Source of the DNA: Escherichia phage moskry | Sequence record: MN850651.1 | DNA length: 64,000 nucleotides | Strand: one strand, 5' to 3' | Notes under the pieces: generated by a model | The model's database searches: none | Told to the model about the DNA's origin: nothing | The model's input: the letters and a program-made list of their open reading frames with translations, nothing else | Position numbers and translations under genes: made by a program | Shown: one piece after another, positions 1 to 64,000 of the stretch | How positions within the stretch are numbered: the first letter of the stretch is position 1 | How the letters are laid out: each line of letters opens with the position of its first letter

Positions 1-1
1 T

Positions 2-319
2 GGGGCTACTCTAATTAGTGGGTCTCAGGTTGTTGGTTTTGGCCTAAGCAACGGTGTCGTGCCTGGTACAAGCCAATATATTGCAAAGTCGTCAACAGAA
101 GGTAACCACACCCATAGTTGGTCAGGAACTACTAGCGCTACGGGTAACCATGCTCATACTGTGGGTATTGGTGCCCATACACATACTGTAGGTATTGGTG
201 CCCACTCTCATTCGGTAGCGATTGGTTCCCACGGACATACAATAACTGTAAATGCCACAGGAAATACAGAAAACACAGTTAAAAACGTCGCTTTTAACTA
301 TATCGTTCGTTTAGCATAA
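2..319 (+). CDS. 37: long tail fibre distal subunit, C-terminal part (gp37-like); 5' end upstream of window
   Basis: Frame open from window start to stop at 317-319; His-x-His repeat block ([38 protein letters not shown]) and C-terminal ..NYIVRLA typical of T-even gp37 tip; followed by gp38 and holin as in T4. Confidence 0.7.
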
Positions 320-324
320 GGAGA

Positions 325-345
325 AGGGACTTCGGTCCCTTTTTA
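325..345 (+). promoter_or_regulatory. RNA hairpin GGGAC-UUCG-GUCCC plus U-run between the Shine-Dalgarno (GGAG near 320) and the AUG of gene 38
   Basis: Perfect stem with UUCG loop read directly; the SD is about 27 nt from the AUG and the hairpin would bring them together, as described for T4 gene 38. Could also act as an attenuator. Confidence 0.5.
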
Positions 346-349
346 TAAT

Positions 350-901
350 ATGAAACTCTATCACTATTATTTTGACACTAAAGAATTTTACAAAGAAGAA
401 AATTATAAACCATTAAAAGGCGTAGGATTTCCGGCTCATTCGACACCAAAAAAACCTTTAGACCCTAAAGAAGGCTATGCTGTTGTATTTGATGAACGCG
501 AACAAGAATGGGTATATGTTGAAGACCATCGTGGAAAAACAGTATGGACTTATGATAAGCAAAAAATTGTTATTGACACTCCAGGTGCTCTTCAAAATGT
601 TACTACAGAAGAACCCGGTGAATTTGACATTTGGACCGATGACGGGTGGAAGGAAGATGAAGCATATAAACGCGTAGTTCAACGTGATAAGAAAATTCAT
701 GAACTCTATAAATTATTCAGTGTTTTAAGTTCTCTTATTGACGCAGATGTTGCTAATAGAGAAGAAAAACGAAAATTTAAAGAGCTCAAAAAATTCTTTG
801 CTCTTTTAGAAAAACATGAACATCTTGGCGGCGAATTCCCTAAATTCCCTGACCTTGAAAACAAATCTATTATCAAAGCGATTATAAATATCTTTAAGTA
901 A
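350..901 (+). CDS. 38: tail fibre assembly chaperone gp38 (T4-type, 183 aa)
   Basis: 183 aa, N-terminus MKLYHYYFDTKEFYKEENYKP matches my recollection of T4 gp38; synteny gp37-gp38-t. Confidence 0.85.
   Translation: MKLYHYYFDTKEFYKEENYKPLKGVGFPAHSTPKKPLDPKEGYAVVFDEREQEWVYVEDHRGKTVWTYDKQKIVIDTPGALQNVTTEEPGEFDIWTDDGWKEDEAYKRVVQRDKKIHELYKLFSVLSSLIDADVANREEKRKFKELKKFFALLEKHEHLGGEFPKFPDLENKSIIKAIINIFK
883..890 (+). promoter_or_regulatory. T4 late promoter box TATAAATA upstream of holin t
   Basis: Exact TATAAATA octamer about 20 nt upstream of the t start codon, inside the 3' end of gene 38. Confidence 0.55.
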
Positions 902-910
902 GGAGGTATT

Positions 911-1570
911 ATGGCAACACCAAAAGTATCATTTTCGCCTAGTGATATTCTATTTGGGTTGCTAGATCGTATTTTCAAAGATAACGCTACTGGAAAGGTT
1001 TTAATGTCTCGAGTAGCGGTAATTATTCTTTTGTTCCTAATGGCACTAATATGGTACAAAGGAAGTATTTTGCTGGATTATTATGTAAGAGCTAAGTATG
1101 ATACTTATACTGAAATAATCCAAAAAGAACGAGCTTTACGTTTTGAATCTGCGGCTCTAGAACAACTGCAAATAGTTCATATCTCATCTGGTGCAGATTT
1201 TAGTGCTGTGTATTCTTTCAGACCTAAAAACTTAAATTATTTTGTCGACCTTATAGCTTATGAAGGCAAACTACCTAGCACAATTTCTGAAAAGTCCCTT
1301 GGCGGATTCCCAGTGGATAAAACGGCCGATGAATATATAATTCATTTAAGCGGCCGTCATTTCTCATCTAAATCAGAATTTGCATTTTTGCCTACAAAAT
1401 CTAAGACTGCCGAACTTTCTTATATGTATAGCTGTCCATACTTTAATTTGGATAACATCTATGCTGGAACTGTGACGATGTATTGGTATAAGGGGAATAA
1501 TATACTTGAGGAAGATCGCTTAGCGGCTATATGCAACCAAGCGGTCCGAATACTAGGAAGGGCTAAATAA
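911..1570 (+). CDS. t: holin T (lysis inhibition holin)
   Basis: 219 aa; N-terminus MATPKVSFSPSDILFGLLDRIFKDNATGKVL with one TM segment, matches T4 holin t as I recall it; SD AAGGAGG upstream. Confidence 0.9.
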   Translation: MATPKVSFSPSDILFGLLDRIFKDNATGKVLMSRVAVIILLFLMALIWYKGSILLDYYVRAKYDTYTEIIQKERALRFESAALEQLQIVHISSGADFSAVYSFRPKNLNYFVDLIAYEGKLPSTISEKSLGGFPVDKTADEYIIHLSGRHFSSKSEFAFLPTKSKTAELSYMYSCPYFNLDNIYAGTVTMYWYKGNNILEEDRLAAICNQAVRILGRAK

Positions 1571-1843
1571 TTAGTTGTTAGAATACATCGCTAAATGACG
1601 ATAAATATTTTCAAAACCTTCATTGAATTCACTAATCAGTGTTTTCTTTTCTTCGGCAGTTAAATTTGTAATTAGTTTTCTGAACGAATTCTGATTTAGC
1701 TGCCGACCATCTTTTTTAATTCCAATCTCATTCAAGAATCCGATGAAACTTGCTCGGTCTTCAACAATATCTTCCCTAGAGAATTTAATCAAAATAGAAG
1801 CAATAGTAATAATTTCACGTACGATTTCAATGTCTTTATTCAT
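1571..1843 (-). CDS. asiA: anti-sigma70 protein AsiA
   Basis: 90 aa, MNKDIEIVREIITIASILIKFSREDIVE.. closely matches T4 AsiA from memory; position after t as in T4. Confidence 0.9.
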   Translation of the reverse strand: MNKDIEIVREIITIASILIKFSREDIVEDRASFIGFLNEIGIKKDGRQLNQNSFRKLITNLTAEEKKTLISEFNEGFENIYRHLAMYSNN

Positions 1844-1889
1844 AACGTTTTATTCATTCCACTTAGTTGATATGGATATAGTACCATTA

Positions 1890-2105
1890 TCAGTGTTGAT
1901 TGTAAACGGCTTTTTCTACGCTTTTAACGTAATTGGTATAGTCTTCCTGTTCGTACGAGTGTAAGGCTAAGAACAGAGCTAATAATTCATTATAGACTAA
2001 GGCCTCACGCTCACGTTCGGCCTCTACTACGTTCTGAAGATTATGACTCATATCGTTCCTTATAACTATCAATGTAATCCTGTATGTCAAAGAATGACAT
2101 TTCAT
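1890..2105 (-). CDS. hypothetical small early protein (start uncertain, likely internal Met)
   Basis: ORF track only; overlaps the next ORF by about 65 nt so the 5' end is doubtful. Confidence 0.25.
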   Translation of the reverse strand: MKCHSLTYRITLIVIRNDMSHNLQNVVEAEREREALVYNELLALFLALHSYEQEDYTNYVKSVEKAVYNQH

Positions 2106-2439
2106 ATTCTAGGACATTAAGAGCCCGTTCTTCAGTATAGTCAGAACCAAAGACGATAGTGATTTCACCAGGCTTCATATGATTGAAATCGACACTAAAA
2201 GGAATACGAGAACATACTTCGTCTGCCATATCTACGATAACACTACGACACACTTCTCGGTTAACCTGATAAAGCTCTGCAAGTTCTTCACATCGAATAA
2301 CAAGTTCAGTGGCAGGATTTTCTTTGATTTTAGTAAGCATAGTCTTTACCCTTATGTTTTTGTTTACGTTTAGATTGAAGTTCTGATTTCTTTTTGTCCT
2401 TATGGACGGAAGCCTTATTGAAATCATGTTTTGCCACAA
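2041..2439 (-). CDS. hypothetical acidic early protein (occupies the arn position of T4)
   Basis: ORF track; basic N-terminal extension then acidic body; alternative start at 2340. Identity with Arn not verifiable from memory. Confidence 0.4.
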   Translation of the reverse strand: MWQNMISIRLPSIRTKRNQNFNLNVNKNIRVKTMLTKIKENPATELVIRCEELAELYQVNREVCRSVIVDMADEVCSRIPFSVDFNHMKPGEITIVFGSDYTEERALNVLEYEMSFFDIQDYIDSYKERYES

Positions 2440-2642
2440 GATTGTTCATAATGCTTTATAACCTCGTTTAAACATTTACTAGTGAAAGAAAACTTTTTAG
2501 CCACAGAACATTCGATAATGTGCTCTTTCAAATCTTTAGAGTCGGTATAACCCATCTCAATAATAAAGTGGCGAATTAAAGCTTTATTCTTATCATTAAC
2601 AGAATTAAAATAATCTGCTTTAGAATCAATTATTCTCATCAT
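2424..2642 (-). CDS. hypothetical protein
   Basis: ORF track, co-oriented with neighbours, small stop/start overlap. Confidence 0.4.
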   Translation of the reverse strand: MMRIIDSKADYFNSVNDKNKALIRHFIIEMGYTDSKDLKEHIIECSVAKKFSFTSKCLNEVIKHYEQSCGKT

Positions 2643-2907
2643 CTAATTTCCTTAATTGATATTGCAACGAGCTAATAATTTCTTCGTTCATTTTAATATA
2701 CATGTCACGCAAGAAAGGTTTTAATCCATCACGAATAATTGCTAACGTATCACCTTTACATAAATTAACCAAATAAGGATGGTCTAAAGCGTCCCAACCA
2801 GGCTGATTAGCATACATACCATAGTTTTCTTCCATCATAGCATTCAGGCGTTTGATATGATTAATGTGGGCTTCAATAGCATCAATCTGGAGTTGTTTAA
2901 GATTCAT
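2626..2907 (-). CDS. hypothetical protein
   Basis: ORF track; tight packing with neighbours. Confidence 0.45.
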   Translation of the reverse strand: MNLKQLQIDAIEAHINHIKRLNAMMEENYGMYANQPGWDALDHPYLVNLCKGDTLAIIRDGLKPFLRDMYIKMNEEIISSLQYQLRKLDDENN

Positions 2908-3368
2908 TAGTAAAGGTCCTCAGAGTAAAGTTCTTTTTCATTACCACCACGTTCAATACGTACTTGTCCAGCGTAAGTTGCAATAATCATTGCTTCTTCA
3001 CGTGTCCAGTAATTAGAGTATTGATCAATAAAGCCTTGGTCGTCGCCACAAACTTGCTGCGAGACTAATTGAGGACCAACTATATCAAGTACTTCAGCCA
3101 TATCTTTAGAGTAATGACGAGCACCTGGAATAATAAGAGTTCGTCCATCTTTTAATTTAAAACGATTAGCTGCACAGACAATTCGTCGTTGATACTTTTG
3201 GTTTTCATCCCAATACAGAGTCTGCCAACAGATTTCAGGAACTTCATCTAAAACATTTTGTTCTGTATATTCACCGCCGTAAGAAGCTAATTTAGCAGCC
3301 AGACTTTCCGGAGTCTCACGCGACAAAGCTTTATCTAACAGAGCTAAACGTTCTTTAAAAGTTTTCAT
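2907..3368 (-). CDS. hypothetical protein
   Basis: 153-aa ORF, start overlaps the stop of the upstream gene (coupled). Confidence 0.5.
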
Positions 3369-3694
3369 TTAAACCATCCTTTAATACGTTGCCAAATAGA
3401 TTTTTGTGCTTGTTTATTTACACCAATCGAACGAATAACCGGTTGTGACTGCTGATATTCTTTATAATCTTCTTTATAGATTTCGTAAGCTGCATCAACA
3501 AATGAACTGATCGCTGCCATGTAGTTTTTACGAAGGCCAAATGGCGCGTCATTATTTTCACGAATAACCGTATATTGGCCTGCTTTAATCTTTACAATTG
3601 TCCCTAAATAAGCCCCGTGGTACCAAATATCCCATCCTTCCTGAGTAGGTTCTGCACATTTACGAAGTTCGTTAATAATATTCAGCTTATTCAT
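3365..3694 (-). CDS. hypothetical protein
   Basis: 109-aa ORF immediately downstream of motA. Confidence 0.5.
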
Positions 3695-3704
3695 TATGTA
3701 TTCC

Positions 3705-4337
3705 TCACAGTACGTTAGTTACAAGGGTAATGATTTCTTTGGACACATTAGGGAAGTCAATGTAAGTATATTTACCACCGATCTTAATCTTAACATCATT
3801 TTCAAGAGAAGTAAACAGCTTTGATTCAGTTTCTGACATGTTGTATGCAAAGATTCTAAGAGAACCATCTCGACGAATTTCGATCTGACGAATACCTAGA
3901 ACTCGTTTAGCGAATCGAACTTCTAAGTTACTACGGTTTTCACCAATTTCTTTAACTTCAACTTTATCTTTAATATTTTCAAAAACAAAGTTTGCTAATT
4001 CATGCATTTCAGGAGTAACTCCACGTGCTTTTCTAGTGTTACGTTTCTGAAGAAGTTCTGGAGCATTTTCTTGGGCAAAGAGGTCTGCAGCTTTTTGGAT
4101 AATATCCATTGCTTCGCCTGTTGCTACAAGTCCATCACCGGATTTTTCGACTAAACCTTTCTTAATCAATACACCAATGTTAGAGTTAACAACCGACGCA
4201 TTGTATTCTGCTTCCAGAGCTTCACGGACATTGGCAGCAGTGGTGAAGTTGTTCTTAATGATATAAACCATTATTGCAGCAGTTTTTTCATTCAGAGCGT
4301 TTTCAGAAGCTTTGATGATGTAAGTAACTTTAGACAT
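3705..4337 (-). CDS. motA: middle-transcription activator MotA
   Basis: 210 aa; MSKVTYIIKASENALNEKTAA.. and NSNIGVLIKKGLVEKSGDGL motif match T4 MotA as recalled; SD GGAGAAA upstream. Confidence 0.9.
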   Translation of the reverse strand: MSKVTYIIKASENALNEKTAAIMVYIIKNNFTTAANVREALEAEYNASVVNSNIGVLIKKGLVEKSGDGLVATGEAMDIIQKAADLFAQENAPELLQKRNTRKARGVTPEMHELANFVFENIKDKVEVKEIGENRSNLEVRFAKRVLGIRQIEIRRDGSLRIFAYNMSETESKLFTSLENDVKIKIGGKYTYIDFPNVSKEIITLVTNVL

Positions 4338-4376
4338 TTTATTTCTCCAATTTGGGTGTTTTGTTTTGATAGGTCT

Positions 4377-4405
4377 ATACTATCATGTTTGAAGCAAAAG
4401 TAAAC
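4377..4405 (-). promoter_or_regulatory. early sigma70-type promoter for motA (GTTTAC-N17-TAGTAT)
   Basis: Read on - strand: GTTTAC, 17-nt spacer, TAGTAT, then conserved AGACCTATCAA; about 40 nt upstream of the motA ATG. Confidence 0.55.
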
Positions 4406-4424
4406 TGTTTTGTGAGAAAAATGC

Positions 4425-4448
4425 ACAAAAGGGAGCCCGAAGGCTCCC
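4425..4448 (-). terminator. rho-independent terminator hairpin downstream of gene 52
   Basis: GGGAGCC-CGAA-GGCTCCC stem-loop followed on - strand by a UUUUGU run. Confidence 0.6.
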
Positions 4449-4524
4449 TAATCATGTTTGTCCAACCAATACAGCCAAATCACTAGTACAGCTATTGCAC
4501 CGAGAAATCCTAAGGCTAGGGCAC

Positions 4525-5850
4525 TCAAAGTGCCTCCAAGTCTTTAGTGTACTCGGTCACAACATCAGTAGACTTCCAATACTCATTTTCTTCTTTCTTA
4601 GCTTTAGCTTCTTCTGCTAGTTTACGTGCTTCGTCGGAAGTGATATGGAAGATGTTAAGACCTACCAGTTTATCGACATGTTCTTTATACATTTCGATTT
4701 GTGCTAGCTCTTCAGTCAAAGCTTTACGAGTCTTGCCCTGAATCACAATTTCACCTGTAATAACTTTTTTGATGAAGTGTGCCTTAGCAAAAGCAAGTTT
4801 AAATGCTTTTTCAGATTCAAGGATTTTGTTGTCAATACGTTTCTGAACGTAAGTCTTACGGACTTCAACAAAATCTTTGATTAAGTCCACTACGTTATCG
4901 TAGACAGCTAATTTACCCTTTTCATTAATCACTGTGATGTTTTGTGAACGACGTTCGATTAGACTAAAATCTTTCATGATTTTTTCATGACGTAGCTCTT
5001 CGTCATCAGGAAGCGAGTACTCTTTACGGAACTTCACCTTAAACCCAAAGCCGTGTTCACCGCAATCATCTTCCCATGAGATTAGACCTTTGTCTTCCAA
5101 CGGGTCAAGAACCTTACTCACATACGTTTCACGGTCAAATTTATACGGGATTTCAGTTATCTGCATTTGAGTTCGAGATGTGAACTTATATGTCCCGTGA
5201 ATCTCATAACGCCCATCAACTTCATGTACTTCACCACGGAATTCCGGGAATTCAACTTTTGGCTTAGTGACATTTTTACCTTGAAGAGCTTGTAATACGG
5301 CCTTTTTGACTGATTTAAAACTATGAGGCAGAATATTTGTTGCGTAACCGGTTGCAATACCAGAGACGCCATTCAAAAGAACTGTCGGAATAATAGGAAG
5401 ATAGAATTTTGGTGGAATGTGTTCTTTATCTTCATGAGCTGGAGCATATTCAGTATCTTTATATACGTTATAGAAATTTTTACTTACACGAGCAAAAATA
5501 TAACGAGATGCTGCAGCTTTTTGGACTGTTCTAGAACCAAAGTTGCCTTGGCCATCTAACAGTGGATAGTTGTTGTTCCATGTGTTAGCCATCAATGCAC
5601 CTGCATCTTGTGCAGAAGATTCACCGTGGTGATAACCTAAATCTGCAACACCACCTGCAATTGACGCAAGTTTATGAAATTTTTCTTTATTACCACGAGC
5701 CAAATCTAACGCACGATGAACCACAAAACGTTGAACCGGCTTAAATCCATCAATCATGTTTGGGATTGCACGGTTTTCAACGGTGTACATCGCATATGCT
5801 AAGGCTTCGTTATCAATAATACTTTTTAGATTACGAGAATTCAATTGCAT
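4525..5850 (-). CDS. 52: DNA topoisomerase II medium subunit gp52
   Basis: 441 aa; GyrA-like N-terminus (..RAIPNMIDGFKPVQRFVV.., active-site region) matching T4 gp52. Confidence 0.95.
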   Translation of the reverse strand: MQLNSRNLKSIIDNEALAYAMYTVENRAIPNMIDGFKPVQRFVVHRALDLARGNKEKFHKLASIAGGVADLGYHHGESSAQDAGALMANTWNNNYPLLDGQGNFGSRTVQKAAASRYIFARVSKNFYNVYKDTEYAPAHEDKEHIPPKFYLPIIPTVLLNGVSGIATGYATNILPHSFKSVKKAVLQALQGKNVTKPKVEFPEFRGEVHEVDGRYEIHGTYKFTSRTQMQITEIPYKFDRETYVSKVLDPLEDKGLISWEDDCGEHGFGFKVKFRKEYSLPDDEELRHEKIMKDFSLIERRSQNITVINEKGKLAVYDNVVDLIKDFVEVRKTYVQKRIDNKILESEKAFKLAFAKAHFIKKVITGEIVIQGKTRKALTEELAQIEMYKEHVDKLVGLNIFHITSDEARKLAEEAKAKKEENEYWKSTDVVTEYTKDLEAL

Positions 5851-5854
5851 ATTT

Positions 5855-5995
5855 TCACCATATTAATGAACGAATAGCCATTATAACATCTGAAATGAAA
5901 AGCACTACTTGGATTAGTCCAAACATCACACCATAATACAGAACCGTAAGCAACAACAAGAGCCCGAAGGCTCCTGCTAGGATTTTCTTAATCAT
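5855..5995 (-). CDS. tiny hydrophobic protein (46 aa)
   Basis: Not in ORF track (<60 aa). MIKKILAGAFGLLLLLTVLYYGVMFGLIQVV..; start overlaps the stop of the upstream tiny ORF as TAATG; between gene 52 and ndd where T4 has 52.1/ac/stp-type small genes. Confidence 0.35.
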   Translation of the reverse strand: MIKKILAGAFGLLLLLTVLYYGVMFGLIQVVLFISDVIMAIRSLIW

Positions 5996-6141
5996 TACTC
6001 GCCTTTTAACACGTTAATAAGAGCTAAGACCGCTAAGGTGCCTTGTGATACGGCCTGTTGAAATACTGTTGTTTCGCCTGTAACTAAAGTGTTAACGAAT
6101 AAAAACGACCAACACAGCAATGCAATAATCCATGATACCAT
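5995..6141 (-). CDS. tiny hydrophobic protein (48 aa)
   Basis: Not in ORF track. MVSWIIALLCWSFLFVNTLVTGETTVFQQAVSQGTLAVLALINVLKGE; single TM helix. Confidence 0.35.
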   Translation of the reverse strand: MVSWIIALLCWSFLFVNTLVTGETTVFQQAVSQGTLAVLALINVLKGE

Positions 6142-6193
6142 TTTAATTACCTCAAAAATAAATTAAAGGCCCAACTTAATAGGCCCGTATAAA

Positions 6194-6640
6194 TTAGTAA
6201 CTCTGCAGAATGAATTTGAAATTATCTGCCAGAAGACGGTTCATTTCAGTGAGTGTTTGATATTCTGATGTATGGTTGCGAGTGAATGCCAGAGCCAATT
6301 GTCCTTTACCATAACCAGTAGTCAGGGGTTTCATGTTCTTAGCTGCAACAAAGATTACATCATATTCAATATTGTTAGTGCCCATAGTACGGGCTAGTTG
6401 CGAACGGCCTTGACGAATGTGAGAAAGAATTGCATCCAACCCTTGTTTAGAACGTTGACGTCCTACAAAGAATCGTGCTGCTACTTGTCGCCAATCAGAT
6501 GAACCTTTAACAAAGAAGTAAAAACCTTCACGAGAACGAAACTCTTTAGAAACTTCAGAACCGTATTCACCATTACGAACTACTGCAACAACTTCACCGC
6601 CAACTGCCAGAAGGTCTTTACGAGTTAAATATTTGGACAT
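6194..6640 (-). CDS. ndd: nucleoid disruption protein Ndd
   Basis: 148 aa; ..[70 protein letters not shown] matches T4 Ndd from memory. Confidence 0.85.
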
Positions 6641-6684
6641 GCTAATTTCCTCAATTGATTAATGTTTTTGTAATCCATGAGAGC

Positions 6685-6713
6685 ATTATACTCTGCTCTC
6701 AAGAGTTTGTACA
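6685..6713 (-). promoter_or_regulatory. early promoter upstream of ndd (TGTACA-N17-TATAAT) with dyad GAGAGCA/TGCTCTC flanking the -10
   Basis: Read directly on - strand. Confidence 0.5.
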
Positions 6714-6716
6714 ATT

Positions 6717-6917
6717 TTATTCGGCCATATCAGAACGTTCAAAAAGCTCTTCAACAGTTAAACATTCAGTGTCATCTTCAATAAAGAATCGAGTCCAACA
6801 CGTTGGGGCGATACAGTTATGAGTTTGTCCGGCGATAGAAGCTACACGAATAAGCTGCTGACCATTATTCAGAACAAATTTTTCACCAATTTCAACATCT
6901 TTAAAAAGCTTAGCCAT
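6717..6917 (-). CDS. hypothetical protein (66 aa)
   Basis: ORF track; SD GAGGAA before ATG; own promoter upstream. Confidence 0.45.
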   Translation of the reverse strand: MAKLFKDVEIGEKFVLNNGQQLIRVASIAGQTHNCIAPTCWTRFFIEDDTECLTVEELFERSDMAE

Positions 6918-6945
6918 TTTGTGTTCCTCATGTTTCAGTAGGACT

Positions 6946-6975
6946 ACTATACCATAATCCTACCTTGATGTAAAC
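6946..6975 (-). promoter_or_regulatory. early promoter GTTTAC-N18-TATAGT
   Basis: Consensus hexamers plus downstream AGTCCTA box; upstream of the 6717-6917 gene. Confidence 0.5.
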
Positions 6976-7167
6976 AATTAAATTACATTAAAATATGTTA
7001 AAGCCAACCATGTTCCAGTGAACGAACATGCGATGTAAAACCCCGTATCACAAATTGTTCTTAGTACAATAAGAAGTGCATTTTTCATAAGTACCTCAAC
7101 ACAATTGAAAATATTATACAAATCATAGGGATACTAAGCAACCATATTCCGATCCACATTTTAGAGC

Positions 7168-7431
7168 TCATATCTCAACTTCCGTGAGTTCCATATATCC
7201 TTTGTTGATAACCTCTTTAAGATCTTTAGAAAGAATAACACCAAAATGGTCATTCATATGTCCATTAACTAAACGAGTTATTTCGGCTTCAGATGACATA
7301 TAAGGCACGTCTGAGTCCCAATGAGATAGACTTAAATGAGTATAAATCATCCCTTCGTCATCTGCAGTGTTGTACATTGAAACAAATTCGCCTGTTACTT
7401 TATGTTTTGCGTAGAAAAATTTAAATTTCAT
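7168..7431 (-). CDS. hypothetical protein (87 aa)
   Basis: ORF track; SD AAGAGGA before ATG. Confidence 0.5.
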   Translation of the reverse strand: MKFKFFYAKHKVTGEFVSMYNTADDEGMIYTHLSLSHWDSDVPYMSSEAEITRLVNGHMNDHFGVILSKDLKEVINKGYMELTEVEI

Positions 7432-7457
7432 GATGTTATCCTCTTTTAGATAGGACT

Positions 7458-7487
7458 ACTATATCATAGTCCTACTTAGTTGTAAAC
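7458..7487 (-). promoter_or_regulatory. early promoter GTTTAC-N18-TATAGT embedded in dyad TAGGACT/AGTCCTA
   Basis: Read directly; upstream of the 7168-7431 gene. Confidence 0.5.
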
Positions 7488-7499
7488 ACTTTTATGAAA

Positions 7500-7976
7500 T
7501 TAAAGATGAAGATACCACCCGTTGTAGTTGCTCTTGCGGACGATTTTCTTTAGGTCTTCATGGTCTCCCACAAACTTTATAGAATAAGAGAAGACGTCAG
7601 GTGAGGTTTCTTTGACATCTAATATAATAATGCAATCTGCGACTCGATGATTCAAGAAGGGCCCTATATTGATTCCATTACCACCCGGATAATCACCACT
7701 GTATCCTGTGGTAACCGAAATCCATTTAGAATCTATCTGGTGTGTCTTGACTTCTACACGAATTCCACAATACTTGGGATGAGCTAACACGTCCCATGCA
7801 TACGTGTACGGGTCTTCTACGTCTTCAATACCTTTATTAACATATCCATCTAGCCAATTTGCTACTACATACTCTGCAAAGACTGCAACCTTACAACGTC
7901 GAACAACGTCTTCTTTTATTTGACCTGGATCTTGTTTCAACGAGTACCGAGCAGTATCAGCGATCTTAACCTTCAT
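7500..7976 (-). CDS. hypothetical protein (about 158 aa; track ORF extends to 8120)
   Basis: ORF track 7500-8120 overlaps the upstream gene by 128 nt; internal Met (MKVKIADTARYSL) gives a non-overlapping start. Lies at the position where T4 has denB; identity unverified. Confidence 0.4.
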   Translation of the reverse strand: MKVKIADTARYSLKQDPGQIKEDVVRRCKVAVFAEYVVANWLDGYVNKGIEDVEDPYTYAWDVLAHPKYCGIRVEVKTHQIDSKWISVTTGYSGDYPGGNGINIGPFLNHRVADCIIILDVKETSPDVFSYSIKFVGDHEDLKKIVRKSNYNGWYLHL

Positions 7977-7992
7977 TTCGCTAGTCAAAAAC

Positions 7993-8280
7993 TCATTCGA
8001 CAGGATAAATGTCGGAAGACTCTTCAGCCTCAACAGTCCCAAGTTCGTCTTTACCATAGATACCTCTGATGTGTAGTTCACCAAAATAAATGCGGTCACC
8101 TTCTTCAAGATATTCTGCATCTACAGGCGGAATTTCAATAACAACTTCGTCGCATTCTAACCAGCCGTAGTGTGCATCACCAGGATGTTTTACCAATTTA
8201 GCACAATAAACTGATTTACACTTATGATGACCACGAAGATTAGCAATTTTGGATTCTGATACGTCAAATGGATGAATCAT
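7993..8280 (-). CDS. hypothetical protein (95 aa)
   Basis: ORF track; first gene after the rIIB terminator. Confidence 0.4.
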   Translation of the reverse strand: MIHPFDVSESKIANLRGHHKCKSVYCAKLVKHPGDAHYGWLECDEVVIEIPPVDAEYLEEGDRIYFGELHIRGIYGKDELGTVEAEESSDIYPVE

Positions 8281-8295
8281 AATTACCCCTAAAGA

Positions 8296-8315
8296 AAAAG
8301 GGGACCGAAGTCCCC
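8296..8315 (-). terminator. terminator hairpin downstream of rIIB
   Basis: GGGGAC-CGAA-GUCCCC followed on - strand by UUUUUCUUU. Confidence 0.6.
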
Positions 8316-8320
8316 AATTA

Positions 8321-9268
8321 TTATTCTGTAAATAATTCAGTAACGTCTGAAATTACTTCATAACGACAAGTACGCATCTTAGCATCGCCATAGTCAACCG
8401 GGATGGATACAACATCACGTGGATGAACTTTAACCTTAACAACTTTATCTGAGCTAGAACCAAAGTAACGAATATATGATTTAGCACAAACATGTAGACC
8501 ACGGGAGCAGGTTTGAGTATCATCATCGTTAACACGAGTACGAGGCATTGAAACAACTTTACCTGGCGAGTTATCAAATGTGCCACTATAGCAATCTAAA
8601 TAGTCTTTACGAACTACTTTCCACGCATAGAAATGCCCATCTTCAGTGATTTCAATATCGTTTGCAACCAAGAAGTCGAATAAACGTTGTACAGCTTTTT
8701 CGCTTGGGTTTTCTAACAGGTTTTCAAGGAACGGCAGATAGAATTTAAAGTCTTCGCCTTTTTCCATAGAATCAATAATACGATTAACCAGTCCTGAACG
8801 AATTTCTATACCTTGATAAAATAAACTACCACCTTCAATAGTAACATTACCGTCAACAAACTTAGTAATAGCTTTCTTGATGTTAATAAGTTCGACAGCT
8901 TTACTAAGGTTTCCTGCGACCAGATTAGCTTTAATTTCTTCAAAATTTGCATGACTTGATGGGGTCGCATTGTATGCTACGCGTCCTTCAATGATTGAAA
9001 TAAATTTAGATGACGCGTTCCATACGATTTCTGGACGATGACCTGTAATAATAGGTTCATTATTTTCTGGAACTTCTTCGATTACATAAGAGGCATCGTT
9101 TGCTTCAGGGACAACGCCTTCTGCTTTAAAATTCTTAACAATCTTACGAAGAGTATCTGTTGAAATGTCGAAGTAATCGGCAATTTCTTTACGAGTCCAT
9201 TTGCCTGATTTGACCAGGCCGTAAGCTTCTAACTGTTCTTCTTGGGACAAGCATTTGATATTGTACAT
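8321..9268 (-). CDS. rIIB: rIIB protein
   Basis: 315 aa; MYNIKCL.., ..RVNDDDTQTCSRGLHVC.KSYIR.FGSSS.KVVKVKVHPRDVVSIP.. match T4 rIIB from memory. Confidence 0.95.
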   Translation of the reverse strand: MYNIKCLSQEEQLEAYGLVKSGKWTRKEIADYFDISTDTLRKIVKNFKAEGVVPEANDASYVIEEVPENNEPIITGHRPEIVWNASSKFISIIEGRVAYNATPSSHANFEEIKANLVAGNLSKAVELINIKKAITKFVDGNVTIEGGSLFYQGIEIRSGLVNRIIDSMEKGEDFKFYLPFLENLLENPSEKAVQRLFDFLVANDIEITEDGHFYAWKVVRKDYLDCYSGTFDNSPGKVVSMPRTRVNDDDTQTCSRGLHVCAKSYIRYFGSSSDKVVKVKVHPRDVVSIPVDYGDAKMRTCRYEVISDVTELFTE

Positions 9269-9277
9269 AATGTTTCC

Positions 9278-11491
9278 TTATTTGGCCGCTTCCACGGCCT
9301 TCATGAATTTAACGATTTGAGCGACCTGTTCTTTAGAAAGAGTACCACGTCGTCCCATGTATTCTGACACAATATGATAATTGGTTTCAAATTCAATAAC
9401 CATTTTATCATCATTATCGTAAGCATTATCTTTAAGCTTATCGAAAATTTTAGCACACAATTCTAACTTCTTATTCAGGTCTGTATTAGTAGCACCTGCG
9501 AATCGATTCCATCCCCAGCGATTATTTACTGTTGAGAGTTTTGCAAAGTCTTTACTGATTTCTTTGTTCTTAGAGCTAAAATACTTACTAAGGAAGTTAA
9601 GCTCTTCGTTACGAGTAATATGATTCAAATAAGGCTGTGCTCTACGACTTGGTGATACATACTCATCATAATCCACTTTATCAATTAGCGTAATATAGTC
9701 GTTAATTGATTTTTCGAACAAGCATTCTACTTCACCAAGTTTACGAACTTTCTTAGCAATCTGTGGACGGACTACAGTGAACTCTTTAATACCTGACAAA
9801 TCAGCAATACGGGTCAAGAAATTAGAGTCATAGTTCAACCAACCTTTATCTGCGTCAAGACATTCAGCATTAGAACGATTACGAACTATAGCATAACCTT
9901 GGATTTCATCAGCTTCACTCGCTGGAATAAAGAGATCTTCCGATACCCAAACATCGTTTTCATTCTTAAAGAACCGATGAGCACTTGGGGATTTAGGACG
10001 AGGCCCATTAGAACGAGTCTTGACTTCAATCCACGGCTTAACGATTTGTAAAAGCTCTGAAGTCTTGTACATGTTAATGTTGTCGCCATCAAAGATAACT
10101 TTAAGACGTTCCAGAAGTTTCATTGCATCTTCGTCTGTAGGGTCAACGAATAGTACGCTTTTACCAAAACCTCGTGGAACTTTACCGTTTAATTTAACCT
10201 CGTCTTTAGACATTTCAATTGAATTAAGAGCTCGCATTAACGGAACGCGTCCCTTAACGTCGTCAATAACAATTTCAACGTTTTTAATGTTAATGCCAAT
10301 CAGACTGTTAATTGAAATAGTTGCCGATGAGCTACCACTTTCACGAATACGACGAAGACGAGGGGATTCAACGATATCGTATACGACGCCAAGATTACAC
10401 CACTCAGGCCCCATTTTAAAACGTTTGTACAACTCAGAATAAGTTAGTTGTTCTTTAGAATATTTCAGTGATTCAATATTAGAACCAGCTTTTTCCATGT
10501 ATTTACGAGCGGTATAACCAAGAGAATCAATTTCACGGAACACATGACGTGGATATTCACAATCAATCCATTTCTTAGAATCTTCAGCAAATAATTTTGC
10601 ATCGATTTCTGCAACGCGTTTATGGATATTTGCTACTGTACGTTTATCAAATGACAATGCTTCACGAGACGGGGCTACATCTAGTTCACCCATAGGGAAT
10701 TTAATATAAGCTGTAGTGCATCGCGTCATCATCCATGTTTGTTCTTTAATAACACTTCCGATTGGATATACAATACCACCATAAACAGCCATGATATTAC
10801 CACGTTCACCCCATGGAGCTTCCTTGGCCAAATATACATCGTCAAATTCAGGAAAGTATTTAATATCTTTAACACCACGAACTTCTGCAATATCACCTAG
10901 AGGACGCATAACATATGCAATTTCGGATGCGAACTTTTCAAAATCTTCTGGGTTAACCGGTACAACTACTTCTACACCCGTACGGTCATCAGGGCCCATC
11001 TTATCTACAAAGGTTGGCTTAATCTGTGGACCACTGTCATCTTGGTAGATTACGTAACCACGAACTTCACCGTTGTGATAAGACGTAAGGTTAAACGTAT
11101 CAGTATATGCTAGTGGAGCTTTAGAGCCGAGTCCGAATCCACCAATGAAATCGTTACTCGATGTTTTAGTTGAAGCAAAATATGAGTTATAGATTCCTGG
11201 CTCTTCGTCATTACCTCGAATGGTGAAATCACTCATACCAGGACCAAAGTCTCGAACTACAAAACGTGGGTCTAAACGACCTGGAGCCTGAACAATAAAT
11301 TTATCAGTGCAACCATTAAGAATTTGTCCATCGATACAGTTTGTGATTAATTCACGTACACAAGCCAATTCTTTGTTTGTATAAAGGTCGTTAGACAAAA
11401 TCTTATAAACTTTGCTATTGCCTTGAATAGTGAATGCTGTGCTCTTACCGCCTGAACCAATAATCGTTTCTTTAGCCGTTTCAATAATCAT
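9278..11491 (-). CDS. rIIA: rIIA protein
   Basis: 737 aa; N-terminal ATPase-like region (..VRELITNCIDG..FGPGMSDF..GGFGLGSK..) matching T4 rIIA. Confidence 0.95.
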   Translation of the reverse strand: MIIETAKETIIGSGGKSTAFTIQGNSKVYKILSNDLYTNKELACVRELITNCIDGQILNGCTDKFIVQAPGRLDPRFVVRDFGPGMSDFTIRGNDEEPGIYNSYFASTKTSSNDFIGGFGLGSKAPLAYTDTFNLTSYHNGEVRGYVIYQDDSGPQIKPTFVDKMGPDDRTGVEVVVPVNPEDFEKFASEIAYVMRPLGDIAEVRGVKDIKYFPEFDDVYLAKEAPWGERGNIMAVYGGIVYPIGSVIKEQTWMMTRCTTAYIKFPMGELDVAPSREALSFDKRTVANIHKRVAEIDAKLFAEDSKKWIDCEYPRHVFREIDSLGYTARKYMEKAGSNIESLKYSKEQLTYSELYKRFKMGPEWCNLGVVYDIVESPRLRRIRESGSSSATISINSLIGINIKNVEIVIDDVKGRVPLMRALNSIEMSKDEVKLNGKVPRGFGKSVLFVDPTDEDAMKLLERLKVIFDGDNINMYKTSELLQIVKPWIEVKTRSNGPRPKSPSAHRFFKNENDVWVSEDLFIPASEADEIQGYAIVRNRSNAECLDADKGWLNYDSNFLTRIADLSGIKEFTVVRPQIAKKVRKLGEVECLFEKSINDYITLIDKVDYDEYVSPSRRAQPYLNHITRNEELNFLSKYFSSKNKEISKDFAKLSTVNNRWGWNRFAGATNTDLNKKLELCAKIFDKLKDNAYDNDDKMVIEFETNYHIVSEYMGRRGTLSKEQVAQIVKFMKAVEAAK

Positions 11492-11503
11492 ATTTTTCTC
11501 TCA

Positions 11504-11704
11504 TCACAAGTTACGTTTAAAAATTTCTGCTACTTCAAGAAGTTCTTCTTTAGTAGCTGTATCGGTTTGTATTTTATATCGAATTTCTTTAAAGCGTTCT
11601 TTAAAGGACTCTGCTGACTCGATATCAAAAAATCTTTGGATAAGCCGGAATTCCCGGAGCACTGCTTTATCAAAAAGTTCCAAGTCCACGTTATATGTTC
11701 TCAT
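11504..11704 (-). CDS. rIIA.1: rIIA.1-like small protein
   Basis: 66-aa ORF directly downstream of rIIA, as in T4. Confidence 0.55.
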   Translation of the reverse strand: MRTYNVDLELFDKAVLREFRLIQRFFDIESAESFKERFKEIRYKIQTDTATKEELLEVAEIFKRNL

Positions 11705-11796
11705 AATATTCTCTTCAGTAGATTCCTAGGGCACTATTACTAAAGACCATATAATTTATCATCTTATGTGTAATAGTGCCTCAGGCTATTCAGGAT

Positions 11797-12897
11797 TTAC
11801 GCTGTGAAGATTTTATCCCACATCGCAACAACTGCATCTCGATTATACTTCTTCCATACTGCTTCAGCACGTTTAACTCGAGCTTCGTATGTGTCAGTGA
11901 ATTCTAATACAGCTTTTGTGTAAAGCGCAACTACTTCTTTCTTAGGAGTAGAGGAATCAATTTCTACACGCACAGTATCTGGGTCGTATTCGAATGTCGC
12001 ATGAGGATAATCCTTAAAAACTAACTGGATTACAGGGACACCTTTAGAGATGGCTTCAATAGAACTATTCTCTACCGTACCTGTGTCAGGACACGTATTA
12101 ATAAGTGCTTTAGCTGTTTTAAGACATTCCATAATTTCACTGTGTGGAGCATCAATAATAACAGGATATTTAGCTGGTGGTGCCCATTTGCTTGGACAAT
12201 AACCAATACCATTTTCGCCTAGTGCTTTAATCGCTTCAAGAGCAACATCAGTACGACGCATTTTAGTGTCATAACGTTGTGCACTAATAATCAGATCAGT
12301 CGCCGGAAGAACTTCAGGTTTCTCATTCAAACAAATAACCGGATAATCTTCGGCTTCAAACAACGGATTTGCTCGCCAATAATCATAATCGATTTTGTCA
12401 GTCAGACCTGAAGTCATATAACAATATTTGCGTTCAAATTCACGGAAGGCTTTAGTAGGAGCATAACTCTTACCGCCATTCTTATGAATTTGAATAGTTT
12501 GGTCCCAAATTTGAACAATGCCACGAGATACCGGTTCAAATGGTGTTGCCATAAAATTCTTGTGAACTTTAGAGAGACCTGCGTCTTTAATTGCCTGAAC
12601 GGTTAGTTTAGTCGGTTCCATAGTAACAACAAAATCGTATTCATGGATGCCGGCTAGTTCAACAATCTTACGAGCCATAGTATAACTCATACCTAGACTG
12701 AATTTAGTCAGATGACCAACAGGATGGTGTGTAACTTTCCAGTCACCAAACGTGTCGTTATCAAAGCCGATATAATCAATATCAGCACCGATGGACACAA
12801 GATATTTCAACACGTTCAAATGAACCGCTTCAAGACCACCTTGTACACGTTCTGGGTTAAATGGGACTGCGCGAGATGGGATAAACATAACTTTCAT
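11797..12897 (-). CDS. putative glycosyltransferase (GT-B-like), candidate DNA sugar transferase
   Basis: 366 aa; C-terminal ..ENSSIEAISKGVPVIQL.. resembles the E-x-G-x-PV(I/V) region of GT-B transferases; sits between rIIA.1 and gene 39 where T4 has gene 60/mobA. Fold assignment is inference only. Confidence 0.45.
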   Translation of the reverse strand: MKVMFIPSRAVPFNPERVQGGLEAVHLNVLKYLVSIGADIDYIGFDNDTFGDWKVTHHPVGHLTKFSLGMSYTMARKIVELAGIHEYDFVVTMEPTKLTVQAIKDAGLSKVHKNFMATPFEPVSRGIVQIWDQTIQIHKNGGKSYAPTKAFREFERKYCYMTSGLTDKIDYDYWRANPLFEAEDYPVICLNEKPEVLPATDLIISAQRYDTKMRRTDVALEAIKALGENGIGYCPSKWAPPAKYPVIIDAPHSEIMECLKTAKALINTCPDTGTVENSSIEAISKGVPVIQLVFKDYPHATFEYDPDTVRVEIDSSTPKKEVVALYTKAVLEFTDTYEARVKRAEAVWKKYNRDAVVAMWDKIFTA

Positions 12898-12923
12898 AAT
12901 TAAGCCTTATTAAAATTAAAATG

Positions 12924-12941
12924 AAGCTCCCGAAGGAGCTT
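12924..12941 (-). terminator. hairpin overlapping the gene 39 stop codon
   Basis: AAGCUCC-CGAA-GGAGCUU stem-loop followed by an AU-rich tract. Confidence 0.45.
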
Positions 12942-14757
12942 AGGACATCCATTCTTTACGAAGTTCTGAATCATCACCCATCAACATTTCAAAGAGTTCT
13001 TTCCAATTTTCAGGAAGTTTAACTACGTCGTACACAGGGTTCTGAATCATTTCACGATATTCTGTCTTTTCAAGGGAGCCCAATCCCTTGATGTATCGAA
13101 TACTATGCTTAGGCAGTGTATCTTTAACTTCTTCATACTCAGCTACAGTATAAAACCATTTTTGAGTTTTGCCAATTTGTGCAATAATTACAGGCGTTTT
13201 AACAAAGCGAATACGTCCTTGTTCAAACAATTCAGGCCAATTACTAAAGAAAGCAAGCAAAGCCGGATAGATACTTCCAAGACCGTCATGATCTGCATCG
13301 GTCATAATTGCAATATTACGATAGTTCGTATTCTCTGCCTTTTCACCAAGAATAAGACCTGTGATAGCACAGATATCGAAGAGCTCTTTGTTCTTCATCA
13401 TATCAGCATATGACATACCCCAGCTATTCATCACCTTACCACGTAATGGGAATCCGCCGTGTAGTTCACGGTCACGAACATCAATGAGATAACCAATTGC
13501 AGAATCACCTTCTGTTAAGAACAATGTCGTATCTGCATCTTTACCACATTGGTTAGCTTTAATATGCTTATGAACCTTAGCTTTAGTTGCCTTTTTAGCT
13601 GCTTTAGTTTCTGCAGCCTTTTCTGCTGCCAATTTACGAGCTAATGCTGCTTCAACAATAGGCATAATCAAGGCTTCGTTTTTAAGAAGTGCCTGAGCAA
13701 TTTTCTTAGCATCTAATTGGATATGATTACGAATATCACCATACGTTGACGTTAAACGTTCTTTAGTCTGAGAATCAAAACGCATGTTGCTCATGTCTCT
13801 AATAAACATCAACATTGTGAGACATTCTTTAACACGAGCTTTAGTGACTTCAATACCCTTATATTTCTTTTTAATACCCGGCAAAAGATGTTCGCAGATA
13901 TCATCCATTACACATTCAACATGATGACCACCATTTTTAGTATGGATGTTATTCACATAAGTTAAATGACGGAAGCCGTCTGGTGATGTTGTGAATGCTA
14001 TAGAGACTTTATCATTTTCTTGAATGATGTTATCTTCGCCAAATTGTTTAGCAAATCGTTTAAAATTACCATCAACCTTTTTACCATTAAATGTGAACTT
14101 GATATCAGGATAAACGACTGCCAATGTTTGAAGTCGGTCTAAAGTAATATCTAAATAAATTTGAGATAAATTATGCTCTTCAAATGAAGAGAAATCAGGA
14201 GTGAAGATTACTTTAGTGCCTTTACCTTTAGATTTCTTAGAAGACCATGATTTGTTTTCCATTCCGTTTGAACAGTTAACAGTGATTTCATTTTCGCCAT
14301 CTGACGTGATGCCTGTAAACAACGTAGAGAAGATATTAGTTAAACTACTCCCGACGCCGTTCATACCACCAGTCTTGCGTTCAGAGTCATCACCAAAGTT
14401 ACCACCGGCCTTTGGAATAGTCCAGGCTGCTACAGGCCCAGGAATTTGTTCACCTGTTTGGTCGGTAACTAAACCTTGAGGAATACCACGTCCATTATCT
14501 TCCACCGAAACTTGATTATTTTTAATTTGCACATCAATTTTATTTGCAAACTTAAATGATGTACGAATAGCTTCATCAACCGAGTTGTCAATAATCTCAT
14601 CGATTAATTTAACCAGACCAGGAACATATTCAACTTGTTGATATTTACCAAACAAAAAACGCTCATGTGCTTCTTTAGCTGAAGAACCAATATACATACC
14701 ACTACGTTTCTTAATATGTTCTACATCTGACAATACCTTAATTTCATTTTTAATCAT
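12940..14757 (-). CDS. 39: DNA topoisomerase II large subunit gp39 (unsplit, GyrB-like ATPase + Toprim)
   Basis: 605 aa single ORF; ..DNSVDEAI.., ..ENEITVNC.., C-terminal Toprim ..IMTDADHDGLGSIYPALL..; includes the region encoded separately by gene 60 in T4. Confidence 0.95.
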   Translation of the reverse strand: MIKNEIKVLSDVEHIKKRSGMYIGSSAKEAHERFLFGKYQQVEYVPGLVKLIDEIIDNSVDEAIRTSFKFANKIDVQIKNNQVSVEDNGRGIPQGLVTDQTGEQIPGPVAAWTIPKAGGNFGDDSERKTGGMNGVGSSLTNIFSTLFTGITSDGENEITVNCSNGMENKSWSSKKSKGKGTKVIFTPDFSSFEEHNLSQIYLDITLDRLQTLAVVYPDIKFTFNGKKVDGNFKRFAKQFGEDNIIQENDKVSIAFTTSPDGFRHLTYVNNIHTKNGGHHVECVMDDICEHLLPGIKKKYKGIEVTKARVKECLTMLMFIRDMSNMRFDSQTKERLTSTYGDIRNHIQLDAKKIAQALLKNEALIMPIVEAALARKLAAEKAAETKAAKKATKAKVHKHIKANQCGKDADTTLFLTEGDSAIGYLIDVRDRELHGGFPLRGKVMNSWGMSYADMMKNKELFDICAITGLILGEKAENTNYRNIAIMTDADHDGLGSIYPALLAFFSNWPELFEQGRIRFVKTPVIIAQIGKTQKWFYTVAEYEEVKDTLPKHSIRYIKGLGSLEKTEYREMIQNPVYDVVKLPENWKELFEMLMGDDSELRKEWMS

Positions 14758-14803
14758 GTTGTCTCCTCGTTATGAAGGTATTCTATCATCCGAAATCTAA
14801 AGC

Positions 14804-14820
14804 AAAAAGGGCCGAAGCCC
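14804..14820 (-). terminator. terminator hairpin after the 14821-15243 gene
   Basis: GGGC-CGAA-GCCC preceded on + strand by an A-run (U-run on - strand). Confidence 0.5.
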
Positions 14821-15243
14821 TTATTTAAATTTAATTTTCTGAAGTGCATCAATTGCAGCCAAACGCCCTTGTTCACTTTTAACTGTAATGACCACATCGC
14901 CTGATACGATCACCGAACCATCAACAAATTCTATAGAGCCTTTTTTGAAATCGACAGCTGTATCTGGTTCCGGAACTTCTTCAAAGAATTTAAATTCTGC
15001 ACCATAAAGCAGAATATCACCTTGCATACTAATGATTGTACGTCCAGGTCCATCGGTTTCAGCGGCAATCATTGAAACACCGTAACCAATCATCTCTTCT
15101 ACAATAAAATCTCTTGATAATAAAACTGTATGCAGAGTAGTGTTAAGACGTTTACCAGTTGTATTAAGAATTCTCAAGAAATTATCTTCTTGACCTTTGA
15201 TAATACGATATTTCTTACCAACTTCAAAACCTTTAAAAGCCAT
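14821..15243 (-). CDS. hypothetical protein (140 aa)
   Basis: ORF track; position corresponds to the 39.x/goF region of T4, identity unverified. Confidence 0.5.
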   Translation of the reverse strand: MAFKGFEVGKKYRIIKGQEDNFLRILNTTGKRLNTTLHTVLLSRDFIVEEMIGYGVSMIAAETDGPGRTIISMQGDILLYGAEFKFFEEVPEPDTAVDFKKGSIEFVDGSVIVSGDVVITVKSEQGRLAAIDALQKIKFK

Positions 15244-15245
15244 AA

Positions 15246-15425
15246 TTAACCCTTCTTAAGTAAGTCGTAAAAACCACCGTTCACATGTTTAGGAGCAGAA
15301 ACCCGACGAGTAGACAGACGATGACATTCAGGGCAAACATCGTTTTCTCGTTCAGAAATTCTTTTAATTTTTTCATATTCATGACCACAATCTTCAGATT
15401 GGCATTTATAGTCGTATAACGGCAT
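15246..15425 (-). CDS. zinc-ribbon protein (FmdB-like, 59 aa)
   Basis: Not in ORF track. [47 protein letters not shown]..; CxxC..CxxC; start overlaps the upstream stop as TAATG. Confidence 0.5.
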   Translation of the reverse strand: MPLYDYKCQSEDCGHEYEKIKRISERENDVCPECHRLSTRRVSAPKHVNGGFYDLLKKG

Positions 15426-15856
15426 TATTGTTCCTTAAAGTGAGCTTTCAACATTTGATACAATGACCATGCCTGGTCATTATTTTCGATAGTAATCGTC
15501 ATCACAGGAAATTCAGACAATTCGTCAAGTTCACCAGAATCTTGCTCTTCAGACGCTTGATATGGATTTCCAACTTCATCAAAAAACTCTGCTTCATTCG
15601 TGGAGAGCCAGATAAAGTTTTCATCAAGGATATCACCGCCTGTTGCGTATCCAACCATGCCAGTAGATGTCACAATTTTAGTAGGACGACCAAGATGGTC
15701 AACATCTAATACTTTAAATGGTTCCATGCCAAGACGTCGTGCATAAATCCCATTATCAGTGTGGTCTTTAATAAACTCTTCTTGGGCACGTTTATCTTTA
15801 AATTGGTACCATGAATTAACGCGGAATTTATTAGCCATTAGTAAGTTTCCTTCCAA
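15425..15856 (-). CDS. hypothetical acidic protein (143 aa)
   Basis: ORF track. Confidence 0.5.
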
Positions 15857-16065
15857 TAAGTTGTACCGTTTTCAGTGATTTCACGGAAGATACCATAGAT
15901 AGGCATTTCATCACCGAGTTTTTCGTAAACGTAAACCACTTCAGTGTAGCATAAAAATTCAGTCCAGTTTTTCTGTACAACAACTAAATCAGGATTAAAC
16001 AGAACATCTTCAAACTCATCGATGTTTGAATCAGTAGTTACGTTTTTAATGATTTGACGTTTCAT
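15838..16065 (-). CDS. hypothetical protein (75 aa; track ORF extends to 16110)
   Basis: The track's 5' extension runs into the promoter; internal Met MKRQIIKNV.. is preceded by SD GAGGAG. Confidence 0.45.
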
Positions 16066-16093
16066 AATATTCTCCTCTTGTTTTGATAGGTCT

Positions 16094-16122
16094 ATAGTAT
16101 CATAGACCATAGTTGTTGTACA
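16094..16122 (-). promoter_or_regulatory. early promoter (TGTACA-N17-TACTAT) with dyad GGUCUAU/AUAGACC
   Basis: Read directly; followed by AGACCTATCAAAAC box. Confidence 0.5.
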
Positions 16123-16647
16123 TCATTTTAGCAAAATAAAATCAACTTGTTCTGCCAATGAACGTCTAAACATTAATTGACAACTTCCGAGGATGAAATC
16201 AGGTGCTTCATAGACCGCGATGTAGTATCCTTTAGCTTTCAAGAGTTCAACATCCACCTGGTCATCAAACCATGCATAAACCGCGTCAACACTTTCAAAT
16301 CCAAAATAGAACTCTTGAGCCCAATCTTCGTTCAATTCAAATGTGTGCTCAATTCTATAGTATCTTAAGATATTTTGTTCAAGGAGTTTGTCTTCATTTA
16401 CTGTAGGACGATTAGGGACATTATAGTTGTCGCCGTGATGGTAGAAGTTACCTGAGAGTATTCCATGTTTATCAAGGAATTCCCATGTTTCTTCAGAGTT
16501 GTCAGTGCCAGACCAACCGTATGGCGAACGAGGTTCTTTATTCCAAGAGGTTTCCCAAATTCTGACGGCTTTACCGTCTTTGATAGCAATTCCTGGTAAT
16601 GATTCACGTTGAGTACAAAAACTACGTTCTACGCGGTAAACTAACAT
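16123..16647 (-). CDS. hypothetical protein (174 aa)
   Basis: ORF track; SD GAGGAG 8 nt before ATG; own promoter. Confidence 0.5.
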   Translation of the reverse strand: MLVYRVERSFCTQRESLPGIAIKDGKAVRIWETSWNKEPRSPYGWSGTDNSEETWEFLDKHGILSGNFYHHGDNYNVPNRPTVNEDKLLEQNILRYYRIEHTFELNEDWAQEFYFGFESVDAVYAWFDDQVDVELLKAKGYYIAVYEAPDFILGSCQLMFRRSLAEQVDFILLK

Positions 16648-16652
16648 ATTAT

Positions 16653-16695
16653 TCTCCTCTGGTTGACATGGTTATAATATCAAAACCAGAGGAGA
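16653..16695 (-). promoter_or_regulatory. 13-bp inverted repeat (UUCUCCUCUGGUU / AACCAGAGGAGAA) able to sequester the SD of the 16647 gene in read-through RNA; promoter -10 lies in the loop
   Basis: Perfect complementarity read in sequence; the 3' arm contains the GAGGAG SD. Confidence 0.5.
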
Positions 16696-16702
16696 AGTAA
16701 AC
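16674..16702 (-). promoter_or_regulatory. early promoter GTTTAC-N17-TATTAT
   Basis: Consensus hexamers; transcripts starting here would lack the 5' arm of the SD-occluding hairpin. Confidence 0.5.
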
Positions 16703-16706
16703 AATT

Positions 16707-17126
16707 TTATGCGAAAGCAGCTGGGCTATATTTTTTAATTTGGAATTCAGGAACTACCATGAACTGACCAGCGAAAACGATGTTATAAAGCTTAACACCA
16801 TCTTCTACCCAACGGTCGCTAATAAATCCGGCGATTTGCTTAGTTTTCCATGGCGTTCCATCAGTTGCCGCAGCAATAGTGAATTCATGGTCTTTTTCAA
16901 CAGAAACTGATCTGCATAGTCCCCATTTGAACGCTTTTTCTTCTGGTTCAATGAACTGGCTTGAGACGTAGCCAATATTACCATTAGCATCACGAACTTT
17001 AACTTGGTTACGACCAAAAACCGGATCACTCACAGAAAGAACTTCAACCAACTTCCCGGCAACTTTAGAGCGAGAAGCAACAGATACATATACGTAATCA
17101 CCTGTAGAGAGATTTACAATATTCAT
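16707..17126 (-). CDS. hypothetical protein, member A of a tandem paralog trio
   Basis: 139 aa; shares N-terminal ..ASRSK.AGKLVEV.. and C-terminal ..GFISD.WVEDG.KLYNIVF.G.F.VV.. with the next gene. Confidence 0.55.
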   Translation of the reverse strand: MNIVNLSTGDYVYVSVASRSKVAGKLVEVLSVSDPVFGRNQVKVRDANGNIGYVSSQFIEPEEKAFKWGLCRSVSVEKDHEFTIAAATDGTPWKTKQIAGFISDRWVEDGVKLYNIVFAGQFMVVPEFQIKKYSPAAFA

Positions 17127-17135
17127 AATAATTCC

Positions 17136-17600
17136 TTAAGCTTTACGAGGAGACACATAGCGAGTGATTTCAGATTCTTTAACAACTCGGAAGTCACCTA
17201 AGAATACGATATTGTATAACTTTTCACCATCTTCAACCCATTGGTCACTAATGAAGCCACACATAGTATCAGTTTTGCTTGGATAACCGTATTCATCGAT
17301 GAAGTCAAATTCTTTATCAGTCTGGAATTCAACGCCTTTGCAAAGGGCCCATTTGAACTGTGTAGTAGGCTCAACTATATCGCTTGAAGCAAAGTGGGCA
17401 CTTACACGAGTTTCCAAGAATTTAGGACTTACATAGGCGAACTGAGTTTCAGTTTTTCCAGAACTAGGAATGATTCGAACTTTAACTTCTTTAATACGGC
17501 CCATGCCATTAGTACGAAGTCCTACTACTTCAACCAGCTTTCCTGCAGCTTTAGAACGAGACGCTGTCGATACACGTTTAATTTCACCAATATTAATCAT
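17136..17600 (-). CDS. hypothetical protein, member B of the tandem paralog trio
   Basis: Track ORF 17136-17663 begins inside the promoter; internal Met MINIGEIKRVSTASRSKAAGKLVEV.. aligns with the N-terminus of member A. Confidence 0.5.
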   Translation of the reverse strand: MINIGEIKRVSTASRSKAAGKLVEVVGLRTNGMGRIKEVKVRIIPSSGKTETQFAYVSPKFLETRVSAHFASSDIVEPTTQFKWALCKGVEFQTDKEFDFIDEYGYPSKTDTMCGFISDQWVEDGEKLYNIVFLGDFRVVKESEITRYVSPRKA

Positions 17601-17630
17601 ATTTTTTCTCTCTTTGTTTAAATTGAATTC

Positions 17631-17660
17631 ATTATACTCCATCCATCCTTGGATGTACAA
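17631..17660 (-). promoter_or_regulatory. early promoter, copy 1 of a repeated about 30-bp module (TGTACA-N17-TATAAT)
   Basis: ATTATACTCCATCCATCCTTGGATGTACAA on + strand. Confidence 0.5.
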
Positions 17661-17662
17661 CA

Positions 17663-18157
17663 TTAATTTAGAATATTAACTACTGCACTACGTGGAACAA
17701 CGCTAAAATCACCGGCATGAACAACGTTCAGAAGTTCAACCCCATCTTCAATCCACTGATCAGTTACCCATCCACTCACTGGACCTGCGAACGGACGACG
17801 AATTGAAACAGCTTTACACAACAAATCAGTAGGCTCAATAGGCTTAATCAGAGTACCGTACATACAAGCGATATCCATATCAATACAGATGTCTTTAACG
17901 GGTTCTACTTCTTCAACCAACAGTTCAAAGTCGGTGCTTGGAAGGGCGGTAGTAGAAATTGTACCATATGAATTTTTAATTTCTAAGAATAACCAAGGGC
18001 CTTCAGCTTGTTTGATGAAGTTAACAATAGTGAAACTATTACCTTGAGTGGCACCTAAAATTTCACAAAACTTTTCATAAGCTCGCACTGAAGCACCATA
18101 CCAGTTGATTTGTTTTTCGTCTTTCAGGATGTAAGTAGCCGTAGTATTGATATTCAT
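17663..18157 (-). CDS. hypothetical protein, member C of the tandem paralog trio
   Basis: 164 aa; C-terminal ..SGWVTDQWIEDGVELLNVVHAGDFSVVP.. related to members A and B. Confidence 0.5.
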   Translation of the reverse strand: MNINTTATYILKDEKQINWYGASVRAYEKFCEILGATQGNSFTIVNFIKQAEGPWLFLEIKNSYGTISTTALPSTDFELLVEEVEPVKDICIDMDIACMYGTLIKPIEPTDLLCKAVSIRRPFAGPVSGWVTDQWIEDGVELLNVVHAGDFSVVPRSAVVNILN

Positions 18158-18188
18158 AATGTTTTTCCTGTTTGGTTAAGATAGAAAG

Positions 18189-18218
18189 ATTATACTCCAA
18201 CCATCCTTGGTTGTAAAC
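18189..18218 (-). promoter_or_regulatory. early promoter, copy 2 of the repeated module (GTTTAC-N18-TATAAT)
   Basis: ATTATACTCCAACCATCCTTGGTTGTAAAC on + strand; nearly identical at about 60265 and 61285. Confidence 0.5.
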
Positions 18219-18223
18219 TGATT

Positions 18224-18901
18224 TTATCGCTGTTTTACACTTAACGGGTCAGGATTCTCAGGGACATCTTCAAGGCCAAGCGCATAACGCTGAGCATATT
18301 TTAACATCAAAATATCTTTAGCACAATCGTGAATACTATCATGGGCAACGAATCCTTTTAGCGTACCCATCGGTAATGGACACATACTTAATCCTCGTGT
18401 CAACGAGTAAGCTTCGATTGCCGTACGAATATCGCGTTGGGCCCAGAATTTAACCGGTTCTAATTTATCAGTATCAATCTCTGGTTCAAGAACACCTTCA
18501 TCACGATAGAGGTCACGAATCAAATCAACCAAGATCGGGAAGTCAAAGCTCATACCACGGCACCACATCTGTGATTTCCATTGGTCAACTTTATTAGCTC
18601 GGCAATAGTCTAAAAAGATTTTAATGCCTTCAAGCGTAGTGACATCATCTTCAGACGGAGCCAGGTTTTTACGCGCTTCAGCCGATTGTTCTTTCCACCA
18701 TTTCATAGTGGATTTAGCGAAAACTCGCTTCCCTTTCTGAGAAGCTAAATTAAATTTAATTCGCTTACCTCGTTGAACAAGTTCTTCAAATGATTCAACA
18801 ACTTCAGGGTCGGAATTATATGCAATAACCGCAAGGTCAATAACAGCCGCTTTTGATGTATTGCCGAATGTTTCAAAATCTATAATAACATCAGTGCTCA
18901 T
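18224..18901 (-). CDS. dexA: exonuclease A (DexA, DEDD-type 3'-5' exonuclease)
   Basis: 225 aa; N-terminal ..VIIDFETFGN.. exonuclease motif; immediately downstream of dda as in T4. Confidence 0.8.
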   Translation of the reverse strand: MSTDVIIDFETFGNTSKAAVIDLAVIAYNSDPEVVESFEELVQRGKRIKFNLASQKGKRVFAKSTMKWWKEQSAEARKNLAPSEDDVTTLEGIKIFLDYCRANKVDQWKSQMWCRGMSFDFPILVDLIRDLYRDEGVLEPEIDTDKLEPVKFWAQRDIRTAIEAYSLTRGLSMCPLPMGTLKGFVAHDSIHDCAKDILMLKYAQRYALGLEDVPENPDPLSVKQR

Positions 18902-18910
18902 AATTTTCTC

Positions 18911-20224
18911 TCAAATAAAATGGACGTCAAACCGGCCACGAGTTGTGCCGACATACAATAACTGTTTAGCTAATTCTGAATCGGCATAATGGATACACGG
19001 TGTATAAACAAAGGCCGTGTCAACAGACATACCCTGGGCCTTATGGAAGGTTGATACTGGTAGTGCCTTCACCTTAGTGAACATACGTTTAGCATCCCAG
19101 AATTCGCTCCATGGAGCTTTACCACCTTTATTCCAGAATTTGTATGTTTCTGCGGTCTTAGCCAAAAACAAATTGAATTTATAAAGCTCTTCTTCAGAAG
19201 AAATAACCTTTATATCTTCTCGGATATATTCTTCATCATCCCCATATGTTTCTACTGTAAGATTCCAGTATCGTATCATATATTCGCCTGAAACGCCACG
19301 TGCTTTAACGAATGTAGACGTTTCTACAGCATCTCGAATACGAACGAATTGCCCGTTATTGAAAAGCATTTCAGTCATATTTTTGCCATCTAGCTTGTAC
19401 GTCTTAGTAAACGGCTCTTGTAGAACAATGACTTCGTCTTTAATAAATGGTTTTTCTGTTTCAAGAAGTTTTCGGCGAATAATTGAATTTAACTTGTCCA
19501 CCGACTTATTTGTGAATGCCATCATTCGATTTTCGAAAAGGTCTTCAGGAGTTTTAACGACGTTAAAATAGTTCGTCATATACGATTTAAGGTCTGTATA
19601 TCCATGAACACCGTGCCCATCAACTACTTTATCGTAAATCCATTTGCCATTACGAATATCGGTCGCAACATCAATAATTGGTGCATTGCTACGTTTAACT
19701 TCTGTAAGGTTGCATTGCACGAAGTCTTTGTGAGTGAAGAAAGGACTTAGATACGCAGTTGATTCGCCTGGGTCTACCGGACGAATCTGGCATCGGTCGC
19801 CGATGCCAATTACTGTACACCATTTAGGGATACTAGCTAACATTATTTTAAACAGAGAACGGTCGCACATTGACGCTTCATCAAATAACAGTACACGACA
19901 CAAGGCTAAGTCGGGAACCTTTTTCTGTTCAAACAATACGTTTTCTTCGTATGTAGTTGGGTTGATTTTAAGAATGCTATGAATAGTCGATGCTTCTTGA
20001 CCAGCAAGTTTGCTTAGAACCTTTTTAGCAGCATGTGTAGGGGCTGCTAAAATAATACCTGATTCTCCGGCAGAAATAAGAGCTTCAACGATGAATCTAG
20101 TAAGGGTTGTTTTACCTGTACCAGCAGGCCCATTAATAGTTACGTGATGTTTCTTTTCTTTAATAGCTTTCATAACAACGTTGAAGGCGTTTTTCTGGCC
20201 TTCAGTCAAATCATCAAATGTCAT
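18911..20224 (-). CDS. dda: Dda DNA helicase (SF1B)
   Basis: 437 aa; MTFDDLTEGQKNAFNVVMKAIKEKKHHVTINGPAGTGKTTLT.. matches T4 Dda from memory; Walker A/B motifs. Confidence 0.95.
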   Translation of the reverse strand: MTFDDLTEGQKNAFNVVMKAIKEKKHHVTINGPAGTGKTTLTRFIVEALISAGESGIILAAPTHAAKKVLSKLAGQEASTIHSILKINPTTYEENVLFEQKKVPDLALCRVLLFDEASMCDRSLFKIMLASIPKWCTVIGIGDRCQIRPVDPGESTAYLSPFFTHKDFVQCNLTEVKRSNAPIIDVATDIRNGKWIYDKVVDGHGVHGYTDLKSYMTNYFNVVKTPEDLFENRMMAFTNKSVDKLNSIIRRKLLETEKPFIKDEVIVLQEPFTKTYKLDGKNMTEMLFNNGQFVRIRDAVETSTFVKARGVSGEYMIRYWNLTVETYGDDEEYIREDIKVISSEEELYKFNLFLAKTAETYKFWNKGGKAPWSEFWDAKRMFTKVKALPVSTFHKAQGMSVDTAFVYTPCIHYADSELAKQLLYVGTTRGRFDVHFI

Positions 20225-20532
20225 CGTAAAGTCCCTGCAATTGGAATACTAACAATACGGCCTGTGTCCAGGATTCGTTGATATAATCTTTGCGTCTCCG
20301 CATCTAGTTTAATGTGTTTCATTTCGAGCTTATTAAACCAGAACTTACGCGGAGTTTCGACCATTCTTAGAACTCCCATTTTTAAATCTGTTTTATACTG
20401 TGTTTTCAAAGTATCGAAAACTTTATCTGCAATATCCTTTCTAAAAAATACTGCAGGACGATGCTCATCAAGTGGAACCGGGACAGTAAATCCTTCCATA
20501 TCTCGATAAACTATTGCATATACATAAACCAT
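20221..20532 (-). CDS. hypothetical protein (dda.1 position)
   Basis: 103-aa ORF whose stop overlaps the dda start. Confidence 0.5.
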   Translation of the reverse strand: MVYVYAIVYRDMEGFTVPVPLDEHRPAVFFRKDIADKVFDTLKTQYKTDLKMGVLRMVETPRKFWFNKLEMKHIKLDAETQRLYQRILDTGRIVSIPIAGTLR

Positions 20533-20534
20533 AA

Positions 20535-21281
20535 TTAACCTTTAATCAGTTGGAATAATGATGCGCTAAGTGGTAAGCCACGTTTCAATTTTAATTTACC
20601 AATGAAACCAATCTTTTCAAAACGTTGCAGACCTTGGATAACTTTATCATATGTATCGAAAAGCGATTCAGCGTCAGTTAATTTAGTTTTAGTTTTCCAG
20701 TCAGAGCCTTTAAGAAGAACATTGAGTTTAGTAAGTTCATGGCCTTCTGCTTGATGTGAGCCATTAATGCGTGCTTTCAAAGCAACAATTCTAAGTTTAG
20801 ATTCGTTAGATAAAGGTTGATTTTTCATCATGTTCGCCATATGCTTAACACGATTTTCACGTTTTGCTCGGATTTTTAAAATAGTACCATAAACCTTTTT
20901 AATTTGGGTCCATTTCTTCTCGTCGAGATTAAGTTTCTCTACTTTACGGACAGAAGGATTAGCAATACGTCTTGCAACAGCGTCACGTTTCTCAATAAGT
21001 TCTTCTAATGTTAAATCAGAACGAGCGGTGTTATATTTTTTCTTAACTGGGATAACATTACCTTTAATGTAGCCTATATCATTATTAAAACGTTCTAAGG
21101 ATAATTTCTCACCTTCAACAGAGTTATTAAAAGATTCACCTGAGTAAGCGCAGACCTTTTGATCAAGAATGTTTTTAAGGTAATTAAAGTCTAAGTTAAA
21201 ATCCTTAGAGCGTCTCTTCGCAGAAGCTCTGGTGTGGTCAAGACGACGATTGATTTTGTTAATTTTATTATTTGATAACAT
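20535..21281 (-). CDS. srd: hypothetical basic protein; Srd-like by position and size
   Basis: 248 aa, lysine/arginine rich; position dda-srd-modA as in T4. Sequence identity not verifiable from memory. Confidence 0.4.
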   Translation of the reverse strand: MLSNNKINKINRRLDHTRASAKRRSKDFNLDFNYLKNILDQKVCAYSGESFNNSVEGEKLSLERFNNDIGYIKGNVIPVKKKYNTARSDLTLEELIEKRDAVARRIANPSVRKVEKLNLDEKKWTQIKKVYGTILKIRAKRENRVKHMANMMKNQPLSNESKLRIVALKARINGSHQAEGHELTKLNVLLKGSDWKTKTKLTDAESLFDTYDKVIQGLQRFEKIGFIGKLKLKRGLPLSASLFQLIKG

Positions 21282-21331
21282 AATATTTTCCTCTGTCTTA
21301 CGGACGTTAAGGTCATTTAGCTGATAAGCTT

Positions 21332-21360
21332 ATAATATCACGCCCTCAGGTAGTGTACAC
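21332..21360 (-). promoter_or_regulatory. early promoter (GTGTAC-N17-TATTAT) upstream of the srd-like gene
   Basis: Read directly. Confidence 0.4.
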
Positions 21361-21434
21361 TCTTTTTTCATAAAATGCTTTAATTTTTTATGTGTTATAA
21401 TGGTTCTGAGTTCCATCCGGTTATTCCAATTCAG

Positions 21435-22043
21435 TCAGTAACTGACAATAGACAGATTCCAGATTGTATAACGTCCATCTTGAATAATAGAATCTACACG
21501 CAGTGTAGTCCCTATAGGGAGCATAAATTCACATTCGTCGGATATAAGTCTAGCATTAGACCGTCTTGTCGCTTCAGGGAAAGCTCCATTGAACTCACAA
21601 GATGGCGCAGCCAGAATCATGTTAAGCATATGTTCACGGAAGTTGAAAGCAAATGGTGCATCTTTGATGCAGAACATATTAAATGTTCCGTAAAAATTAT
21701 ACGAAGCAAAGTTACGTGCTACACCGAACACTGGGCTGAAGCTCATTACTCTGTCAAATTTAATAATACTACCAATGCCTTTATCATCGAGTGTGGCCAT
21801 AGTTTTCTTAGAGATTCCACGATACATTGTCTCAGGAACAGAAGACGTCCAATTTCTACGAACGATTGAACTTAACTCCTGTTGAATACAGTCTGGCTTG
21901 TTTTCCATACACTGCCAAAGGATGCTTTGTTCATTATCGTTGAATTGACTATCAATTTCGTACTGCAATACATCTTGATATTCGGGGTTTTGAGCACGAC
22001 GAACCATTTCTTCAATTTCACACTCGTTATACGGCATAAACAT
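21435..22043 (-). CDS. modA: ADP-ribosyltransferase ModA-like
   Basis: 202 aa; R (..TMYRGIS..), S-x-S (..SFSP..) and E-x-E (..DECEFMLP..) motifs of R-S-E mono-ADP-ribosyltransferases. Confidence 0.7.
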   Translation of the reverse strand: MFMPYNECEIEEMVRRAQNPEYQDVLQYEIDSQFNDNEQSILWQCMENKPDCIQQELSSIVRRNWTSSVPETMYRGISKKTMATLDDKGIGSIIKFDRVMSFSPVFGVARNFASYNFYGTFNMFCIKDAPFAFNFREHMLNMILAAPSCEFNGAFPEATRRSNARLISDECEFMLPIGTTLRVDSIIQDGRYTIWNLSIVSY

Positions 22044-22071
22044 TTAGGTTTCTCCTGTGGTTGATAAAGGT

Positions 22072-22100
22072 ATAGTATCATCATCGGAAGAGTTTGTACA
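22072..22100 (-). promoter_or_regulatory. early promoter (TGTACA-N17-TACTAT) for modA
   Basis: Read directly; followed by ACCTTTATCAA. Confidence 0.5.
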
Positions 22101-22682
22101 CTAAAAATTCAACATTTTCAAATGAATGATTTTGTATAATCGAGATAAAGGGTCATATTCTAAGTCTTCAATTTCCACAATCTCAAATCTAGAGATACCT
22201 GAGACCATGTACTCTTGTTCAGATTCAATCATATCTAGGACGTCAACACGCTTTTCTTCCATAACATGCTTAGGGTTCTTTCCGGCGAGTACAATGTTAA
22301 CCATGTTTTGGTAGTAATCAAAAATGAATGGAGCATTCCTGAGACTAAGAATAGTGTACGTCTGATATTCCCATCTCCCGGAGAATTGACGAGCTGTACT
22401 GAAATCAGTTGTGAACGATGTTACTCGTCCAGGAGACCAATGGCATCCAACAGAAAGAAGGGAAAGACGTTCTGCTTCTTCTGGAGTTACACCACGGTAG
22501 AGTTCTACCGGTACTGTAGAAGTCATATGCTTACGAACAAGATGGTCTAATTCATAGTGGAAATCCGGGTCTTCCTTAGAATCGGTGCAAGCCCAGAGAA
22601 TGTTTTGTTCTTGGCGGGTGAATTTGCTATCAATCAGATTTGTTAGGTATTCACGTTCTTGAAGTTCAGATTGACATGTCAT
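22101..22682 (-). CDS. modB: ADP-ribosyltransferase ModB-like
   Basis: 193 aa paralog of the preceding gene; ..LYRGVT.., ..SFTTD.., ..EQEYMV.. Confidence 0.7.
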   Translation of the reverse strand: MTCQSELQEREYLTNLIDSKFTRQEQNILWACTDSKEDPDFHYELDHLVRKHMTSTVPVELYRGVTPEEAERLSLLSVGCHWSPGRVTSFTTDFSTARQFSGRWEYQTYTILSLRNAPFIFDYYQNMVNIVLAGKNPKHVMEEKRVDVLDMIESEQEYMVSGISRFEIVEIEDLEYDPLSRLYKIIHLKMLNF

Positions 22683-22709
22683 GATAGACCTCCATTTAAA
22701 GATAAGCCT

Positions 22710-22738
22710 ATCATAACACGAGAGGAGGGAATGTAAAC
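22710..22738 (-). promoter_or_regulatory. early promoter GTTTAC-N17-TATGAT for modB
   Basis: Read directly. Confidence 0.5.
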
Positions 22739-22898
22739 TACTTTTTAAGCTTTCCTACTAAAGGTCCATCAGGACCAGGTTGTTCTAACATGAATAAGGA
22801 TGCTTTAAAAAGCAATGTCAACCCTTTCACCATTCGATACCATGTCTCAAAGTCTTTTTCCTTGATTTCTAGTAAGAATTTCTCTTTAAATTTCTCTT

Positions 22899-23087
22899 TC
22901 ATTTCCAAGGACTCCATGGTGGAGGGTCGTCATAATAAGAGGCAAGGTCTTTCAGGGCTTCAACAGGTAAACTAAAGCCGTGTCGTTGTATAATACTATC
23001 TAGTTCATCAATAAGTTCACTACGATGCACTTTAGGAGCCTCAACTTCAGGCTCGTCAAACATACTCATAAGGTCCATATTATTCAC
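22899..23087 (-). CDS. hypothetical protein (62 aa)
   Basis: ORF track. Confidence 0.35.
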   Translation of the reverse strand: MNNMDLMSMFDEPEVEAPKVHRSELIDELDSIIQRHGFSLPVEALKDLASYYDDPPPWSPWK

Positions 23088-23544
23088 CTAAATAAAAACT
23101 AGCAGGTTCAGAGAATGTTTCTAGTGCTACACCTTTTGTCTTAAAAAATTTCCAAATAGCTCGTTGCAAATGGATTAAATCTGCTAATGATGTAATAAAG
23201 TATTTTTTGGCAAAATACTTATGGTCTCGCTTTTCAAACAAGTCTAAACGCTTTTCAGGATTCACATAAACTGCATTTTCCGTAGATTCATAACCTAAGT
23301 CCTTTATGCCTTCTTCAAGACTAAACGGAGAATTTTTAGAACGAGTAATAGCTCCAACTCGCTCTACACGAATTTTGTAACCTTTAGGAATCTGTAATTT
23401 GCAGAATTCTTCTACGATATATTGCGGATTATTTAGACTTTTGTTAATGAGAATAGCTATTTCTAGTGGAGTCTTATCTTCCACTGGTATATGTTTAAAT
23501 GACTTGGCTTCAAGCAAATACATTTTAAATAGCATAGCATCCAT
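23080..23544 (-). CDS. hypothetical protein (154 aa)
   Basis: ORF track; coupled to the upstream gene. Confidence 0.5.
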   Translation of the reverse strand: MDAMLFKMYLLEAKSFKHIPVEDKTPLEIAILINKSLNNPQYIVEEFCKLQIPKGYKIRVERVGAITRSKNSPFSLEEGIKDLGYESTENAVYVNPEKRLDLFEKRDHKYFAKKYFITSLADLIHLQRAIWKFFKTKGVALETFSEPASFYLGE

Positions 23545-23750
23545 TATAATTTCCTCGATGGTTCACCCATATAAAGTTTTACAATACGTTCGCCTTCATC
23601 TTCGACGAGTTTTTCTTCATGTTTCTGGAATTCTTTAGCCATATTCTCTTCAAGAACATCCAGCCAATCTTCTGGACCGACACCATCGTCCCAGCTTTTA
23701 AACCATTTAACTATCTTGTTCATTCGCAGCTCCCTGAGCTTGAACCACAA
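23544..23750 (-). CDS. hypothetical protein (68 aa)
   Basis: ORF track. Confidence 0.45.
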   Translation of the reverse strand: MWFKLRELRMNKIVKWFKSWDDGVGPEDWLDVLEENMAKEFQKHEEKLVEDEGERIVKLYMGEPSRKL

Positions 23751-23908
23751 TCAGAATAACTTGACCCGGAATCACCAGGCCAAGACGATACGTATGAATG
23801 ATTATAACTTGAAGAGTTTGAAGCAGACTTAGGACGAATAACTTCTTCCATCATGCCGTCACCAATGTATTCCCAACTTTTTTCGTGTGTATCAGGAATA
23901 GGCATCAT
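23720..23908 (-). CDS. hypothetical Ser-rich small protein (track ORF extends to 24028)
   Basis: Internal Met preceded by SD GAAGG gives a non-overlapping gene. Confidence 0.3.
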   Translation of the reverse strand: MMPIPDTHEKSWEYIGDGMMEEVIRPKSASNSSSYNHSYVSSWPGDSGSSYSDCGSSSGSCE

Positions 23909-23921
23909 ACCTTCGCCTGGT

Positions 23922-24149
23922 TTAACAGCAAATAACTTCTTCAGTATCGTAAGCATTAATTGTTCCTCGAACAAAACGAACACCACCATCATCCCAGCGG
24001 ATTTCGGCATTAAATTTGACGTCTTCACTATCCATCATGAATGAGTGTACGACTACATCATCGTAATATCCAAGACCGTATTTCAACGAAACTTCTTGAG
24101 CAATCAAAGCACCTAATGTGTTATTAGGTTTAATCCAACGATTTAACAT
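23922..24149 (-). CDS. hypothetical protein (75 aa; track ORF extends to 24218)
   Basis: Internal Met MLNRWIKPNNTLG.. preceded by SD AGAGGAG and a promoter; the track extension overlaps the promoter. Confidence 0.4.
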   Translation of the reverse strand: MLNRWIKPNNTLGALIAQEVSLKYGLGYYDDVVVHSFMMDSEDVKFNAEIRWDDGGVRFVRGTINAYDTEEVICC

Positions 24150-24177
24150 ATTGTTCTCCTCTTGAGTAAGTAAGAAT

Positions 24178-24207
24178 ATCTTAACACAGTTTTTAGTGGT
24201 TGTAAAC
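24178..24207 (-). promoter_or_regulatory. early promoter GTTTAC-N18-TAAGAT
   Basis: Read directly. Confidence 0.45.
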
Positions 24208-24215
24208 TGTAGAAA

Positions 24216-24244
24216 CAAAAAAAAAAGGAATCCCGAAGGATTCC
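24216..24244 (-). terminator. strong rho-independent terminator downstream of soc
   Basis: GGAAUCC-CGAA-GGAUUCC stem-loop followed on - strand by a run of about 10 U. Confidence 0.7.
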
Positions 24245-24253
24245 TTAAATTAT

Positions 24254-24490
24254 TTAACCACTTACTGGTGTAGGGGTAAACATTGCAGCGTTCTTAGTTT
24301 TCCAGTCAGCTGCATCAGAAACTACAGTAGAATATGCCGCCTTTTCAGAAGGAAAGGTCTGATAATGAGAATCTGCAATACGATGCTCGTTAGAATAGAT
24401 TTCAAATGGTACAGAAACTTCCATACCTTTAACTTCTTTACCTTCACCAGCAGGATGCGTAAAGGTTTTGATGTTTACATAACCACCCAT
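24254..24490 (-). CDS. soc: small outer capsid protein Soc
   Basis: 78 aa; ..GYVNIKTF.., ..HYQTFPSEKAAYSTV.. match T4 Soc from memory. Confidence 0.85.
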   Translation of the reverse strand: MGGYVNIKTFTHPAGEGKEVKGMEVSVPFEIYSNEHRIADSHYQTFPSEKAAYSTVVSDAADWKTKNAAMFTPTPVSG

Positions 24491-24492
24491 AA

Positions 24493-24813
24493 TTAACTCC
24501 TTTGTTGTTTAATTACAGGTGTATTTATAATGAATTTCTTCGGGACAATAAAATATCCGAATTTAGCTAATATAACAACATCACCGTTAATTATTACCGG
24601 AGAATAATCATCTGGAGTATTAAATTTCCAGTGGAGTCTAGTATTATATCCATCAGAGCCGAATGCTTTATTAGCCGGTCTCCCGGCTTTTTGCCATGCA
24701 TAAAAATCAAGTTTCATTTGCAACCCAATCAACCATATGTAGATTGTCTGATAATTGACTAACATGCTGAAGCTGATTAGACAGGAGCTTACAAATAAGC
24801 TCACTGTTATCAT
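24493..24813 (-). CDS. hypothetical protein with N-terminal hydrophobic segment
   Basis: ORF track 24493-24831 (TTG start in track); first ATG at 24813; weak RBS. Confidence 0.3.
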   Translation of the reverse strand: MITVSLFVSSCLISFSMLVNYQTIYIWLIGLQMKLDFYAWQKAGRPANKAFGSDGYNTRLHWKFNTPDDYSPVIINGDVVILAKFGYFIVPKKFIINTPVIKQQRS

Positions 24814-24879
24814 TTTTAAATAGCTGGTCAATACGTTTCTTGTGGGCTTTCTTAAGCTGTCGTTTATTTAAACGAGCCA

Positions 24880-25401
24880 TTAGTAACCTCGGTCTTGGCG
24901 AGCGAAGTTTTCAGCATTCTTCAGGTAATACAGTTTAAAGATTTCTTCAGCGGAAAGACCCAGACCTTGGAACATATTCAGAACAAAGTGGAGGATATCA
25001 ATCATCTCGAATTTAATTTCAAGCTGGTCTTCAGGAGACAGTTCATCGATACGACGATTTCGATATTCAGCGTGTTGTGCCTTCCACGGCTTCCATACAC
25101 TGCTGGCGGCTTTTTCACCGTTGCTCATACCACCAAGTGAAGTCAGCAGTTCACGAAATTCATCATCAATATAATCTTTCTGATTACGCAGCCAATCAAC
25201 AACATCACCAGCAGTGGCCAATTCATCAGGATGTTTGTTATGTTCAGGCTTGTCATTTGCCAGACGAACCTGTAAAGATTTCTGCATATCAAGCATTACC
25301 TGCAGTGGGTCTTTATCTTCGTGAATCAGAGCATTAAAATAAGCTTCTTCTGCTTTATCAACACCAGAAATAAGTTGTGAACATTCGTTAAAGTGTGCCA
25401 T
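24880..25401 (-). CDS. 56: dCTP pyrophosphatase (dCTPase/dUTPase) gp56
   Basis: 173 aa from MAHFNECSQLISGVDKAEE..; ..DPLQVMLDMQ..LQVRLAN.., ..LEIKFEMIDILHFVLNMF.GLG.. match T4 gp56 from memory. Confidence 0.9.
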   Translation of the reverse strand: MAHFNECSQLISGVDKAEEAYFNALIHEDKDPLQVMLDMQKSLQVRLANDKPEHNKHPDELATAGDVVDWLRNQKDYIDDEFRELLTSLGGMSNGEKAASSVWKPWKAQHAEYRNRRIDELSPEDQLEIKFEMIDILHFVLNMFQGLGLSAEEIFKLYYLKNAENFARQDRGY

Positions 25402-25489
25402 TATTTTTCCTTTCAATTCAGTATAAGAGAGTTAATTCTAACATTAATTTTATAAAGCGTAATAAATAATAGGTAACTAAGGAGATATT

Positions 25490-25687
25490 ATGTTTAAACT
25501 TCCATCGTTAATCAACGCTATTAAAGGCAATAAAAAGAAAACTGCTATCGCTGCAATAGTTGTAGGTGGCATTATTTCATGGAACTTCGGGATTGCACCA
25601 TTGTTAGTTGCCCATGGTATTATAGTTCCTTCTGTTCCATTGGATACTGTAGTTGATTTGGCCTTTGCTATTATAGGGCTTGTTTAA
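25490..25687 (+). CDS. small membrane protein (65 aa), plus strand
   Basis: Strong SD TAAGGAG 7 nt before ATG; hydrophobic (..AIAAIVVGGIISWNFGIAPLLVAHGIIV..); 3' end converges on and overlaps the primase stop. Confidence 0.5.
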   Translation: MFKLPSLINAIKGNKKKTAIAAIVVGGIISWNFGIAPLLVAHGIIVPSVPLDTVVDLAFAIIGLV

Positions 25688-26706
25688 ATCTTCGAATAAC
25701 GAGATAATCTCATTTTAGCATGCAACCCACTTGAAATATTCTGTTTCATATATTCTAAAATTTCTTGTGGTGTTGCATTTTCTTTCATTACCATATCATT
25801 CACATCCTTTGATCTCCATGGAGCTCGATCCCAGAACATGACACGTTCGCCTGCATCAACTAATCGCTTCATACGAGCTATAGTATCCGGATGCCTAGGT
25901 TCATTATCCATTACCCATACCCGACGCTCTTTAAATGGTACCACATCTAAATCTATTGAGCCGCCTGTAATAGCGATTGCATTGGGTATGAATAAACTAT
26001 CAATAGGACCTTCCATTACCCAGACGTCCCCTTCCTTAACACGTTCAACACCATAAATTTTTGTTGCAGACTCAAACGCTTTAATAGTGATATATTTCTG
26101 AGGAGCATCTTTACGAAGTGCACGTCCTTGAAATGACTCGGCCTTCCCATCTTTATTAAAAATAGGAATAACTAAACGTGGTTCGGGAATCTCTTTCTTA
26201 TACGTACCAGGTTGAATCTTGTTGACCAATTTAGGCCATTCTAATGTGAACCATAATCTGTTCCATGATTCTTTAGGAATGCATCGAGACTTAACATATT
26301 TCACAATAGGATGCTCTTCAGGCAGCTTGTCCAGACGAGAACAAGACGGCAAAGAATTTATAGTCTTTTTCTCCGGTTCTGGTTTATGTTCAGGAACCTT
26401 TTCAATCTTTGGTTCCATTCTAGCTTTTTCTTTACGAACTTCCATTAGATACTCACGATAAAGCTCTTCATCATACTCTTTTAAGTATCCGGAAATTGTA
26501 TTGTGGTATTGACAATTATAGCAATGTACATTACCAGGAGTACCGCCATAATACCATCCGCGAGCTTTCATTGCATCTGTTTGGGAGTCGCCACAAACTG
26601 GACATCGAAATGTTAATTTAAATGTGCTTGAATTATTGATTTGTCTAAAACGAGGTAGGTGAGAAAACGCACGATAAGCAAATTCATTATCTATCCATTC
26701 AGCCAT
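25684..26706 (-). CDS. 61: DNA primase gp61
   Basis: 340 aa; N-terminal zinc ribbon (CPVCGDS..CYNCQ), Toprim-like core; matches T4 gp61 in length and motifs. Confidence 0.9.
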   Translation of the reverse strand: MAEWIDNEFAYRAFSHLPRFRQINNSSTFKLTFRCPVCGDSQTDAMKARGWYYGGTPGNVHCYNCQYHNTISGYLKEYDEELYREYLMEVRKEKARMEPKIEKVPEHKPEPEKKTINSLPSCSRLDKLPEEHPIVKYVKSRCIPKESWNRLWFTLEWPKLVNKIQPGTYKKEIPEPRLVIPIFNKDGKAESFQGRALRKDAPQKYITIKAFESATKIYGVERVKEGDVWVMEGPIDSLFIPNAIAITGGSIDLDVVPFKERRVWVMDNEPRHPDTIARMKRLVDAGERVMFWDRAPWRSKDVNDMVMKENATPQEILEYMKQNISSGLHAKMRLSRYSKI

Positions 26707-26745
26707 AGTATTCTCCAGAGGCCTTATTAATTTAAGGCCATCATA

Positions 26746-27240
26746 TCACAACTTATTAATATTTACTTTAATTCGCTTTCTTTTCTTGGAAGGAATTTGT
26801 TCTGGACCTTTATTTACGACTGCACCTGTAGTTGTTCCTGATGCAATAGCTTGAGGACTGCCGCCTGAATCACCAGCAACCATATCCTCAAATAAAGGGA
26901 GTTCTTTAAATATTTCTTTCTGTTGTTCTTCCGTAATGTTATAGCGTGAAGCTACAGCACTCCAGGCAGACATCATTGAGGCCATTCCATTAAGACCCGG
27001 AACAGTGCTCATCATTCGCTTCATTGAACGAACTGAAGCATGAAAAGGTGTATACGCCGCTTTTTCTTCGGGAGTAGAAGGACGTTTAAGAACACTTCCA
27101 CGTTCATCGATGATTTTGGCTTCGTATGCTTTCCATTCGGTAAAAGGTTTTTGCATTAGTCGAATAAACTTATATGCATAAACAGAATCTATTGCAGTGT
27201 TAATAATACCCATAGGTACCTCCTGAGTATATTTAATCAA
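26746..27240 (-). CDS. hypothetical protein (164 aa)
   Basis: ORF track. Confidence 0.5.
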   Translation of the reverse strand: MIKYTQEVPMGIINTAIDSVYAYKFIRLMQKPFTEWKAYEAKIIDERGSVLKRPSTPEEKAAYTPFHASVRSMKRMMSTVPGLNGMASMMSAWSAVASRYNITEEQQKEIFKELPLFEDMVAGDSGGSPQAIASGTTTGAVVNKGPEQIPSKKRKRIKVNINKL

Positions 27241-27430
27241 TTACAAAGATCGCTTTGTCACCATTTATATCTGTGACTTCATATGTAGTGCCTTCATACT
27301 GTGGAATATTCCAAATTACACCATCATTAGCTTTTACGCTAATATGGCATTGGCGTTTTGAAACAACTTCATAATCTTCAAAACTTGTAAAAACACTAAT
27401 TTTAGAACCAGTGCAAATTGCAGTAGTCAT
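27233..27430 (-). CDS. hypothetical protein (65 aa)
   Basis: ORF track. Confidence 0.4.
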   Translation of the reverse strand: MTTAICTGSKISVFTSFEDYEVVSKRQCHISVKANDGVIWNIPQYEGTTYEVTDINGDKAIFVID

Positions 27431-27431
27431 T

Positions 27432-28091
27432 TTAACCTCGATTCATAAATGCATTAAATATTTGGTCATCAACAGAAATTTCTAATTCGACTTCAATTGC
27501 TTCAGCCTTTTCTTCAGGTGGTAATTCATATCCACACACTACAATTTTTTCATCGATATCAAAATATACAGAAGCAATACGATTAATGTTATTTTCAGTT
27601 AAGTCTAAATCAACATCAACATCTTTTTGACCTACACTTAAAGGATAACTAATACGGGTTATTTTATTATCTTTAACAAAGAGTCCACCAACATACTCTG
27701 TACTACGTTTGAAGTCTACACGTTTCCGAATTGAAAGATATGATACATCTTTACCGTGAGCTCGGCTCATAGGACATAATGAATAGCTAGAATAAGAGAT
27801 GTCAAATCCTACACCTTCAATATGAGCCAACGTGTCATGATTAAACCAATTATAATCATATGCCAAATCCATTATATTGTAATATGTGAAAGGCACAGGA
27901 TTAACATCATATGTTGTACCTTTAAAATCTGCCCAGGCAACGATTTCGTTATCTTTAACAATTACAAAAATTACACCAATATGATATCCGTTATTATTTT
28001 CGTTCGGCGTTATATTATAACATTGTGCATTAGGAAATTTACCATATTTAAATGGTGCGTTTTTGTGCATATAATAAATCATATTATTCAC
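27432..28091 (-). CDS. hypothetical protein (219 aa)
   Basis: ORF track; start overlaps the upstream stop. Confidence 0.5.
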   Translation of the reverse strand: MNNMIYYMHKNAPFKYGKFPNAQCYNITPNENNNGYHIGVIFVIVKDNEIVAWADFKGTTYDVNPVPFTYYNIMDLAYDYNWFNHDTLAHIEGVGFDISYSSYSLCPMSRAHGKDVSYLSIRKRVDFKRSTEYVGGLFVKDNKITRISYPLSVGQKDVDVDLDLTENNINRIASVYFDIDEKIVVCGYELPPEEKAEAIEVELEISVDDQIFNAFMNRG

Positions 28092-28377
28092 CTGTGATTT
28101 CGGTTACGATATCTTTGTTATCGAAATTAGGGTCACAATACAAAACATAATTGTACTGCATGATACCGCCGGACTTAAGTTGTTCAACAACTTTATTGAC
28201 CATATTAGGACGGTCTCGTTTAGTGATGTTCATGATATCAGAGAAGATTTGTTGTTCAACATCTTCTTGATTTGCAGTCATTGACCACTCACAGAGGTCT
28301 TTATCATAACCTGCCGTAACTGGAGCCGGTGCACATGATACTGCAAGTAAGATTGCTGCCAATGATAACTTTTTCAT
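28084..28377 (-). CDS. sp: Spackle-like periplasmic protein (lysozyme inhibitor / superinfection exclusion)
   Basis: 97 aa with signal peptide MKKLSLAAILLAVSCAPAPVTAG, then ..YDKDLCEWSMTA.., ..GGIMQYNYVLYCD..; size and features match T4 Sp as recalled. Confidence 0.6.
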   Translation of the reverse strand: MKKLSLAAILLAVSCAPAPVTAGYDKDLCEWSMTANQEDVEQQIFSDIMNITKRDRPNMVNKVVEQLKSGGIMQYNYVLYCDPNFDNKDIVTEITGE

Positions 28378-28406
28378 TTTAACTCCTTAGTTGATTTGAT
28401 AGGACT

Positions 28407-28436
28407 ACTATAACATAGTCCATCTATAATGTAAAC
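28407..28436 (-). promoter_or_regulatory. early promoter GTTTAC-N18-TATAGT
   Basis: Read directly, with dyad GGACUA/UAGUCC around the -10. Confidence 0.5.
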
Positions 28437-28440
28437 AAGT

Positions 28441-28689
28441 TTATTCTTTTTCGCGAATAATAATTACTTGTTGAGGCTGCTGAGCAGATTTCTTTTCGGC
28501 AACGATAGACCAAATTAAAGTTCCAATCCAACCAATCATCGTCCAGTTAAAGAGTAAAGATACAAAGAAGATTGCTGTTGTGCCTTTTGTGCCACGAATA
28601 AGTGCGATTACCCAAGGCAACATGTAAATGATGATTGAACCAATACCTGCGATTAAAACTGCTACTGAACTAGCCACGAATAATTCCAT
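28441..28689 (-). CDS. two-TM membrane protein, superinfection-immunity (Imm)-like
   Basis: 82 aa; ..YMLPWVIALIRGTKGTTAIFFVSLLFNWTMIGWIGTLIWSIV.. resembles the LPxxIA..R....NWT.IGW pattern of Imm-family proteins (from memory). Confidence 0.4.
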   Translation of the reverse strand: MELFVASSVAVLIAGIGSIIIYMLPWVIALIRGTKGTTAIFFVSLLFNWTMIGWIGTLIWSIVAEKKSAQQPQQVIIIREKE

Positions 28690-28750
28690 GTTAATTTCCT
28701 CTTGATTTGTTATGTTTATAGTATCTTGTTTTAACTTTGGTGTAAACCAA

Positions 28751-29119
28751 TTAATTAAATTTGTTTAAACGTTCAATACACTGGACGTAGTTATTCGCTA
28801 TTTGTTTCTGGGTAGGCTCTTTACCAGTTGTTTCAACATAGCGAATGAATGCGATTTCAGTAGCCTGTAAACAATGCTCTTTAACACGTTGTTCTTTTGA
28901 CAATGCTACAGTATCAGAGTCACGATAACGTTGAGCATGGGCATCAGCTTGAATCATTCGATTACCTACAGTAACCGGGTCTTCCACTTCAACTTTAGGT
29001 TGTTCATATTGTTTAACATTCGGATTGTAAATCAATTGGCCAACGTTATTAGGGATAAAGCCATGGGCACCACATCCGGTTAATCCAAATACCATTGCTA
29101 AAGCGATTAATTTTTTCAT
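28751..29119 (-). CDS. putative lipoprotein
   Basis: Signal peptide with lipobox (..AMVFGLTGC) at the N-terminus; 122 aa. Confidence 0.55.
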   Translation of the reverse strand: MKKLIALAMVFGLTGCGAHGFIPNNVGQLIYNPNVKQYEQPKVEVEDPVTVGNRMIQADAHAQRYRDSDTVALSKEQRVKEHCLQATEIAFIRYVETTGKEPTQKQIANNYVQCIERLNKFN

Positions 29120-29147
29120 TTCAATTTCCTCTGTAGTTGATAGAAAG

Positions 29148-29177
29148 ATAGTAACACAGTATGTGGGGCCTGTAAAC
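29148..29177 (-). promoter_or_regulatory. early promoter GTTTAC-N18-TACTAT
   Basis: Read directly. Confidence 0.5.
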
Positions 29178-29179
29178 AG

Positions 29180-29437
29180 CTATTTTAAACTTTTGCGAAA
29201 TTTGCGTTTTTCTTGACGAATCTGTCGTTTAGTCGGACGTACAGCAAATTTAACGAAGTCCACTTTGCCGTGTGGAAACTTTTCAGATGCTTCACAGTCC
29301 ATCATTAGTTCCCATCCTTCCAGAATAAGAGCTTTCCATTGTGTAGTTGATGCAAATTCGTATGTTGATGGTTTAAACACAGTTGAATACATATTATCCT
29401 CTGAAATCAGCTTCAAAAACTTTCTCGTCATTAACAA
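29180..29437 (-). CDS. hypothetical protein (85 aa; TTG start in track)
   Basis: ORF track; 5' end overlaps dmd by about 44 nt, start may be the internal Met. Confidence 0.35.
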   Translation of the reverse strand: MLMTRKFLKLISEDNMYSTVFKPSTYEFASTTQWKALILEGWELMMDCEASEKFPHGKVDFVKFAVRPTKRQIRQEKRKFRKSLK

Positions 29438-29588
29438 ATGCTTTAACTAATGCGTTGTTCACTTCAGCAAACTGCATGGTAGCCCACATGATATGCTCTT
29501 TGTCTGTTATATCCATGCGGATTTCTTTGGTAAACATACTACCATTTTCAAACCAACCAATAAAAACTACTTTAGCAAACTCTTCCAT
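29394..29588 (-). CDS. dmd: Dmd-like antitoxin (discriminator of mRNA degradation)
   Basis: 64 aa; ..KVVFIGWFENGSMFTKEI.., ..WATMQFAEVNNALVKAF.. resemble T4 Dmd as I recall it. Confidence 0.55.
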   Translation of the reverse strand: MEEFAKVVFIGWFENGSMFTKEIRMDITDKEHIMWATMQFAEVNNALVKAFVNDEKVFEADFRG

Positions 29589-29906
29589 TTAGATTTCCTC
29601 ACAGAACGCCCATTCAGCATGATAAACTGTAGCGCCTTTAGTATCATTCATTTGAACTACATCTACCGGAGAAATTACTCGATAGAGACGTGGTTCACCT
29701 CCATAAGAGCGTGCTGCTCGTCCTGCATAAATCTTTGCTAAACCGATATCTTCAGTAAAGAATACACGATCCAAGTTTTTCTTACGTCCAGTTTCAGACA
29801 GAACTCCTGTTTCCTCAGGAGGACAAAGCATGTTTTCGATGTTAGCTGAACTACTTGAACCGTGATAAAAAATCTTAAATTCTGCTTTACAATCGATGGT
29901 TTTCAT
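29589..29906 (-). CDS. hypothetical protein (105 aa)
   Basis: ORF track. Confidence 0.5.
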   Translation of the reverse strand: MKTIDCKAEFKIFYHGSSSSANIENMLCPPEETGVLSETGRKKNLDRVFFTEDIGLAKIYAGRAARSYGGEPRLYRVISPVDVVQMNDTKGATVYHAEWAFCEEI

Positions 29907-29932
29907 TTTGTTCTCCAGTAGTTGATAGGTCT

Positions 29933-29960
29933 ATAATAACACAACTACTGGAGAAGTAAA
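29933..29960 (-). promoter_or_regulatory. early promoter GTTTAC-N16/17-TATTAT
   Basis: Read directly; followed by AGACCTATCAAC. Confidence 0.5.
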
Positions 29961-29961
29961 C

Positions 29962-30336
29962 TTAAAAACGTAATTTAGATATATCTGCGTTGATTTCGTT
30001 TTGGTTCGCGTCATATGCAATTAAACGAACCGCTTTAGATGGGTCATTCAATGCATAGAAATGATGGAACATTGCTCGAACGATATCACCATTTACGAGT
30101 TCTACCTGGATAGGAGAACCTTTTTCGAGTTGGAAATGTTCATAAGCTTTGATGGTTCGTAGATAATCAAGTTTTTGATTTCCAGCTCCAACTATTTGTA
30201 CGATACGTTTGCCCATGTTTTCCATACGAGATACAATAGTTTTAGGAGCAAGAATAACGTAGGTTGCCAGCGGAGAAACTACTTCAACAGTTGTGTTTTC
30301 GGTGATTGCAGTAAAAATTGCTTGAGACATATTCAT
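29962..30336 (-). CDS. hypothetical protein (124 aa)
   Basis: ORF track. Confidence 0.5.
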   Translation of the reverse strand: MNMSQAIFTAITENTTVEVVSPLATYVILAPKTIVSRMENMGKRIVQIVGAGNQKLDYLRTIKAYEHFQLEKGSPIQVELVNGDIVRAMFHHFYALNDPSKAVRLIAYDANQNEINADISKLRF

Positions 30337-30365
30337 AATGTTTTCCTCTTGGTTAGTGTAAGTAC

Positions 30366-30395
30366 ATCATATCATGCCTAGAGGAAGATGTAAAC
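30366..30395 (-). promoter_or_regulatory. early promoter GTTTAC-N18-TATGAT
   Basis: Read directly, between the gene 41 terminator hairpin and the next gene. Confidence 0.5.
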
Positions 30396-30401
30396 CCCGA
30401 A

Positions 30402-30424
30402 AGGAGACCGAAGTCTCCTTTTTA
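30402..30424. terminator. hairpin AGGAGAC-CGAA-GUCUCCU downstream of gene 41, with U-run on the + strand
   Basis: Perfect 7-bp stem; T5 run follows on + strand; may stop antisense transcripts or stabilise the gene 41 mRNA 3' end. Confidence 0.5.
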
Positions 30425-31867
30425 TTAAAATTTTAACTCATTGGCTAAGCTATCTAGGTCAGCACGTGTTGCTTTGGCTTTACCTACGCGTTCCGTACGA
30501 TTCACCTCTGCCTGACGCATCTGAGCACCTGCGTTTTCATTTACTGTGTTAGGTGTGTTCATGCCTTCTTGCTCAATCTCAATCCATTTCTGGTTGCCTT
30601 TACGTACACCCATCAGGAATTTATTCCACTTATTCTTATCACCATATCGTGATTTGATTTGTTTGATAAGTTGTTGTTCAGCTTGTGCAAGTTCTTCGGT
30701 TTCAATTACGGCCAACATGAAATCTGCCGTTGCTGGTAAACCTGCTGATTCTGCAATATCGCTCATGTTCATGTCTGAAGCATCCCATGCTGCACGTCCT
30801 ACTTGAGCTGCAGTCCATAGAACTGTTTCAGATTCTACTGCTAATGCACGAAGTTCTTCTGCGATAGCTTTAACTAATGTGTAGCTATTTTCAGTGTAAA
30901 CTCTGATACGACAAGACCCACAAATACCTAAGTAATCAACCATGATTACAGATGGCACAAAATTCTTCTTAAGTTTTAACTCATTAAGCAATGCACGGAA
31001 TGTATTAGCATTAGCTCCACCAGTAGGATACTGTTTAACTACTAAACGTCCTAATGTAGATTTTGAACGCCATTTTTCCATCTTGGCTTTATATTCAGCA
31101 TAAGATACGTTACCATCATCGATATCATCGAGTGATACGTCAAGCATGTTTGCATCTATACGCTTAGCACAAACTTCTTCAGCCATTTCCATGGAAATAT
31201 AAAGAACATTATGACCTGTTTGAAGATAATCTGCAGCAAGTGAACAAAGGCCTAAAGATTTACCAACGTTAACACCAGCCATTAAAACATTCAGTGTACC
31301 TGTTTCTGCGCCGCCTTTGGTGATTTTATTCAGAATGTTTAATTTGAACGGGACCTTACGTGCTTTATTTAGATAAGAAAGCCAGCGTGCTTCGTAGTCT
31401 TCCATCCAGTCATGTCCAACATAACTATCAAACGAAATTGAAAGTGCTTGACGCATAATATCAGGAATAGCTCCTACATCAGGCATTTTCTTGTTACGTT
31501 GTTCTGGAGGTAGTTCAGCATTAGACTGAATCTCAATGATTTTGGATGTAGCATTATACATCGCTTTTTGCTGGACATATTTCTCAGTTTCTTTAACCAA
31601 CCATTCGTGGTCTTCAGGAGTATCAGCCAATTTTTCAATTAGGTCTGAAGTTCCTTTATATTCGGCTTCAGTTAAAGAACTGTTATCTAAAGCCACCTTT
31701 AATGCATTGATGGATGGCATTGCATTATATTCGTTAACGTGGCTCTTTATAATTTTAAAGACATTTTTTGCCGGTCCACGCTCAAAATACTCAGAATCCA
31801 TATAAGGCCAGACCTTAGAAAAATAAGCCTGGTCGTATACTAGATGAGACAAAATAATTTCTACCAC
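30425..31867 (-). CDS. 41: replicative DNA helicase gp41 (DnaB-like)
   Basis: 480 aa; near-identical to T4 gp41 as recalled (MVEIILSHL.., Walker A ..GVNVGKSLGL..). Confidence 0.95.
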   Translation of the reverse strand: MVEIILSHLVYDQAYFSKVWPYMDSEYFERGPAKNVFKIIKSHVNEYNAMPSINALKVALDNSSLTEAEYKGTSDLIEKLADTPEDHEWLVKETEKYVQQKAMYNATSKIIEIQSNAELPPEQRNKKMPDVGAIPDIMRQALSISFDSYVGHDWMEDYEARWLSYLNKARKVPFKLNILNKITKGGAETGTLNVLMAGVNVGKSLGLCSLAADYLQTGHNVLYISMEMAEEVCAKRIDANMLDVSLDDIDDGNVSYAEYKAKMEKWRSKSTLGRLVVKQYPTGGANANTFRALLNELKLKKNFVPSVIMVDYLGICGSCRIRVYTENSYTLVKAIAEELRALAVESETVLWTAAQVGRAAWDASDMNMSDIAESAGLPATADFMLAVIETEELAQAEQQLIKQIKSRYGDKNKWNKFLMGVRKGNQKWIEIEQEGMNTPNTVNENAGAQMRQAEVNRTERVGKAKATRADLDSLANELKF

Positions 31868-31876
31868 GATAACTCC

Positions 31877-32239
31877 TTAAAAGAATTTAAATTTTTTCTT
31901 GGTTCGTTCATTAAAAGCTTGTTGTACTTGCATTGTAACACATTTTTCAACATGTGGTGCAAGTTCTGCTTTTCTGTCCTGATCAAGAACTGCAAAGTCC
32001 ATTACGATTTTACCATCAACCCAGTCTAGTTTTGTAATATAGACTATATGATGAGAACCGTCTTCAAGTGTAATCAGAATCTCTTGAATGACATTTTCCA
32101 TTGCTGAACGGACAATTTTAAGAGATTCATTAAACACTCGTTCTTTGCGAATGTCTTCCCCTTCCGAAGAAGGGGATTCATCAACGATTTCTAGATTTAA
32201 ATCATCGAGATTATTCATCGAAATCTTCCATTTCGTCAA
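31877..32239 (-). CDS. 40: gp40-like protein (by position between gene 41 and uvsX)
   Basis: 120-aa ORF; synteny only. Confidence 0.45.
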   Translation of the reverse strand: MTKWKISMNNLDDLNLEIVDESPSSEGEDIRKERVFNESLKIVRSAMENVIQEILITLEDGSHHIVYITKLDWVDGKIVMDFAVLDQDRKAELAPHVEKCVTMQVQQAFNERTKKKFKFF

Positions 32240-33383
32240 GGTCGTTTTCTATATCTGCTGCAGACGGAGCATCAGAAGTTTTAACAGGAACTTTAGTTGT
32301 TGCTTTGCAATTAATAAGGTCGTTAACAGCGTCATCAACTTCTTTAATAGAAGAGATAGCACCTAGTTTATATTTAGTTTCAATTGCATCTCGGAAAGGT
32401 TTGTGTTTAAACAAAGGTCCCCAGAATTCTACACAATCAGTAGCTTTAGCACGCCATGATTTTTCTTCACGAATCATTTCACCTGTTTCTTCGTCAAGGA
32501 ATTCACGAGCATACCAACCGGCTTTAGGCTTAACTACAAAACCAATTTCAGTTGCCATTTCTAACAAGCCACTGAATGGGTCAATACCGCCATCAAAATT
32601 AACCGTGATTGGGAAAGTAGATTTCTCTTTAACTGTACGAGATTTTTCTGCTTTCAACGTGAAGTCATAACCGGTCAATTCTGTACCTTCTTTAACCTGA
32701 CGTTTAGAGATAAAGAATACAGTGTTAGCAGAGTAAAGAATACCTGTACCACCACCCATAATCTCTTTAGGATATAGTCCGCCGATTTCCATTGCTGTAT
32801 GGTTGATTGCAACACACGGAATATCTTTAATAGTCAGATAAGGAGTCACAATACGGAACAGAGATTTAAGTGCCTTAGCACGAGACATATCACCTACAAC
32901 TTTCTCGTTCAATGCATCTTCGGTTTCTTTCTTAGATGCAGTATTACCAATCGAGTCAATAAAGATAATAACTTTATCACCGCGTTCAATAGCGTCAAGC
33001 TGATTAGTCATATCGACTTTAAGTTGTTCGACAGACTGAATTGGTGTATGAACTACACGGTCTAAATCGACACCCATCGAACGGAAGTAAGATTCTGAAG
33101 CACCGAATTCTGAGTCATAAAACAAACAGATTGCATCTTTATATTTCTTCATATACGCTGCAACCATAGTTAGTCCAAACAATGTTTTAAAATGTTTAGA
33201 AGGTGCAGCAAAAATAGTCAAGCCTGATTGCAATCCTGCATTCAGAGCACCACCTAGTGCAATATTCAACATCGGAATACGAGTAGGGACTTCATCACGA
33301 TTATTAAACAGCTTAGACTTAGTCAAGTCTGCAGTCATTTTAGAAGTAGAAGCTTTAATCAGACGAGATTTTAAATCAGACAT
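32211..33383 (-). CDS. uvsX: UvsX RecA-like recombinase
   Basis: 390 aa; ..RIPMLNIALGG.., Walker A-like ..FAAPSKHFKT.., overall match to T4 UvsX. Confidence 0.95.
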   Translation of the reverse strand: MSDLKSRLIKASTSKMTADLTKSKLFNNRDEVPTRIPMLNIALGGALNAGLQSGLTIFAAPSKHFKTLFGLTMVAAYMKKYKDAICLFYDSEFGASESYFRSMGVDLDRVVHTPIQSVEQLKVDMTNQLDAIERGDKVIIFIDSIGNTASKKETEDALNEKVVGDMSRAKALKSLFRIVTPYLTIKDIPCVAINHTAMEIGGLYPKEIMGGGTGILYSANTVFFISKRQVKEGTELTGYDFTLKAEKSRTVKEKSTFPITVNFDGGIDPFSGLLEMATEIGFVVKPKAGWYAREFLDEETGEMIREEKSWRAKATDCVEFWGPLFKHKPFRDAIETKYKLGAISSIKEVDDAVNDLINCKATTKVPVKTSDAPSAADIENDLDEMEDFDE

Positions 33384-33481
33384 TGTATTTTTCCATAGGC
33401 ATCATTATATTTTACTCATGTTTAAAAGATAAGATGATTATATACTAAGGGTTATACAGCATTTAAAAATTTAAATGGCTC

Positions 33482-34030
33482 TTAACGAGCCCATTTAATG
33501 ATTTCTGTAATCAAATAATTACGTTCGCTTGCATTAAATCCTATAACTTTGTTAGCACCATCATGATTAAGTAATTGATACGTTTGGATTTTGTTATGAA
33601 TTGCAAACTCTTCAAAATATGAAATGACTGTATTAAAACCGAATGAAGACAAAGTAATAAGGTCGTCTTCAAAACTTTCAGTCATTTCGTTACGTGTTAA
33701 AATAATTGTGAACACATCATGGTTTTGGCAAAGACGAACATAATCCTGTTCATAAACATCAAGAACCGAGTCCGCATCTTGTCGAATACGTCCATAAACC
33801 CAGTTACTAATATATCCACGGTCTAACAGATAAATCTTAGTAGGGTCTAAATAATTCAACATCGTTTCGAAACAGCCGACTTCATTTCGAGACTTAACAT
33901 CGAAACGCCCATCAACTGTTCGTTTAGGGAAATCAATCTTTACATATCTTTCACTAATTTCCATTATGTCATTAATGAAAGTTGTTTTACCAGCATTATC
34001 CGGCCCGTCTACTAAAATAATTTTAGCCAT
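33482..34030 (-). CDS. P-loop kinase (nucleotide- or sugar-kinase-like), function unknown
   Basis: 182 aa; Walker A ..ILVDGPDNAGKTTF.. near the N-terminus, ..YLLDRGY.. downstream; not present at this position in T4. Confidence 0.5.
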   Translation of the reverse strand: MAKIILVDGPDNAGKTTFINDIMEISERYVKIDFPKRTVDGRFDVKSRNEVGCFETMLNYLDPTKIYLLDRGYISNWVYGRIRQDADSVLDVYEQDYVRLCQNHDVFTIILTRNEMTESFEDDLITLSSFGFNTVISYFEEFAIHNKIQTYQLLNHDGANKVIGFNASERNYLITEIIKWAR

Positions 34031-34031
34031 T

Positions 34032-34931
34032 TTATTCCTCGATTACGACATCTTCGTATTTAGGTATATTATACGGTGAAGAAATTAAAGCATTAAAGTA
34101 GATGAACTCACCAAGACCTGGATGGAATACTTCTTCAGGATTTTCGAAATATTGAATCTTCGGACGTCCTTTAAGAATTTGATAGTACTCAGTTTTAGTT
34201 GGATTAAAAATTCGAATCAGCGCTTCTTCAGGATACTTATTTCTGTCGAAGCTATTATTTGGATCGGTTATATAAAGCGGTTGACCTAATTGAATTGCGC
34301 ATTCAACCACTTGTTCAAAACGATAACACGGGTCACTAATTCGAAATGGATGAAAAATACCATCTAGATGAATAGGAGCCAAATCACCTACAAGACGCTG
34401 CATGATGGAAGGACGTATAACTTTCTGAGTTACGATAATCTTATTACCATCTGCACCTGCGTTAACCAGCACTTCTTTTTGACGTTCATTCAACACAGTA
34501 GTTTGAAGTGAACTATTAACTGACAACATATCGGTTTTTAAGAATTCGTCAATATAAAAACGTGGTTTATTAGGGTCTGCCGTGATATTGAAATTGAATT
34601 CTACATCAAAAGCGCCGTCATAACCAGTGATATCTGTTATTAGAAAATCACAATCATAATAAGCAATTAATGAATCAACCACAAATTCATTTTCAGACCA
34701 GAAATATTTACGAGTGTTATACGCGTTATCTTTATACCATAATGGAACAAACTTAAATTCCGGGAAAAGACGTTCACATTCTTTAATATCAGATGCATTA
34801 CGTGGATATGTAATCACATCACCTGGATTAGCACGGTGCAAATGAAGTTGGAAGTTGCCATCCTTAAGGATAGCATACTGTCCAGTTTCATAAGACCGCA
34901 TACTCAAAATAGGTACGCGGAAAATAGCCAT
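34032..34931 (-). CDS. hypothetical protein (299 aa) occupying the T4 beta-glucosyltransferase position
   Basis: ORF track; stop/start coupled to the kinase and hydroxymethylase genes; no motif I can assign with confidence. Confidence 0.5.
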   Translation of the reverse strand: MAIFRVPILSMRSYETGQYAILKDGNFQLHLHRANPGDVITYPRNASDIKECERLFPEFKFVPLWYKDNAYNTRKYFWSENEFVVDSLIAYYDCDFLITDITGYDGAFDVEFNFNITADPNKPRFYIDEFLKTDMLSVNSSLQTTVLNERQKEVLVNAGADGNKIIVTQKVIRPSIMQRLVGDLAPIHLDGIFHPFRISDPCYRFEQVVECAIQLGQPLYITDPNNSFDRNKYPEEALIRIFNPTKTEYYQILKGRPKIQYFENPEEVFHPGLGEFIYFNALISSPYNIPKYEDVVIEE

Positions 34932-35647
34932 TAGTCAAGAAATCCTTTAACATAATCAAAATCACGTTCAAACACATGGGCACTTACCATGGTATGAGTA
35001 TAATCACCAACTTCTACACCACATTCGTTAGCGATATAATGAAGTAATTTTCCTTGGAGATAAAAATCCAACTGCATAACAACAGCACAGTTCTGAGAAC
35101 GCATATGACAGTGGGTATAAAGCTTACCATCACGAATATAATAAGTCACTGAGTCAGTACATGGATATTCAAGTGTTTCGTCCGAATCAAGCAAAGCCTG
35201 ATCAGAACTTTCTAGAATTTGGAACACAACTCTTCGAGAGTTAGGTTTCTCTTTAAGTTCTTTTAGAAGAGCCGGTAATTGGGCCGCAATGCGAGGACCG
35301 TAGAAAGTGTTGAAGTTTGCAGGCAAAGCGTCTGATTTAGGTTTAGAAATAAATTTAGCGACATTAGGATATGCCTTAAACGCTTCTTCTGCATCAGTAC
35401 CACCAGAAATCATAAACTTCCAGAAGTCTTCGGCATATTCATAAGAGATGCGGTTAATACGTGGGTCGGTCATTTTGAATGATGATGGATTGTCAACAAC
35501 TACTGTCATGGACCCGATTTCATTACAACGTCCAATACGAGAATTAGTTACGAATTCGGGGTTTTCTAAAATTTCACGATTGACTGCTTTAAATGCGGTT
35601 TGAAAATCTGCGGCTTTGATATATTTCATTGTGTTATGTTTTCCCAT
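34931..35647 (-). CDS. 42: thymidylate-synthase-fold dNMP hydroxymethylase (gene-42-like, probably dCMP-specific)
   Basis: 238 aa; ..LEYPCTDSVTYYIRDGKLYTHCHMRSQNCAVVMQLDFY.. aligns with the TS/dCMP-HMase catalytic Cys segment (P-C..Y.(I/V)RD(G/K)K..(Q/N)..RS.D) with Asp at the base-specificity position. Confidence 0.65.
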   Translation of the reverse strand: MGKHNTMKYIKAADFQTAFKAVNREILENPEFVTNSRIGRCNEIGSMTVVVDNPSSFKMTDPRINRISYEYAEDFWKFMISGGTDAEEAFKAYPNVAKFISKPKSDALPANFNTFYGPRIAAQLPALLKELKEKPNSRRVVFQILESSDQALLDSDETLEYPCTDSVTYYIRDGKLYTHCHMRSQNCAVVMQLDFYLQGKLLHYIANECGVEVGDYTHTMVSAHVFERDFDYVKGFLD

Positions 35648-35689
35648 GTTTACCTCAATACAATTTATTATATACTCAATTCGTAAAGC

Positions 35690-35929
35690 TTATTTGAATT
35701 TCTTAGCAATGTTGATATAACGTAAAGCTTCAGAATCTATACTTCCAAGAACACTATGAAGGAATGCATCAGCGTAGTATTCTAGTTGAACAGGTTCTTT
35801 AATCGCTTTAGCCGCTTTAGTTTCAAACAGGCCCATAAGGGCCTTTTTAAGAATTTGTTCGTTGCTATTAATTTTTATGGTCAAAATCTCTTCATTAAGT
35901 TGGTGGTTAAAAGTTTTTCTAGAAATCAT
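35690..35929 (-). CDS. hypothetical protein (79 aa)
   Basis: ORF track; overlaps the upstream gene by 4 nt. Confidence 0.4.
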   Translation of the reverse strand: MISRKTFNHQLNEEILTIKINSNEQILKKALMGLFETKAAKAIKEPVQLEYYADAFLHSVLGSIDSEALRYINIAKKFK

Positions 35930-37104
35930 TCCGGGTACCTCAAAGCGTCGTCAGAGTTAGTTATATCAATAATAGATATAGAATTTTCTGATAACCCATT
36001 TTTAGATAACTGGCGTTTATAATATCTTTCACAATATGTACACGTCGTCCCGCAGATTTCATTAGCACAATCGAAATCTGGATGTCTGAACCACCTTTTT
36101 TCTAAAAAGCCGTCTAACAAAGAGGTTTCAATATTTACCGTATGTGAAAACTCGGTCTCATTTTCAAGAGTGAAAATGGTCTCTAAAGGCTTCCACAATT
36201 CCAACAAATTACCTTCAAACTTTTCAGAAGCATAAGCTTCAAGAACTTTCAAAATGTAGTCGGTGCTACCTGTACGTCCCGAAACTTTAAATTGAGTGAT
36301 ACCAATATCGTTATAAAGTTTCAAATCTTGGGGACGAACAAAACGAGTTCTCAACCAGTTAAATGGGTCTGTATCACGAGCTTTAATACAGTGCTGCATA
36401 GGATATCCGTTTAAGGATTTAGCATCATCAGCCGTAACATCAGTACTATGGAAAATATAGCAAGAGTCACGATAGCTACAATGTGTTGTATACCCTTTAC
36501 CAGCATTAGAACAGAACTCATTTACAAGAACTTCAAATATTATATTGTTCTTATTGCAAAACTCTGCTGCACGCTTCAGGAAAGAAACTGAACGGTTCTT
36601 ATGAATTCCACAGCAGACCTTTTTGATATTATATTGGTCATGCAAGTATTTGATTTGAGTTACAGCATCGACATGTAGAATTGTTGAAACTTCAATCTCA
36701 ATGTCTTTATTGACTTCACGAACAATTTCCATAACAACAGGGTTAGCGATAGTAATACGCCATACGCCTATTGACCAAAGATACTGAACATAATCCTGAA
36801 TAGCTTTCTTCTTCCACTCAACTAGTTCTCTTTTTGAACCAGGATTTATCGTGTTGAGTGTATAGTTAAAGCAAATACCTAATTCGTTACAACGTTTAAC
36901 GTAGTCTTCTAACATCTTTTTGTCAACGTCAGGAAGCCTAAAATCAGGTCTGGCTGCTACAAAAGCCATTTCTCTTGTAGAGCCGTATACTTCGTTTATC
37001 AAGCTATTAGGATAAGTTTTATTGAGCTCTACGATTTTATCAAGAAGAGCTAAATCAAAATTCGTTCCGATTTTAAAAGTATTCATTTTTTTTTTGCATC
37101 TCAC
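35926..37104 (-). CDS. Cys-rich protein of unknown function (392 aa); candidate metal-dependent enzyme/transferase
   Basis: ORF track; Cys clusters (..EFCSNAGKGYTTHCSYRDSCY.. and C-terminal ..CANEICGTTCTYC..); part of the sugar module. Confidence 0.5.
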   Translation of the reverse strand: MRCKKKMNTFKIGTNFDLALLDKIVELNKTYPNSLINEVYGSTREMAFVAARPDFRLPDVDKKMLEDYVKRCNELGICFNYTLNTINPGSKRELVEWKKKAIQDYVQYLWSIGVWRITIANPVVMEIVREVNKDIEIEVSTILHVDAVTQIKYLHDQYNIKKVCCGIHKNRSVSFLKRAAEFCNKNNIIFEVLVNEFCSNAGKGYTTHCSYRDSCYIFHSTDVTADDAKSLNGYPMQHCIKARDTDPFNWLRTRFVRPQDLKLYNDIGITQFKVSGRTGSTDYILKVLEAYASEKFEGNLLELWKPLETIFTLENETEFSHTVNIETSLLDGFLEKRWFRHPDFDCANEICGTTCTYCERYYKRQLSKNGLSENSISIIDITNSDDALRYPE

Positions 37105-37145
37105 GTTAATTGATGCGATGGTTTTTGCAGGTCTTACTTAAATTA

Positions 37146-37547
37146 TTATAGATTAGGTTTATATGATTTAAATGTTTCGAATTCGCCTTTATTCATAAGA
37201 GCTTTGAATTCGTCAGGACGCATAGCTTTGTCGTCGATAATCCAATCATATACTGGTTTATGTGTTAGCAAATTATGGTACTTCAAGCCAATGTTTGCTA
37301 AGTTCTGAATCAGACTTGGGAGAATGTCAATTGCTATACGACCAGGACCTACTGACTTCATACCGCGAGCAGTGTAAAGCGTTATGGTATGCCCTGCATC
37401 ATACAGGGCATTAATGGCAGACACCATTTCGACGTCTGGTTTGAAGTTCACGTAATCACGATTGTTATTCCACTCTGTTATACAATCATCGACATCAAAA
37501 CAAAGATTAAGCATGTTTTCTACACGGTGCATTAGATTCGTTCCCAT
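37146..37547 (-). CDS. HAD-superfamily phosphatase (small, cap-less)
   Basis: 133 aa; motif I ..LCFDVDDCIT.., motif II ..TLYTARG.., motif IV ..WIIDDK.. Confidence 0.55.
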   Translation of the reverse strand: MGTNLMHRVENMLNLCFDVDDCITEWNNNRDYVNFKPDVEMVSAINALYDAGHTITLYTARGMKSVGPGRIAIDILPSLIQNLANIGLKYHNLLTHKPVYDWIIDDKAMRPDEFKALMNKGEFETFKSYKPNL

Positions 37548-39217
37548 TGATGAGTGATATCGCCACCAATTGGGCGATAAGAAACACCAGTTTCTTTATC
37601 AGTTAGTACCCATTTACCAGGATTTTTTGTAATCAGAGTAGCCGTTACAGGTTCTGCTACGTCATAACTAATAGAGCCGTCTTGAAGTACACGGCCCATG
37701 TTACGTAATTGCTTAGTCAGAAGTTCCATACCTTTATAATATGCAGCTACCGCTTTAAGTGGATTATTCTTGAAATAACCACCTAATGCAATCCAGATAA
37801 TTGCCACTGCCAAATGATGATACTCGTTAAACGAACTCATCTTTCCATATTTGTAAACTAATGGATTGATGTTAATAGTCACATTACAAGTTGTTTCATC
37901 AATAGTAAACTGTCCCCAGGTCGGATTAGCGTTGAATTCATCATAACCTGAAACAGCATAAAGCACTTTAGCTTCATCGTACAATTTTGGCCCGTAAATC
38001 TTGGTTTCCCCAAAATATCCACGAGGGTCGATAAACTTGACTTCGCCGTTATCAGTAATCATAGTATTACTGAAGTTCGGGTCACCATGAATAACAGAGT
38101 ACTGTCCCTGAGAACGGTTATGATAACGAATAAGGTGTTCTAAAGCTTGTTTCAGCATTGGCTTCAGACGCCCAATCTTAGTGTAGTTCACATGGGTGAT
38201 TTTACCAAATGAATCAATCAATGGTTGAATGCTTTCACAACGATCAATAACTTTCGTATAGAATTCTTTAGTGAAATCACGGCGAACAGTTTCAGGACTT
38301 ACAAAATAAGTGTCTGTGCTGAATTTCAGTGCATCTAAAATTGCATCAACAATTTGTGGACGAGCAAGACTTGATTTGGATTTAATATATTCAAATGCCG
38401 GCTTACCTTTAATGCGTTCCATTTCAAAGTTATTTTCATTAACAGAAACTAACTGAGGAACTGAATCTGATTTCACTTTAAGATACCATGAAATCTCATC
38501 TTTCTGAAGAGCTCGACCCTGTTCGGTTAATGCGAATTTAGTTACAGTTTCTTCACCAATTTCAACTGCATTAAAACTACGATTAAGTTCACGAACTTCA
38601 TGAGCTTTTTCAAGTTTAGGCATATCACCTAAATCAATTAGATTCATAAGCTCTGATTTATTGAATGCGCTGCCGTAAAGGAATTCTACGAAATCGCGTC
38701 CTTTGCAGTATTCATGAATTTCCTCATCGGTAGAACCCATATAGAATTCCCAGTCTTTGAACTGATAAATTCCTACAACATTACCACCTGTTGAACCTAC
38801 GTTAGTGATATTTTCACCGTCGAAATTATATCGACATTCGTCACCCTTAACATAGATTGCGTTAACATTCCAAGACCATGAACCAAAATCGGGAATAATA
38901 TCACACCAGTTAACAATTACATTATGGCCGTCTAAATCTTTGTGTAATTTAGCAAGAGCATAAGCAGAACCGTACGCTTCATCAACTGTACGAATAGTCA
39001 CATTGAACCCTTCTTGCTCACAATAAGCTCGAACAGTTTCAGCAAATTTTGAATGAACTACTACAATAATTTCATCTGCGCCAAGGTCAGAATAAATTGT
39101 ATACAAATTGCTCAGAATAGTGTCTTGTTTATAGTTAACAAGCACCTTAGGAATATGATGCGTTATTGGATATAAACGAGTCGCCAGTCCAGCACCAAGA
39201 ATAACAGCTTTTTTCAT
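37532..39217 (-). CDS. bifunctional sugar-1-phosphate nucleotidyltransferase (N) / APH-choline-kinase-like anomeric sugar kinase (C)
   Basis: 561 aa; N-terminus MKKAVILGAGLATRLYPITHHIPKVLV (G-x-G-x-R-L-x-P-x-T..PK-x-L nucleotidyltransferase signature); C-terminal ..VIHGDPNFSNTMIT..VKFIDPRGYFG.. (H-G-D-x-x-x-N and I-D-x-x kinase motifs). Confidence 0.7.
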   Translation of the reverse strand: MKKAVILGAGLATRLYPITHHIPKVLVNYKQDTILSNLYTIYSDLGADEIIVVVHSKFAETVRAYCEQEGFNVTIRTVDEAYGSAYALAKLHKDLDGHNVIVNWCDIIPDFGSWSWNVNAIYVKGDECRYNFDGENITNVGSTGGNVVGIYQFKDWEFYMGSTDEEIHEYCKGRDFVEFLYGSAFNKSELMNLIDLGDMPKLEKAHEVRELNRSFNAVEIGEETVTKFALTEQGRALQKDEISWYLKVKSDSVPQLVSVNENNFEMERIKGKPAFEYIKSKSSLARPQIVDAILDALKFSTDTYFVSPETVRRDFTKEFYTKVIDRCESIQPLIDSFGKITHVNYTKIGRLKPMLKQALEHLIRYHNRSQGQYSVIHGDPNFSNTMITDNGEVKFIDPRGYFGETKIYGPKLYDEAKVLYAVSGYDEFNANPTWGQFTIDETTCNVTININPLVYKYGKMSSFNEYHHLAVAIIWIALGGYFKNNPLKAVAAYYKGMELLTKQLRNMGRVLQDGSISYDVAEPVTATLITKNPGKWVLTDKETGVSYRPIGGDITHQWERI

Positions 39218-39245
39218 GTTGAAGTCCTCATTGGTAAGTAGGAGT

Positions 39246-39270
39246 ATTGTACACTATTCTAGTTAAAGCA
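39246..39270 (-). promoter_or_regulatory. candidate MotA-dependent middle promoter (MotA box TGCTTTA, 12 nt, -10 TACAAT) upstream of the nucleotidyltransferase/kinase gene
   Basis: Read on - strand: GAATGCTTTAAC..TACAAT about 30 nt upstream of the ATG. Confidence 0.4.
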
Positions 39271-39398
39271 TTCATACTTTGCTTGTAGTCCAATCATAAT
39301 CCATCCAATTACAAGTGTTGGAATCATTACTGGAGCCGTTAAGCTCCAGTAGATAGTCATGACAAGCATCAATAGTAAAAGTCCTATTGTTATTGCTT

Positions 39399-40034
39399 TC
39401 ATTGTTCGCCTCGTAACATGGCACCTAGTGCACCGCCTGGATGGAACTTAAGGAAGTCATTAGAGGTAAATCCACGCTCAGACGAAAGGTTGATAGCGAA
39501 CGTATCGATAAGCGCTAACAACAATGTAGTGGACATAGTCGGAGCTAAAGAGTTCTCGTCAACTTCTACCGCGATACCGGTACAGAACGTATAATCAAAA
39601 AGAGCTTCGTATTCTTGTGGAATGTCAGGGTTACAATGCAACAGAATCTGTTTGACGTTCGGGCGAATCATTTTAAGATGCTTAGCCACGCCTATCATTT
39701 CTTCAGTTTTACCAGAACGACTAATATGAATCAACACATCATTAGGCGCAATGAATCCTGCATCACCGTGAGAATAATGCCCAGTGTTCAAGTACATACT
39801 AGGGATACCGAGTGAAGCAAATGTCTCAGAAGCTTTAGTTGCAATATTAGCATTCTTACCAACACCTGTAATAATTACTCGGCTTTCATAATTACTAAGT
39901 CCCGGGCGTCGAAGAGTTTCTAGAATAGCATTATAACGAGCAGGGTTTTGACTAATTACTTTGGCCATAGCGGCCAAAGAAGAAGCTTGTTTTATGATTG
40001 CGTCAATAGCGATAGTAATAGGAGTAGTTTTCAT
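39399..40034 (-). CDS. SIS-domain sugar-phosphate isomerase (arabinose-5-phosphate isomerase-like, no CBS domains)
   Basis: 211 aa; ..ITGVGKNANIATKASETFASLGIPS.., ..HISRSGKTEE.. typical SIS (KpsF/GutQ/KdsD-type) motifs. Confidence 0.65.
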   Translation of the reverse strand: MKTTPITIAIDAIIKQASSLAAMAKVISQNPARYNAILETLRRPGLSNYESRVIITGVGKNANIATKASETFASLGIPSMYLNTGHYSHGDAGFIAPNDVLIHISRSGKTEEMIGVAKHLKMIRPNVKQILLHCNPDIPQEYEALFDYTFCTGIAVEVDENSLAPTMSTTLLLALIDTFAINLSSERGFTSNDFLKFHPGGALGAMLRGEQ

Positions 40035-40074
40035 ATTTCTCTCATTTAATTAGTTTACCGTCCATGTCATTATA

Positions 40075-42786
40075 TCAAAAATCGAACATATCGAACAGAG
40101 ATGCTTTCTTCTCGTAATCGAGTTTCGCCGCTGATGTGAATCCTTCAAGTGGTTTAATAAATGTCTTCTCAAGGAGAACCGTGTAGTCCATCCAATGAAG
40201 TACATCATCTTTGATTAAATCAGTGATTTCAGTACCAGAAGGCCATGCGATACATTTATCACCGAATGGGTTTCCTTCACGTAAAGGCAGAACATATACT
40301 TTTTCACCTTCTACAACTTGTGGTGCATCGATATTACCTTTGATAGCCCGGTTATACGTCAGAATTCCACGAATATGGAACGGGCATTTAGGACCAGGGA
40401 ATCCACCTACATCATATTTAGCAATGTTATTCGCAGAAGATACCGACGCGATGCTAATATAATTCAATTGACGGAATTCTTTTTCAAACTCTTTAAAATA
40501 TTCTTGTAATGATTCTTCACCTTCTTGAAGCATACGACGAATACATTCCTTAAGAGCTTTCTGTACTGCTTTAGGGGTTGAAGATTTCTGTGTTTCGAGA
40601 CCCATGATTTTAAGCTTAGGTTCAGCGTATCTAGTTCCTTCCATATCCCACACGTTTAATGCATAACGTTTCTTACCAGTCCAAAATCCACCAATACCTT
40701 TAGAACCAAGCGGAGGTCCAGCGATAGCTTCTCGGTCCATGAACATCAAATGTTGCTTATTATTCATGTATTCGCACATTTCACGGAAACCTCTATCAAT
40801 AGCAGGTTCCATACGTTCACGAGCGAACTTATCTAAGAAGTCTACCCAATGGTTAGTATCGCGGAATTTAGATTCACCAACCTTATCAATAATTTTATCT
40901 GCAGATACGTAAATGGAGTCTGTATCACCATATAGAACGAAAGCTTCACCTTCTGTACCACAAACTTCATTCAGATATTCATTAACTTTACGTTCAATCC
41001 ACTGTAAAGCCATTTGACCAAATGTTGTGATTGCAGTAGCATTACGCAAATCGTAATAACGGAACCAAACGTTGCCAAGTGCACCATAAAGTGAGTTGAT
41101 AAGCAATTTACGGTTAATTTGGGCAGTCATACCTGCAACTTCAGTACGTTGAGCTCTAAACAACATTTCATTAAGAGATTTAGCAGACAACTTTTTAATC
41201 TTTTCTTTAATCTCATCGCTAAAGTCGAAACGATAATCAACATCTAATGGTTCGTCAACAGAAAGATTAGGATTATGCAACGCCTCTTTAATTATTTCAC
41301 CATTACGTTGAGCCGCAAGCATATAACCTTTATGTTCTTTACGTTGATTAAAGACTTTAGTGATTTCAGTTGGAACTACACCATCACGGTCTTTATAATA
41401 CATCATGCCGTTAGGAGAGCAACTGTACACATCAGAAGGACGTTCAGCAACAGCGTTAATATAATCATGCAATGGAGCTACTTTAAACGTTCCTGCTATT
41501 GTTTCTGGGCTAATATTCACTTGGCGAATAATACTTGGATACAGAGATGTAAGGTCGAAACTCATTACATATTTGTATCGATTTGGAATAGGTTCCTTAA
41601 CAAAAGCGCCAGGATAAGGTTGAACTGGATGCGAACGACCTTGTGGAATCACCTTGTTCTGCTCTTTAAGGCTATTGAAAATAATAGCGTCCCAAGTTTT
41701 AATTGGACTGAACACAGATTGAATCTGAATTTTAGCATAATACCCCATGTCCAAACTCAAGTTAATGAACTGGCGTTTAGCATCAATTTGCAATACACGA
41801 TACACGTCGATAATGTTATAAGAAATATATCGTTGGTGATTGCTTTCACGAAGCTTAGAAATAGGGCCGTCATATTTCAGTTTACCAACGTTCAATTCAA
41901 ATTCTGAAATGTAATCCAGAGAATATGACGGTTGGTTCGTGAAAGAGAACTTTTTGTAAAGGTCAATGTAATCAAGAACAGAGATACCGAACAATGTAAT
42001 GATTTCACGAGAACCATACATGTTTTCGATAACTTTAACACGAGTTTTACGATGTGGTGATAAACGTTTCGCAGTAGATTCGCCAAAAATATTCTTGATT
42101 CGGTTATACACATATGGAATATCAAATGACTCAACGTTCCATCCAGTCAAAATGACAGGAGTTTTCTGTTGCCAGAAGTTGAGATATTCCATCAATAATT
42201 CTTTTTCATTATCAAACGGCATATAAACGATTTTGTCGATAATTTCGGATGGAACTTCATCACCACCTTGTTCTTGAAGCTTAGCTGCAATTTCGATAGA
42301 CCATTCTTCTACATTACCATATGGAGAATTCAATAGATCAAATACGTAGAACCTGTCGTCAATTGAGTCATAATGGGTGATGGCATCAATTGGATGTTTT
42401 GCTTGTGACGGCTCAGGGAACCCATCCGGAGATGTTACTTCGATGTCGAAGTTAGCCACACGAATTTTTGTATGGTCGTATTTGATTTCATAGTTATAAG
42501 TGTCAGACAAATACGCCAATTTGAAATCGTCCATGCCAAGTGCTTCAAGTCCGATATCTTCCATGCGTTTAATCCATTGGGAGGCATCACGCATATTAGC
42601 GAACAACTTACGAGTACACGGCTTACCGTAGATATCGAAATATTTCGTAGCCTGACTTTCTGGACAATGAGCAAACAGTGATGGTTTATATTCTACTTCA
42701 CGAGTACGTTCACGGCCATTAGAATCGATGTAACGTTCAAAAATTGAATCACCAATCTGTTCAACCGTTAAGTAAAATTCTTTCAT
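40075..42786 (-). CDS. 43: DNA polymerase gp43 (family B, RB69-type)
   Basis: 903 aa; N-terminus MKEFYLTVEQIGDSIFERYIDSNGRERTREVEYKPSLFAHCPE.. and exo/pol motifs (..FDIEV.., ..YGDTDS..) match the RB69 polymerase sequence as I remember it. Confidence 0.97.
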   Translation of the reverse strand: MKEFYLTVEQIGDSIFERYIDSNGRERTREVEYKPSLFAHCPESQATKYFDIYGKPCTRKLFANMRDASQWIKRMEDIGLEALGMDDFKLAYLSDTYNYEIKYDHTKIRVANFDIEVTSPDGFPEPSQAKHPIDAITHYDSIDDRFYVFDLLNSPYGNVEEWSIEIAAKLQEQGGDEVPSEIIDKIVYMPFDNEKELLMEYLNFWQQKTPVILTGWNVESFDIPYVYNRIKNIFGESTAKRLSPHRKTRVKVIENMYGSREIITLFGISVLDYIDLYKKFSFTNQPSYSLDYISEFELNVGKLKYDGPISKLRESNHQRYISYNIIDVYRVLQIDAKRQFINLSLDMGYYAKIQIQSVFSPIKTWDAIIFNSLKEQNKVIPQGRSHPVQPYPGAFVKEPIPNRYKYVMSFDLTSLYPSIIRQVNISPETIAGTFKVAPLHDYINAVAERPSDVYSCSPNGMMYYKDRDGVVPTEITKVFNQRKEHKGYMLAAQRNGEIIKEALHNPNLSVDEPLDVDYRFDFSDEIKEKIKKLSAKSLNEMLFRAQRTEVAGMTAQINRKLLINSLYGALGNVWFRYYDLRNATAITTFGQMALQWIERKVNEYLNEVCGTEGEAFVLYGDTDSIYVSADKIIDKVGESKFRDTNHWVDFLDKFARERMEPAIDRGFREMCEYMNNKQHLMFMDREAIAGPPLGSKGIGGFWTGKKRYALNVWDMEGTRYAEPKLKIMGLETQKSSTPKAVQKALKECIRRMLQEGEESLQEYFKEFEKEFRQLNYISIASVSSANNIAKYDVGGFPGPKCPFHIRGILTYNRAIKGNIDAPQVVEGEKVYVLPLREGNPFGDKCIAWPSGTEITDLIKDDVLHWMDYTVLLEKTFIKPLEGFTSAAKLDYEKKASLFDMFDF

Positions 42787-42845
42787 TTAATTTCCTTTAG
42801 ACGAGTTATTGTCTTTTGTTTGTTGATGAACTTATTATACTCCAA

Positions 42846-42863
42846 ATGGGACCGAAGTCCCAT
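42846..42863 (-). terminator. hairpin AUGGGAC-CGAA-GUCCCAU between regA and gene 43 (terminator/RNA-stability element); TATAAT box follows at about 42834-42839
   Basis: Perfect stem read directly; flanks are not strongly U-rich. Confidence 0.4.
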
Positions 42864-42867
42864 TGCT

Positions 42868-43236
42868 TTAATTACCAATTGTATATTTTGCTTTCAAAGT
42901 CCAGTCATCTTTCTGTTTAAAAGAGATAACACGGAAGTTATTAGTTAGGCCAAACAGATCTTCACGAGCAGAGTCTTCAATAACAATCAATCCCCAGTCT
43001 TCAAGCAACTGGGCAATCGAATCACGTCGTTGGTAGTCTTCACCATCAATATCAACTTGACGCCCGTCCATACGCAACATTTCTTTAAAGTGGACGATGT
43101 AATATTTACCTTGCTTTTGGAGGATATGACAGGACTGATAAAGAACTTTATCCTTGTTATTAGCGATGCCCATACGGGTCAGAGTCTCTTTGACTTTAAG
43201 AAAATCTTCGGGGTTCTTCAATTTAATTTCGATCAT
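42868..43236 (-). CDS. regA: translational repressor RegA
   Basis: 122 aa from internal Met MIEIKLKNPEDFLKVKETLTRMGIANNKDKVLYQSCHILQK.. matching T4 RegA; track ORF has a 3-codon extension. Confidence 0.9.
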   Translation of the reverse strand: MIEIKLKNPEDFLKVKETLTRMGIANNKDKVLYQSCHILQKQGKYYIVHFKEMLRMDGRQVDIDGEDYQRRDSIAQLLEDWGLIVIEDSAREDLFGLTNNFRVISFKQKDDWTLKAKYTIGN

Positions 43237-43238
43237 TT

Positions 43239-43802
43239 TTACCATTCCAATGCTAATTTTTTAAATTGTTTTTGTTCTTTCACATTTTTTGTAACTTCTT
43301 TGAGAAACTCATCAGTGACCATGGCCTTCAGTTCTTTAAGGACTATTGGCAGCTTGTTATTTTTTTCAAGGAGCCGCTTATACTCGGTAGCATCATTCAT
43401 GTTGATTGTGTAACGTTTCATCAACAGTTTGATAACTAGTAACTCTGAAGTGTCTTCGACTAGTTTAGCCCATTTAGAGAATCGACGACCATGCGGAATT
43501 GCCGCCATCATATAGTTGAAGTGCGCTTCATCACTTAATTCAGAACCGACTAAGTTCATCATGTAAACGGCTGGCATACATTCCGGGAACTGTGATAATG
43601 AGTTCTCAACCATAAATTTTGAGTAGTCGACCTGAGCAATTGACATAGATTTCTTTTCATTAATAGCATTAATGATTTTAAAGAATTCATTCTCAGGTTT
43701 TTCTTTAAACATGTCAGCACATTTTTGAATCGCATCAGCGTCGTTAGACTTCCATGCGATTTGGTGCTCGTTAAGCTGGACGTCATCATCAAATAAGTTC
43801 AT
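43239..43802 (-). CDS. 62: clamp loader small subunit gp62
   Basis: 187 aa, position and size as T4 gp62. Confidence 0.85.
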
Positions 43803-43803
43803 A

Positions 43804-44766
43804 TTATTTCCAAGTCAGTTCGCAGGTCAGTTGAAGAAGCATATACATAACATGTAATTCAATATTACTTGCTAATCCATGAAACTTATTATTTTCGCCT
43901 GCAATTTCATAAAGCGAAATAATACTTTTACCAGGTGCAACTTGGTCATAACATTCTGAAACTAATTTATCGATGAACCATGAATAATCTGCAGCATATT
44001 TTGGAGCTAATGCACGAAGTTGTTTGATATCTTTGTTCTTCATTGCTTCGATAACATCAGAGACTGTGCCACGGTCATTAGTTACGATAGACAAAATACC
44101 AGCATCAAGAACACCTTTAGACGAGTACTGGTCTAATTGTCCAATTGTACGGCGAAAGTCCGGAAAGTTCTTTTTAACCAGAGCTGCAACAACTTTCATA
44201 TCAGCGATTTCGATATTTTCGTTCTTACAGATTTCAACCATACGATGAATCATTTTCTTCATCATCGAGATTTTATCTTCTTCGGTTGGACGTCCGAATT
44301 CGATAACTCGACAACGACTACGTAATGGTTCAATAATTCCATCGATGTTGTTAGCAGTAATAATAATAGAACAGTTACTAGAGAATTCTTCCATGAATGT
44401 ACGAAGATGGCGTTGTGATTCGGCGAGGCCACTACGGTCAAATTCATCGATAACGATAACTTTCGGCTTGCCTTCCATTGAGACTGAACGAGCAAATGCA
44501 GTTAACGGACCGCGTACAAAATCAATCTTACAATCAGAACCGTTGACGAACATCATTTCAGCATTGATATCATTACATAATGCTTTTGCTACGGTTGTTT
44601 TACCTGTACCAGGAGAAGGAGAGTGCAAAATAATATGAGGAAGTTTTCCTTTAGATACTAAAGACTTGAATGTTTCATGGTCATACGCAGGCAGAATACA
44701 TTCGTCAATGGAAGAAGGACGATATTTCTGTTCTAGAATGTGTTCTTTGGAATTGATAGTAATCAT
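43804..44766 (-). CDS. 44: clamp loader ATPase subunit gp44 (AAA+)
   Basis: 320 aa; Walker A ..[10 protein letters not shown].., Walker B ..VIVIDEFD.., SRC motif ..LRSRC.. Confidence 0.95.
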
Positions 44767-44841
44767 GTAATTTTCCTCATTATCATTAAACTGGAGGATT
44801 TCTCCTCCATAATCGTATCACAATAAACGTAAAGCTTTGAC

Positions 44842-45528
44842 TTAGAAGTCGTGAGTAGAATCGGCTTCCATCGCAATAACATAACTTACTTGAGAGCTTT
44901 CAAACTTGGCTGCAACTTTATCACCGGCTCCCCACAACATTACTTTATAGTTACCTGGTTGGATTTTCATATTAGCCATATTGATTACGAAGTTAAAGTT
45001 ATTAGAACCGTCATAATCAGTAAGAGTCAAAGAATACTTAGGACGAGTTAGTCCGGAATCTTCAACTTTATTGTAACCGTTGATAACAATTTTACCATCT
45101 TTATTTGTAATAGCAATTGTATCAATCTGAAGACCACGTGAAACTCGAAGCAATTGTTGAAGGTCTTCAGCTTTAATTTCAGTAATCACAGAAGCCACTG
45201 GGAATTGAATTGGCTTATTAGGAAAAACAATGGTGCTCTTGTCAGCGGCAGGCCAATAAACTGTGGAACGTGTATCTGCAATTTTAATGTTGCCATCAGT
45301 GTGCATTGAAATTTCAGCATCATCAGACACTAGACTCAAAATGCTTAAGAAGCTATTCAAATCATAAAGTGCTACGTCAAAATCAATTTCATCAGAGATA
45401 TTTGCTTCCGCATAAGTGGTGCCATTAACTGCACGAGTCATAATAAATTTACCTTGACTCAGCAGAATGCCGGAGTTAATAGAGGCAAAGTTTTTCAGAA
45501 TAGCGATAGTATCTTTAGACAGTTTCAT
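44842..45528 (-). CDS. 45: sliding clamp gp45
   Basis: 228 aa from MKLSKDTIAILKNFASINSGILL.. matching RB69/T4 gp45; track ORF has a 5-codon extension. Confidence 0.95.
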   Translation of the reverse strand: MKLSKDTIAILKNFASINSGILLSQGKFIMTRAVNGTTYAEANISDEIDFDVALYDLNSFLSILSLVSDDAEISMHTDGNIKIADTRSTVYWPAADKSTIVFPNKPIQFPVASVITEIKAEDLQQLLRVSRGLQIDTIAITNKDGKIVINGYNKVEDSGLTRPKYSLTLTDYDGSNNFNFVINMANMKIQPGNYKVMLWGAGDKVAAKFESSQVSYVIAMEADSTHDF

Positions 45529-45570
45529 TTTATTTCCTTTCAAGACAATTCAAAGTTTATAACAAATTTA

Positions 45571-45987
45571 TTATGCAGCAACCATCTGCTTTTTAATAGC
45601 TTCAGGCAGTGATTCAATATATTCTGGAATTTTAGAAGCAACAATTTCGCCAGCGGCAATTAGTTGTTCGTCGGCATCAACACAGTAGAAATCTTCCAGA
45701 CGCTCAGAACCGTCTTTATCAAGAATGATTTTTCCGCCGGCTTCAATAGAATCTTTATAGTGCTTACGCATCAGATGAATCCACATATCAGATACATCAT
45801 TATCAATAAAACCATAAATCATAAAACGAGTTTCTTGTGGCAAAGATTGGAGTTTTTTAGCACTTGCGTCATCACAATGCAGGACCCATGCTTTACGAAC
45901 ACGATTATGGTTATGTGGGTTAGCGTCAGTACGGATAGAAGTAACTTTCAGATCAGCAGCAGTGAAACCTTTAGCAGTAGTAAACAT
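45571..45987 (-). CDS. rpbA: RpbA-like protein (by position)
   Basis: 138-aa ORF between gene 45 and 45.2, as in T4. Confidence 0.45.
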   Translation of the reverse strand: MFTTAKGFTAADLKVTSIRTDANPHNHNRVRKAWVLHCDDASAKKLQSLPQETRFMIYGFIDNDVSDMWIHLMRKHYKDSIEAGGKIILDKDGSERLEDFYCVDADEQLIAAGEIVASKIPEYIESLPEAIKKQMVAA

Positions 45988-45999
45988 ATTATTTCTCTC

Positions 46000-46200
46000 T
46001 TATTCGTAGAAGTCGGTAACTGTCCATGCGGAATTGCGATTAGACATTATTTTATTATACTCATCTTTAAAAGCAGATTTGAGCATTTGTTCAGTAACAA
46101 TATGTTCTTCACCTGAAAACGTATTGGTCAAAACATATTTTTTAATTTCAGGGACAACGAGAAGATGTTGGCCAGTTGAATACTCCATGTTGTTCTCCAT
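46000..46200 (-). CDS. hypothetical protein (45.2 position)
   Basis: 66-aa ORF. Confidence 0.45.
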   Translation of the reverse strand: MENNMEYSTGQHLLVVPEIKKYVLTNTFSGEEHIVTEQMLKSAFKDEYNKIMSNRNSAWTVTDFYE

Positions 46201-46242
46201 TTAATTTGATGTGGTCATTATAACCACATCGTGTTAAAGCGT

Positions 46243-47931
46243 TTATGAAACAGTCATTACCGTAAATCGTCCAACTTTGCTCATCTGAAGATGTTGTCCA
46301 TAACGTTGAGGGTCATGGTCTCGATGAGAGATAATGAACACATTAGTATTTTGTAAACTTCCAAGAATGGTATCTATAGCCTTAACAGCCTCAGAATCGA
46401 CAGCACCATCAAAAACCTCATCAAGAATCAGAGTGTTGATTTTAACACCAGAGACCTTTTCAGCAATATCTCGCCATGTAAACAACAACGCGATATCGAT
46501 ACGTGCCTTTTCACCTTGACTAAATGAAGCATAACTAAAATCTTCACGACCACGTGATTTTATAGATTCATTGAATTCTTCATCAATAGAAAACACGTAA
46601 TCAGCTTCCATGATTTTAAGATAATGGTTAATCTGCTTGTTGAACAGAGGCACATATTTTTTAATGATAGCACCTTTAATACCAGAATCTTTTAACATAT
46701 CTGTGATAATACCACGATGGTATTTTTCAAGAACGATATCCGATTTTGTTTTAATGATTTTATCAAGTTCTTTTTGAAGCAAAGCTATCTCATCGGCATG
46801 GTCGATAAATTCCGCCGAGGCTTGTTCTATTGCAGCTTTAACTTTCTTAGCTTTATCAATAGTGGCAATCATTGCTTGTTTCTTGGTACGAATATCAGAT
46901 GCAAGGTCCTGTTTAGTCTTAACATTAGCTCTATATTCGTCCACTAGGACACTCAGATTATCTCTGTGACAGGTAAGTTGCTCGAATGAGTGATTACATT
47001 CATGAAGCTTATCGGTAATCTTAGAGACAATAGGATCACCCTGGTGCAACTGTGATGCACAAGTAGGACATGTACCACCATCATGATACATCTTAATAAC
47101 TTTGTTATATGAGTCGATTTTAGATTTAATCAAGAATGCTTCTTGTCCGATCTTGTTGAATGCCTCAGTAGGGTCTTCATCAAGAACGATATTAAGTAGT
47201 CGCTCATTAGCTTCTTCGATTTCTGCTTTTAATGAACGAGCTTCTTTGGCTAGGTCGTCATACATATTCTGTAGACGCGCTACATTATCACCAGATAATT
47301 TCTTTTGACGTTCGATATTCTCGTTATAAATCTTAATTTGTTGGATAACACCATCTTTCTTAGCATCGAGAACTTGTCCCTGGGAATTAAGTTCTCGAAC
47401 TTGAGACTTATTGATTTTATCCATTTCGGCGAGTGTGCCGACTTCTAAAAGGTCTTCGACAAGTTTTCTACGAGCAGGGGTGCTAAGAGCCATGAAAGGG
47501 GTATACCCTGCCGTCCCAAGCACAACGATCTGTTTAAAAGACGCGTATGACATTCCGATGCTACGTTCAAATTCTTCTTGGAAGTCACGACTGCTGGCAG
47601 ATTCATCAAGACGAACACCGTCAACGGAGATTTCGAAAATATTGGGCTTTTGGCCTCGTTTAATGAAGTATTTTTTATCATCGAATTCCATCCAAAGCTC
47701 AACTAAGAGCTCTTTCTTGTTCGTGCTATTAATGATTTGTCCTTTCTTAACATCACGAAATGGTTTACCGAAAAGTCCGAAAGTAATGGCTTCTAACATC
47801 GTAGATTTACCACCGCCATTTTTACCAGTGATTAATGTCTTTTGGACTTTATCTAATTGGATATCAATAGGATTCCCACCTACCGACATGATGTTTTGAT
47901 AACGAACACGATTTAATTTAAATGATTTCAT
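46243..47931 (-). CDS. 46: recombination endonuclease subunit gp46 (Rad50/SbcC-like ATPase)
   Basis: 562 aa; Walker A ..ITGKNGGGKSTMLEAI.., long coiled-coil middle, C-terminal signature/D-loop (..LILDEVFDG..). Confidence 0.95.
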   Translation of the reverse strand: MKSFKLNRVRYQNIMSVGGNPIDIQLDKVQKTLITGKNGGGKSTMLEAITFGLFGKPFRDVKKGQIINSTNKKELLVELWMEFDDKKYFIKRGQKPNIFEISVDGVRLDESASSRDFQEEFERSIGMSYASFKQIVVLGTAGYTPFMALSTPARRKLVEDLLEVGTLAEMDKINKSQVRELNSQGQVLDAKKDGVIQQIKIYNENIERQKKLSGDNVARLQNMYDDLAKEARSLKAEIEEANERLLNIVLDEDPTEAFNKIGQEAFLIKSKIDSYNKVIKMYHDGGTCPTCASQLHQGDPIVSKITDKLHECNHSFEQLTCHRDNLSVLVDEYRANVKTKQDLASDIRTKKQAMIATIDKAKKVKAAIEQASAEFIDHADEIALLQKELDKIIKTKSDIVLEKYHRGIITDMLKDSGIKGAIIKKYVPLFNKQINHYLKIMEADYVFSIDEEFNESIKSRGREDFSYASFSQGEKARIDIALLFTWRDIAEKVSGVKINTLILDEVFDGAVDSEAVKAIDTILGSLQNTNVFIISHRDHDPQRYGQHLQMSKVGRFTVMTVS

Positions 47932-48182
47932 ATGTATTCTCTTCGAATGAAGTCCTCTACATATTTTAACATGTCATCTCTATCAGCAAAATATTCATCT
48001 AGTTCTGCATACATAACAACACCTGGCGCGTACTCACAGGTAACATACATTGTTCCAAAGAAACGAGGAGTTGATTCCTCGTAATTCTCAGTCCATTCAA
48101 CGATACCAATATAACCGTCACCAATACTAAATTCATGACGATGGATTTCATAATCAGTCTTCGTCATTATACGCATCCTCAA
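47928..48182 (-). CDS. hypothetical protein (46.1 position)
   Basis: 84-aa ORF overlapping the gene 46 start by 4 nt. Confidence 0.5.
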   Translation of the reverse strand: MRMRIMTKTDYEIHRHEFSIGDGYIGIVEWTENYEESTPRFFGTMYVTCEYAPGVVMYAELDEYFADRDDMLKYVEDFIRREYI

Positions 48183-48411
48183 TACACGCTTCAGCCATTT
48201 TAAGAATAGAACTGGGAGTATCGTTGTCCATTATATTAAAGCTAAATTCAATAGCCCAGTCGGTGCAGACATGAACTGCTTTAACTTCATTGCCTTCAAC
48301 GCGTAATGGCTCAATCCAATACTTGATAGTGTTCTCGAATCCATCATCATCTTTAACGTCTATTTCAACTTCAAGCCCGAGCCCAGCATTGTTAAATTCA
48401 TCTAAAGTCAT
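48154..48411 (-). CDS. hypothetical acidic protein (46.2 position)
   Basis: 85-aa ORF. Confidence 0.45.
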   Translation of the reverse strand: MTLDEFNNAGLGLEVEIDVKDDDGFENTIKYWIEPLRVEGNEVKAVHVCTDWAIEFSFNIMDNDTPSSILKMAEACIEDAYNDED

Positions 48412-49427
48412 TGTGTTGCCTCAATATAAAGTTCGTTGGAATATTTGACCAGCGCTTCTCTGTCTTCGTCTGAGATATCTGGAATCGCGTCAATATATTC
48501 TTTAATGATATCTTGAAGTGATTTAATCTCGATTTCCTGGTCGTCATCAGATTCAACACTGTTATCAACTTTAGAAACCATACGAAGAGAGTGAACTACT
48601 TTTTCAAGTTCAGATTCAAACTTAGTCAAATCTGAATCAATTTCTGATACTATAACACGTACGGCTAGATTAGTATAATCAGAATAATTGATTTTGCCTT
48701 TAAACGGATAAGTGATTCGTCGATGCCATGTTGTTTCATTAGGAATAAATTCCATACGTTCAACATCAGTGTCAAATACCCAGAATCCTCGAGGGTCGTT
48801 CTCATCACCTGCAGTAAGGGTCCATGGTGTCCCAATATATTTGACGTTAGCAGCTTCAGAGATTGTGTGGAAGTGGCCGGACCAGACTTGTTTATAGGTC
48901 TTTAAGAAATCAGGTTCAAGCCCATGAGACTTCATTCCTTTATAGAAATAAAAGCCGTTCAGTTCCCAGTGACCAACACAATACGCAGCAGAAGAAGTCT
49001 TGATGTGCTCTAAGATTTCACCTGTATTTTCTTCACACATCCATGGAACGATATCAATCAGACATCCGTCAAAATCTACAGTAGTTGGATGTTCGTAAAT
49101 AGTAAAGTTTTCAAATTGAGTTAACAATTCAGAAACAGTGTTAGGTGTTATTGTATTTTTAAACGCCATGTCATGGTTTCCTATCGTGACATGAACGTGA
49201 ATGCCTGCTTTAGAAATCATATCAACGATTTCACGATTGAATTCCATTGTACGATGTGTTATTGCTTTACGGACGTCAAACCAATCACCGTACTGAATCC
49301 AAGTTTTAATCCCGTGTTTCTTAGAGTATTCAATTGCTTGACGAATACCGTCACGTTGAATATCTTGGACCCATGGGTCGTCTTGTTTGACTCCGATATG
49401 GAAGTCGCCTAAGTGCAAAATTTTCAT
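48408..49427 (-). CDS. 47: recombination endonuclease subunit gp47 (Mre11/SbcD-like phosphoesterase)
   Basis: 339 aa; calcineurin-like motifs ..MKILHLGDFHIG.., ..GDWFD.., ..GNHD.. Confidence 0.95.
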   Translation of the reverse strand: MKILHLGDFHIGVKQDDPWVQDIQRDGIRQAIEYSKKHGIKTWIQYGDWFDVRKAITHRTMEFNREIVDMISKAGIHVHVTIGNHDMAFKNTITPNTVSELLTQFENFTIYEHPTTVDFDGCLIDIVPWMCEENTGEILEHIKTSSAAYCVGHWELNGFYFYKGMKSHGLEPDFLKTYKQVWSGHFHTISEAANVKYIGTPWTLTAGDENDPRGFWVFDTDVERMEFIPNETTWHRRITYPFKGKINYSDYTNLAVRVIVSEIDSDLTKFESELEKVVHSLRMVSKVDNSVESDDDQEIEIKSLQDIIKEYIDAIPDISDEDREALVKYSNELYIEATQ

Positions 49428-49473
49428 ATTATTTCCTCATTAGTTAATTCATTTTATCATCCGTTTATAAAGC

Positions 49474-49499
49474 AAAAAAAAGGAACTCCGAAGAGTTCC
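49474..49499 (-). terminator. terminator hairpin upstream of gene 47 / downstream of a small ORF
   Basis: GGAACUC-CGAA-GAGUUCC followed on - strand by a U8 run. Confidence 0.6.
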
Positions 49500-49672
49500 T
49501 ATCCACATAGTACACCGTACAGAGGCTCATTTGAACTTTTAAATCGAATGGGCTTGTATGTAATAGTTCCTTCGGCTTTAGCTTTATCATAAGACTCTTT
49601 AAAACGTCTCATTCTTTCTGCTTTGCCTTTACTGATTTTATCGAAATTTTCAGAAGTCGGGATGTTCGTCAT
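49499..49672 (-). CDS. small hypothetical protein (57 aa)
   Basis: Not in ORF track; MTNIPTSENFDKISKGKAERMRRFKESYDKAKAEGTITYKPIRFKSSNEPLYGVLCG; occupies the region where T4 carries alpha-gt. Confidence 0.3.
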   Translation of the reverse strand: MTNIPTSENFDKISKGKAERMRRFKESYDKAKAEGTITYKPIRFKSSNEPLYGVLCG

Positions 49673-49711
49673 GCATAATCACCTCTCAGAAAATACCTAA
49701 ATCGATTTCTC

Positions 49712-49918
49712 TCATCGTTTCCACCATTTCTTAACTTGAAATGAATCAACCCACACGAGTTGTTTTGGGTCTGCCTTTACAATAGGCGGACAAATTTCTG
49801 TAATAGAACCGTCGTGATATTCCTTTTCGGAAATTTTAACACAAAGAGGACCACCTAATTTAATGGTGAACCCTGCGTTCAGCTTCAGACGTTTAAACTT
49901 TGTTTGAACTAGCGCCAT
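49712..49918 (-). CDS. hypothetical protein (track ORF extends to 49933)
   Basis: ORF track. Confidence 0.35.
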   Translation of the reverse strand: MALVQTKFKRLKLNAGFTIKLGGPLCVKISEKEYHDGSITEICPPIVKADPKQLVWVDSFQVKKWWKR

Positions 49919-50216
49919 TAATGATGTCCTCAATAGCCTGACGAGTAGTAATCCACTGGATTTTAATTAACTTGTCATTATATGGTTGTCGTAGAATATC
50001 CCGAGATTTCTTAATAGCATATTCATAAGCTTCGAAGTTGTTTTGAATTGCTGCTTCTTGAGCATGAGCATAAAGACGGTTTAGTTCAAAACGATTCTTT
50101 TTAAGAATCTTTTCAGATTTTTTACGTGCTTCAGCTTCATTTTTCTTTTGGATTTCTTGTAGCATTTTAGCTACTGCATCTTCTGCTTCTTTATTTTCAA
50201 TAATCTCGGTAGTCAT
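49893..50216 (-). CDS. hypothetical protein (107 aa), Lys/Glu-rich
   Basis: ORF track. Confidence 0.45.
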   Translation of the reverse strand: MTTEIIENKEAEDAVAKMLQEIQKKNEAEARKKSEKILKKNRFELNRLYAHAQEAAIQNNFEAYEYAIKKSRDILRQPYNDKLIKIQWITTRQAIEDIINGASSNKV

Positions 50217-50217
50217 A

Positions 50218-50433
50218 TTATCTCATTAAATTAAAATAAAAACGTCCATCCTCTTCAATACAGAACTCATACTCAACCGGAGTCCCATTTATCGAAAATG
50301 ACACGTCATGTGGGTTCAAAGGGTCGATGTCAAAATTAATTTTAAATTCACGACCCAACAATTTTACCAAATAAGGGATTGCTTCGTCAAAAGGTTCTTC
50401 TAAGTAGTTAGAGATGTCAATTGTCATCCTCAT
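50218..50433 (-). CDS. hypothetical protein (track ORF extends to 50511 into gene 55)
   Basis: Internal Met ([10 protein letters not shown]..) just downstream of the gene 55 stop. Confidence 0.4.
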
Positions 50434-50974
50434 ATAAAAAATCCAAACTAGGCGAATCGCTAACAACTTCCTTCTTTTCAGCCCCAGGAGCTTTATAAGC
50501 GGATTCTTCATAATGCGTCATTTTATCGTAGATGTCTTGAATAAACGTTTCATCTACCAACGCTACCATATCATCGTCATGACTGTCGTAGACATTATGA
50601 ACGAAGTAACTATATTTCTTTGCAACTTCCTTACGTTCTTTTTTGATACGTTGGACAAAAGCATTAAAACAAGCTCGAGTTATGTATGCATGTGGGTTAT
50701 TGTACTTAGTTTCGTCGAAATTATGAAGTCCCTTAATAGAGGCTTCAATCCCATCTGCAATCATCTCCTGCTTCCAAGACTGGGTATATCCTGAAAAGTT
50801 GAAACGTTTGGACAGGCCTTCGGCGATAAGCATAATTGCTAAACCGATGGTATCATTCTGACGAATAATTTTGTTTGGGTCTTTATTATTTAAGAGCTCC
50901 TTTTTCCACTCGATTATAGCGGCGAGAAGCTCTTTATTATTCACATAGTTATTTTTAGGTTTTTGTTCAGTCAT
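50417..50974 (-). CDS. 55: late-transcription sigma factor gp55
   Basis: 185 aa from ATG ([17 protein letters not shown]..); ..[49 protein letters not shown].. matches T4 gp55 from memory; the track start at 50992 is a TTG. Confidence 0.9.
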
Positions 50975-51046
50975 AAGTACCTCTTGGCTCAATTCATAGG
51001 TCTATTATATCATAATATTTAGAGACCTATCTTAAAGCACGAGATA

Positions 51047-51316
51047 CTATCGGAGCAAACAATACGCCTGGAATACTTTTTCCATTAAACGTTTGAACTC
51101 ATGGATATCGATATAAAGCTCAGTAAGACCGGCATTATAAAGAAAATCTAAAAAGTTCTCATGTGTTTCGTTATAGTCGCCTTCGTTTAATTGAGATACA
51201 TGAGTTTCCCAAAAACCAACACCTTTAACGAATGGAAAATACGTGACTTTCATGTATTCGTCAACATAAAATTCGCCCAGCTTTTCTTCAGTTATACTGA
51301 TTCGAGTTATTTTCAT
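51047..51316 (-). CDS. hypothetical protein (89 aa)
   Basis: ORF track. Confidence 0.45.
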   Translation of the reverse strand: MKITRISITEEKLGEFYVDEYMKVTYFPFVKGVGFWETHVSQLNEGDYNETHENFLDFLYNAGLTELYIDIHEFKRLMEKVFQAYCLLR

Positions 51317-51540
51317 TCTAGTTCCTTTGCTGCTTCAAGAGCAGCATCCAGCGAATCAAATTGGTCAACGAAATCAATATTCAACGCATCGTCAACCGTA
51401 GCATATAACCACCATTGTTTGAATTCGTATTCTAGGATAAATCCAGGCCCTTCAATCTGAGGAAGACCTAGGCTATTTGTACCAACTTCGTAACCAGCTA
51501 GACGCAGGTCATTAATCAAAGTTTCTGTTAATACGCTCAT
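51313..51540 (-). CDS. hypothetical acidic protein (75 aa)
   Basis: ORF track; coupled to flanking genes. Confidence 0.45.
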   Translation of the reverse strand: MSVLTETLINDLRLAGYEVGTNSLGLPQIEGPGFILEYEFKQWWLYATVDDALNIDFVDQFDSLDAALEAAKELE

Positions 51541-51869
51541 TTTACCGCCTTAACAATTTTCAGGTCAACGAATTTTTTCTTACGTTGATTTTTCATACGA
51601 CGGATAGTCTTTTCAGAGATTTCATGTTTCTGATAAGCTTTAGATTCAACACCAAATGCAGCAACGTCAAATTCAGAAAGAATATATTGTACTAGAATTT
51701 CACGAATAGAATTACGTCCAATTTTCTGGTCGTGTTTTTGCATGATTTCATAAAGACGGAATTCCCACGCATCAAGAACTTGAGGAGTAACAATATTGCC
51801 AGATTCCAGAAGAGCAACAACTTTATCGAAAGCGAAAGAATTAACTACGTTTTTGATTTTAGTAGACAT
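51537..51869 (-). CDS. hypothetical protein (110 aa; track ORF extends to 51917)
   Basis: Internal Met MSTKIKNVVN.. preceded by SD GAGGAA; the track extension overlaps the promoter. Confidence 0.45.
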   Translation of the reverse strand: MSTKIKNVVNSFAFDKVVALLESGNIVTPQVLDAWEFRLYEIMQKHDQKIGRNSIREILVQYILSEFDVAAFGVESKAYQKHEISEKTIRRMKNQRKKKFVDLKIVKAVK

Positions 51870-51906
51870 ATTATTTTCCTCGGTTATTTTATTATCCAAC
51901 GAGAGA

Positions 51907-51935
51907 ATTATACTCATCTCTCAAGAGTTTGTATA
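51907..51935 (-). promoter_or_regulatory. early promoter (TATACA-N17-TATAAT) with dyad GAGAGA/TCTCTC
   Basis: Read directly. Confidence 0.45.
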
Positions 51936-52175
51936 CTATTTTTTAAGCATGAAAAGTAAGTAATTTGTATCACGTGGAGTAATATCAACACCCATATCAA
52001 AGATGCCTTTATAGATTGGGTATTTGTTTTCGGTTGTATCGAAGCTGAAACTATTTCCATCACAACTAACAGTAATAGCATCTGTTAAAATGTCATACTC
52101 AATCCTAACAATTGAATCCCCAATTTTAACGTCGAGGTGTTTTTTGAATTTGATAAAATCTAATTCTTGGGCCAT
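51936..52175 (-). CDS. hypothetical protein (79 aa)
   Basis: ORF track. Confidence 0.4.
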   Translation of the reverse strand: MAQELDFIKFKKHLDVKIGDSIVRIEYDILTDAITVSCDGNSFSFDTTENKYPIYKGIFDMGVDITPRDTNYLLFMLKK

Positions 52176-52238
52176 GATATTTTACTCATTTTAAGACGAT
52201 AGGAAGATAATAACATGTCTTCCTATCGTTGTACATTA

Positions 52239-52451
52239 TTAACCGAACTTTTTAGCGCCTTTCCAGCCTTCGTACATAACTGCACAAGTCAATAGTACAG
52301 CGTGCTGGCATTCTTTGTATTTGTAAACCCAGAACCAGCGTAAGAAGTCTTCATCCTCAACGCCGTTGAGTTTCATATTGGCAAAGAATTCTGCACGTTC
52401 TTCACGAAGCTTTTGCGATAACATAGATTCAGGATTCATTTTGTGTTCCAC
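52239..52451 (-). CDS. hypothetical protein (70 aa)
   Basis: ORF track. Confidence 0.4.
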   Translation of the reverse strand: MEHKMNPESMLSQKLREERAEFFANMKLNGVEDEDFLRWFWVYKYKECQHAVLLTCAVMYEGWKGAKKFG

Positions 52452-52570
52452 GCCCCATTTTCATCGATGAACTTAATCCAGTCATTTACAGACCATTTAG
52501 TTGTATCACCCTTTGGATTAACATTTAAAGTGTATAATCCCTGCTTAAAAAGCATTCGTTTGATATTCAT
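52436..52570 (-). CDS. small hypothetical protein (track ORF extends to 52663)
   Basis: Track ORF overlaps the upstream gene; internal Met start suggested. Confidence 0.3.
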   Translation of the reverse strand: MNIKRMLFKQGLYTLNVNPKGDTTKWSVNDWIKFIDENGAWNTK

Positions 52571-52577
52571 AATTTCC

Positions 52578-52871
52578 TCAACTGTAACGATAACATTCGT
52601 TAGCTTTACGTTTGGCTTCAGTATGAGAAGTATTATAATCATAATCTTCTTTACTGTAAACATCTTTTTTCAACTTACGAACTTCTTTGCGGAGTTGTCG
52701 ATTCATTTCGTTCTTGACTTCAGAATCAACGCCTTTCATACGTTTCCATTTATCTGAGCGGAAGATGTTTTCAACCATGTCTTTGTGGCTAACACCGTCA
52801 GGAGCTTTACGCTTACCAAAATAGTCGTAATCGCGAACTTTCAAATCTTTACGACGATATGTTTTACCCAT
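52578..52871 (-). CDS. hypothetical basic protein (track ORF extends to 52901)
   Basis: ORF track; Lys/Arg-rich. Confidence 0.4.
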   Translation of the reverse strand: MGKTYRRKDLKVRDYDYFGKRKAPDGVSHKDMVENIFRSDKWKRMKGVDSEVKNEMNRQLRKEVRKLKKDVYSKEDYDYNTSHTEAKRKANECYRYS

Positions 52872-52878
52872 AAGTACC

Positions 52879-53127
52879 TCAGAGGTTGATTGATACGACA
52901 CGTTTGATAAAATTCACTTCACTTACTGAAAGGTCTTTAAGACCGATTGATTCTAAACGCTGAGTAAGCGTCAACATCGGGATATAATCCCAATGAGTTT
53001 TATTTGCTTGATAAGTACGGACGCCATTAGCAATTTCAACATGCAAATCGGAAATGGTAACGAATACCAGACGCTCGTCATCAACTTTAAGGGTTAGAAC
53101 AACTTTCTTTGAATCTAAACTAATCAT
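52879..53127 (-). CDS. hypothetical protein (82 aa)
   Basis: ORF track. Confidence 0.4.
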   Translation of the reverse strand: MISLDSKKVVLTLKVDDERLVFVTISDLHVEIANGVRTYQANKTHWDYIPMLTLTQRLESIGLKDLSVSEVNFIKRVVSINL

Positions 53128-53306
53128 GGCTTAATTTCCTTCGCAATTGAACAGAAGATACCACGGTCACAAAGCATTTCGCCAATTTCTGGATATTTGA
53201 TTGAACGGTACCAAACATCCAGGCTTGAAACTCTGGTTATCTGTACTGCATTACCGTTGACAGAATAGTACTGGTCAACCTTAATTTCTTTATCTTCAAT
53301 TGTCAT
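53124..53306 (-). CDS. hypothetical protein (60 aa; track ORF extends to 53468)
   Basis: Internal Met MTIEDKEIKV.. preceded by SD AGAGGA and a promoter; the track extension spans the promoter. Confidence 0.4.
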   Translation of the reverse strand: MTIEDKEIKVDQYYSVNGNAVQITRVSSLDVWYRSIKYPEIGEMLCDRGIFCSIAKEIKP

Positions 53307-53334
53307 TTTATTTTCCTCTATAGTAGATGGTTTA

Positions 53335-53363
53335 ATCTTAACACATTTATTGAGGATGTAAAC
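53335..53363 (-). promoter_or_regulatory. early promoter GTTTAC-N17-TAAGAT
   Basis: Read directly. Confidence 0.45.
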
Positions 53364-53472
53364 TGTTTTATGAAAATATTTTTTGATTTGAGAGGGGCAC
53401 AAGGAGATAGTGAAGTGAAGATTCCAATGGATTATATTAGAAATGAGATAAAGAAGACCAGGCGGCACCTGG

Positions 53473-53796
53473 TCAATCTTCTATGATATCAGAGTCATAT
53501 CCTAATGAAATCAAGGACTTTTTAAACTCTGCAATATTCTTTTGTTTCTTATCATTTAAAAATATGACAGGATAACGAATATTAAGTGAAGTGAATCCTG
53601 CACGTTTAGCAAGAGATACGATTAAAGGACGGTCATATTCAATCTTACCATTATTAGTGAGGACTTTATAAAATGTATAAGGAGCATTGAGCTCCTTTAA
53701 AAGTTTTGTAACAGTATAACATCCTGGACAACGTCCAACTTCTTCAGGGATGCCATAAATTTCAATCTTGTTCTTTAAGTTCGAGTTTTGTTCCAC
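53473..53796 (-). CDS. thioredoxin/glutaredoxin-like protein with CxxC (NrdH position)
   Basis: ..IEIYGIPEEVGRCPGCYTV.. redox motif; probable GTG start at 53796 preceded by SD AAGGAA (track ORF begins at 53925 and overlaps the upstream gene). Confidence 0.4.
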   Translation of the reverse strand: MEQNSNLKNKIEIYGIPEEVGRCPGCYTVTKLLKELNAPYTFYKVLTNNGKIEYDRPLIVSLAKRAGFTSLNIRYPVIFLNDKKQKNIAEFKKSLISLGYDSDIIED

Positions 53797-54079
53797 GAGA
53801 AATAATTCCTTGGTAAGCCCAATAAGGAGGATTAACAGAATCCTCACCAGAGTTTTCTTCAGGAAAATAAACCTGGATAACGAAGCCGGATTCATCAAAG
53901 GTAAAATAAACCGTAGGCAGTTCACCTAACAAATCGGCACGAGCGTTGATTTCTTCGAGGTCTTGTTCACGTCCAGCCCAAAAACTAGGATTTAGACTAC
54001 ATTCATAGAAATAATAGTCATTACCGAACATATCAAAACCTTTCCAACTCTCTACCACATACCGCTCAAAACTAATCAT
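53762..54079 (-). CDS. hypothetical protein (105 aa)
   Basis: ORF track. Confidence 0.4.
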   Translation of the reverse strand: MISFERYVVESWKGFDMFGNDYYFYECSLNPSFWAGREQDLEEINARADLLGELPTVYFTFDESGFVIQVYFPEENSGEDSVNPPYWAYQGIISRGTKLELKEQD

Positions 54080-54081
54080 AA

Positions 54082-54297
54082 TTAAGCCTTTTTATCAAGA
54101 ACAGAATTCAGTTTATTAGTAATTTTGTCCAAACGTTCATTGAATTCGCTGGAGGATAAACCCTTTTCTGGAGAAATTAAACTAATCACGAAAAATACAC
54201 CAGTAAAAGGAATAAGAAAAATAGCTCCAACTGCCATAAACAAAAAGAACGTTACAGTTGTAAGAAAATCAGCTAAACCTTTACGAAATTTATACAT
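54082..54297 (-). CDS. small membrane protein (71 aa)
   Basis: ORF track; central hydrophobic stretch. Confidence 0.4.
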   Translation of the reverse strand: MYKFRKGLADFLTTVTFFLFMAVGAIFLIPFTGVFFVISLISPEKGLSSSEFNERLDKITNKLNSVLDKKA

Positions 54298-54407
54298 ATT
54301 TACCCTTAATTAACTAAGCATTGATAAGCACTAAACTATATTGGGAATAAAATTCTGGACCAAAACGAAAAATCATATCATTTATAGTATCCATAATATA
54401 ATTCAAT

Positions 54408-54878
54408 TTAATCATGTTTCCACACCCCATCTGTATTTGACCAAAGTCGCTGATTATCTGATCCTCGCCACAGCTTTTTAGTCGGAAGATTTTTCTCATA
54501 CTTCCCATCAATAATAACATCAACATATTTAAGCATTTCTAGTTGTTTAATATCTTCAAACTTATATCCTGTCCACAACCAAATGCTTTTATTAGGATAA
54601 AGATTTTTTACTGTTTGAGCAATGCGATGAATAACATCTCGGTTATCAGGATAGAGAGGGTCTCCTCCTGTTATAGTTAATCCTTCTATATAATCATTAT
54701 TCAAACATTCAATTAATTGTTCTAGTGTCTCTCCAGTGAATGGAGCACCATTTCTAGCGTTCCATGTTGATTTATTATAACACCCTTCACATTTATGCAA
54801 ACAACCTGTAACGAAAAGAACGACCCTACAACCAGGGCCATTCACAAAATCGCAAGGATAAAATCTATCATAATTCAT
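54408..54878 (-). CDS. nrdG: anaerobic ribonucleotide reductase activating protein NrdG (radical SAM)
   Basis: 156 aa; CxxxCxxC (..GCLHKCEGCYN..), ..GLTITGGDP..; overlaps the nrdD stop. Confidence 0.9.
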   Translation of the reverse strand: MNYDRFYPCDFVNGPGCRVVLFVTGCLHKCEGCYNKSTWNARNGAPFTGETLEQLIECLNNDYIEGLTITGGDPLYPDNRDVIHRIAQTVKNLYPNKSIWLWTGYKFEDIKQLEMLKYVDVIIDGKYEKNLPTKKLWRGSDNQRLWSNTDGVWKHD

Positions 54879-56692
54879 TGGTGTTTAACCCTATGCATGA
54901 TTTCTTTATTTTTGCCTAGATTAAATCCGCGTTCGTTCGGGTTTCCAAGATAACCGCATGTTCTTCTTATAGTGTTCATCTTTTTAGGATCAGTTTCTCC
55001 GCAAACTGAACAAACAAATCCATTTTCGGTAGGAGTCATTTCATGAGTACTTCCACATGTAAAACATTTATCTACTGGCATATTAACACCAAAATAATCT
55101 AAATGTTGTGCAGCATAATCCCAGACAGCCTCAAGTCCCTTTAAATTGTTTTTCATATCTGGAAGTTCAACATAAGAAATGTGACCACCTGTCGCAATGA
55201 AATGATATGGCGCTTCACGAGAAATCTTTTCAAACGGAGTAATATTTTCTTCTACTGAAACATGGAAACTATTAGTGTACCAGCCTTTATCAGTGACATC
55301 CTTTACACTTCCATATTTTTCTGTATCAAGTTTACAGAAGCGATAACAAAGGTTTTCAGCAGGAGTGGAATATAAACTAAAAGCAAATCCGGTTCTTTCA
55401 GTCCACTGTTTAAGATGAGCATTCATTTTAGTTAAAATTTCTTGTCCAATATCACGACCGACAAGAATATTCAATTCGTGAATACCAATGTATCCTAGGG
55501 ACACTGAACTTCTACCGTTTTTAAATAACTCAATTATATCGTCATCAGGTTTAAGACGAACCCCGAATGCACCTTCTTGGTAAAGAATAGGAGCAACAGT
55601 CGCTTTAACTCCTTTTAAGGAACTAATTCTACACATCAAAGCTTCAAAACACAGGTCCATTCGTTCATTGAACAATTCGGCAAATTTCTGTTCATTGAAT
55701 TGTGTTCCAATATAAGAATCTAACGCAATACGAGGAAGATTCAGTGTTACAACGCCAAGATTATTGCGTCCATCAAGAATTTCATTGCCAGTTGAATCTT
55801 TCCATACGCTCAAGAAACTACGGCAGCCCATTGGAGAAACAGGAACTGAAGAACCGGTAATAGCTTTATTATTCTTAACCGAAATAATATCAGGATACAT
55901 TCTTTTGCTTGCGCACTCTAGAGCAAGCTGCTTAATATCATAGTTCGGATCATCTTTATAAAGATTAACACCTTCTTCAACAAACATAACAAGCTTAGGG
56001 AAAATAGGAGTTATTCCATCACGACCAAGACCTTTAATGCGGTTTTTAAGAATTGCTTTCTGAATCATTCGTTCAGTCCAGTCGGTTCCTGTACCAAATG
56101 TAATTGTTACAAAAGGAGTCTGTCCGTTTGAACTAAAGAGAGTATTTACTTCATATTCATAAGCTTGGAATGCATCGTATACGTCTTTTTCTGTTTTAGA
56201 TTGAGCATAATTCAACGCATCAGCGATTTGCCATTTTTCTGCATCTTCAACATGTTTAGCGTATGTGCGTTTAACATAAGGAGAAAGAACTTTATCGACA
56301 TTCGCAAATGTAGTTCCGCCATATTGGTGTGAAGCAACTTGTGCGGTAATTTGTGCCATAATTGCAGTAGCAACGCCAATAGATTTAGGCGTTTCAATTT
56401 GAGCATTGCCTAATTTAAATCCATTCTCAAGCATCCCCTTTAAATCGACTAAACAGCAATTGGTAAACGGAAGAGCAGGAGAATAATCAATATCATGCAT
56501 GTGAATGATTCCGCTTTCATGCGCATGCATAATAAAAGACGGGACCATATTTTTGGCAATGTGCTTAGACACAATACCAGCCATAAGGTCCCGTTGAGTT
56601 GGAAAAACACGAGAATCTTTATTAGCATTCTCGTTCAAAAGATCTTTATTAGTTTTATAAATTAATCCTTCAATTTCTTTTTCAATTTTCAT
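54875..56692 (-). CDS. nrdD: anaerobic ribonucleotide reductase large subunit NrdD (class III), intronless
   Basis: 605 aa uninterrupted; C-terminal Zn ribbon (CFTCGS..CSVCG) and glycyl-radical motif ..RRTCGYLG.. Confidence 0.95.
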   Translation of the reverse strand: MKIEKEIEGLIYKTNKDLLNENANKDSRVFPTQRDLMAGIVSKHIAKNMVPSFIMHAHESGIIHMHDIDYSPALPFTNCCLVDLKGMLENGFKLGNAQIETPKSIGVATAIMAQITAQVASHQYGGTTFANVDKVLSPYVKRTYAKHVEDAEKWQIADALNYAQSKTEKDVYDAFQAYEYEVNTLFSSNGQTPFVTITFGTGTDWTERMIQKAILKNRIKGLGRDGITPIFPKLVMFVEEGVNLYKDDPNYDIKQLALECASKRMYPDIISVKNNKAITGSSVPVSPMGCRSFLSVWKDSTGNEILDGRNNLGVVTLNLPRIALDSYIGTQFNEQKFAELFNERMDLCFEALMCRISSLKGVKATVAPILYQEGAFGVRLKPDDDIIELFKNGRSSVSLGYIGIHELNILVGRDIGQEILTKMNAHLKQWTERTGFAFSLYSTPAENLCYRFCKLDTEKYGSVKDVTDKGWYTNSFHVSVEENITPFEKISREAPYHFIATGGHISYVELPDMKNNLKGLEAVWDYAAQHLDYFGVNMPVDKCFTCGSTHEMTPTENGFVCSVCGETDPKKMNTIRRTCGYLGNPNERGFNLGKNKEIMHRVKHQ

Positions 56693-57162
56693 TTTAAACT
56701 CTTTCTAAGCTGCTTTTTGAATGAAGCTATTAATTGTGTTTTAGTATCAGATTCATTATATTCAAATCCTCTTTGAAGCATCTCGGTCATCATTTCCTCT
56801 TTACCTAGTCTTGAGAACTCTTTAGTTTTGTCTGGAACAAAATTAGGATGGACATTATTATCAGAATAGTCTTGTTTCAAATAAGCAAGAAGAGCTTCAA
56901 GCCATTCGAGGTAATCAACGTTTTGACCTTTAAGACCAGAACGGTTGAACTTATGCTTCATTTGACCTTCTGCTGCATTGCACAGGTTACATAGTAAACC
57001 ACGAACCTTACCAGCTTTTGGCCCGTTTAATTCATGGTCGTGGTCAAGATGGTTACCTTGAACATCAGGGTCTAATTCACGGTGGCAAATAGGACACTTA
57101 CCATTCTGTGCATCATAAAATTTTTGTTTTTCTTCTTTATATTTTGCGCCTGATAATAACAT
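56689..57162 (-). CDS. 49: endonuclease VII (Holliday junction resolvase) gp49
   Basis: 157 aa; MLLSGAKYKEEKQKFYDAQNGKCPIC.. and ..HLDHDHELNGPKAGKVRGLLCNLCNAAEG.. match T4 endo VII from memory. Confidence 0.9.
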   Translation of the reverse strand: MLLSGAKYKEEKQKFYDAQNGKCPICHRELDPDVQGNHLDHDHELNGPKAGKVRGLLCNLCNAAEGQMKHKFNRSGLKGQNVDYLEWLEALLAYLKQDYSDNNVHPNFVPDKTKEFSRLGKEEMMTEMLQRGFEYNESDTKTQLIASFKKQLRKSLK

Positions 57163-57197
57163 GATAAACCCTTACCTTAAATAGATAAGGGTATTTA

Positions 57198-57623
57198 TTA
57201 ACTTAAACGTCTTTCTAAATATTCAATGTATTCTGCGGCTGCTTGCATCAGGTTACCTTCATAGCCGTCGTTATTTTCTTGTCCGGCTAATTTAGCTAAT
57301 GCATAAGAAATTCGTTCACCTTCGAATTCACCAAGTTTACTACCTAGCACATCCGCAATATCAGCCGAATCAATTTCTTCGAGTTCATCTATTGAATGGG
57401 ATTCCCAGAAGCACCAAAGAGAAGTATCACGGTCATAGATGCAAAGTTTCTCACCTGTGTTCAACATCACTTCGATAATGCCATGGTCGCCATAACCATC
57501 TTCGGTAGTAGTACCAATTACCTTGATGATCGTATCTTTCTTTAATTCAGGAAACTTGACTTGTAGTTCTTCATCTTCTTTAACAATCTTGAACCATTTA
57601 CCGCGAGTTTCAGAAATATTCAT
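57198..57623 (-). CDS. hypothetical acidic protein (pin position of T4; track ORF extends to 57761)
   Basis: Internal Met start chosen to avoid overlap with the upstream small ORF. Confidence 0.4.
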   Translation of the reverse strand: MNISETRGKWFKIVKEDEELQVKFPELKKDTIIKVIGTTTEDGYGDHGIIEVMLNTGEKLCIYDRDTSLWCFWESHSIDELEEIDSADIADVLGSKLGEFEGERISYALAKLAGQENNDGYEGNLMQAAAEYIEYLERRLS

Positions 57624-57624
57624 A

Positions 57625-57795
57625 TCAATATTCTCTATAAAAGTTACGATGAGAACGTTTAGCTTTGCGAAGCTGACGTTTAGTAGGACGAACTGTAAAT
57701 GGTTGTCCAGAGAAAAAATTCGGATCGGTTTTAATAAGCAAATACCAATCATGTTTGCCATTTTTTAATAAACGGTACAATAATTTAACTTGCAT
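57625..57795 (-). CDS. small basic protein (track ORF extends to 57822)
   Basis: ORF track. Confidence 0.3.
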   Translation of the reverse strand: MQVKLLYRLLKNGKHDWYLLIKTDPNFFSGQPFTVRPTKRQLRKAKRSHRNFYREY

Positions 57796-57923
57796 AATAA
57801 TCTCTTCCCATTTCCATATCAATTAATTCATTTATTGAAGGTTCATCATAACACGTTTCTTCGTCGTTGTAAACTGATTCGACGTCTGGCTCGACCGTCT
57901 CCCATCGAGCCGAATACCATGGT

Positions 57924-58133
57924 TTAACCGCGGAGCTTATTGAGCTCTTCATAATCAACCCAAGATTCTAGCCCAGATGGCAAATCAGATTCAATTTCCC
58001 AAAGAAGCTCTTCAATTTTCTGAAGACGATCTAATTCTTCAACAGGAATAGTAACCATTGATGGAGCTCTTGCTGCACTAATATCGTAAATCATATTTAC
58101 CCCAGTTTGACCACACAATCGCCATATTTCCAC
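57924..58133 (-). CDS. hypothetical protein (69 aa)
   Basis: ORF track. Confidence 0.35.
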   Translation of the reverse strand: MEIWRLCGQTGVNMIYDISAARAPSMVTIPVEELDRLQKIEELLWEIESDLPSGLESWVDYEELNKLRG

Positions 58134-58312
58134 TTAGAAATAGACTTTTCGCCATTAGAATAATAAACTTCGAGTTTAGCACGATTATTTTTAATTTGAA
58201 TAACCTTGGCTGTCATCAAAGTTCCATACCCATAGTAAACTGCAACTTCATCACCTACATATACCGCGTTTCCACGGTAGTCATGGATATAATCAGTTCC
58301 TTTAAGCATCAT
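58097..58312 (-). CDS. hypothetical protein (71 aa)
   Basis: ORF track. Confidence 0.4.
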   Translation of the reverse strand: MMLKGTDYIHDYRGNAVYVGDEVAVYYGYGTLMTAKVIQIKNNRAKLEVYYSNGEKSISKWKYGDCVVKLG

Positions 58313-58572
58313 TTAAAATATTCCCGCAGTTGATCAAATCCACCAATGTGACTTCCGTCAGGAGCAAACACTTGAGGCATAGTCAATCCAACTTGTGATT
58401 TACGTCCAAGCTTAACCAGAAGCTCAGCAATTTTTTCTTCATCGAATACACCTTTTTCTGGCATAACATTAATGAATTCAAATGGCTGTTTCTTAACAGT
58501 CAGCAATCGTTTAGCATTATCACAATAAATGCATTTATGAATAGTAGAGTCATACCCGTACACTTTAAACAT
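58309..58572 (-). CDS. nrdC: thioredoxin/glutaredoxin NrdC
   Basis: 87 aa from MFKVYGYDSTIHKCIYCDNAKRLL..; ..GLTMPQVFAPDGSHIGGFDQLREYFK matches T4 NrdC from memory. Confidence 0.85.
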   Translation of the reverse strand: MFKVYGYDSTIHKCIYCDNAKRLLTVKKQPFEFINVMPEKGVFDEEKIAELLVKLGRKSQVGLTMPQVFAPDGSHIGGFDQLREYFK

Positions 58573-58978
58573 TATTTTTCCTTTCATCGATTAAATATGC
58601 AACGCCAAATACAATACATGTAATAAAACCTGTGATACAGATAGAAACCAACAACACTGTACCAAAGAACCAAATCAGGTTATCTTTAGTAGTTTGTTTG
58701 ATATCCATCTCACGAATTTCTATAGCTATCGTATCACCTTTATTCAGAAGCGTATAAAACGAAGGTGATACACGCCTGTCAAAAACTCGTCCTTGTTCAT
58801 CTTTATAAACTGCAATAAATTCTAATTTAGAATATTTTCCTGTAGATTGTCCTGAGATTAATTCCACTACCTCCACAGGAATTACTTTAGTTTCCATGTA
58901 AGTATTCTGGCTGTTCCAAATGAATGGAATGATGGCAAAAACTAAAGCTGCGATAAAACAACGAAGGCTATATCTCAT
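58565..58978 (-). CDS. membrane protein (137 aa, N- and C-terminal TM segments)
   Basis: ORF track; hydrophobic termini. Confidence 0.5.
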   Translation of the reverse strand: MRYSLRCFIAALVFAIIPFIWNSQNTYMETKVIPVEVVELISGQSTGKYSKLEFIAVYKDEQGRVFDRRVSPSFYTLLNKGDTIAIEIREMDIKQTTKDNLIWFFGTVLLVSICITGFITCIVFGVAYLIDERKNNV

Positions 58979-59283
58979 TATAATGTTCTCTCAAATTTGT
59001 GGAAGCATTTACGGCATTTCAATTTCAAGTTATCAGTGGTCCAGTTAACCAGTTGGACTTGGATAGTTCCACATTCCGGGCATGGATGTTTTGCTGCCGA
59101 TTTGGCAGCATTTTCACGTCGTTCAACCATTTTCATTATTTCGTTCCATGCCGGAGGAACGAACTCTTCTTCACCGTGGATTTTATCTCGCTGAACAAAT
59201 TCGATCTTTGAACTATCGTCAATAAACTTAACCAAGCCATGATTAGTGCTCATATCAATATCCTCTAAAAGACGTAGTTTCAT
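58978..59283 (-). CDS. zinc-ribbon protein (101 aa)
   Basis: ..CPECGTIQV..CRKCFHKF.. near the C-terminus. Confidence 0.5.
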   Translation of the reverse strand: MKLRLLEDIDMSTNHGLVKFIDDSSKIEFVQRDKIHGEEEFVPPAWNEIMKMVERRENAAKSAAKHPCPECGTIQVQLVNWTTDNLKLKCRKCFHKFERTL

Positions 59284-60233
59284 TATAACACCTCAATGGC
59301 ATTTCGTAAACCATCCGCTTTCGCATTCAGAGCTTTTAACGATTTAGTTTGTTCTGCAATCTGGGCTTCGACTTCTTTCAGACGAGATTTGAGATATTCG
59401 CGTTCTTCTCTTAAGTTATCAACTTTTTCTGCTTTAGGCTCTTTAATAGGCTTAGGCTTATACTCGTTAGGGTTCTTCAACTTAATTTGAATGCGAGAAC
59501 TGTATAACATTGAACCATTATCTTCGGTTTCATCATACATTTCTACCACGTCCATGATTCTTAACATCATGCGAAGTTTATAAGACAGCGAACGAACGGT
59601 TTTGTTGCGCTTATTAATTTCTTCGGCTTTCATGGTACCGAGATTACGTGAGTAGTAATAAGGAACCTGGATATCAATTGATAATGATGCGTTACCATTA
59701 CCGGTTGGTTTGAATACTGCAGTAACCCAATCTTTAACATGAACTTTATTTGTACGATCATCGCCGCCTGTGAATAATTTACGAGAATGTTTAAAAAGCA
59801 TATTCACTTGGTTATTGAATTCACAAGCAAATTTATCAGCAAATTTAGTTTCAGGAATGGTAGATAACCAATCAGCCAAATGAGTCTTTTTAACATCATT
59901 AACAATAGTGAATTCAACCAAATCGGTTTTAGATGTCACAGATTTAATAAAGCTCGGCTTCATAAAGTTTTTAATGTTATCGCGAGCTACAGTAGAAGAT
60001 AATAAACGAGAACGTTTGAACCATTGAAGCAACGTCCCTAACGAATGAGAATACGCATTTTGAGTATCTTTACAGATATGATTTTCTTGGCCTATGTATG
60101 TACCAAAATCGCGAAGAATACCACTTACTACATCTCGGTGTGGAACATCAAATCCTAGTGCACCAGAAGCACGTTGGGCATGAACGTTAGCGATAAGACC
60201 TGCAAAGTATTCAATGTAATGTGAACGTGTCAT
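59283..60233 (-). CDS. hypothetical protein with C-terminal coiled coil (316 aa)
   Basis: ORF track; heptad-like C-terminal 50 aa (..LKSRLKEVEAQIAEQTKSLKALNAKADGLRNAIEVL). Confidence 0.5.
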   Translation of the reverse strand: MTRSHYIEYFAGLIANVHAQRASGALGFDVPHRDVVSGILRDFGTYIGQENHICKDTQNAYSHSLGTLLQWFKRSRLLSSTVARDNIKNFMKPSFIKSVTSKTDLVEFTIVNDVKKTHLADWLSTIPETKFADKFACEFNNQVNMLFKHSRKLFTGGDDRTNKVHVKDWVTAVFKPTGNGNASLSIDIQVPYYYSRNLGTMKAEEINKRNKTVRSLSYKLRMMLRIMDVVEMYDETEDNGSMLYSSRIQIKLKNPNEYKPKPIKEPKAEKVDNLREEREYLKSRLKEVEAQIAEQTKSLKALNAKADGLRNAIEVL

Positions 60234-60260
60234 AATATTTTCCTCTCATTAAGATAGATT

Positions 60261-60290
60261 CATTATACTCCAACCATCCTTGGTTGTAAA
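60261..60290 (-). promoter_or_regulatory. early promoter, copy 3 of the repeated module (GTTTAC-N18-TATAAT)
   Basis: ATTATACTCCAACCATCCTTGGTTGTAAAC, identical to the copy at about 18189. Confidence 0.5.
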
Positions 60291-60295
60291 CTATT

Positions 60296-61255
60296 TTATG
60301 ATTTTAATGCATTCATTGCGTTAAAAAGTTTAGAATACTGCAACTGGAGATTCGTTACAACACTTTGAGCATCACGAAGTTTAGCTTGTGCTTTGTCAAG
60401 TTCAACAGACAGTTGGTCCATAGTGGCCTTGATTTGATTATAATGGTAATCTTCGGCCGGAAGAAGGTCATTAGAAACATTTAGTTTTACTGCAGACAGT
60501 TTGCACACATTTGGCAAACCTTTAAACATTGATTTACCCGAAGTAGAATAAGCACTTAGGACTTCGGCCTGTTCAATTGGGGTCCCAGTAAGCGATGCTT
60601 CAAACGTTGCATTTTCCTTTTTAAGATTTTGATAATATTCGGAGTCTTTGTGCCACCATGGCGCAGGAACCTTTTTACCAATAGATACACGAGCCTGGAT
60701 AGCGATATGGCCCTTATTCTTGATAGGGTTGATAATATTAAGCTCACGAGAATAAATTGCTTTAATCTGGTGAATATTATCACCTAAAACTTCCAACGCT
60801 TGGTGGAATACACGAGCAACGTTATCATTCTTAGGTTTATACGTAAGAGTGAACTCATTCTCACTGATAACCATGATTTCCAACTTATCGTAAGTATATT
60901 TCAAATGTTTCATGTTAATTGCTTGAGGATGAATACGAGAAGCAATGGCCATCAGATTGTTAAGGTTATTCCGGAACTGCTTAGCGAAATATTGTCCTTC
61001 ACCGCCAATACAAAAATTACGAAGTTTCTGTTTGGCTAATAAACGGCTGAACTCACCATTTTTAATGAACTCTTTAACGGGTGTGTTAGTAACGCATTCA
61101 AATTGAGTAAACTTACGAGAAGTAATCCCATAATATGAACAGACTTCCTCAATCTCTTCAGGAGTCTTTACAGGCATACGGATAGGATTAGGTCCTGGAG
61201 TATATGCGTTCGAGGTAAATTCTTTGATAAGTTCTTTACGTGTAATAAAAGCCAT
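60296..61255 (-). CDS. hypothetical protein with C-terminal coiled coil (319 aa)
   Basis: ORF track; C-terminal ..LDKAQAKLRDAQSVVTNLQLQYSKLFNAMNALKS. Confidence 0.5.
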   Translation of the reverse strand: MAFITRKELIKEFTSNAYTPGPNPIRMPVKTPEEIEEVCSYYGITSRKFTQFECVTNTPVKEFIKNGEFSRLLAKQKLRNFCIGGEGQYFAKQFRNNLNNLMAIASRIHPQAINMKHLKYTYDKLEIMVISENEFTLTYKPKNDNVARVFHQALEVLGDNIHQIKAIYSRELNIINPIKNKGHIAIQARVSIGKKVPAPWWHKDSEYYQNLKKENATFEASLTGTPIEQAEVLSAYSTSGKSMFKGLPNVCKLSAVKLNVSNDLLPAEDYHYNQIKATMDQLSVELDKAQAKLRDAQSVVTNLQLQYSKLFNAMNALKS

Positions 61256-61281
61256 TTTATATTCCTCATGTTGAAAAATTT

Positions 61282-61310
61282 ATTATACTCCAACCATCCT
61301 TGGTTGTACA
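61282..61310 (-). promoter_or_regulatory. early promoter, copy 4 of the repeated module (TGTACA-N17-TATAAT)
   Basis: ATTATACTCCAACCATCCTTGGTTGTACA. Confidence 0.5.
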
Positions 61311-62306
61311 TCATTCCTTAAGAAGTTTTACTACTTGAATAAGATTAGCTCGTTCTGTTTTATTTTTACCATTTAAGCCTGCTAATCGTGAGATTTCATC
61401 GTCAGTCTGTTGAATAGTTACATTAAGTTCGTTAATCAAAGCTTCAAAGTATTTGATTTGCTCAGCATGTTTTGATTCAAATTTCTGAACAGGAATAACG
61501 TCTTGGTTCAGTTCATCAATAAGGTCTTTAAGAGCATCTTCTTGGTTGATATCATATTCAACTTCTTTTATTTCTTCAACGAGCTCGTCTTTATATCTAA
61601 CGTCTTTTAGTCCTGGTGCTGGTCCTGAAATCTCTTCTTTAAGAGTACAAACATATCCAATACGGTATCCAATGCCGTCTCGCTTGATATCAACTTCGTC
61701 GATAAATCCACAATGTTTAAGACCAGAGCCGATTAGGTCAAAATATCCTTGACGTCGTCCTTCAAACGTTACACGAACTACTAAGACAGTTTTACCTGCA
61801 ACCTTTTGAAGCTCACATTTATAAAAGTCAGTTGAACCTGAATAACTTGGATGAGTTTTAAAGTTCATCTGACGATCTAGGCCCATTTGTAAGCGTGCTG
61901 TTACGGCCATAAAACGTGTTTGGTTCTCGTTAAGATGAGCAACAATCCATTTCAAAGGCATTTTACACTGTTCACGACCGAACAAATCAGTACGTCCTAG
62001 ATTACGCAGGATGTTGTTAGAGTTAATCATCGACAGAACGTTAAGTTTATTCAGCGCGCTGAAGATTCCATCAGCCATTGATTTTCCATAACCTTTACAC
62101 GCTTTAATAAGTGCTCGCGGCAGATTAGTATAGATTTCAGACGGCATATGAAAATCAAATTTACTAACCAGTAATTGATGAACTTGGATAGCAATTTGTT
62201 CATAATTAAGTGCTCTGCGATCGTTATGGTCTTTAAACCACACTTTAATCTGTGAAGCACATAAACCGTTAATTTCATGTTTTACCGCATCAGATGTAAT
62301 GCTCAT
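61311..62306 (-). CDS. hypothetical protein with C-terminal coiled coil (331 aa)
   Basis: ORF track. Confidence 0.5.
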   Translation of the reverse strand: MSITSDAVKHEINGLCASQIKVWFKDHNDRRALNYEQIAIQVHQLLVSKFDFHMPSEIYTNLPRALIKACKGYGKSMADGIFSALNKLNVLSMINSNNILRNLGRTDLFGREQCKMPLKWIVAHLNENQTRFMAVTARLQMGLDRQMNFKTHPSYSGSTDFYKCELQKVAGKTVLVVRVTFEGRRQGYFDLIGSGLKHCGFIDEVDIKRDGIGYRIGYVCTLKEEISGPAPGLKDVRYKDELVEEIKEVEYDINQEDALKDLIDELNQDVIPVQKFESKHAEQIKYFEALINELNVTIQQTDDEISRLAGLNGKNKTERANLIQVVKLLKE

Positions 62307-62368
62307 AACTATTTCCTCAGATTGAATTGGAACTCAAAACCATTATAACCCGTCCTTGGGTAAAGCGT

Positions 62369-62893
62369 TTATGCGTGAACCGTCTTTAAACGTTCTTCAA
62401 ATTTCCGAAGAAGTGCTTGGCGTTCTGCTCGTTGTTCCGTATAAGTTTTAATACGACCTGAAGTGAGGGCGTATTGTTCGTTTACCGATTCCTTCATAAA
62501 ATCAGGAATCTCACGACAAGCTTTTATTTCGTCGAACTTGTCAATAACTGCTTGTTGTTCTGCAATCAGATTGTTGTAGTATTCGATATCCGATTTAATG
62601 TTTTGGATATCAGACTCAGTAGGCATGTTACGTGCTTTACGTTTTGCCTGATACTCTGCGTTTGTAGCACGACTCCAGTGAAGAGTACGTTTTTTGTTAG
62701 TGTTTTTATAGACTTCCAAAATCCCAACTGAATCGATGATAACAATCCAGTTCCAACGGCTTTTGTAAATCTCTCCTCCAGAAACGGTAATCTCGTTACC
62801 GCATGCTACTTCATTAAAGAACTTGCTTTGTGCTTCAGATTTAAATTTACCGTCGTTATAATTTACCAGGTTGAAAATATCTTTAGCGTTCAT
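62369..62893 (-). CDS. hypothetical protein (174 aa)
   Basis: ORF track. Confidence 0.5.
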   Translation of the reverse strand: MNAKDIFNLVNYNDGKFKSEAQSKFFNEVACGNEITVSGGEIYKSRWNWIVIIDSVGILEVYKNTNKKRTLHWSRATNAEYQAKRKARNMPTESDIQNIKSDIEYYNNLIAEQQAVIDKFDEIKACREIPDFMKESVNEQYALTSGRIKTYTEQRAERQALLRKFEERLKTVHA

Positions 62894-62920
62894 GTTTTAC
62901 CTCCAGTAGTTGATAGGTCT

Positions 62921-62949
62921 ATAATAACATAACTATAGACCTTGTAAAC
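62921..62949 (-). promoter_or_regulatory. early promoter GTTTAC-N17-TATTAT
   Basis: Read directly; followed by AGACCTATCAAC. Confidence 0.5.
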
Positions 62950-62951
62950 AA

Positions 62952-63239
62952 CTAAAAGAAACTTTTTTCGGTATTTTTTCCACTGAACCAAACCGACTTC
63001 GGGATTTTTTGTAATTTTTCAGATTTAAGTTTCTCTTCCAGTTCTTTCTTATATACACCCTTGTCGTACTGGAGCATCTCTATGGCATTCTTTTGCAAAC
63101 GATCTAAGGTAATTAAGGCTTTAGTTTTTCCTTTCAAGGAAGAGTCCTGGCGAACCTCCTCGCTATATTGCATCGTAGAACTAACCATACGATGAGCATA
63201 CAGTTCGACTGCGGCTTTAATTTTTTGCATAAAATCCAT
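62952..63239 (-). CDS. hypothetical protein (95 aa)
   Basis: ORF track. Confidence 0.4.
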   Translation of the reverse strand: MDFMQKIKAAVELYAHRMVSSTMQYSEEVRQDSSLKGKTKALITLDRLQKNAIEMLQYDKGVYKKELEEKLKSEKLQKIPKSVWFSGKNTEKSFF

Positions 63240-63377
63240 AACATATCCTCTTTGATTTGTACATCATTATTTTTAAATATTTCTATGCCCTCAGTAGGTT
63301 CCTGGTGTCCTTCTTTGAGGTAAGCCATATGATTATTCATCTTTATGGCTTTTGTTACCTCAGAACTTCCTATAAGC

Positions 63378-64000
63378 TTATTTCAGTAAAGTTACTTCAG
63401 AGATTTCCTCCCAACCATCTTTATCAGTTGAAATAAAATCTGCTACATAAAGAGCCGTACGTAATGATACATTGCGAAGACGAGATACGTTAGCCTTCAT
63501 CCAGGACAATGCTTTATACGTTTCTGCATCAGTCAGACCACGTTTCTGCATCATGTCAGTAGATAATATTACATCTTCAACTCGAACCATAATCTCTTCA
63601 TTAGAGTGTACTCCAAGGTCGAGATACACTGAACGAGATACTAAAGCTTGAAGGTGTGGAGCAAGTTTCGAACCGCGTTCTAACTCTTTATCGATATCAA
63701 CGTTTGTAATGAAAACGATAGTACCTTCAAACTCAAATTCTTTATCAATACCCTTATCATCGAGATAAGATGACGCAGTGCTCCAACAAACTTTGCGTTT
63801 ATCTCCGGTATCTAATGCTGCTTTAAGAAGATTCAAGATGTCCATATCTGAGAATACGTCAACGTCATCGATTAAGAGAACGCTGTCTGCATCACGGTTG
63901 AGCCAAAGTTGTTCGTAAAGGCCAATACCAGAGATTTTACCATTAATGCTTTTGTATTTGATGAAACCATTATCATTAGCATTATTAAGTGCTTTATCCA
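63378..64000 (-). CDS. hypothetical protein, N-terminal part beyond window end; possible ATPase (Walker-B-like LLIDDVD)
   Basis: Track ORF 63378-63845 starts at a Met with no RBS, and the same frame stays open to position 64000 (..SINGKISGIGLYEQLWLNRDADSVLLIDDVDVFSDMDILN..). Confidence 0.45.
   Translation of the reverse strand, partial: DKALNNANDNGFIKYKSINGKISGIGLYEQLWLNRDADSVLLIDDVDVFSDMDILNLLKAALDTGDKRKVCWSTASSYLDDKGIDKEFEFEGTIVFITNVDIDKELERGSKLAPHLQALVSRSVYLDLGVHSNEEIMVRVEDVILSTDMMQKRGLTDAETYKALSWMKANVSRLRNVSLRTALYVADFISTDKDGWEEISEVTLLK

Follow-up and report, generated by a model that had tools for sequence, protein, structure and literature searches.

A probable early counter-defence and superinfection-exclusion island between the primase and helicase genes of Escherichia phage moskry

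The interval 26746–30336 of Escherichia phage moskry (MN850651.1), analysed within a window of 64,000 nucleotides, carries ten compact ORFs, all on the minus strand, between the genes for the gp61 primase (25684–26706) and the gp41 helicase (30425–31867). A sequence-only reading had placed a cluster of small genes here, as is now confirmed. The phage is a Mosigvirus with over 150 relatives on deposit at 97–98% identity, and the interval would represent the plastic immediate-early region that separates gene 41 from gene 61 in a T-even phage of the RB69 type. We consider it very probable that this is an early counter-defence and exclusion island with four groups of products: envelope exclusion proteins, anti-toxin proteins, the putative ADP-ribosyltransferase (ART) ORF040c, and three unassigned proteins, ORF041c, ORF033c and 61.1. 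The functions proposed for Sp, Imm, Dmd, TifA and AdfA are transferred from orthologues in T4 and RB69 that have been studied by experiment. The island is real, mostly ordinary and already described. Srikant et al. 2022 (PMC9391042) suggested that the region could be an 'anti-TA island' and named its further genes 'attractive anti-toxin candidates', so the idea that the small ORFs are candidate anti-defence factors, although correct at its core, is not new. Experiments have borne it out for two of them, 61.4 (TifA, acting on ToxN) and 61.2 (AdfA, acting on DarT1) (PMC9391042, PMC10853763, PMC11257639), but it does not evidently apply to ORF040c and 61.1, which do not resemble lineage-specific accessory factors. 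Beyond Sp, Imm, Dmd and a lipoprotein there are six ORFs rather than the seven uncharacterised ones counted previously, and two are already characterised, AdfA (PF23813, 8e-120) and TifA (DUF7279). Among the 61.x genes, for which a comparison with T4 had been recommended, 61.4 is tifA and 61.2 is adfA, and T4 gp61.1 matches only the C-terminus of moskry 61.1.

All ten ORFs are real conserved genes, since each has a PHROG family match (E <= 6e-29) and is preceded by a Shine-Dalgarno sequence. That some of them are chance open frames is scarcely credible, even though several encode only 64–70 aa and numerous overlapping chance ORFs occur in other frames. Start–stop coupling is tight across the cluster, and each ORF is conserved in 130–800 phage genomes and annotated in relatives. 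Furthermore, six products exceed the curated Pfam cut-offs, matching Dmd, DUF7279 (TifA), DUF5481 (Imm.1), Imm_superinfect, T4_Spackle and AdfA.

The genes had been credited with an early promoter each; five motifs are found for the ten. Searches for the T4-type early promoter (sigma-70 with an extended -35 GTTTAC; GTTTAC-N17-19-TANNNT) returned 22 motifs in the window against 2.8 expected (a count reached in 0 of 100 shuffles), of which 21 lie on the minus strand. Within the cluster, motifs occupy intergenic gaps on the coding strand at 30395, 29961, 29177, 28747 and 28436, giving five predicted transcription units. Promoter 1 (30366–30395, minus strand; GTTTACA-N17-TATGAT) would serve ORF041c, and its spacer contains CUUCCUCU, complementary to the ORF041c Shine-Dalgarno sequence. 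Promoter 2 (29933–29961, minus; GTTTACT-N16-TATTAT) would serve ORF040c-dmd-tifA, promoter 3 (29148–29177, minus) imm.1, promoter 4 (28718–28747, minus) imm, and promoter 5 (28407–28436, minus) sp-adfA-ORF033c-61.1 and probably gene 61 as well; no further promoter motif lies between promoter 5 and gene 61. The genes that have no motif of their own, dmd, tifA, adfA, ORF033c and 61.1, each abut or overlap the preceding gene. Late-promoter (TATAAATA) and MotA-box motifs were sought inside the region and not found. Directly 3' of the gene 41 stop codon is a terminator-like GC-rich hairpin (30400–30421, minus; stem GGAGAC-UUCG-GUCUCC followed by UUUC), which was not among the finds of a strict terminator scan. 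Judging from the motif, host sigma-70 RNA polymerase would transcribe the island from the five promoters in the first minutes of infection.

The envelope group includes two proteins, Sp and Imm, assigned to exclusion by orthology. The product of sp (28084–28377, minus; 97 aa), described earlier as Spackle-like, matches PF25676 (1e-42; 145 bits) over its full length, profile positions 1–96 of 96, and is identical to T4 Sp at 64 of 97 residues. Its N-terminus is hydrophobic on inspection (MKKLSLAAILLAVSCAPAPVTA), as befits the signal peptide of the Spackle family. Spackle acts in the periplasm, where it inhibits the tail lysozyme gp5 of superinfecting phage (PMC7677548). The neighbouring imm (28441–28689, minus; 82 aa; GRAVY 0.95) encodes a predicted inner-membrane superinfection immunity protein matching PF14373 (Imm_superinfect) at 6e-15, with 55.3 bits against a cut-off of 27.9. 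The family assignment in the sequence-only reading was right, whilst its wording, 'Imm-like', was too weak: with 53 of 83 residues identical to T4 Imm over the full length, this is by sequence a true T4 Imm orthologue. Together Sp, inhibiting gp5 lysozyme in the periplasm, and Imm, blocking DNA entry at the inner membrane, would exclude superinfecting T-even phages. The single predicted lipoprotein noted previously is Imm.1 (28751–29119, minus; 122 aa), which matches DUF5481 (2e-09; 38.2 bits, cut-off 27) and has the lipobox FGLTGC (LTGC where T4 has LAGC). It is identical to RB69 Imm.1 at 121 of 122 residues and 33% identical to T4 Imm.1. Here as in T4 the gene immediately precedes imm, and it is solely this conserved synteny that would place Imm.1 with Sp and Imm in the envelope group.

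The anti-toxin group comprises Dmd, TifA and AdfA, small cytoplasmic proteins which would bind host toxin–antitoxin (TA) toxins directly. The Dmd-like protein reported before is borne out by Pfam: dmd (29394–29588, minus; 64 aa) matches PF17587 at 1.3e-24 (86.8 bits, cut-off 27; residues 3–64 on profile positions 2–60 of 60) and phrog_2102 at 5.5e-32. The family consists of antitoxin-like inhibitors of RnlA/LsoA-type toxins, and inhibition of RnlA/LsoA is assigned to moskry Dmd by orthology, at 62–67% identity to studied Dmd proteins (39 of 62 residues for T4 Dmd, and just 43 of 64 for RB69 Dmd). Relative to RB69, the gene contains a patch of about 150 nt with about 50 differences, and the N-terminal two-thirds of the protein is replaced. 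The allele is rare, a nucleotide match of at least 94% occurring in 3 of 50,697 records. Adjoining dmd is tifA (61.4; 29180–29392, minus; 70 aa), a match to DUF7279 (5e-20; 71.6 bits, cut-off 24.5) and by orthology an RNA-binding inhibitor of the ToxN endoribonuclease, which it would trap on RNA. It is identical at 70 of 70 residues to RB69 gp61.4, the TifA shown experimentally to inhibit ToxN (PMC9391042, PMC10853763), and on inspection retains the basic RNA-binding cluster K55, R56 and R59 of the RB69 protein. The third gene, adfA (61.2; 27432–28082, minus), encodes 216 aa from an ATG with a Shine-Dalgarno sequence and matches PF23813 at 8e-120 (398 bits, profile positions 1–211 of 211), with 209 of 212 residues identical to RB69 AdfA. 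Gene 61.2 specifies anti-DarT factor A, a neutraliser of DarT1 (PMC11257639, PMC9391042). His164 enables AdfA to bind and neutralise DarT1 whilst the Arg164 allele does neither, and wild-type AdfA of RB69, Bas46 and Bas47 carries Arg164 (PMC11257639). Residue 164 in moskry is likewise Arg, where T4 has His. Thus moskry AdfA is a family member whose allele is predicted not to neutralise the one DarT1 tested; R164 AdfA probably targets another DarT.

Upstream of dmd lies the homologue of RB69 ORF040c (29589–29906, minus; 105 aa; 104 of 105 residues identical), a predicted minimal Arr-like, p0068-family ADP-ribosyltransferase fold of the H-Y-[EDQ] clade. ORF040c itself has no Pfam match at E <= 0.1, Arr-ms (PF12120) included, but homologous domains inside larger proteins score 26.9–29.4 bits against Arr-ms (cut-off 25), and the family profile finds Arr as its sole match in the PDB (E = 4e-4). 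H15-G16-[ST] is invariant in the family, 144 of 147 sequences have Y60, and E38 and R41 are almost always retained; E103 is fixed among close phage homologues only. Compared with Arr, the rifampin ADP-ribosyltransferase (PDB 2HW2), the protein is shorter (105 against about 140 aa), the position of Arr Tyr49 is Phe in 139 of 149 family representatives and Tyr in 9, and the acidic catalytic residue could not be assigned. AcrIF11, a mobile-element ADP-ribosyltransferase which inactivates a CRISPR surveillance complex, offers an analogy of function type only: over 75 residues the two are 21% identical, and no relationship was detected at the sequence level. An ART activity, and with it a target, is only presumed. 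The production of the protein would be restricted by a 14-bp RNA hairpin (29911–29955, minus) whose loop contains the -10 box and whose 3' arm holds the ORF040c Shine-Dalgarno GGAG. The hairpin has a folding energy of -21.5 kcal/mol (z = -5.0), and 0 of 200 shuffles were equally stable. The predicted probability that the Shine-Dalgarno sequence is unpaired is 0.00 in read-through RNA versus 0.75 in promoter-2 RNA, and the ribosome-binding site would thus be exposed only on RNA begun at the gene's own promoter. The hairpin is also present in RB69.

In a computational study, Iyer et al. [quoted passage not shown] Were the two a phage-borne type II pair, the primary partner of Dmd would be the phage's own ART. 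On the single predicted promoter-2 transcript, dmd begins directly after the ART stop codon (TAA-ATG), the adjacency recurs in Gaprivervirus SP18 and at 10 IMG/VR loci, and a Mod-like ART occupies the same position beside Dmd in some Klebsiella phages (PMC9503650). The predicted hairpin gates ART translation tightly, and the domain is also found within polyvalent effector proteins, in keeping with an enzyme that could be toxic. However, co-occurrence is poorly conserved, with Dmd within 2.5 kb at just 10 of 62 ART loci; elsewhere the downstream position is taken by an unrelated Cys-rich peptide, a transmembrane peptide, a gp30.6-like protein, a secreted protein or nothing, and five genera sampled gave five unrelated downstream ORFs. 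Conversely, T4, T2, T6 and hundreds of Tequatrovirus records have Dmd without the ART. Nor is there a sign of co-evolution, since the N-terminal two-thirds of Dmd has been replaced relative to RB69 whilst the ART is identical at 104 of 105 residues. The pairing does not hold broadly, and we judge it improbable as an account of Dmd, for which inhibition of host toxins is the preferred reading.

Conservation also separates the remaining ORFs. The ORF041c homologue (29962–30336, minus; 124 aa; phrog_10668, 3e-86) is a Mosigvirus-restricted ORFan identical at 124 of 124 residues to RB69ORF041c; a set of 5.8 billion proteins contains just 2 clusters of it, 132 phage records share >=95% identity with it and 2 fall below 60%, and it matches nothing in Pfam, NCBIfam or the PDB. 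The ORF033c homologue (27233–27430, minus; 65 aa; phrog_3249, 6.5e-33), identical to RB69ORF033c at 64 of 65 residues, appears in 262 phage records, chiefly of Mosigvirus, Gaprivervirus and Dhakavirus. By contrast, ORF040c and 61.1 are both conserved, at 50–85% identity, in Straboviridae that infect Escherichia, Klebsiella, Acinetobacter and Aeromonas; for ORF040c there are 609 phage records at 64–72%. Matching this breadth, 61.1 (26746–27213, minus; 155 aa; phrog_2086, 1e-73) has homologues of 46–90% identity in phages of Escherichia, Salmonella, Serratia, Yersinia and Acinetobacter. It consists of a helical N-domain and a conserved basic C-terminal peptide, predicted to be disordered (AF2 pLDDT 63 for the model). 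Such wide, strong conservation agrees no less well with a conserved enzymatic or structural role than with host-specific anti-defence, and these two proteins may be misplaced under 'accessory counter-defence'. They could instead perform near-core Straboviridae functions, the ART modifying a conserved host or phage target during takeover and 61.1 supplying its basic peptide, possibly as a head-internal peptide released by protease or, since the gene adjoins that for primase, as a replisome accessory. T4 gp61.1, which aligns only to the C-terminal 48 residues of 61.1, consists of MKTFKEFIKE and the conserved peptide; this N-terminus shares 7 of 10 positions with MKTYQEFIAE, the capsid targeting sequence of internal proteins, and closes with an I-x-E protease motif, and full-length homologues carry an [LIMV]-x-E junction with a near-invariant E109 just before the conserved peptide. 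Yet the similarity to the targeting sequence covers just 10 residues, no late promoter was found near 61.1, and virion proteomics and the literature, when searched, offered no support. Both proteins are, moreover, non-essential, since T4 lacks the ART and keeps a third of 61.1. A near-core role is accordingly possible, though rather unlikely, and the counter-defence and exclusion reading of the island is retained.

The closest relative of the island is the 41–61 interval of RB69 (AY303349), with ORF041c, ORF040c, dmd, 61.4, imm.1, imm, sp, 61.2, ORF033c and ORF032c/61.1. The same ten genes occur in the same order and on the same strand, their proteins are 97–100% identical except for Dmd, and RB69 shares the promoters as well as the ART hairpin; 61.1 is split into ORF032c and 61.1 in the RB69 record, whereas moskry has one intact 155-aa ORF. 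The 'anti-TA island' of T4 (PMC9391042) likewise lies between genes 41 and 61 but holds five genes, dmd, tifA (61.4), sp, adfA (61.2) and 61.1, with an early promoter 5' of dmd-tifA. Its Dmd, TifA, Sp and AdfA are orthologous to the moskry proteins, although T4 TifA has a C-terminal extension absent from moskry and T4 AdfA has H164 in place of R164. T4 lacks ORF041c, the ORF040c ART and ORF033c, its 61.1 is a 54-aa remnant, and its imm.1-imm pair is located between genes 42 and 43. The anti-CRISPR and anti-restriction islands of other phages are likewise clusters of unrelated small early genes, each directed against a different host system. The moskry island differs from these in mixing cytoplasmic anti-toxin proteins with envelope exclusion proteins, and in lying inside the replication gene block.

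The region at 26746–30336 is bounded by the genes for the gp41 helicase (30425–31867, minus strand) and the gp61 primase (25684–26706, minus strand) and is filled by ten ORFs, all of them on the minus strand. From 41 to 61 these are ORF041c, ORF040c, dmd, tifA (61.4), imm.1, imm, sp, adfA (61.2), ORF033c and 61.1, the ORF numbers following the RB69 homologues. Since each has a PHROG family match (E ≤ 6e-29), a Shine–Dalgarno sequence upstream and an annotated counterpart in relatives, the ten are real genes. The base composition of the window (about 37% GC) and megablast searches point to an RB69-type T-even phage of the genus Mosigvirus, and the 6.4 kb around the region aligns over its full length, at 97.4–98.5% identity, with more than 150 deposited genomes, among them WFbE185, Bas47 AlbertHofmann, AV111 and mar005P1. 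Five of the ten proteins were looked up exactly and all five are already present in public databases. Neither this type of island nor the phage lineage that carries it is new. The sole annotated plus-strand gene of the neighbourhood is a homologue of RB69ORF029w, a 65-aa hydrophobic ORF at 25490–25687 which converges with the 3′ end of gene 61.

The sequence-only reading had recognised Spackle and Dmd, and both identifications are borne out by Pfam (T4_Spackle, 1e-42; Dmd, 1e-24). Its "Imm-like" membrane protein does match Imm_superinfect (6e-15), although the description understated a full-length orthologue of T4 Imm (53 of 83 residues identical), and the lipoprotein which it listed without identity is Imm.1 (DUF5481), whose lipobox is present in moskry and in T4. 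In T4, as here, imm.1 lies directly upstream of imm, but the T4 pair sits between genes 42 and 43; a literature search for 'imm.1' returned irrelevant papers only. Beyond these four proteins six ORFs remain, rather than the seven counted as uncharacterised, and two of the six are known counter-defence proteins. The proposal that the uncharacterised ORFs might be counter-defence factors was therefore right in spirit, yet it had already been published. The first of the two, TifA, is encoded by a 70-aa ORF following dmd (DUF7279) and is identical at 70/70 positions to RB69 gp61.4, which inhibits the endoribonuclease ToxN by trapping it on RNA (PMC9391042, PMC10853763). The second, AdfA, is encoded at 27432–28082 (216 aa counted from the ATG with a Shine–Dalgarno sequence, in an ORF of 219 aa; Pfam AdfA, 8e-120) and matches RB69 gp61.2 at 209 of 212 residues. 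AdfA binds and neutralises the ADP-ribosyltransferase toxin DarT1 only with His at residue 164; the wild-type proteins of RB69, Bas46 and Bas47 carry Arg164 and neither bind nor neutralise DarT1, and adfN (gene 30.3) is a second anti-DarT1 factor (PMC11257639). The window has Arg at this position, where T4 has His. Dmd, for its part, inhibits RnlA (PMC9391042), whilst Spackle inhibits the gp5 lysozyme of an incoming phage (PMC7677548). Several independent answers to toxin–antitoxin systems are packed by T-even phages, together with superinfection exclusion, into one early and rapidly reshuffled block. This picture has already been published for T4 and RB69. What the sequence-only reading observed is thus confirmed in part; its interpretation, too, finds partial support, and had been put forward in print before.

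The T4 early-promoter pattern GTTTAC-N17-19-TANNNT, searched across the whole window with 100 shuffles as the control, occurs 22 times against 2.8 expected, and no shuffle reached that count; all matches but one (21 of 22) are on the minus strand. Five fall within the region, one in each of its five intergenic gaps, and a motif scan found neither late-promoter (TATAAATA) nor MotA-box motifs inside it; on these grounds the layout is one of five predicted immediate-early units, [ORF041c], [ORF040c-dmd-tifA], [imm.1], [imm] and [sp-adfA-ORF033c-61.1]. Neighbouring genes within each unit abut or overlap, and the claim that each gene has its own early promoter was overstated, there being five promoters for ten genes. 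Across the 64 kb TATAAATA is depleted (2 copies against 7 expected), consistent with a stretch of early or middle genes; one of the copies, at 24522–24529, lies just upstream of a soc-like ORF (24254–24490).

The promoter of ORF040c, which encodes a predicted Arr-like ADP-ribosyltransferase of 105 aa (29589–29906, minus strand; hereafter the ART), has a further feature. A 14-bp hairpin is predicted at 29911–29955 (-21.5 kcal/mol, z = -5.0). Its loop contains the -10 box and its 3′ arm the Shine–Dalgarno sequence of the ART, whose GGAG pairs with an anti-Shine–Dalgarno TCTCC from the promoter spacer. According to the folding prediction, this Shine–Dalgarno sequence is unpaired with a probability of 0.00 on read-through transcripts and of 0.75 on those that start at the promoter of ORF040c itself. 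RB69 has the same hairpin with one mismatch, and in relatives the promoter spacer retains TCTCC, or else CCTC facing GGAGG. This arrangement suggests that the ART would be synthesised in a brief, promoter-specific burst. Gating of this kind at all five promoters was tested and rejected, as no such switch is found at the other four promoter-proximal genes. A weaker anti-Shine–Dalgarno pairing, of CUUCCUCU with AGAGGAAA, is seen at the ORF041c promoter (30337–30395). An Rfam search of the two hairpins gave sub-threshold chance matches only.

Used as a single query, ORF040c has no sequence match in Pfam, NCBIfam or the PDB. Its family is more informative: the family profile has Arr as its sole PDB match (E = 4e-4), the closest viral model beyond its own family is annotated as a rifampin ADP-ribosyl transferase, and its UniRef cluster is already named "ADP-ribosyl transferase". 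Among 1.84 billion representatives 184 relatives were found, many of them C-terminal or internal domains of proteins of 300–3900 aa, in which the homologous segment clears the Pfam Arr-ms cut-off. These large proteins also hold portal, ART-PolyVal, NUDIX, 2H/Acb1-like, Toprim or PcfJ domains, a mixture typical of "polyvalent" injected proteins. The conserved residues comprise [FY]-Y-H-G-[ST], P-P, E38, R41, V-F-x-T, A57, Y60-A61 and G69-G70, among which no acidic catalytic residue could be fixed. The protein occurs at 64–72% identity in 609 phage records, from Straboviridae of Escherichia, Klebsiella, Acinetobacter and Aeromonas, but is absent from T4. In Bas46 and Bas47 (4483–4725 of the Bas47 locus) a downstream start has been annotated, giving 80 aa against 105 aa in other records; the shorter form drops the conserved Y-H-G-S motif and represents an annotation inconsistency. 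Searches of the literature for the names and accessions of RB69ORF040c, RB69ORF041c and RB69ORF033c found nothing.

The "p0068 family" ART toxin with a Dmd antitoxin described by Iyer et al. 2022 (PMC9503650) is evidently the ORF040c–dmd pair, and an obligate toxin–antitoxin partnership has accordingly to be weighed. In the window the two genes do share a predicted unit. As a general rule the idea finds no support, because what follows the ART is so varied: five unrelated small ORFs occupy this position in five genera (Dmd, a Cys-rich 46-mer, transmembrane peptides of 38 and 58 aa, and a gp30.6-like protein), of 62 IMG/VR ART loci searched with a Dmd HMM only 10 contain Dmd, and ten others of the 62 have no ORF of at least 30 aa within 150 nt downstream. 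An obligate partnership is therefore not supported. Conversely, T4-type phages throughout carry Dmd without the ART, and between the window and RB69 the ART is identical at 104 of 105 residues whereas Dmd matches at 43 of 64 only. Adjacency of the two genes looks like a trait of a few enterobacterial genera. In some relatives (IMG/VR loci L021, L022, L024 and L028) the ART is followed not by a gene for a cytoplasmic peptide but by one whose product, 96–188 aa long, resembles a secreted protein or a lipoprotein, e.g. MKTSILALIFAMTSCSAPAFA...; the downstream neighbour is thus often an envelope protein. A Gaprivervirus-like IMG/VR locus (L019, about 3032) has a second, weak Dmd-like ORF directly after dmd (E = 8e-6), which might be a tandem duplicate or a degenerate copy.

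The divergence of dmd is localised. The region differs from RB69, Bas47 and AV111 at roughly 2 positions per 100 nt, but within 29440–29600, the 5′ two-thirds of dmd, about 50 of some 150 nt are different. At 94% nucleotide identity or above this allele is present in only 3 of 50,697 phage records (ECO26.1 3-1, Yersinia phage vB_YenM_P8 and Ec2-ASingh), and beyond these identity is about 79% at best. Against a background that is otherwise near-clonal, the patch gives the impression of a recent allelic replacement, which would fit an arms race with host toxins. Such a rare allele might show in what way antitoxin mimics keep pace with variation in the toxins of the host.

Like ORF040c, the proteins ORF041c, ORF033c and 61.1 had no meaningful match when scanned directly against Pfam and NCBIfam, and single-protein PDB sequence searches were empty or insignificant. 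ORF041c is essentially confined to Mosigvirus: a search of 5.8 billion proteins gave 2 clusters, too few to align usefully, and 132 phage records match it at no less than 95% identity. The 262 records that contain ORF033c come mainly from Mosigvirus, Gaprivervirus and Dhakavirus. The 61.1 protein (26746–27213, minus strand) is intact at 155 aa and has homologues out to Acinetobacter phages at 46–90% identity, whereas T4 61.1 (3967–4131 of the T4 locus) retains the C-terminal third only. The RB69 record (3318–3784) splits the gene into RB69ORF032c and 61.1, probably through a frameshift or sequencing error in an old record, as the window and at least 80 relatives have the single ORF. In the AF2 model, which is poor (pLDDT 63, pTM 0.38), the N-domain is helical, and the C-peptide, which is basic and highly conserved, is disordered. 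The N-terminus of T4 gp61.1, MKTFKEFIKE, agrees at 7 of 10 positions with the internal-protein capsid targeting sequence MKTYQEFIAE and ends in the prohead-protease motif I-x-E; the corresponding position in full-length homologues is taken by an [LIMV]-x-E junction, which in the window reads PLFE (near 26887) and is followed by the conserved peptide DMVAGDSGG...GTTTGAVVNKGP...KKRKR. Speculatively, the C-peptide may be packaged in the head and released by the protease; no literature linking 61.1 with a capsid targeting sequence was found.

The leads from this region are the Arr-like mini-ART and the predicted gating of its expression, the dmd allele with its rare sequence, and the unassigned proteins ORF041c, ORF033c, 61.1 and Imm.1. 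The mini-ART is widely conserved, whilst its proposed pairing with Dmd is not upheld across genomes. One tentative reading, to which we would give somewhat less than an even chance, brings the evidence on the ART together: ORF040c would be a catalytically active, unusually small ART of the Arr clade and the free-standing form of a domain which other phages, and plasmids, inject within giant polyvalent proteins. It would be made in a brief immediate-early burst, because the hairpin hides the ribosome-binding site except on RNA from its own promoter, and would serve, independently of Dmd, as a takeover or counter-defence enzyme acting on a conserved host or nucleic-acid target. If this is true, T-even phages possess a further class of ADP-ribosyltransferase beside Alt, ModA and ModB, and one which is missing from the model phage T4.

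Follow-up and report, generated by a model that had tools for sequence, protein, structure and literature searches.

The window analysed here is a 64,000-nucleotide stretch of the genome of Escherichia phage moskry (MN850651.1). Within it, positions 33482-40034 lie between uvsX (32211-33383) on one side and the gene for an RB69-type DNA polymerase, gp43 (40075-42786), on the other, a placement that the first-pass annotation had right. The region carries nine minus-strand ORFs, eight of at least 79 aa and one of 47 aa (Table 1); the annotation had correctly described co-oriented, tightly packed genes but had counted eight. Junctions between the ORFs range from -16 to +59 nt, with overlaps in four pairs, and the GC content (0.33-0.41) is similar to that of the flanks. 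At the end of the cluster, a terminator-like hairpin overlaps the stop codon of the Tmk-like kinase gene. No Rfam families were present, and promoter-like sites were not enriched (24 seen versus 29 expected).

At the DNA level, the region shares 97.8% identity with RB69 24047-30598 (ORF045c-055c), which fills the same slot from uvsX to gene 43 with the same genes in the same order. At least 80% of the region is covered in 151 phage records, the closest match being ECO26.1 3-1 (98.9%), and the cluster proteins are 98-100% identical to their Mosigvirus orthologs. The module had been thought to stand in place of the T4 beta-gt and imm genes. While no homolog of T4 beta-gt was found in the window (tblastn, E<1e-3), a homolog of T4 imm was found outside the cluster at 28444-28689, indicating that imm was relocated, not replaced.

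Table 1. Features of the cluster and of related genes elsewhere in the window
Feature	Position	Strand	Basis
Candidate second arabinosyltransferase, RB69 ORF003c ortholog, outside cluster	11800..12897	-	99% identity with RB69p003 across 366 aa (tblastn)
dCTP pyrophosphatase, gp56-like, clears dCTP from pool	24883..25401	-	Thanatos-2 dCTPase 65% identity; Pfam dUTPase_2
Terminator-like hairpin, cluster end	33477..33491	-	GGCTC-GTTAA-GAGCC, then T-rich tail; consensus match only
Putative thymidylate-kinase-like P-loop kinase, RB69 gp45	33482..34030	-	P-loop GPDNAGKT; weak dTMP-kinase matches
Candidate first DNA arabinosyltransferase, 299 aa, RB69 gp46:47	34032..34931	-	Ortholog identity, synteny
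Thymidylate-synthase-fold 5-hydroxy-dCMP synthase, RB69 gp48, flavin/O2-dependent	34931..35647	-	Pfam, PDB, signature residues
Helical ORF, 79 aa, RB69 gp49	35690..35929	-	Start overlaps U32 stop codon by 4 nt
U32-family Fe-S protein, RB69 gp50 ortholog	35926..37086	-	Peptidase_U32 domain
HAD phosphatase, AfhF-like, RB69 gp51, Ara-1,5-P2 -> Ara-1-P	37146..37547	-	Motif, NCBIfam, PDB
Bifunctional Ara5P 1-kinase / Ara-1-P uridylyltransferase, AfhE-like, RB69 ORF53_52c	37532..39217	-	Two domains and motif
Predicted membrane ORF, 47 aa, RB69 ORF054c	39259..39402	-	4-nt overlap with isomerase stop
SIS-only arabinose-5-phosphate isomerase, RB69 gp55 ortholog, Ru5P -> Ara5P	39399..40034	-	Pfam, NCBIfam, PDB matches
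Anaerobic ribonucleotide reductase NrdD and activase NrdG	54408..56692	-	Pfam NRDD 570 bits, Gly_radical; Fer4_12, Radical_SAM

A sugar isomerase, a kinase/nucleotidyltransferase fusion and a small HAD phosphatase are all encoded in this one operon. The SIS, HAD, kinase, nucleotidyltransferase and thymidylate synthase (TS)-fold signatures noticed earlier are real according to Pfam, NCBIfam and PDB matches, although the four sugar-related ones are four domains in three proteins and not four genes. The isomerase matched Pfam SIS (1.7e-10), NCBIfam KpsF/GutQ (2.2e-32) and KdsD (1.2e-30), and PDB entries 3etn (5.5e-25) and 2xhz (6.5e-19). Its NCBIfam scores against KdsD/GutQ/KpsF (107-113 bits) fell under the full-length family cut-offs (204-505) because the tandem CBS domains of these proteins were not found in its 211 aa, which hold the SIS domain alone, as in the similar SIS-only proteins 3etn and 5uqi. 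Though no full-length member, it probably works like this family; the function of RB69 gp55 was assigned from structure comparison (Lee et al. 2026, PMC13326640).

The 561-aa fusion protein has an N-terminal NTP_transferase domain (residues 3-99, Pfam 8.5e-10) and an APH/choline-kinase-like C-terminus, with kinase-like matches at residues 308-409 and an intact HGDxxxxN motif (HGDPNFSN) at residue 377. It is 99.6% identical to the RB69 protein. ORF53_52 and ORF46_47 are both intact in this phage and both split in the GenBank RB69 record, owing to sequencing errors there. In the phosphatase, motif I reads DVDDC, and matches were obtained to NCBIfam EcbF/BcbF (4.3e-13), to PDB 1xpj (5e-10) and, nearly identical, to PDB 9IQW (7.8e-88), an entry that carries the name 'capsule biosynthesis protein'.

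Hydroxylase activity, O2 use, AfhE and AfhF activities and DNA chemistry have been established in published studies of near-identical proteins, and Lee et al. (PMC13326640) cite He et al. 2026 for the demonstrated activities of the HY126 AfhE homolog and for a route Ru5P -> Ara5P -> Ara-1,5-P2 -> Ara-1-P -> UDP-Araf. In that route the HY126 kinase takes Ara5P to the 1,5-bisphosphate; the kinase step therefore precedes the phosphatase step, and free pentose is not formed. Consequently, of the route first proposed for this cluster, Ru5P, Ara5P, Ara-1-P and the NDP-sugar stand and the free pentose drops out, while the idea that isomerase, HAD protein and fusion supply activated arabinose ending on phage DNA agrees with Lee et al. 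(PMC13326640). In moskry, arabinose-5-P would arise from ribulose-5-P through the SIS isomerase and be turned into arabinofuranose-1,5-bisphosphate by the fusion's kinase domain; the HAD phosphatase would then take off the 5-phosphate, and the nucleotidyltransferase domain would yield UDP-arabinofuranose.

This order resembles the ADP-heptose pathway of GmhA, HldE and GmhB, said to have been described by Kneidinger et al. in J Bacteriol in 2002. Both use a SIS isomerase, an anomeric kinase giving a bisphosphate, a HAD enzyme removing the distal phosphate and a nucleotidyltransferase, with the same folds and with kinase and transferase fused (as in HldE). The phage pathway differs in its pentose substrate and UDP-sugar product, in a kinase of APH/choline-kinase rather than ribokinase fold, and in a fusion with the transferase N-terminal and the kinase C-terminal. 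A Foldseek match of the HAD phosphatase to GmhB is given by Lee et al. (PMC13326640).

The TS-fold enzyme matched Pfam Thymidylat_synt (2.3e-15) and is about 98% identical to PDB 9IQC/9IR2/9IQU, but only 24% identical to T4 gp42. It retains Cys146 and has Asn at the position of E. coli ThyA D169 and Asp at that of N177. Around D169, the enzyme reads HMRSQNCAVVMQLD, compared with RSCDVFLGLPFN in ThyA and RSNDVVFGFRND in T4 gp42, which, unlike the phage moskry enzyme, retains the Asp. RB69 gp48 was shown to yield 5-hydroxy-dCMP with oxygen from O2 (18O2 labelling) and to bind flavin, and alone it is enough for 5hodC formation in aerobic E. coli (Lee et al., PMC13326640). These data overturn the earlier call of a hydroxymethylase; with a 5-hydroxy-dCMP synthase in its place, the sugar acceptor is 5-hydroxycytosine, not hmC. 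Mono- or di-arabinosyl-5-hydroxy-dC has been shown to replace dC in the virion DNA of RB69, NP, Bas46 and others. In the proposed base branch, the phage dCTPase would deplete the dCTP pool, the TS-fold enzyme would hydroxylate C5 of dCMP using flavin and O2, and kinases would raise 5-hydroxy-dCMP to the triphosphate for incorporation by the RB69-type polymerase.

The 299-aa transferase gene adjoins the hydroxylase gene, and its product is 98% identical to the Mosigvirus ortholog; a GT fold was given for RB69 gp46:47 by Lee et al. (PMC13326640). ORF003c was proposed as a second transferase by Thomas 2018 (PMC6024577) and Lee et al. (PMC13326640), and single transferases were inactive on 5hoC-containing DNA in the latter study. 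We infer that the 299-aa protein may attach the first arabinose to the 5-hydroxyl and the ORF003c-type protein the second. The role of the Tmk-like kinase is likewise a matter of inference: its gene adjoins the glycosyltransferase in every T4-like locus examined, and RB69 gp45 has structural matches to Tmk (Lee et al., PMC13326640).

Taken together, the region is very probably the arabinosyl-5-hydroxycytosine DNA hypermodification cluster of Mosigvirus (RB69-like T-even phages), and no sequence feature was found to contradict this reading. The older view, that a T4-type dCMP hydroxymethylase makes hmC, that Ara5P passes via arabinose and Ara-1-P to NDP-Ara, and that the product is arabinosyl-hmC, draws on the TS fold, on the ara-hmC reported for RB69 by Thomas 2018 (PMC6024577), and on Table 1 of Lee et al. 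(PMC13326640), which still gives free-arabinose steps for phosphatase and kinase. It is nevertheless highly improbable. The Asn at the D169 position, the flavin and 18O results for the RB69 ortholog and the bisphosphate product of the HY126 kinase all speak against it, arabinose was found by NMR and MS to be ether-linked to C5 of the base (Lee et al., PMC13326640), and the 2018 assignment, on which the first-pass annotation had also relied for RB69 DNA, is now termed erroneous (PMC13390438). We see next to no likelihood that these sugar genes act in KDO, LPS or capsule chemistry of the host envelope instead of DNA modification: although the isomerase is of KdsD/KpsF type, the HAD protein matches a capsule phosphatase family and 9IQW bears its capsule name, each of the related phages examined has the sugar genes together with a base hydroxylase and a DNA glycosyltransferase, arabinose is present on phage DNA (PMC13326640, PMC13390438), and neither KDO-8-P synthase nor CMP-KDO synthetase was found in the cluster (Pfam, NCBIfam).

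As an arabinosyl-5-hydroxycytosine cluster, the region has the genes and gene order of RB69 ORF045c-055c and the HY126 Afh cluster, and its hydroxylase and phosphatase are nearly identical to the deposited structures; the present phage is a different isolate. With T4 gp42 and the alpha/beta-glucosyltransferases it shares the genomic slot, a TS-fold enzyme that alters dCMP before replication, a UDP-sugar donor and a dCTPase that excludes dC. It differs from T4 in using flavin/O2 hydroxylation instead of folate hydroxymethylation, and phage-made arabinofuranose instead of host UDP-glucose. The Acinetobacter phages DLP3 and Maestro also have the isomerase, AfhE-like fusion, HAD protein, TS-type hydroxylase, first transferase and Tmk-like kinase, but they lack U32, gp49 and chorismate mutase (CM) and have additional transferases leading to tri-arabinosylation. 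The donor route is not the novelty it had been taken for: Thomas 2018 (PMC6024577, section 3.4) nominated ORF055c and ORF53_52c for UDP-arabinose synthesis, and donor pathway and modified base are known from that work and the 2025-2026 studies (Mahler; He; Lee), including crystal structures of two enzymes. The sugar-pathway finding itself thus matters little, and the residual value of the cluster lies in the U32 gene.

The gp50 ortholog has a Peptidase_U32 domain and a TIM-barrel fold. Ten Cys are invariant across 26 sequences sharing 46-85% identity with it, and its tail has its own CX4CX3CX2C pattern. In a weak profile alignment (E about 1e-3), C203 and C209 align with RlhA C169 and C176, which are essential in RlhA; matches to the E. 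coli relatives are marginal (NCBIfam UbiU 9e-4, profile matches 1e-5 to 0.1). CM directly follows U32 in 13 of 15 T4-like viral loci, and U32 has CM or DAHP synthase either as a fusion partner or as its immediate neighbour in 13/15 T4-like and 13/37 other viral loci. Proteins above the Pfam CM_2 gathering score adjoin U32 in KLB31, TG1, 92A1, Thanatos-2 and one further locus (L062); DAHP synthase-CM fusions lie near it in two loci (L048, L059), and DAHP synthase in another (L005). The window itself holds no CM. In Thanatos-2, U32 and CM were relocated together. The 37 diverse viral or metagenomic loci place U32 beside the glycosyltransferase family of the cluster, with no TS-type hydroxylase nearby. 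Genes for dCMP deaminase, dUTPase/DCD, Tmk, NT5C and dNK surround it, and not genes that process RNA or protein.

Hydroxylation that depends on prephenate and not on O2 has been linked to the U32 proteins RlhA, TrhP and UbiU/V. [quoted passage not shown] The flavin/O2-dependent TS-fold enzyme encoded two genes downstream would then have gp50 as its anaerobic counterpart, a pairing that would parallel UbiU-V with UbiI/H/F and TrhP with TrhO. In the many uncultivated viruses with U32, glycosyltransferase and DAHP synthase/CM, U32 may be the only base hydroxylase. The protein shares with RlhA, TrhP and UbiU-V the domain and the TIM barrel, and may share the U32-motif Cys pair and C-terminal Cys; its phage subfamily is linked genomically to prephenate supply. 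RlhA (ho5C2501) acts on cytosine C5, the position predicted for gp50, and the TrhP product is ho5U34. By contrast, the DUF3656 region of RlhA is absent from gp50, and the neighbours of gp50 point to a free deoxynucleotide substrate. In the literature searched, which left He 2026 and Mahler 2025 aside, no link of U32, CM or prephenate to phage hydroxycytosine was found; neither the Thanatos paper nor a phage Tn-seq preprint speaks of what the U32 gene does.

That U32 is no base hydroxylase, but reduces a sugar or heterocycle, hydroxylates host tRNA or rRNA, or works as a true peptidase, appears rather unlikely. RB69p050 is listed as 'sugar or heterocycle reductase' in Table 1 of Lee et al. (PMC13326640), RNA is the substrate of RlhA and TrhP, JS98 and Acinetobacter phages have arabinosylation clusters without U32, and RB69 gp48 suffices by itself in aerobic E. 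coli. These roles fit poorly, however, with the fused or adjoining CM and DAHP synthase, the joint U32-CM relocation, the deoxynucleotide-metabolism neighbours, and the non-T4-like loci where U32 sits beside a glycosyltransferase without a TS-type hydroxylase. A strict tie of U32 to facultatively anaerobic hosts was rejected, as it holds in one direction only: the hosts of all 221 phage records with U32 are Enterobacterales-type or Shewanella (weakest match Thanatos-2, 82%), whereas 57 Acinetobacter phage records have an AfhE-like gene, but in the E. coli Dhakavirus JS98 the arabinosylation pathway occurs without U32. A phage CM feeding a CmoA-type Cx-SAM pathway (PMC12783734) was rejected for the window, the cluster having no methyltransferase domain.

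If the U32 protein is indeed a prephenate-fed hydroxylase of a free nucleotide, it would explain 5-hydroxycytosine-dependent phage replication in the anoxic gut, since the only known hydroxylase needs O2; a gut phage without dCTP but with NrdD/NrdG could replicate in the absence of oxygen, at a cost of one prephenate per cytosine in each progeny genome. It would also constitute a second route, apparently the more widespread one, by which viruses obtain hydroxy-pyrimidine handles for DNA glycosylation, account for viral DAHP synthase and CM genes, and offer a small soluble substrate for U32 enzymology, a field in which no hydroxylase activity has yet been shown directly in vitro (PMC10990095).

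Two small ORFs complete the cluster. The 79-aa ORF (gp49) is translationally coupled to the U32 gene; it is often truncated among Mosigviruses, and the relatives found in the database come from Mosigvirus only (at least 80% identity). Its identification as a diverged CM was rejected (BLASTP E=6.9 against the KLB31 CM, no Pfam match), and in Yersinia TG1 and Serratia 92A1 a gp49-like ORF lies side by side with a true CM. The 47-aa ORF, without a family match in Pfam or NCBIfam, is probably not specific to the arabinosylation pathway: homologs occur in KLB31, TG1 and JS98, and T4 has one in its gene 42-imm interval.

The segment 33482-40034 holds nine ORFs, every one on the minus strand, and in the ORF map of the window neighbors overlap by up to 16 nt or lie up to 59 nt apart, which bears out the gene block that the first-pass annotation had placed between uvsX and the polymerase gene; each of the domain signatures named there was also confirmed by Pfam, NCBIfam and PDB searches. 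The base composition of the cluster is like that of its flanks, and an Rfam search of the region returned no match. The cluster DNA is 97.8% identical to RB69 24047-30598, indicating that the window is from a Mosigvirus and that the block corresponds to RB69 ORF045c-055c. The best-matching phage record reaches 98.9% identity to the region, and 151 phage records each span 80% or more of the region in one match.

Features of the cluster and of related loci in the window
Feature	Order of transcription	Position	Strand	Size	Remark
uvsX		32211-33383			cluster flank
Hairpin		33477-33491			terminator-like, at cluster end
SIS protein	1		-	211 aa	
Membrane ORF	2	39259-39402	-	47 aa	
Nucleotidyltransferase-kinase fusion (AfhE-like)	3	37532-39217	-	561 aa	
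HAD protein (AfhF-like)	4	37146-37547	-	133 aa	
Peptidase_U32 protein (U32)	5	35926-37086	-	386-392 aa	RB69 gp50 ortholog
Small ORF	6	35690-35929	-	79 aa	
Thymidylate-synthase-fold protein	7	34931-35647	-	238 aa	RB69 gp48 type
Protein without family match	8		-	299 aa	proposed first transferase
P-loop kinase	9		-	182 aa	
Polymerase with RB69 gp43 sequence		40075-42786			other cluster flank
Proposed second transferase, ORF003c type		11800-12897			
dCTPase		24883-25401			
imm homolog		28444-28689	-		64% to T4 over 83 aa
Anaerobic ribonucleotide reductase NrdD and activase NrdG		54408-56692	-	605 aa, 156 aa	

The block had been read as a replacement of T4 beta-gt and imm. No beta-gt homolog was found in the window, but an imm homolog is present about 11 kb away from the T4 position of this gene, indicating that superinfection immunity was relocated rather than lost. 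The 47-aa membrane ORF has an unannotated T4 homolog between gene 42 and imm (4231-4320 of the T4 locus examined; 57% over 30 aa) and further homologs in JS98, KLB31 and TG1, and would seem to be a small ORF of T-even phages in general, not one belonging to the pathway.

The sugar branch of this cluster can be likened to an established system, the ADP-heptose pathway of GmhA, HldE and GmhB, which it mirrors mechanistically; the resemblance to GmhB was pointed out by Lee et al. (PMC13326640). Arabinose was found in RB69 DNA by Thomas et al. 2018 (PMC6024577) and was shown by MS and NMR to be ether-linked to 5-hydroxycytosine (Lee et al. 2026, PMC13326640), the older ara-hmC assignment being termed erroneous by a 2026 paper (PMC13390438). 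The thymidylate synthase (TS) homolog gp48 of RB69 binds flavin and produces 5-hydroxy-dCMP with oxygen from 18O2, and later arabinoses are transferred on DNA (Lee et al. 2026, PMC13326640). As outlined by Lee et al. (PMC13326640), who cite He et al. 2026 and Mahler et al. 2025 for it, the sugar route runs from Ru5P via Araf5P to Araf-1,5-P2 (AfhE kinase domain), Araf-1-P (AfhF phosphatase) and UDP-Araf (AfhE transferase domain). Thus the interpretation in the first-pass annotation is partly supported: a phage-encoded route to activated arabinose that decorates DNA was rightly proposed, but the acceptor is 5-hydroxycytosine and not hmC, the kinase in the outlined route precedes the phosphatase so that Araf-1,5-P2 takes the place of a free pentose, and the donor pathway, presented as novel, is already known.

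The window proteins fit this published pathway. PDB entries 9IQC, 9IR2 and 9IQU are nearly identical to the TS homolog and 9IQW to the HAD protein, which carries motif I (DVDDC), and the HGDxxxxN kinase motif is intact in the AfhE-like fusion. Alignment of the TS homolog with E. coli ThyA and T4 gp42 showed that the catalytic Cys146 is kept and that Asp occupies the N177 position, a residue that confers dCMP specificity. Moreover, Asn is found at position 169, where both ThyA and T4 gp42 have Asp; this substitution has been published as the hallmark of the hydroxylating branch and is shared by the KLB31, JS98 and Maestro orthologs. The label "hydroxymethylase" given to this protein in the first-pass annotation is wrong. 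Public annotations (RefSeq/GenBank, related phages) are wrong for several of these genes, naming the HAD protein "phosphoheptose isomerase", the TS homolog "thymidylate synthase" or "dCMP hydroxymethylase" and U32 "peptidase" or "collagenase"; one phage record has a "dCMP deaminase" and a "homing endonuclease" as the features at its AfhE match.

What remains beyond the published pathway is U32, which we predict to be an O2-independent, prephenate-dependent hydroxylase. We hold it to be somewhat short of an even chance that it is both correct and unreported. U32 (RB69p050) is named "sugar or heterocycle reductase" in Table 1 of Lee et al. (PMC13326640), whose Discussion cites RNA hydroxylation pathways only as using no TS-fold synthase homologs. 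Our literature search, which did not extend to He et al. 2026 and Mahler et al. 2025, found no role for the 47-aa ORF, the 79-aa ORF or U32, and no link of U32, chorismate mutase (CM) or prephenate to this modification. U32 proteins underlie the known O2-independent, prephenate-dependent hydroxylations by RlhA (ho5C2501), TrhP (ho5U34) and UbiU-V (ubiquinone), and in two of these three an O2-dependent partner does the same job (TrhO with TrhP, UbiI/H/F with UbiU-V). Since the phage eliminates dCTP, yet its sole known hydroxylase needs O2, an O2-independent isoenzyme would fill a logical gap. In sequence, the window U32 resembles the U32 proteins of E. coli only marginally. Ten Cys residues, including those of a C-terminal CX4CX3CX2C motif, are invariant among 26 homologs with 46-85% identity to it, and a weak profile alignment matches its HC-x5-CYxxH segment to C169/C176, which are essential in RlhA.

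Gene neighborhoods in T4-like phages associate U32 with prephenate supply. The ORF immediately 3' of U32 in Klebsiella phage KLB31 is a CM (Pfam CM_2, 38.5 bits; gathering score 27), a CM also directly follows U32 in Yersinia TG1, Serratia 92A1 and Shewanella Thanatos-2, and the same holds for 13 of the 15 T4-like IMG/VR loci. In Thanatos-2 the pair has jointly moved to another slot of the cluster. CM was never seen without U32, and JS98, Maestro and the window have none. U32 identity across T4-like genera is 79-89%, against 65-79% for the gp43 polymerase, and U32 is better conserved than all other cluster proteins in most of these genera. All 221 U32-bearing isolate-phage records have Enterobacterales or Shewanella hosts; U32 is apparently missing from the 57 records of Acinetobacter phages that carry the pathway, and JS98, an E. 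coli phage, has the pathway without it.

Members of this U32 subfamily (40-58% identity) are frequent on metagenomic viral contigs. We examined 37 non-T4-like loci, many from related lineages in few samples, with flanks of 7-10 kb. A homolog of the 299-aa first transferase lies near U32, typically immediately upstream, in 25 of them, an AfhE-like fusion in 17 and an SIS isomerase in 10, while a DAHP synthase, DAHP synthase-CM fusion or stand-alone CM abuts U32 in 13 (Pfam-confirmed in L005, L048, L059 and L062). No TS-type hydroxylase was found within these flanks, the only TS-fold protein (1/37) being an ordinary full-length ThyA; given the flank length, such a hydroxylase may lie elsewhere on the contigs. 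Further neighbors are dCMP deaminase, dUTPase/DCD, Tmk-like kinases, NT5C, deoxynucleoside kinase, a TET-associated glycosyltransferase and UDP-galactopyranose mutase. In these viruses U32 sits where T-even-like phages have the TS-type hydroxylase. Prephenate demand would be stoichiometric with cytosine, roughly 6 x 10^4 per 168-kb duplex genome at 37% GC (GC was computed, the rest is estimated), and this need per cytosine would explain the viral DAHP synthase and CM genes. The substrate of U32 could also be dUMP or DNA, not dCMP.

Individual loci differ in their gene sets. Two U32 paralogs on one 86-kb metagenomic contig (L003 8001-15428 and L004) are accompanied by a 5'(3')-deoxyribonucleotidase, a PnuC-like transporter, a deoxynucleoside kinase, a radical SAM/SPASM protein and a nucleoside deoxyribosyltransferase, which together could serve to salvage a hydroxylated deoxynucleoside. 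On megaphage-like contigs (L002 7447-9939, L006 6504-8826), which reach 466 kb and carry genes for PolIII alpha, SSB and SLT, U32 is flanked by dCMP deaminase and by a conserved protein of 248-254 aa without family match, and may act there on a uracil nucleotide. The viral contigs L008 (5495-13179) and L042 combine a Tmk-like kinase, a GT1-like transferase, U32, a TET-associated glycosyltransferase, dUTPase/DCD and UDP-galactopyranose mutase, a combination suggestive of a hydroxy-pyrimidine modification carrying a hexofuranosyl group, for which U32 would be the hydroxylase.

In Thanatos-2 (L018 8001-9391) the two-gene U32-CM module follows a Tmk-like kinase instead of preceding the TS homolog, and its U32 shares 79% identity from end to end with that of the E. 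coli phage, the polymerase only 66%. The 79-aa ORF of the window was considered as a CM and rejected, as it belongs to a different family, one often truncated in Mosigviruses. It shows 80-98% identity among close relatives versus about 99% for U32, and is cut to 47-58 aa or split by frameshifts in many Mosigvirus genomes, suggesting relaxed selection. A ten-A run (about 37087-37096, minus strand) runs into the ATG start of U32, with an in-frame GTG upstream of the run.

Follow-up and report, generated by a model that had tools for sequence, protein, structure and literature searches.

A thymidylate-synthase-fold gene of Escherichia phage moskry, very probably a dCMP 5-hydroxylase gene orthologous to RB69 gp48 and HY126 AfhB

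The minus strand of Escherichia phage moskry carries, at positions 34931..35647 of the 64,000-nucleotide stretch analysed here (record MN850651.1; henceforth the window), an open reading frame of 238 amino acids whose relationship to the thymidylate synthases is far above chance. The question raised by this locus is which pyrimidine nucleotide the encoded enzyme modifies, and with what. The original prediction, made from the sequence alone, was of a divergent, cytosine-specific hydroxymethylase. The fold and the cytosine specificity are retained here and the product is revised: the gene product is almost certainly a dCMP C5-hydroxylase (5hodCMP synthase), the orthologue of RB69 gp48 and of phage HY126 AfhB. 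The grounds from this analysis are orthology, a residue signature, fold and gene context, while the literature on the near-identical orthologues establishes their substrate and product, the origin of the oxygen in O2 and the presence of a flavin, all of which would apply to the moskry protein by analogy. In other words, the enzyme is already known (its structures were released in July 2025 and the hydroxylase papers date from 2025-2026), and moskry carries a 99%-identical copy. The assignment matters in several respects. The scaffold of a folate-dependent one-carbon transferase has been turned into a flavin/O2 monooxygenase, which makes for a chemically notable class of enzyme; the hydroxylase is the entry to sugar-decorated 5-hydroxycytosines, by which phage DNA is protected against CRISPR-Cas and restriction enzymes; and a label is corrected, many GenBank records still reading 'thymidylate synthase' or 'dCMP hydroxymethylase'.

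The active-site signature

The reading frame begins with an ATG at 35647-35645, 5 nt 5' of which a GAGG Shine-Dalgarno sequence can be read on the minus strand (35656-35653). Its product matches PF00303 with an E value of 2.3e-15 (56.9 bits, where the cutoff is 24.3) and PHROG 160 with one of 5e-47; together with PDB 9iqc and an AF2 model, discussed below, these matches bear out the predicted thymidylate-synthase fold. All the motifs quoted in the original prediction (PC, YxRDGKL, RSxN and MQLDFY) are present, as P162-C163, Y170-I-R-D-G-K-L176, R183-S-Q-N186 and M191-Q-L-D194-F-Y196. The first of these contains the expected catalytic residue, Cys163 (codon 35159-35161, minus strand; aca on the plus strand), which aligns with the nucleophiles C146 of E. 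coli ThyA and C148 of T4 gp42. Asp194 (codon 35066-35068, minus strand; atc on the plus strand) occupies the cytosine-specificity position, that of N177 in E. coli ThyA and D179 in T4 gp42, and fits dCMP as the substrate, as had been proposed. Alignment with gp42 and the thymidylate synthases, which had been suggested as a check, gives Asp rather than Asn at the specificity position and a retained catalytic Cys. [quoted passage not shown] A PDB search showed that the E. coli ThyA sequence used in these comparisons matches the wild-type enzyme without a difference.

The position published as diagnostic is that of Asn186 (codon 35090-35092, minus strand; gtt on the plus strand), which corresponds to D169 of E. 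coli ThyA and D171 of T4 gp42. RSxN had been listed with the other motifs of the catalytic segment, but it is not canonical for the family, since E. coli ThyA has RSCD and T4 gp42 RSND; S. aureus thymidylate synthase also has Asp at this site. It is the Asn of RSxN that sets the hydroxylase clade apart. C163, E160, N186 and D194 are each invariant in 120 of 120 homologues, at identities down to 53%, and across these homologues hydroxylases can be told from hydroxymethylases by one residue, Asn186 of RSQN. D169N has been proposed as diagnostic of hydroxylases, nine further homologues that carry it all having given 5hodC (PMC13326640).

Differences are also apparent at the folate contacts. ThyA W80, G173 and F176 become Ala, Val and Leu in the moskry protein, T4 gp42 retaining the W and the G, with the alignment of the W80 region being less certain than that of the 169-177 segment. 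Relative to gp42, the replacement of D171, W82 and G175 by N186, A97 and V190 is common to this protein and at least 112 of the 120 homologues. Moreover, the protein ends opposite residue 221 of the 264 in ThyA, such that the C-terminal 43 residues of the latter (222-264) are without a counterpart, and Phe replaces ThyA Y209, a Tyr in contact with the 3'-OH, in 105 of the 120 homologues, the moskry protein included.

Orthology and the competing assignments

RB69 gp48 (RB69ORF048c, NP_861738) is identical to the moskry protein at 236 of 238 positions, the two moskry substitutions (N35 for D and N53 for T) lying off the catalytic motifs. HY126 AfhB (the PDB 9iqc sequence) is identical at 233 of 238 (E 1e-160), and phage ECO111 5-P encodes a protein with no difference at all. 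The AF2 model of the moskry protein (pLDDT 86.5) superposes on 9iqc and 9iqu with TM scores of 0.94-0.97, those for 9iqc being 0.94/0.96. One of the two entries is titled 'Monooxygenase dependent on riboflavin with dCMP and FAD', the other 'phage HY126 dCMP hydroxylase-AfhB with substrate dCMP'. The source phage belongs to the genus Mosigvirus and is a T-even coliphage of the RB69 type. What would be expected of a member of the hydroxylase clade, namely the fold, near-identity to a characterised member, D169N, the Cys, Asp and Glu residues and an arabinosylation gene context, is all found here.

The activity of the RB69 enzyme has been determined directly. RB69 gp48 converts dCMP to 5-hydroxy-dCMP, not to 5-hydroxymethyl-dCMP (Lee et al. 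2026, PMC13326640). The product nucleoside has a mass of 243 Da, shifted to 245 Da by 18O2, and co-elutes with an authentic 5hodC standard, whereas T4 gp42, assayed alike, gives 5hmdC, with a retention time that differs from that of 5hodC (PMC13326640). The purified protein is yellow and holds a loosely bound flavin, the released cofactor behaving as FMN or a related derivative; when it is expressed in E. coli with the phage dNMP kinase, 5hodC appears in the DNA of the host (PMC13326640). This kinase turns 5hodCMP into the diphosphate, virion DNA has all of its C replaced by the modified form, and in RB69 virion DNA arabinose is ether-linked straight to C5 (PMC13326640). Given a 5-hydroxy-dCMP product from so close an orthologue, the 'hydroxymethylase' of the original prediction falls; the accompanying advice, that the product should be confirmed and not assumed, is justified, since the product differs. 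As a separate observation, the identity of the flavin varies with the source, being FMN in Lee et al. (PMC13326640) and FAD and riboflavin in the crystal title.

A folate-dependent dCMP hydroxymethylase like T4 gp42 would make 5-hydroxymethyl-dCMP by moving the methylene group of CH2-tetrahydrofolate onto C5 and hydrating it there. In this regard, the moskry gene lies between uvsX and gene 43, the map position that gene 42 has in T4; the two proteins have in common the catalytic Cys, the Asp at the N177 site and the acidic nature of the residue at the L143 site (gp42 Cys148 and Asp179 having their equivalents in C163 and D194); and 'dCMP hydroxymethylase' is the annotation in Bas46, JK42, PhiKpNIH-6 and others. 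The first report on RB69 DNA also described arabosyl-hmC (PMC6024577). This hmC assignment has, however, been independently declared erroneous (PMC13390438), and the RB69 orthologue yields 5hodC with 18O2-derived oxygen in the very assay in which T4 gp42 yields 5hmdC (PMC13326640). The Asp of ThyA D169 and gp42 D171 is Asn in every one of the 120 members, Ala stands in place of the W80 equivalent, and, more generally, the residues that gp42 shares with ThyA at the folate contacts are not those of the moskry protein; the titles of the AfhB crystal structures name flavin, not folate. Beyond the catalytic segment the protein does look unlike T4 gp42, as had been noted, with 24% identity over 218 aa by BLASTP. 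The resulting 50 bits do not place the protein nearer to gp42 than to other branches (57 bits for E. coli ThyA, and 48-50 for S. aureus thymidylate synthase and MilA), and T4 dCH is absent among its best 60 PDB matches. A hydroxymethylase of the gp42 type is, on this evidence, very improbable.

Equally little credence can be given to a hydroxylase of different physiological substrate or scope, for example one that would accept CMP or dUMP too, or DNA instead of the mononucleotide. The Phe in place of the 3'-OH-contacting Y209 would be compatible with such a scope, as would the fact that the nearest non-orthologous structures are those of MilA, which is CMP-specific. On the other hand, the AfhB crystal structures contain dCMP, Asp194 speaks against uracil, and the action of the dNMP kinase on 5hodCMP together with the replacement of all virion C fits a nucleotide-pool route (PMC13326640). 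An ordinary thymidylate synthase, converting dUMP to dTMP, is vanishingly unlikely despite being the name in most database records, many phage records and the PDB molecule field among them, and despite the matches to Pfam Thymidylat_synt and the PHROG 'thymidylate synthase', since the protein misses all NCBIfam thymidylate-synthase equivalog cutoffs (best 69.3 bits against 174.55; others at most 50 against 108-427), carries Asp in place of Asn at the site of uracil specificity and Asn in place of Asp at 169, is missing the C-terminal folate-closing segment of ThyA, and has an orthologue whose measured product is 5hodCMP (PMC13326640).

Gene neighbourhood, promoter and the U32-family gene

The hydroxylase gene sits within a complete arabinosylation cluster at 33482-40034, to which a second transferase and a dCTPase elsewhere in the window can be added, all of these genes lying on the minus strand. 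The hydroxylase stop codon is overlapped (TAATG) by the ATG of a predicted DNA arabinosyltransferase 1 (34032..34931), an intact 299-aa orthologue of RB69 gp46:47 that is 99% identical to Bas46 bas46_0141 and matches PHROG 3891. Its role is predicted from structural similarity, the DLP3 counterparts having been assayed in vitro (PMC13326640 Table 1). Beyond it lies a putative thymidylate-kinase-like nucleotide kinase, the RB69 gp45 orthologue (33482..34030; PHROG 761, E 6e-45; PMC13326640 Table 1). Upstream of the hydroxylase are a small conserved protein, orthologous to RB69 gp49 (35690..35929; PHROG 8601) and missing from the QL01 and Maestro clusters, and a peptidase-U32-family protein, orthologous to RB69 gp50 (35926..37104, with an annotated start at 37086; Pfam PF01136, E 7.7e-11; PHROG 5757). 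These are followed by a HAD-type phosphatase, the RB69 gp51/HY126 AfhF orthologue (37146..37547; PHROG 1238; 100% identical to Bas46), for which the reaction from arabinose-1,5-bisphosphate to Araf-1-P is summarised in PMC13326640; by a bifunctional nucleotidyltransferase/sugar kinase, the intact 561-aa orthologue of RB69 gp52:53/HY126 AfhE (37532..39217; Pfam NTP_transferase, E 8.5e-10, with weak kinase matches), which makes UDP-arabinofuranose (PMC13326640); and by an arabinose-5-phosphate isomerase with a SIS domain, the RB69 gp55 orthologue (39399..40034; Pfam SIS, E 1.7e-10; PMC13326640 Table 1). The second DNA arabinosyltransferase, of the RB69 gp3 type (11797..12897; 98.6% identical to Bas46 bas46_0103; PMC13326640 Table 1, PMC13390438), is flanked by rIIA and a topoisomerase gene, and the dCTPase/dCDPase, the gp56 orthologue (24880..25401; 97.7% identical to Bas46 bas46_0125; Pfam dUTPase_2), is of a type that removes dCTP and supplies dCMP (PMC13326640 Table 1). 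The idea that the gene might be additional to a normal gp42 was dropped: in the 64-kb window, tblastn with T4 gp42 and E. coli ThyA as queries detected no thymidylate-synthase-fold gene besides this reading frame.

Directly past the stop of the upstream gene, at 35667..35689 on the minus strand, there is a site resembling a T4-type middle promoter (MotA box GCTTTA, 11 nt, TATAAT). The window contains 15 occurrences of this pattern where 0.87 would be expected, 12 of the 15 lying on the coding strand, and a MotA gene is present at 3708-4337; on the strength of the pattern, the site is a candidate middle promoter. A scan of the window for sigma-70 promoters gave no enrichment (23 found, 26 expected), and these were dropped, the pattern of T4 middle promoters being preferred.

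The U32-family gene at 35926-37104, two ORFs upstream of the hydroxylase, could conceivably supply an O2-independent route to 5-hydroxycytosine, but this is unlikely. Such a route would have parallels among known U32 proteins, namely RlhA (ho5C in rRNA), TrhP (ho5U in tRNA) and UbiU/UbiV (anaerobic ubiquinone), each of which runs beside an O2-dependent hydroxylase. In its favour, gp50 appears to be dispensable for the aerobic pathway, since the clusters of the Acinetobacter phages DLP3 and Maestro lack it. In Shewanella phage Thanatos-2 it is the more conserved of the two proteins, at 82% identity against 72% for the hydroxylase. Against an anaerobic route, the E. coli Dhakavirus QL01 is likewise without gp50. 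Moreover, gp50 resembles the E. coli U32 proteins at profile level only, and their Cx6Cx15Cx3C spacing is not present in it. Its BLASTP matches to E. coli UbiU and RlhA are insignificant (E 0.05-0.08), MAFFT does not convincingly align the cysteine motifs, and a PDB sequence search returned no match. In PMC13326640, gp50 is labelled 'sugar or heterocycle reductase', a predicted role. The background to the idea of an anaerobic route is that the hydroxylase needs O2, yet moskry infects a gut facultative anaerobe and encodes, at 54411-56692, a ribonucleotide reductase of the anaerobic kind (nrdD/nrdG).

Proposed chemistry and comparison with known systems

For the preferred assignment, a dCMP C5-hydroxylase, a reaction course can be proposed. 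The dCMP would sit in the conserved nucleotide pocket formed by R138/R139, R183, S184 and H224, with Asp194 reading the N3/N4 edge of the cytosine. Cys163 would attack the pyrimidine at C6, a step common to the whole thymidylate-synthase family, rendering C5 nucleophilic. In a thymidylate synthase C5 then attacks the methylene of CH2-tetrahydrofolate; here it would instead accept an O2-derived oxygen by way of a reduced flavin occupying the folate site, the donor presumably being the flavin C4a-hydroperoxide, after which elimination of Cys163 would free 5-hydroxy-dCMP. We infer the order of these steps, the hydroperoxide, the position of the flavin and the source of its reduced form from the PDB titles and the summary in PMC13326640. 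The product would be taken to the triphosphate by the phage dNMP kinase (T4 gp1 type, encoded outside the window) and the host NDP kinase, while the dCTPase from 24880-25401 would deplete dCTP, such that the phage DNA polymerase could incorporate 5-hydroxycytosine. The 5-OH would then receive one or two arabinofuranoses through the arabinosyltransferases of 34032-34931 and 11797-12897, the donor being UDP-arabinofuranose provided by the adjacent isomerase, kinase/uridylyltransferase and phosphatase genes, and the decorated DNA would be expected to resist restriction enzymes.

Among known systems, MilA, the CMP 5-hydroxymethylase of mildiomycin biosynthesis (PDB 5jnh, 5b6d), gives the best structural match outside the orthologues (Foldseek E 2.5e-18, TM 0.81, 24% identity). 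It is likewise cytosine-specific, with Asp at the N177 site and also at the L143 site (PMC13326640), but is folate-dependent, acts on a ribonucleotide, is some 80 residues longer and belongs to Streptomyces secondary metabolism. E. coli ThyA (PDB 2tsc/1aob) shares the fold, the phosphate-binding R126/R127 and R166, Ser167, His207 and covalent catalysis by Cys146; from it the moskry protein differs by Asp at N177, Asn at D169, Glu at L143, Ala at W80, Val at G173 and Leu at F176, and where ThyA performs one-carbon transfer the hydroxylase clade performs oxygen transfer. T4 gp42 (PDB 1b5e family) is similar in fold, in its dCMP substrate, in its Cys nucleophile, in the Asp and the acidic residue at the N177 and L143 sites, and in a shortened C-terminus, and its role, the making of a modified dCMP that replaces dCMP, is the same; it adds CH2OH with CH2-tetrahydrofolate and water, however, whereas the hydroxylase clade adds OH with flavin and O2. 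RB69 gp48 and HY126 AfhB (PDB 9iqc, 9ir2, 9iqu) agree with the moskry protein in length, in the Cys/Glu/Asn/Asp signature, in gene neighbourhood and in their genus, Mosigvirus, and between RB69 gp48 and moskry there are only two conservative changes of surface type, with functionally nothing to distinguish the two proteins.

The hydroxylase gene and its relatives

The gene occupies 34931..35647 on the minus strand, boundaries that are exact, and encodes 238 amino acids, with a sequence GAGG five nucleotides 5' of the ATG as its ribosome-binding site. All four motifs quoted in the original prediction are found within it (P162-C163, Y170-IRDGKL176, R183-SQ-N186 and M191-QL-D194-FY196), the codons for E160, C163, N186 and D194 having been verified against the raw sequence. 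The thymidylate-synthase fold claimed for the protein is borne out by matches to Pfam Thymidylat_synt (E 2.3e-15, with a score exceeding the gathering threshold) and PHROG 160 'thymidylate synthase' (E 5e-47), and its unlikeness to T4 gp42 by an identity of only 24%; it scores under every NCBIfam thymidylate-synthase cutoff. A tblastn search with T4 gp42 and E. coli ThyA found no second gene of this fold in the 64 kb window.

Over 5 kb around the hydroxylase, RB69 and >150 other Mosigvirus genomes are 97.7-98.4% identical to the window, and the orthologues RB69ORF048c (RB69 gp48) and Bas46 bas46_0142 each match the protein at 236 of 238 residues. In the PDB, the closest sequences are 9iqc/9ir2 and 9iqu (E 1e-160), which represent AfhB of phage HY126 and differ at five residues, none within the motifs. 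An AlphaFold model built with 50 homologues (mean pLDDT 86.5) aligns structurally with these entries at TM 0.94-0.97, the next-ranked folds being the CMP hydroxymethylase MilA (TM 0.81) and thymidylate synthases. The AfhB entries, titled 'Monooxygenase dependent on riboflavin with dCMP and FAD' and 'phage HY126 dCMP hydroxylase-AfhB with substrate dCMP', were released on 2025-07-16. Homologues are found in 345 phage records, 57 of them from Acinetobacter phages, and many carry the labels 'thymidylate synthase' or 'dCMP hydroxymethylase'.

Product and active site

The gene belongs to the published gp48/AfhB clade, every feature testable here agreeing, and its predicted product is the known dCMP 5-hydroxylase. 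In RB69 virion DNA the cytosines are mono- and poly-arabinosylated (Lee et al., Nucleic Acids Res 2026, PMC13326640), an ether bond joining the arabinose straight to C5 by way of the 5-hydroxycytosine oxygen (PMC13326640); an independent paper holds the earlier assignment of arabinosyl-hydroxymethyl-C to be erroneous (PMC13390438). The orthologues convert dCMP to 5hodCMP with a bound flavin and oxygen derived from O2 (PMC13326640). E. coli expressing RB69 gp48 and the phage dNMP kinase, which takes 5hodCMP to the diphosphate, yields 5-hydroxy-dC (5hodC; 243 Da, co-injected with authentic standard), rising to 245 Da under 18O2, whereas T4 gp42 in the same assay yields 5-hydroxymethyl-dC (5hmdC) at a different retention time (PMC13326640). 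Purified gp48 has a yellow colour and shows absorbance maxima at 370 and 455 nm; the cofactor that it releases has the properties of FMN or a related flavin (PMC13326640). The same paper attributes a flavin-bound HY126 crystal structure and in vitro reconstitution to He et al. 2026, Nat Chem Biol (PMC13326640). The original prediction was right in fold and cytosine specificity and wrong in naming a hydroxymethylase.

The residues were compared by aligning the hydroxylase with E. coli ThyA (a sequence identical to the PDB wild-type thymidylate synthase), T4 gp42 (NC_000866) and 120 database homologues of at least 53% identity. The catalytic C163 aligns with ThyA C146 and T4 gp42 C148, and the specificity residue D194 with ThyA N177 and T4 gp42 D179, as expected of a cytosine-specific enzyme; E160 stands opposite ThyA L143 and T4 gp42 D145, and N186 opposite D169 and D171. 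All four are invariant (120/120), as are the nucleotide-binding R138/R139, R183, S184 and H224. Since Asn186 is universal among the homologues where ThyA and T4 gp42 have Asp, RSxN, first taken as a family motif, is a departure from the consensus RSxD and, as read from the alignment, a mark of the hydroxylase clade; Asn opposite ThyA D169 is also the proposed diagnostic of 5hodCMP synthases (PMC13326640). Folate-contact positions of ThyA are altered in the hydroxylase and its homologues (W80 to Ala in 112/120, G173 to Val and F176 to Leu in 120/120), whereas T4 gp42 retains the Trp and the Gly. The hydroxylase ends opposite ThyA residue 221 and therefore does not have the ThyA C-terminal segment. 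Tested for membership, the protein falls outside both the thymidylate synthases proper and the T4 gp42 hydroxymethylases.

Residue 226 (codon 34970-34972) is Phe, likewise in 105 of the 120 homologues, where ThyA has a Tyr (Y209) that hydrogen-bonds the nucleotide 3'-OH and T4 gp42 also has Tyr.

Reasoning from thymidylate-synthase and flavin monooxygenase chemistry, Cys163 would attack C6 of dCMP, after which the activated C5 would meet a flavin-derived oxygen species instead of the CH2-tetrahydrofolate iminium, with elimination of Cys163 to follow. Once acted on by the kinase, 5hodCMP would be incorporated and then arabinosylated.

The U32-family gene and anaerobiosis

The peptidase-U32-family gene (RB69 gp50; 35926-37104, minus strand) has been labelled a 'sugar or heterocycle reductase' on fold hits only (PMC13326640). 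It matches the Pfam U32 profile (E 7.7e-11), BLASTP against E. coli U32 proteins gives no significant match, and the canonical U32 cysteine spacing was not found among its cysteines (192/203/209/233 and a C-terminal C340-x4-C-x3-C-x2-C352); its likeness to cellular U32 proteins is detectable at profile level only. Its homologues are spread over 221 phage records, whose ten commonest names include no Acinetobacter phage, and conservation across genera exceeds that of the hydroxylase. Neither gp50 nor the small gene gp49 (35690-35929, minus strand), both of which lie within the arabinosylation cluster, has a counterpart in the corresponding clusters of E. coli Dhakavirus QL01 and Acinetobacter phage Maestro, which are otherwise equivalent.

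The E. coli U32 proteins RlhA, TrhP and UbiU/UbiV are O2-independent hydroxylases, two of which act at pyrimidine C5. The window also encodes the anaerobic ribonucleotide reductase NrdD/NrdG (54411-56692, minus strand), and the phage is therefore equipped for anoxic infection. Its sole known route to cytosine replacement is nonetheless an O2-dependent monooxygenase. Taken with the conservation of gp50 and the U32 analogy, this makes it conceivable, though improbable, that gp50 is an O2-independent hydroxylase providing an anaerobic route to 5-hydroxycytosine.

The arabinosylation cluster

The remaining pathway genes are all encoded within the window. On the minus strand lie a kinase-like protein (33482-34030), arabinosyltransferase 1 (34032-34931), a HAD phosphatase (37146-37547), a bifunctional kinase/nucleotidyltransferase (37532-39217), arabinose-5-phosphate isomerase (39399-40034) and, further off, arabinosyltransferase 2 (11797-12897) and a dCTPase (24880-25401). 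Arabinosyltransferase 1 and the bifunctional enzyme are single intact reading frames of 299 and 561 amino acids, which the RB69 GenBank record splits as ORF046c/047c and ORF052c/053c; the unsplit copies agree with the published view that those splits are sequencing errors. The hydroxylase stop and the arabinosyltransferase 1 ATG overlap as TAATG (34929-34933, minus strand), which suggests that the two may be translationally coupled.

A putative T4-like middle promoter (GCTTTA, 11 nt, TATAAT; 35667-35689, minus strand) stands just 5' of the hydroxylase. Fifteen matches to the pattern (MotA box GCTTYA, 10-13 nt, TANAAT) fall in the window, where 0.87 would be expected, 12 of them on the coding strand, and further minus-strand sites at 34068-34091, 39246-39269 and 25435-25458 lie directly 5' of the kinase-like, bifunctional sugar-activating and dCTPase genes; a MotA gene is present at 3708-4337.

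The hydroxylase gene lies in the interval from uvsX to the DNA polymerase gene, which in T4 is the place of beta-gt and gene 42. More compact versions of the cluster occur in the related phages QL01 (locus 3878-8589) and Maestro (locus 4253-11480): the U32 gene and gp49 are missing, and the genes present are a sugar-activating gene, a phosphatase, a kinase-like gene, the hydroxylase and one or more transferases. QL01 has its kinase-like gene upstream of the hydroxylase, whereas in the window it lies downstream of the transferase.
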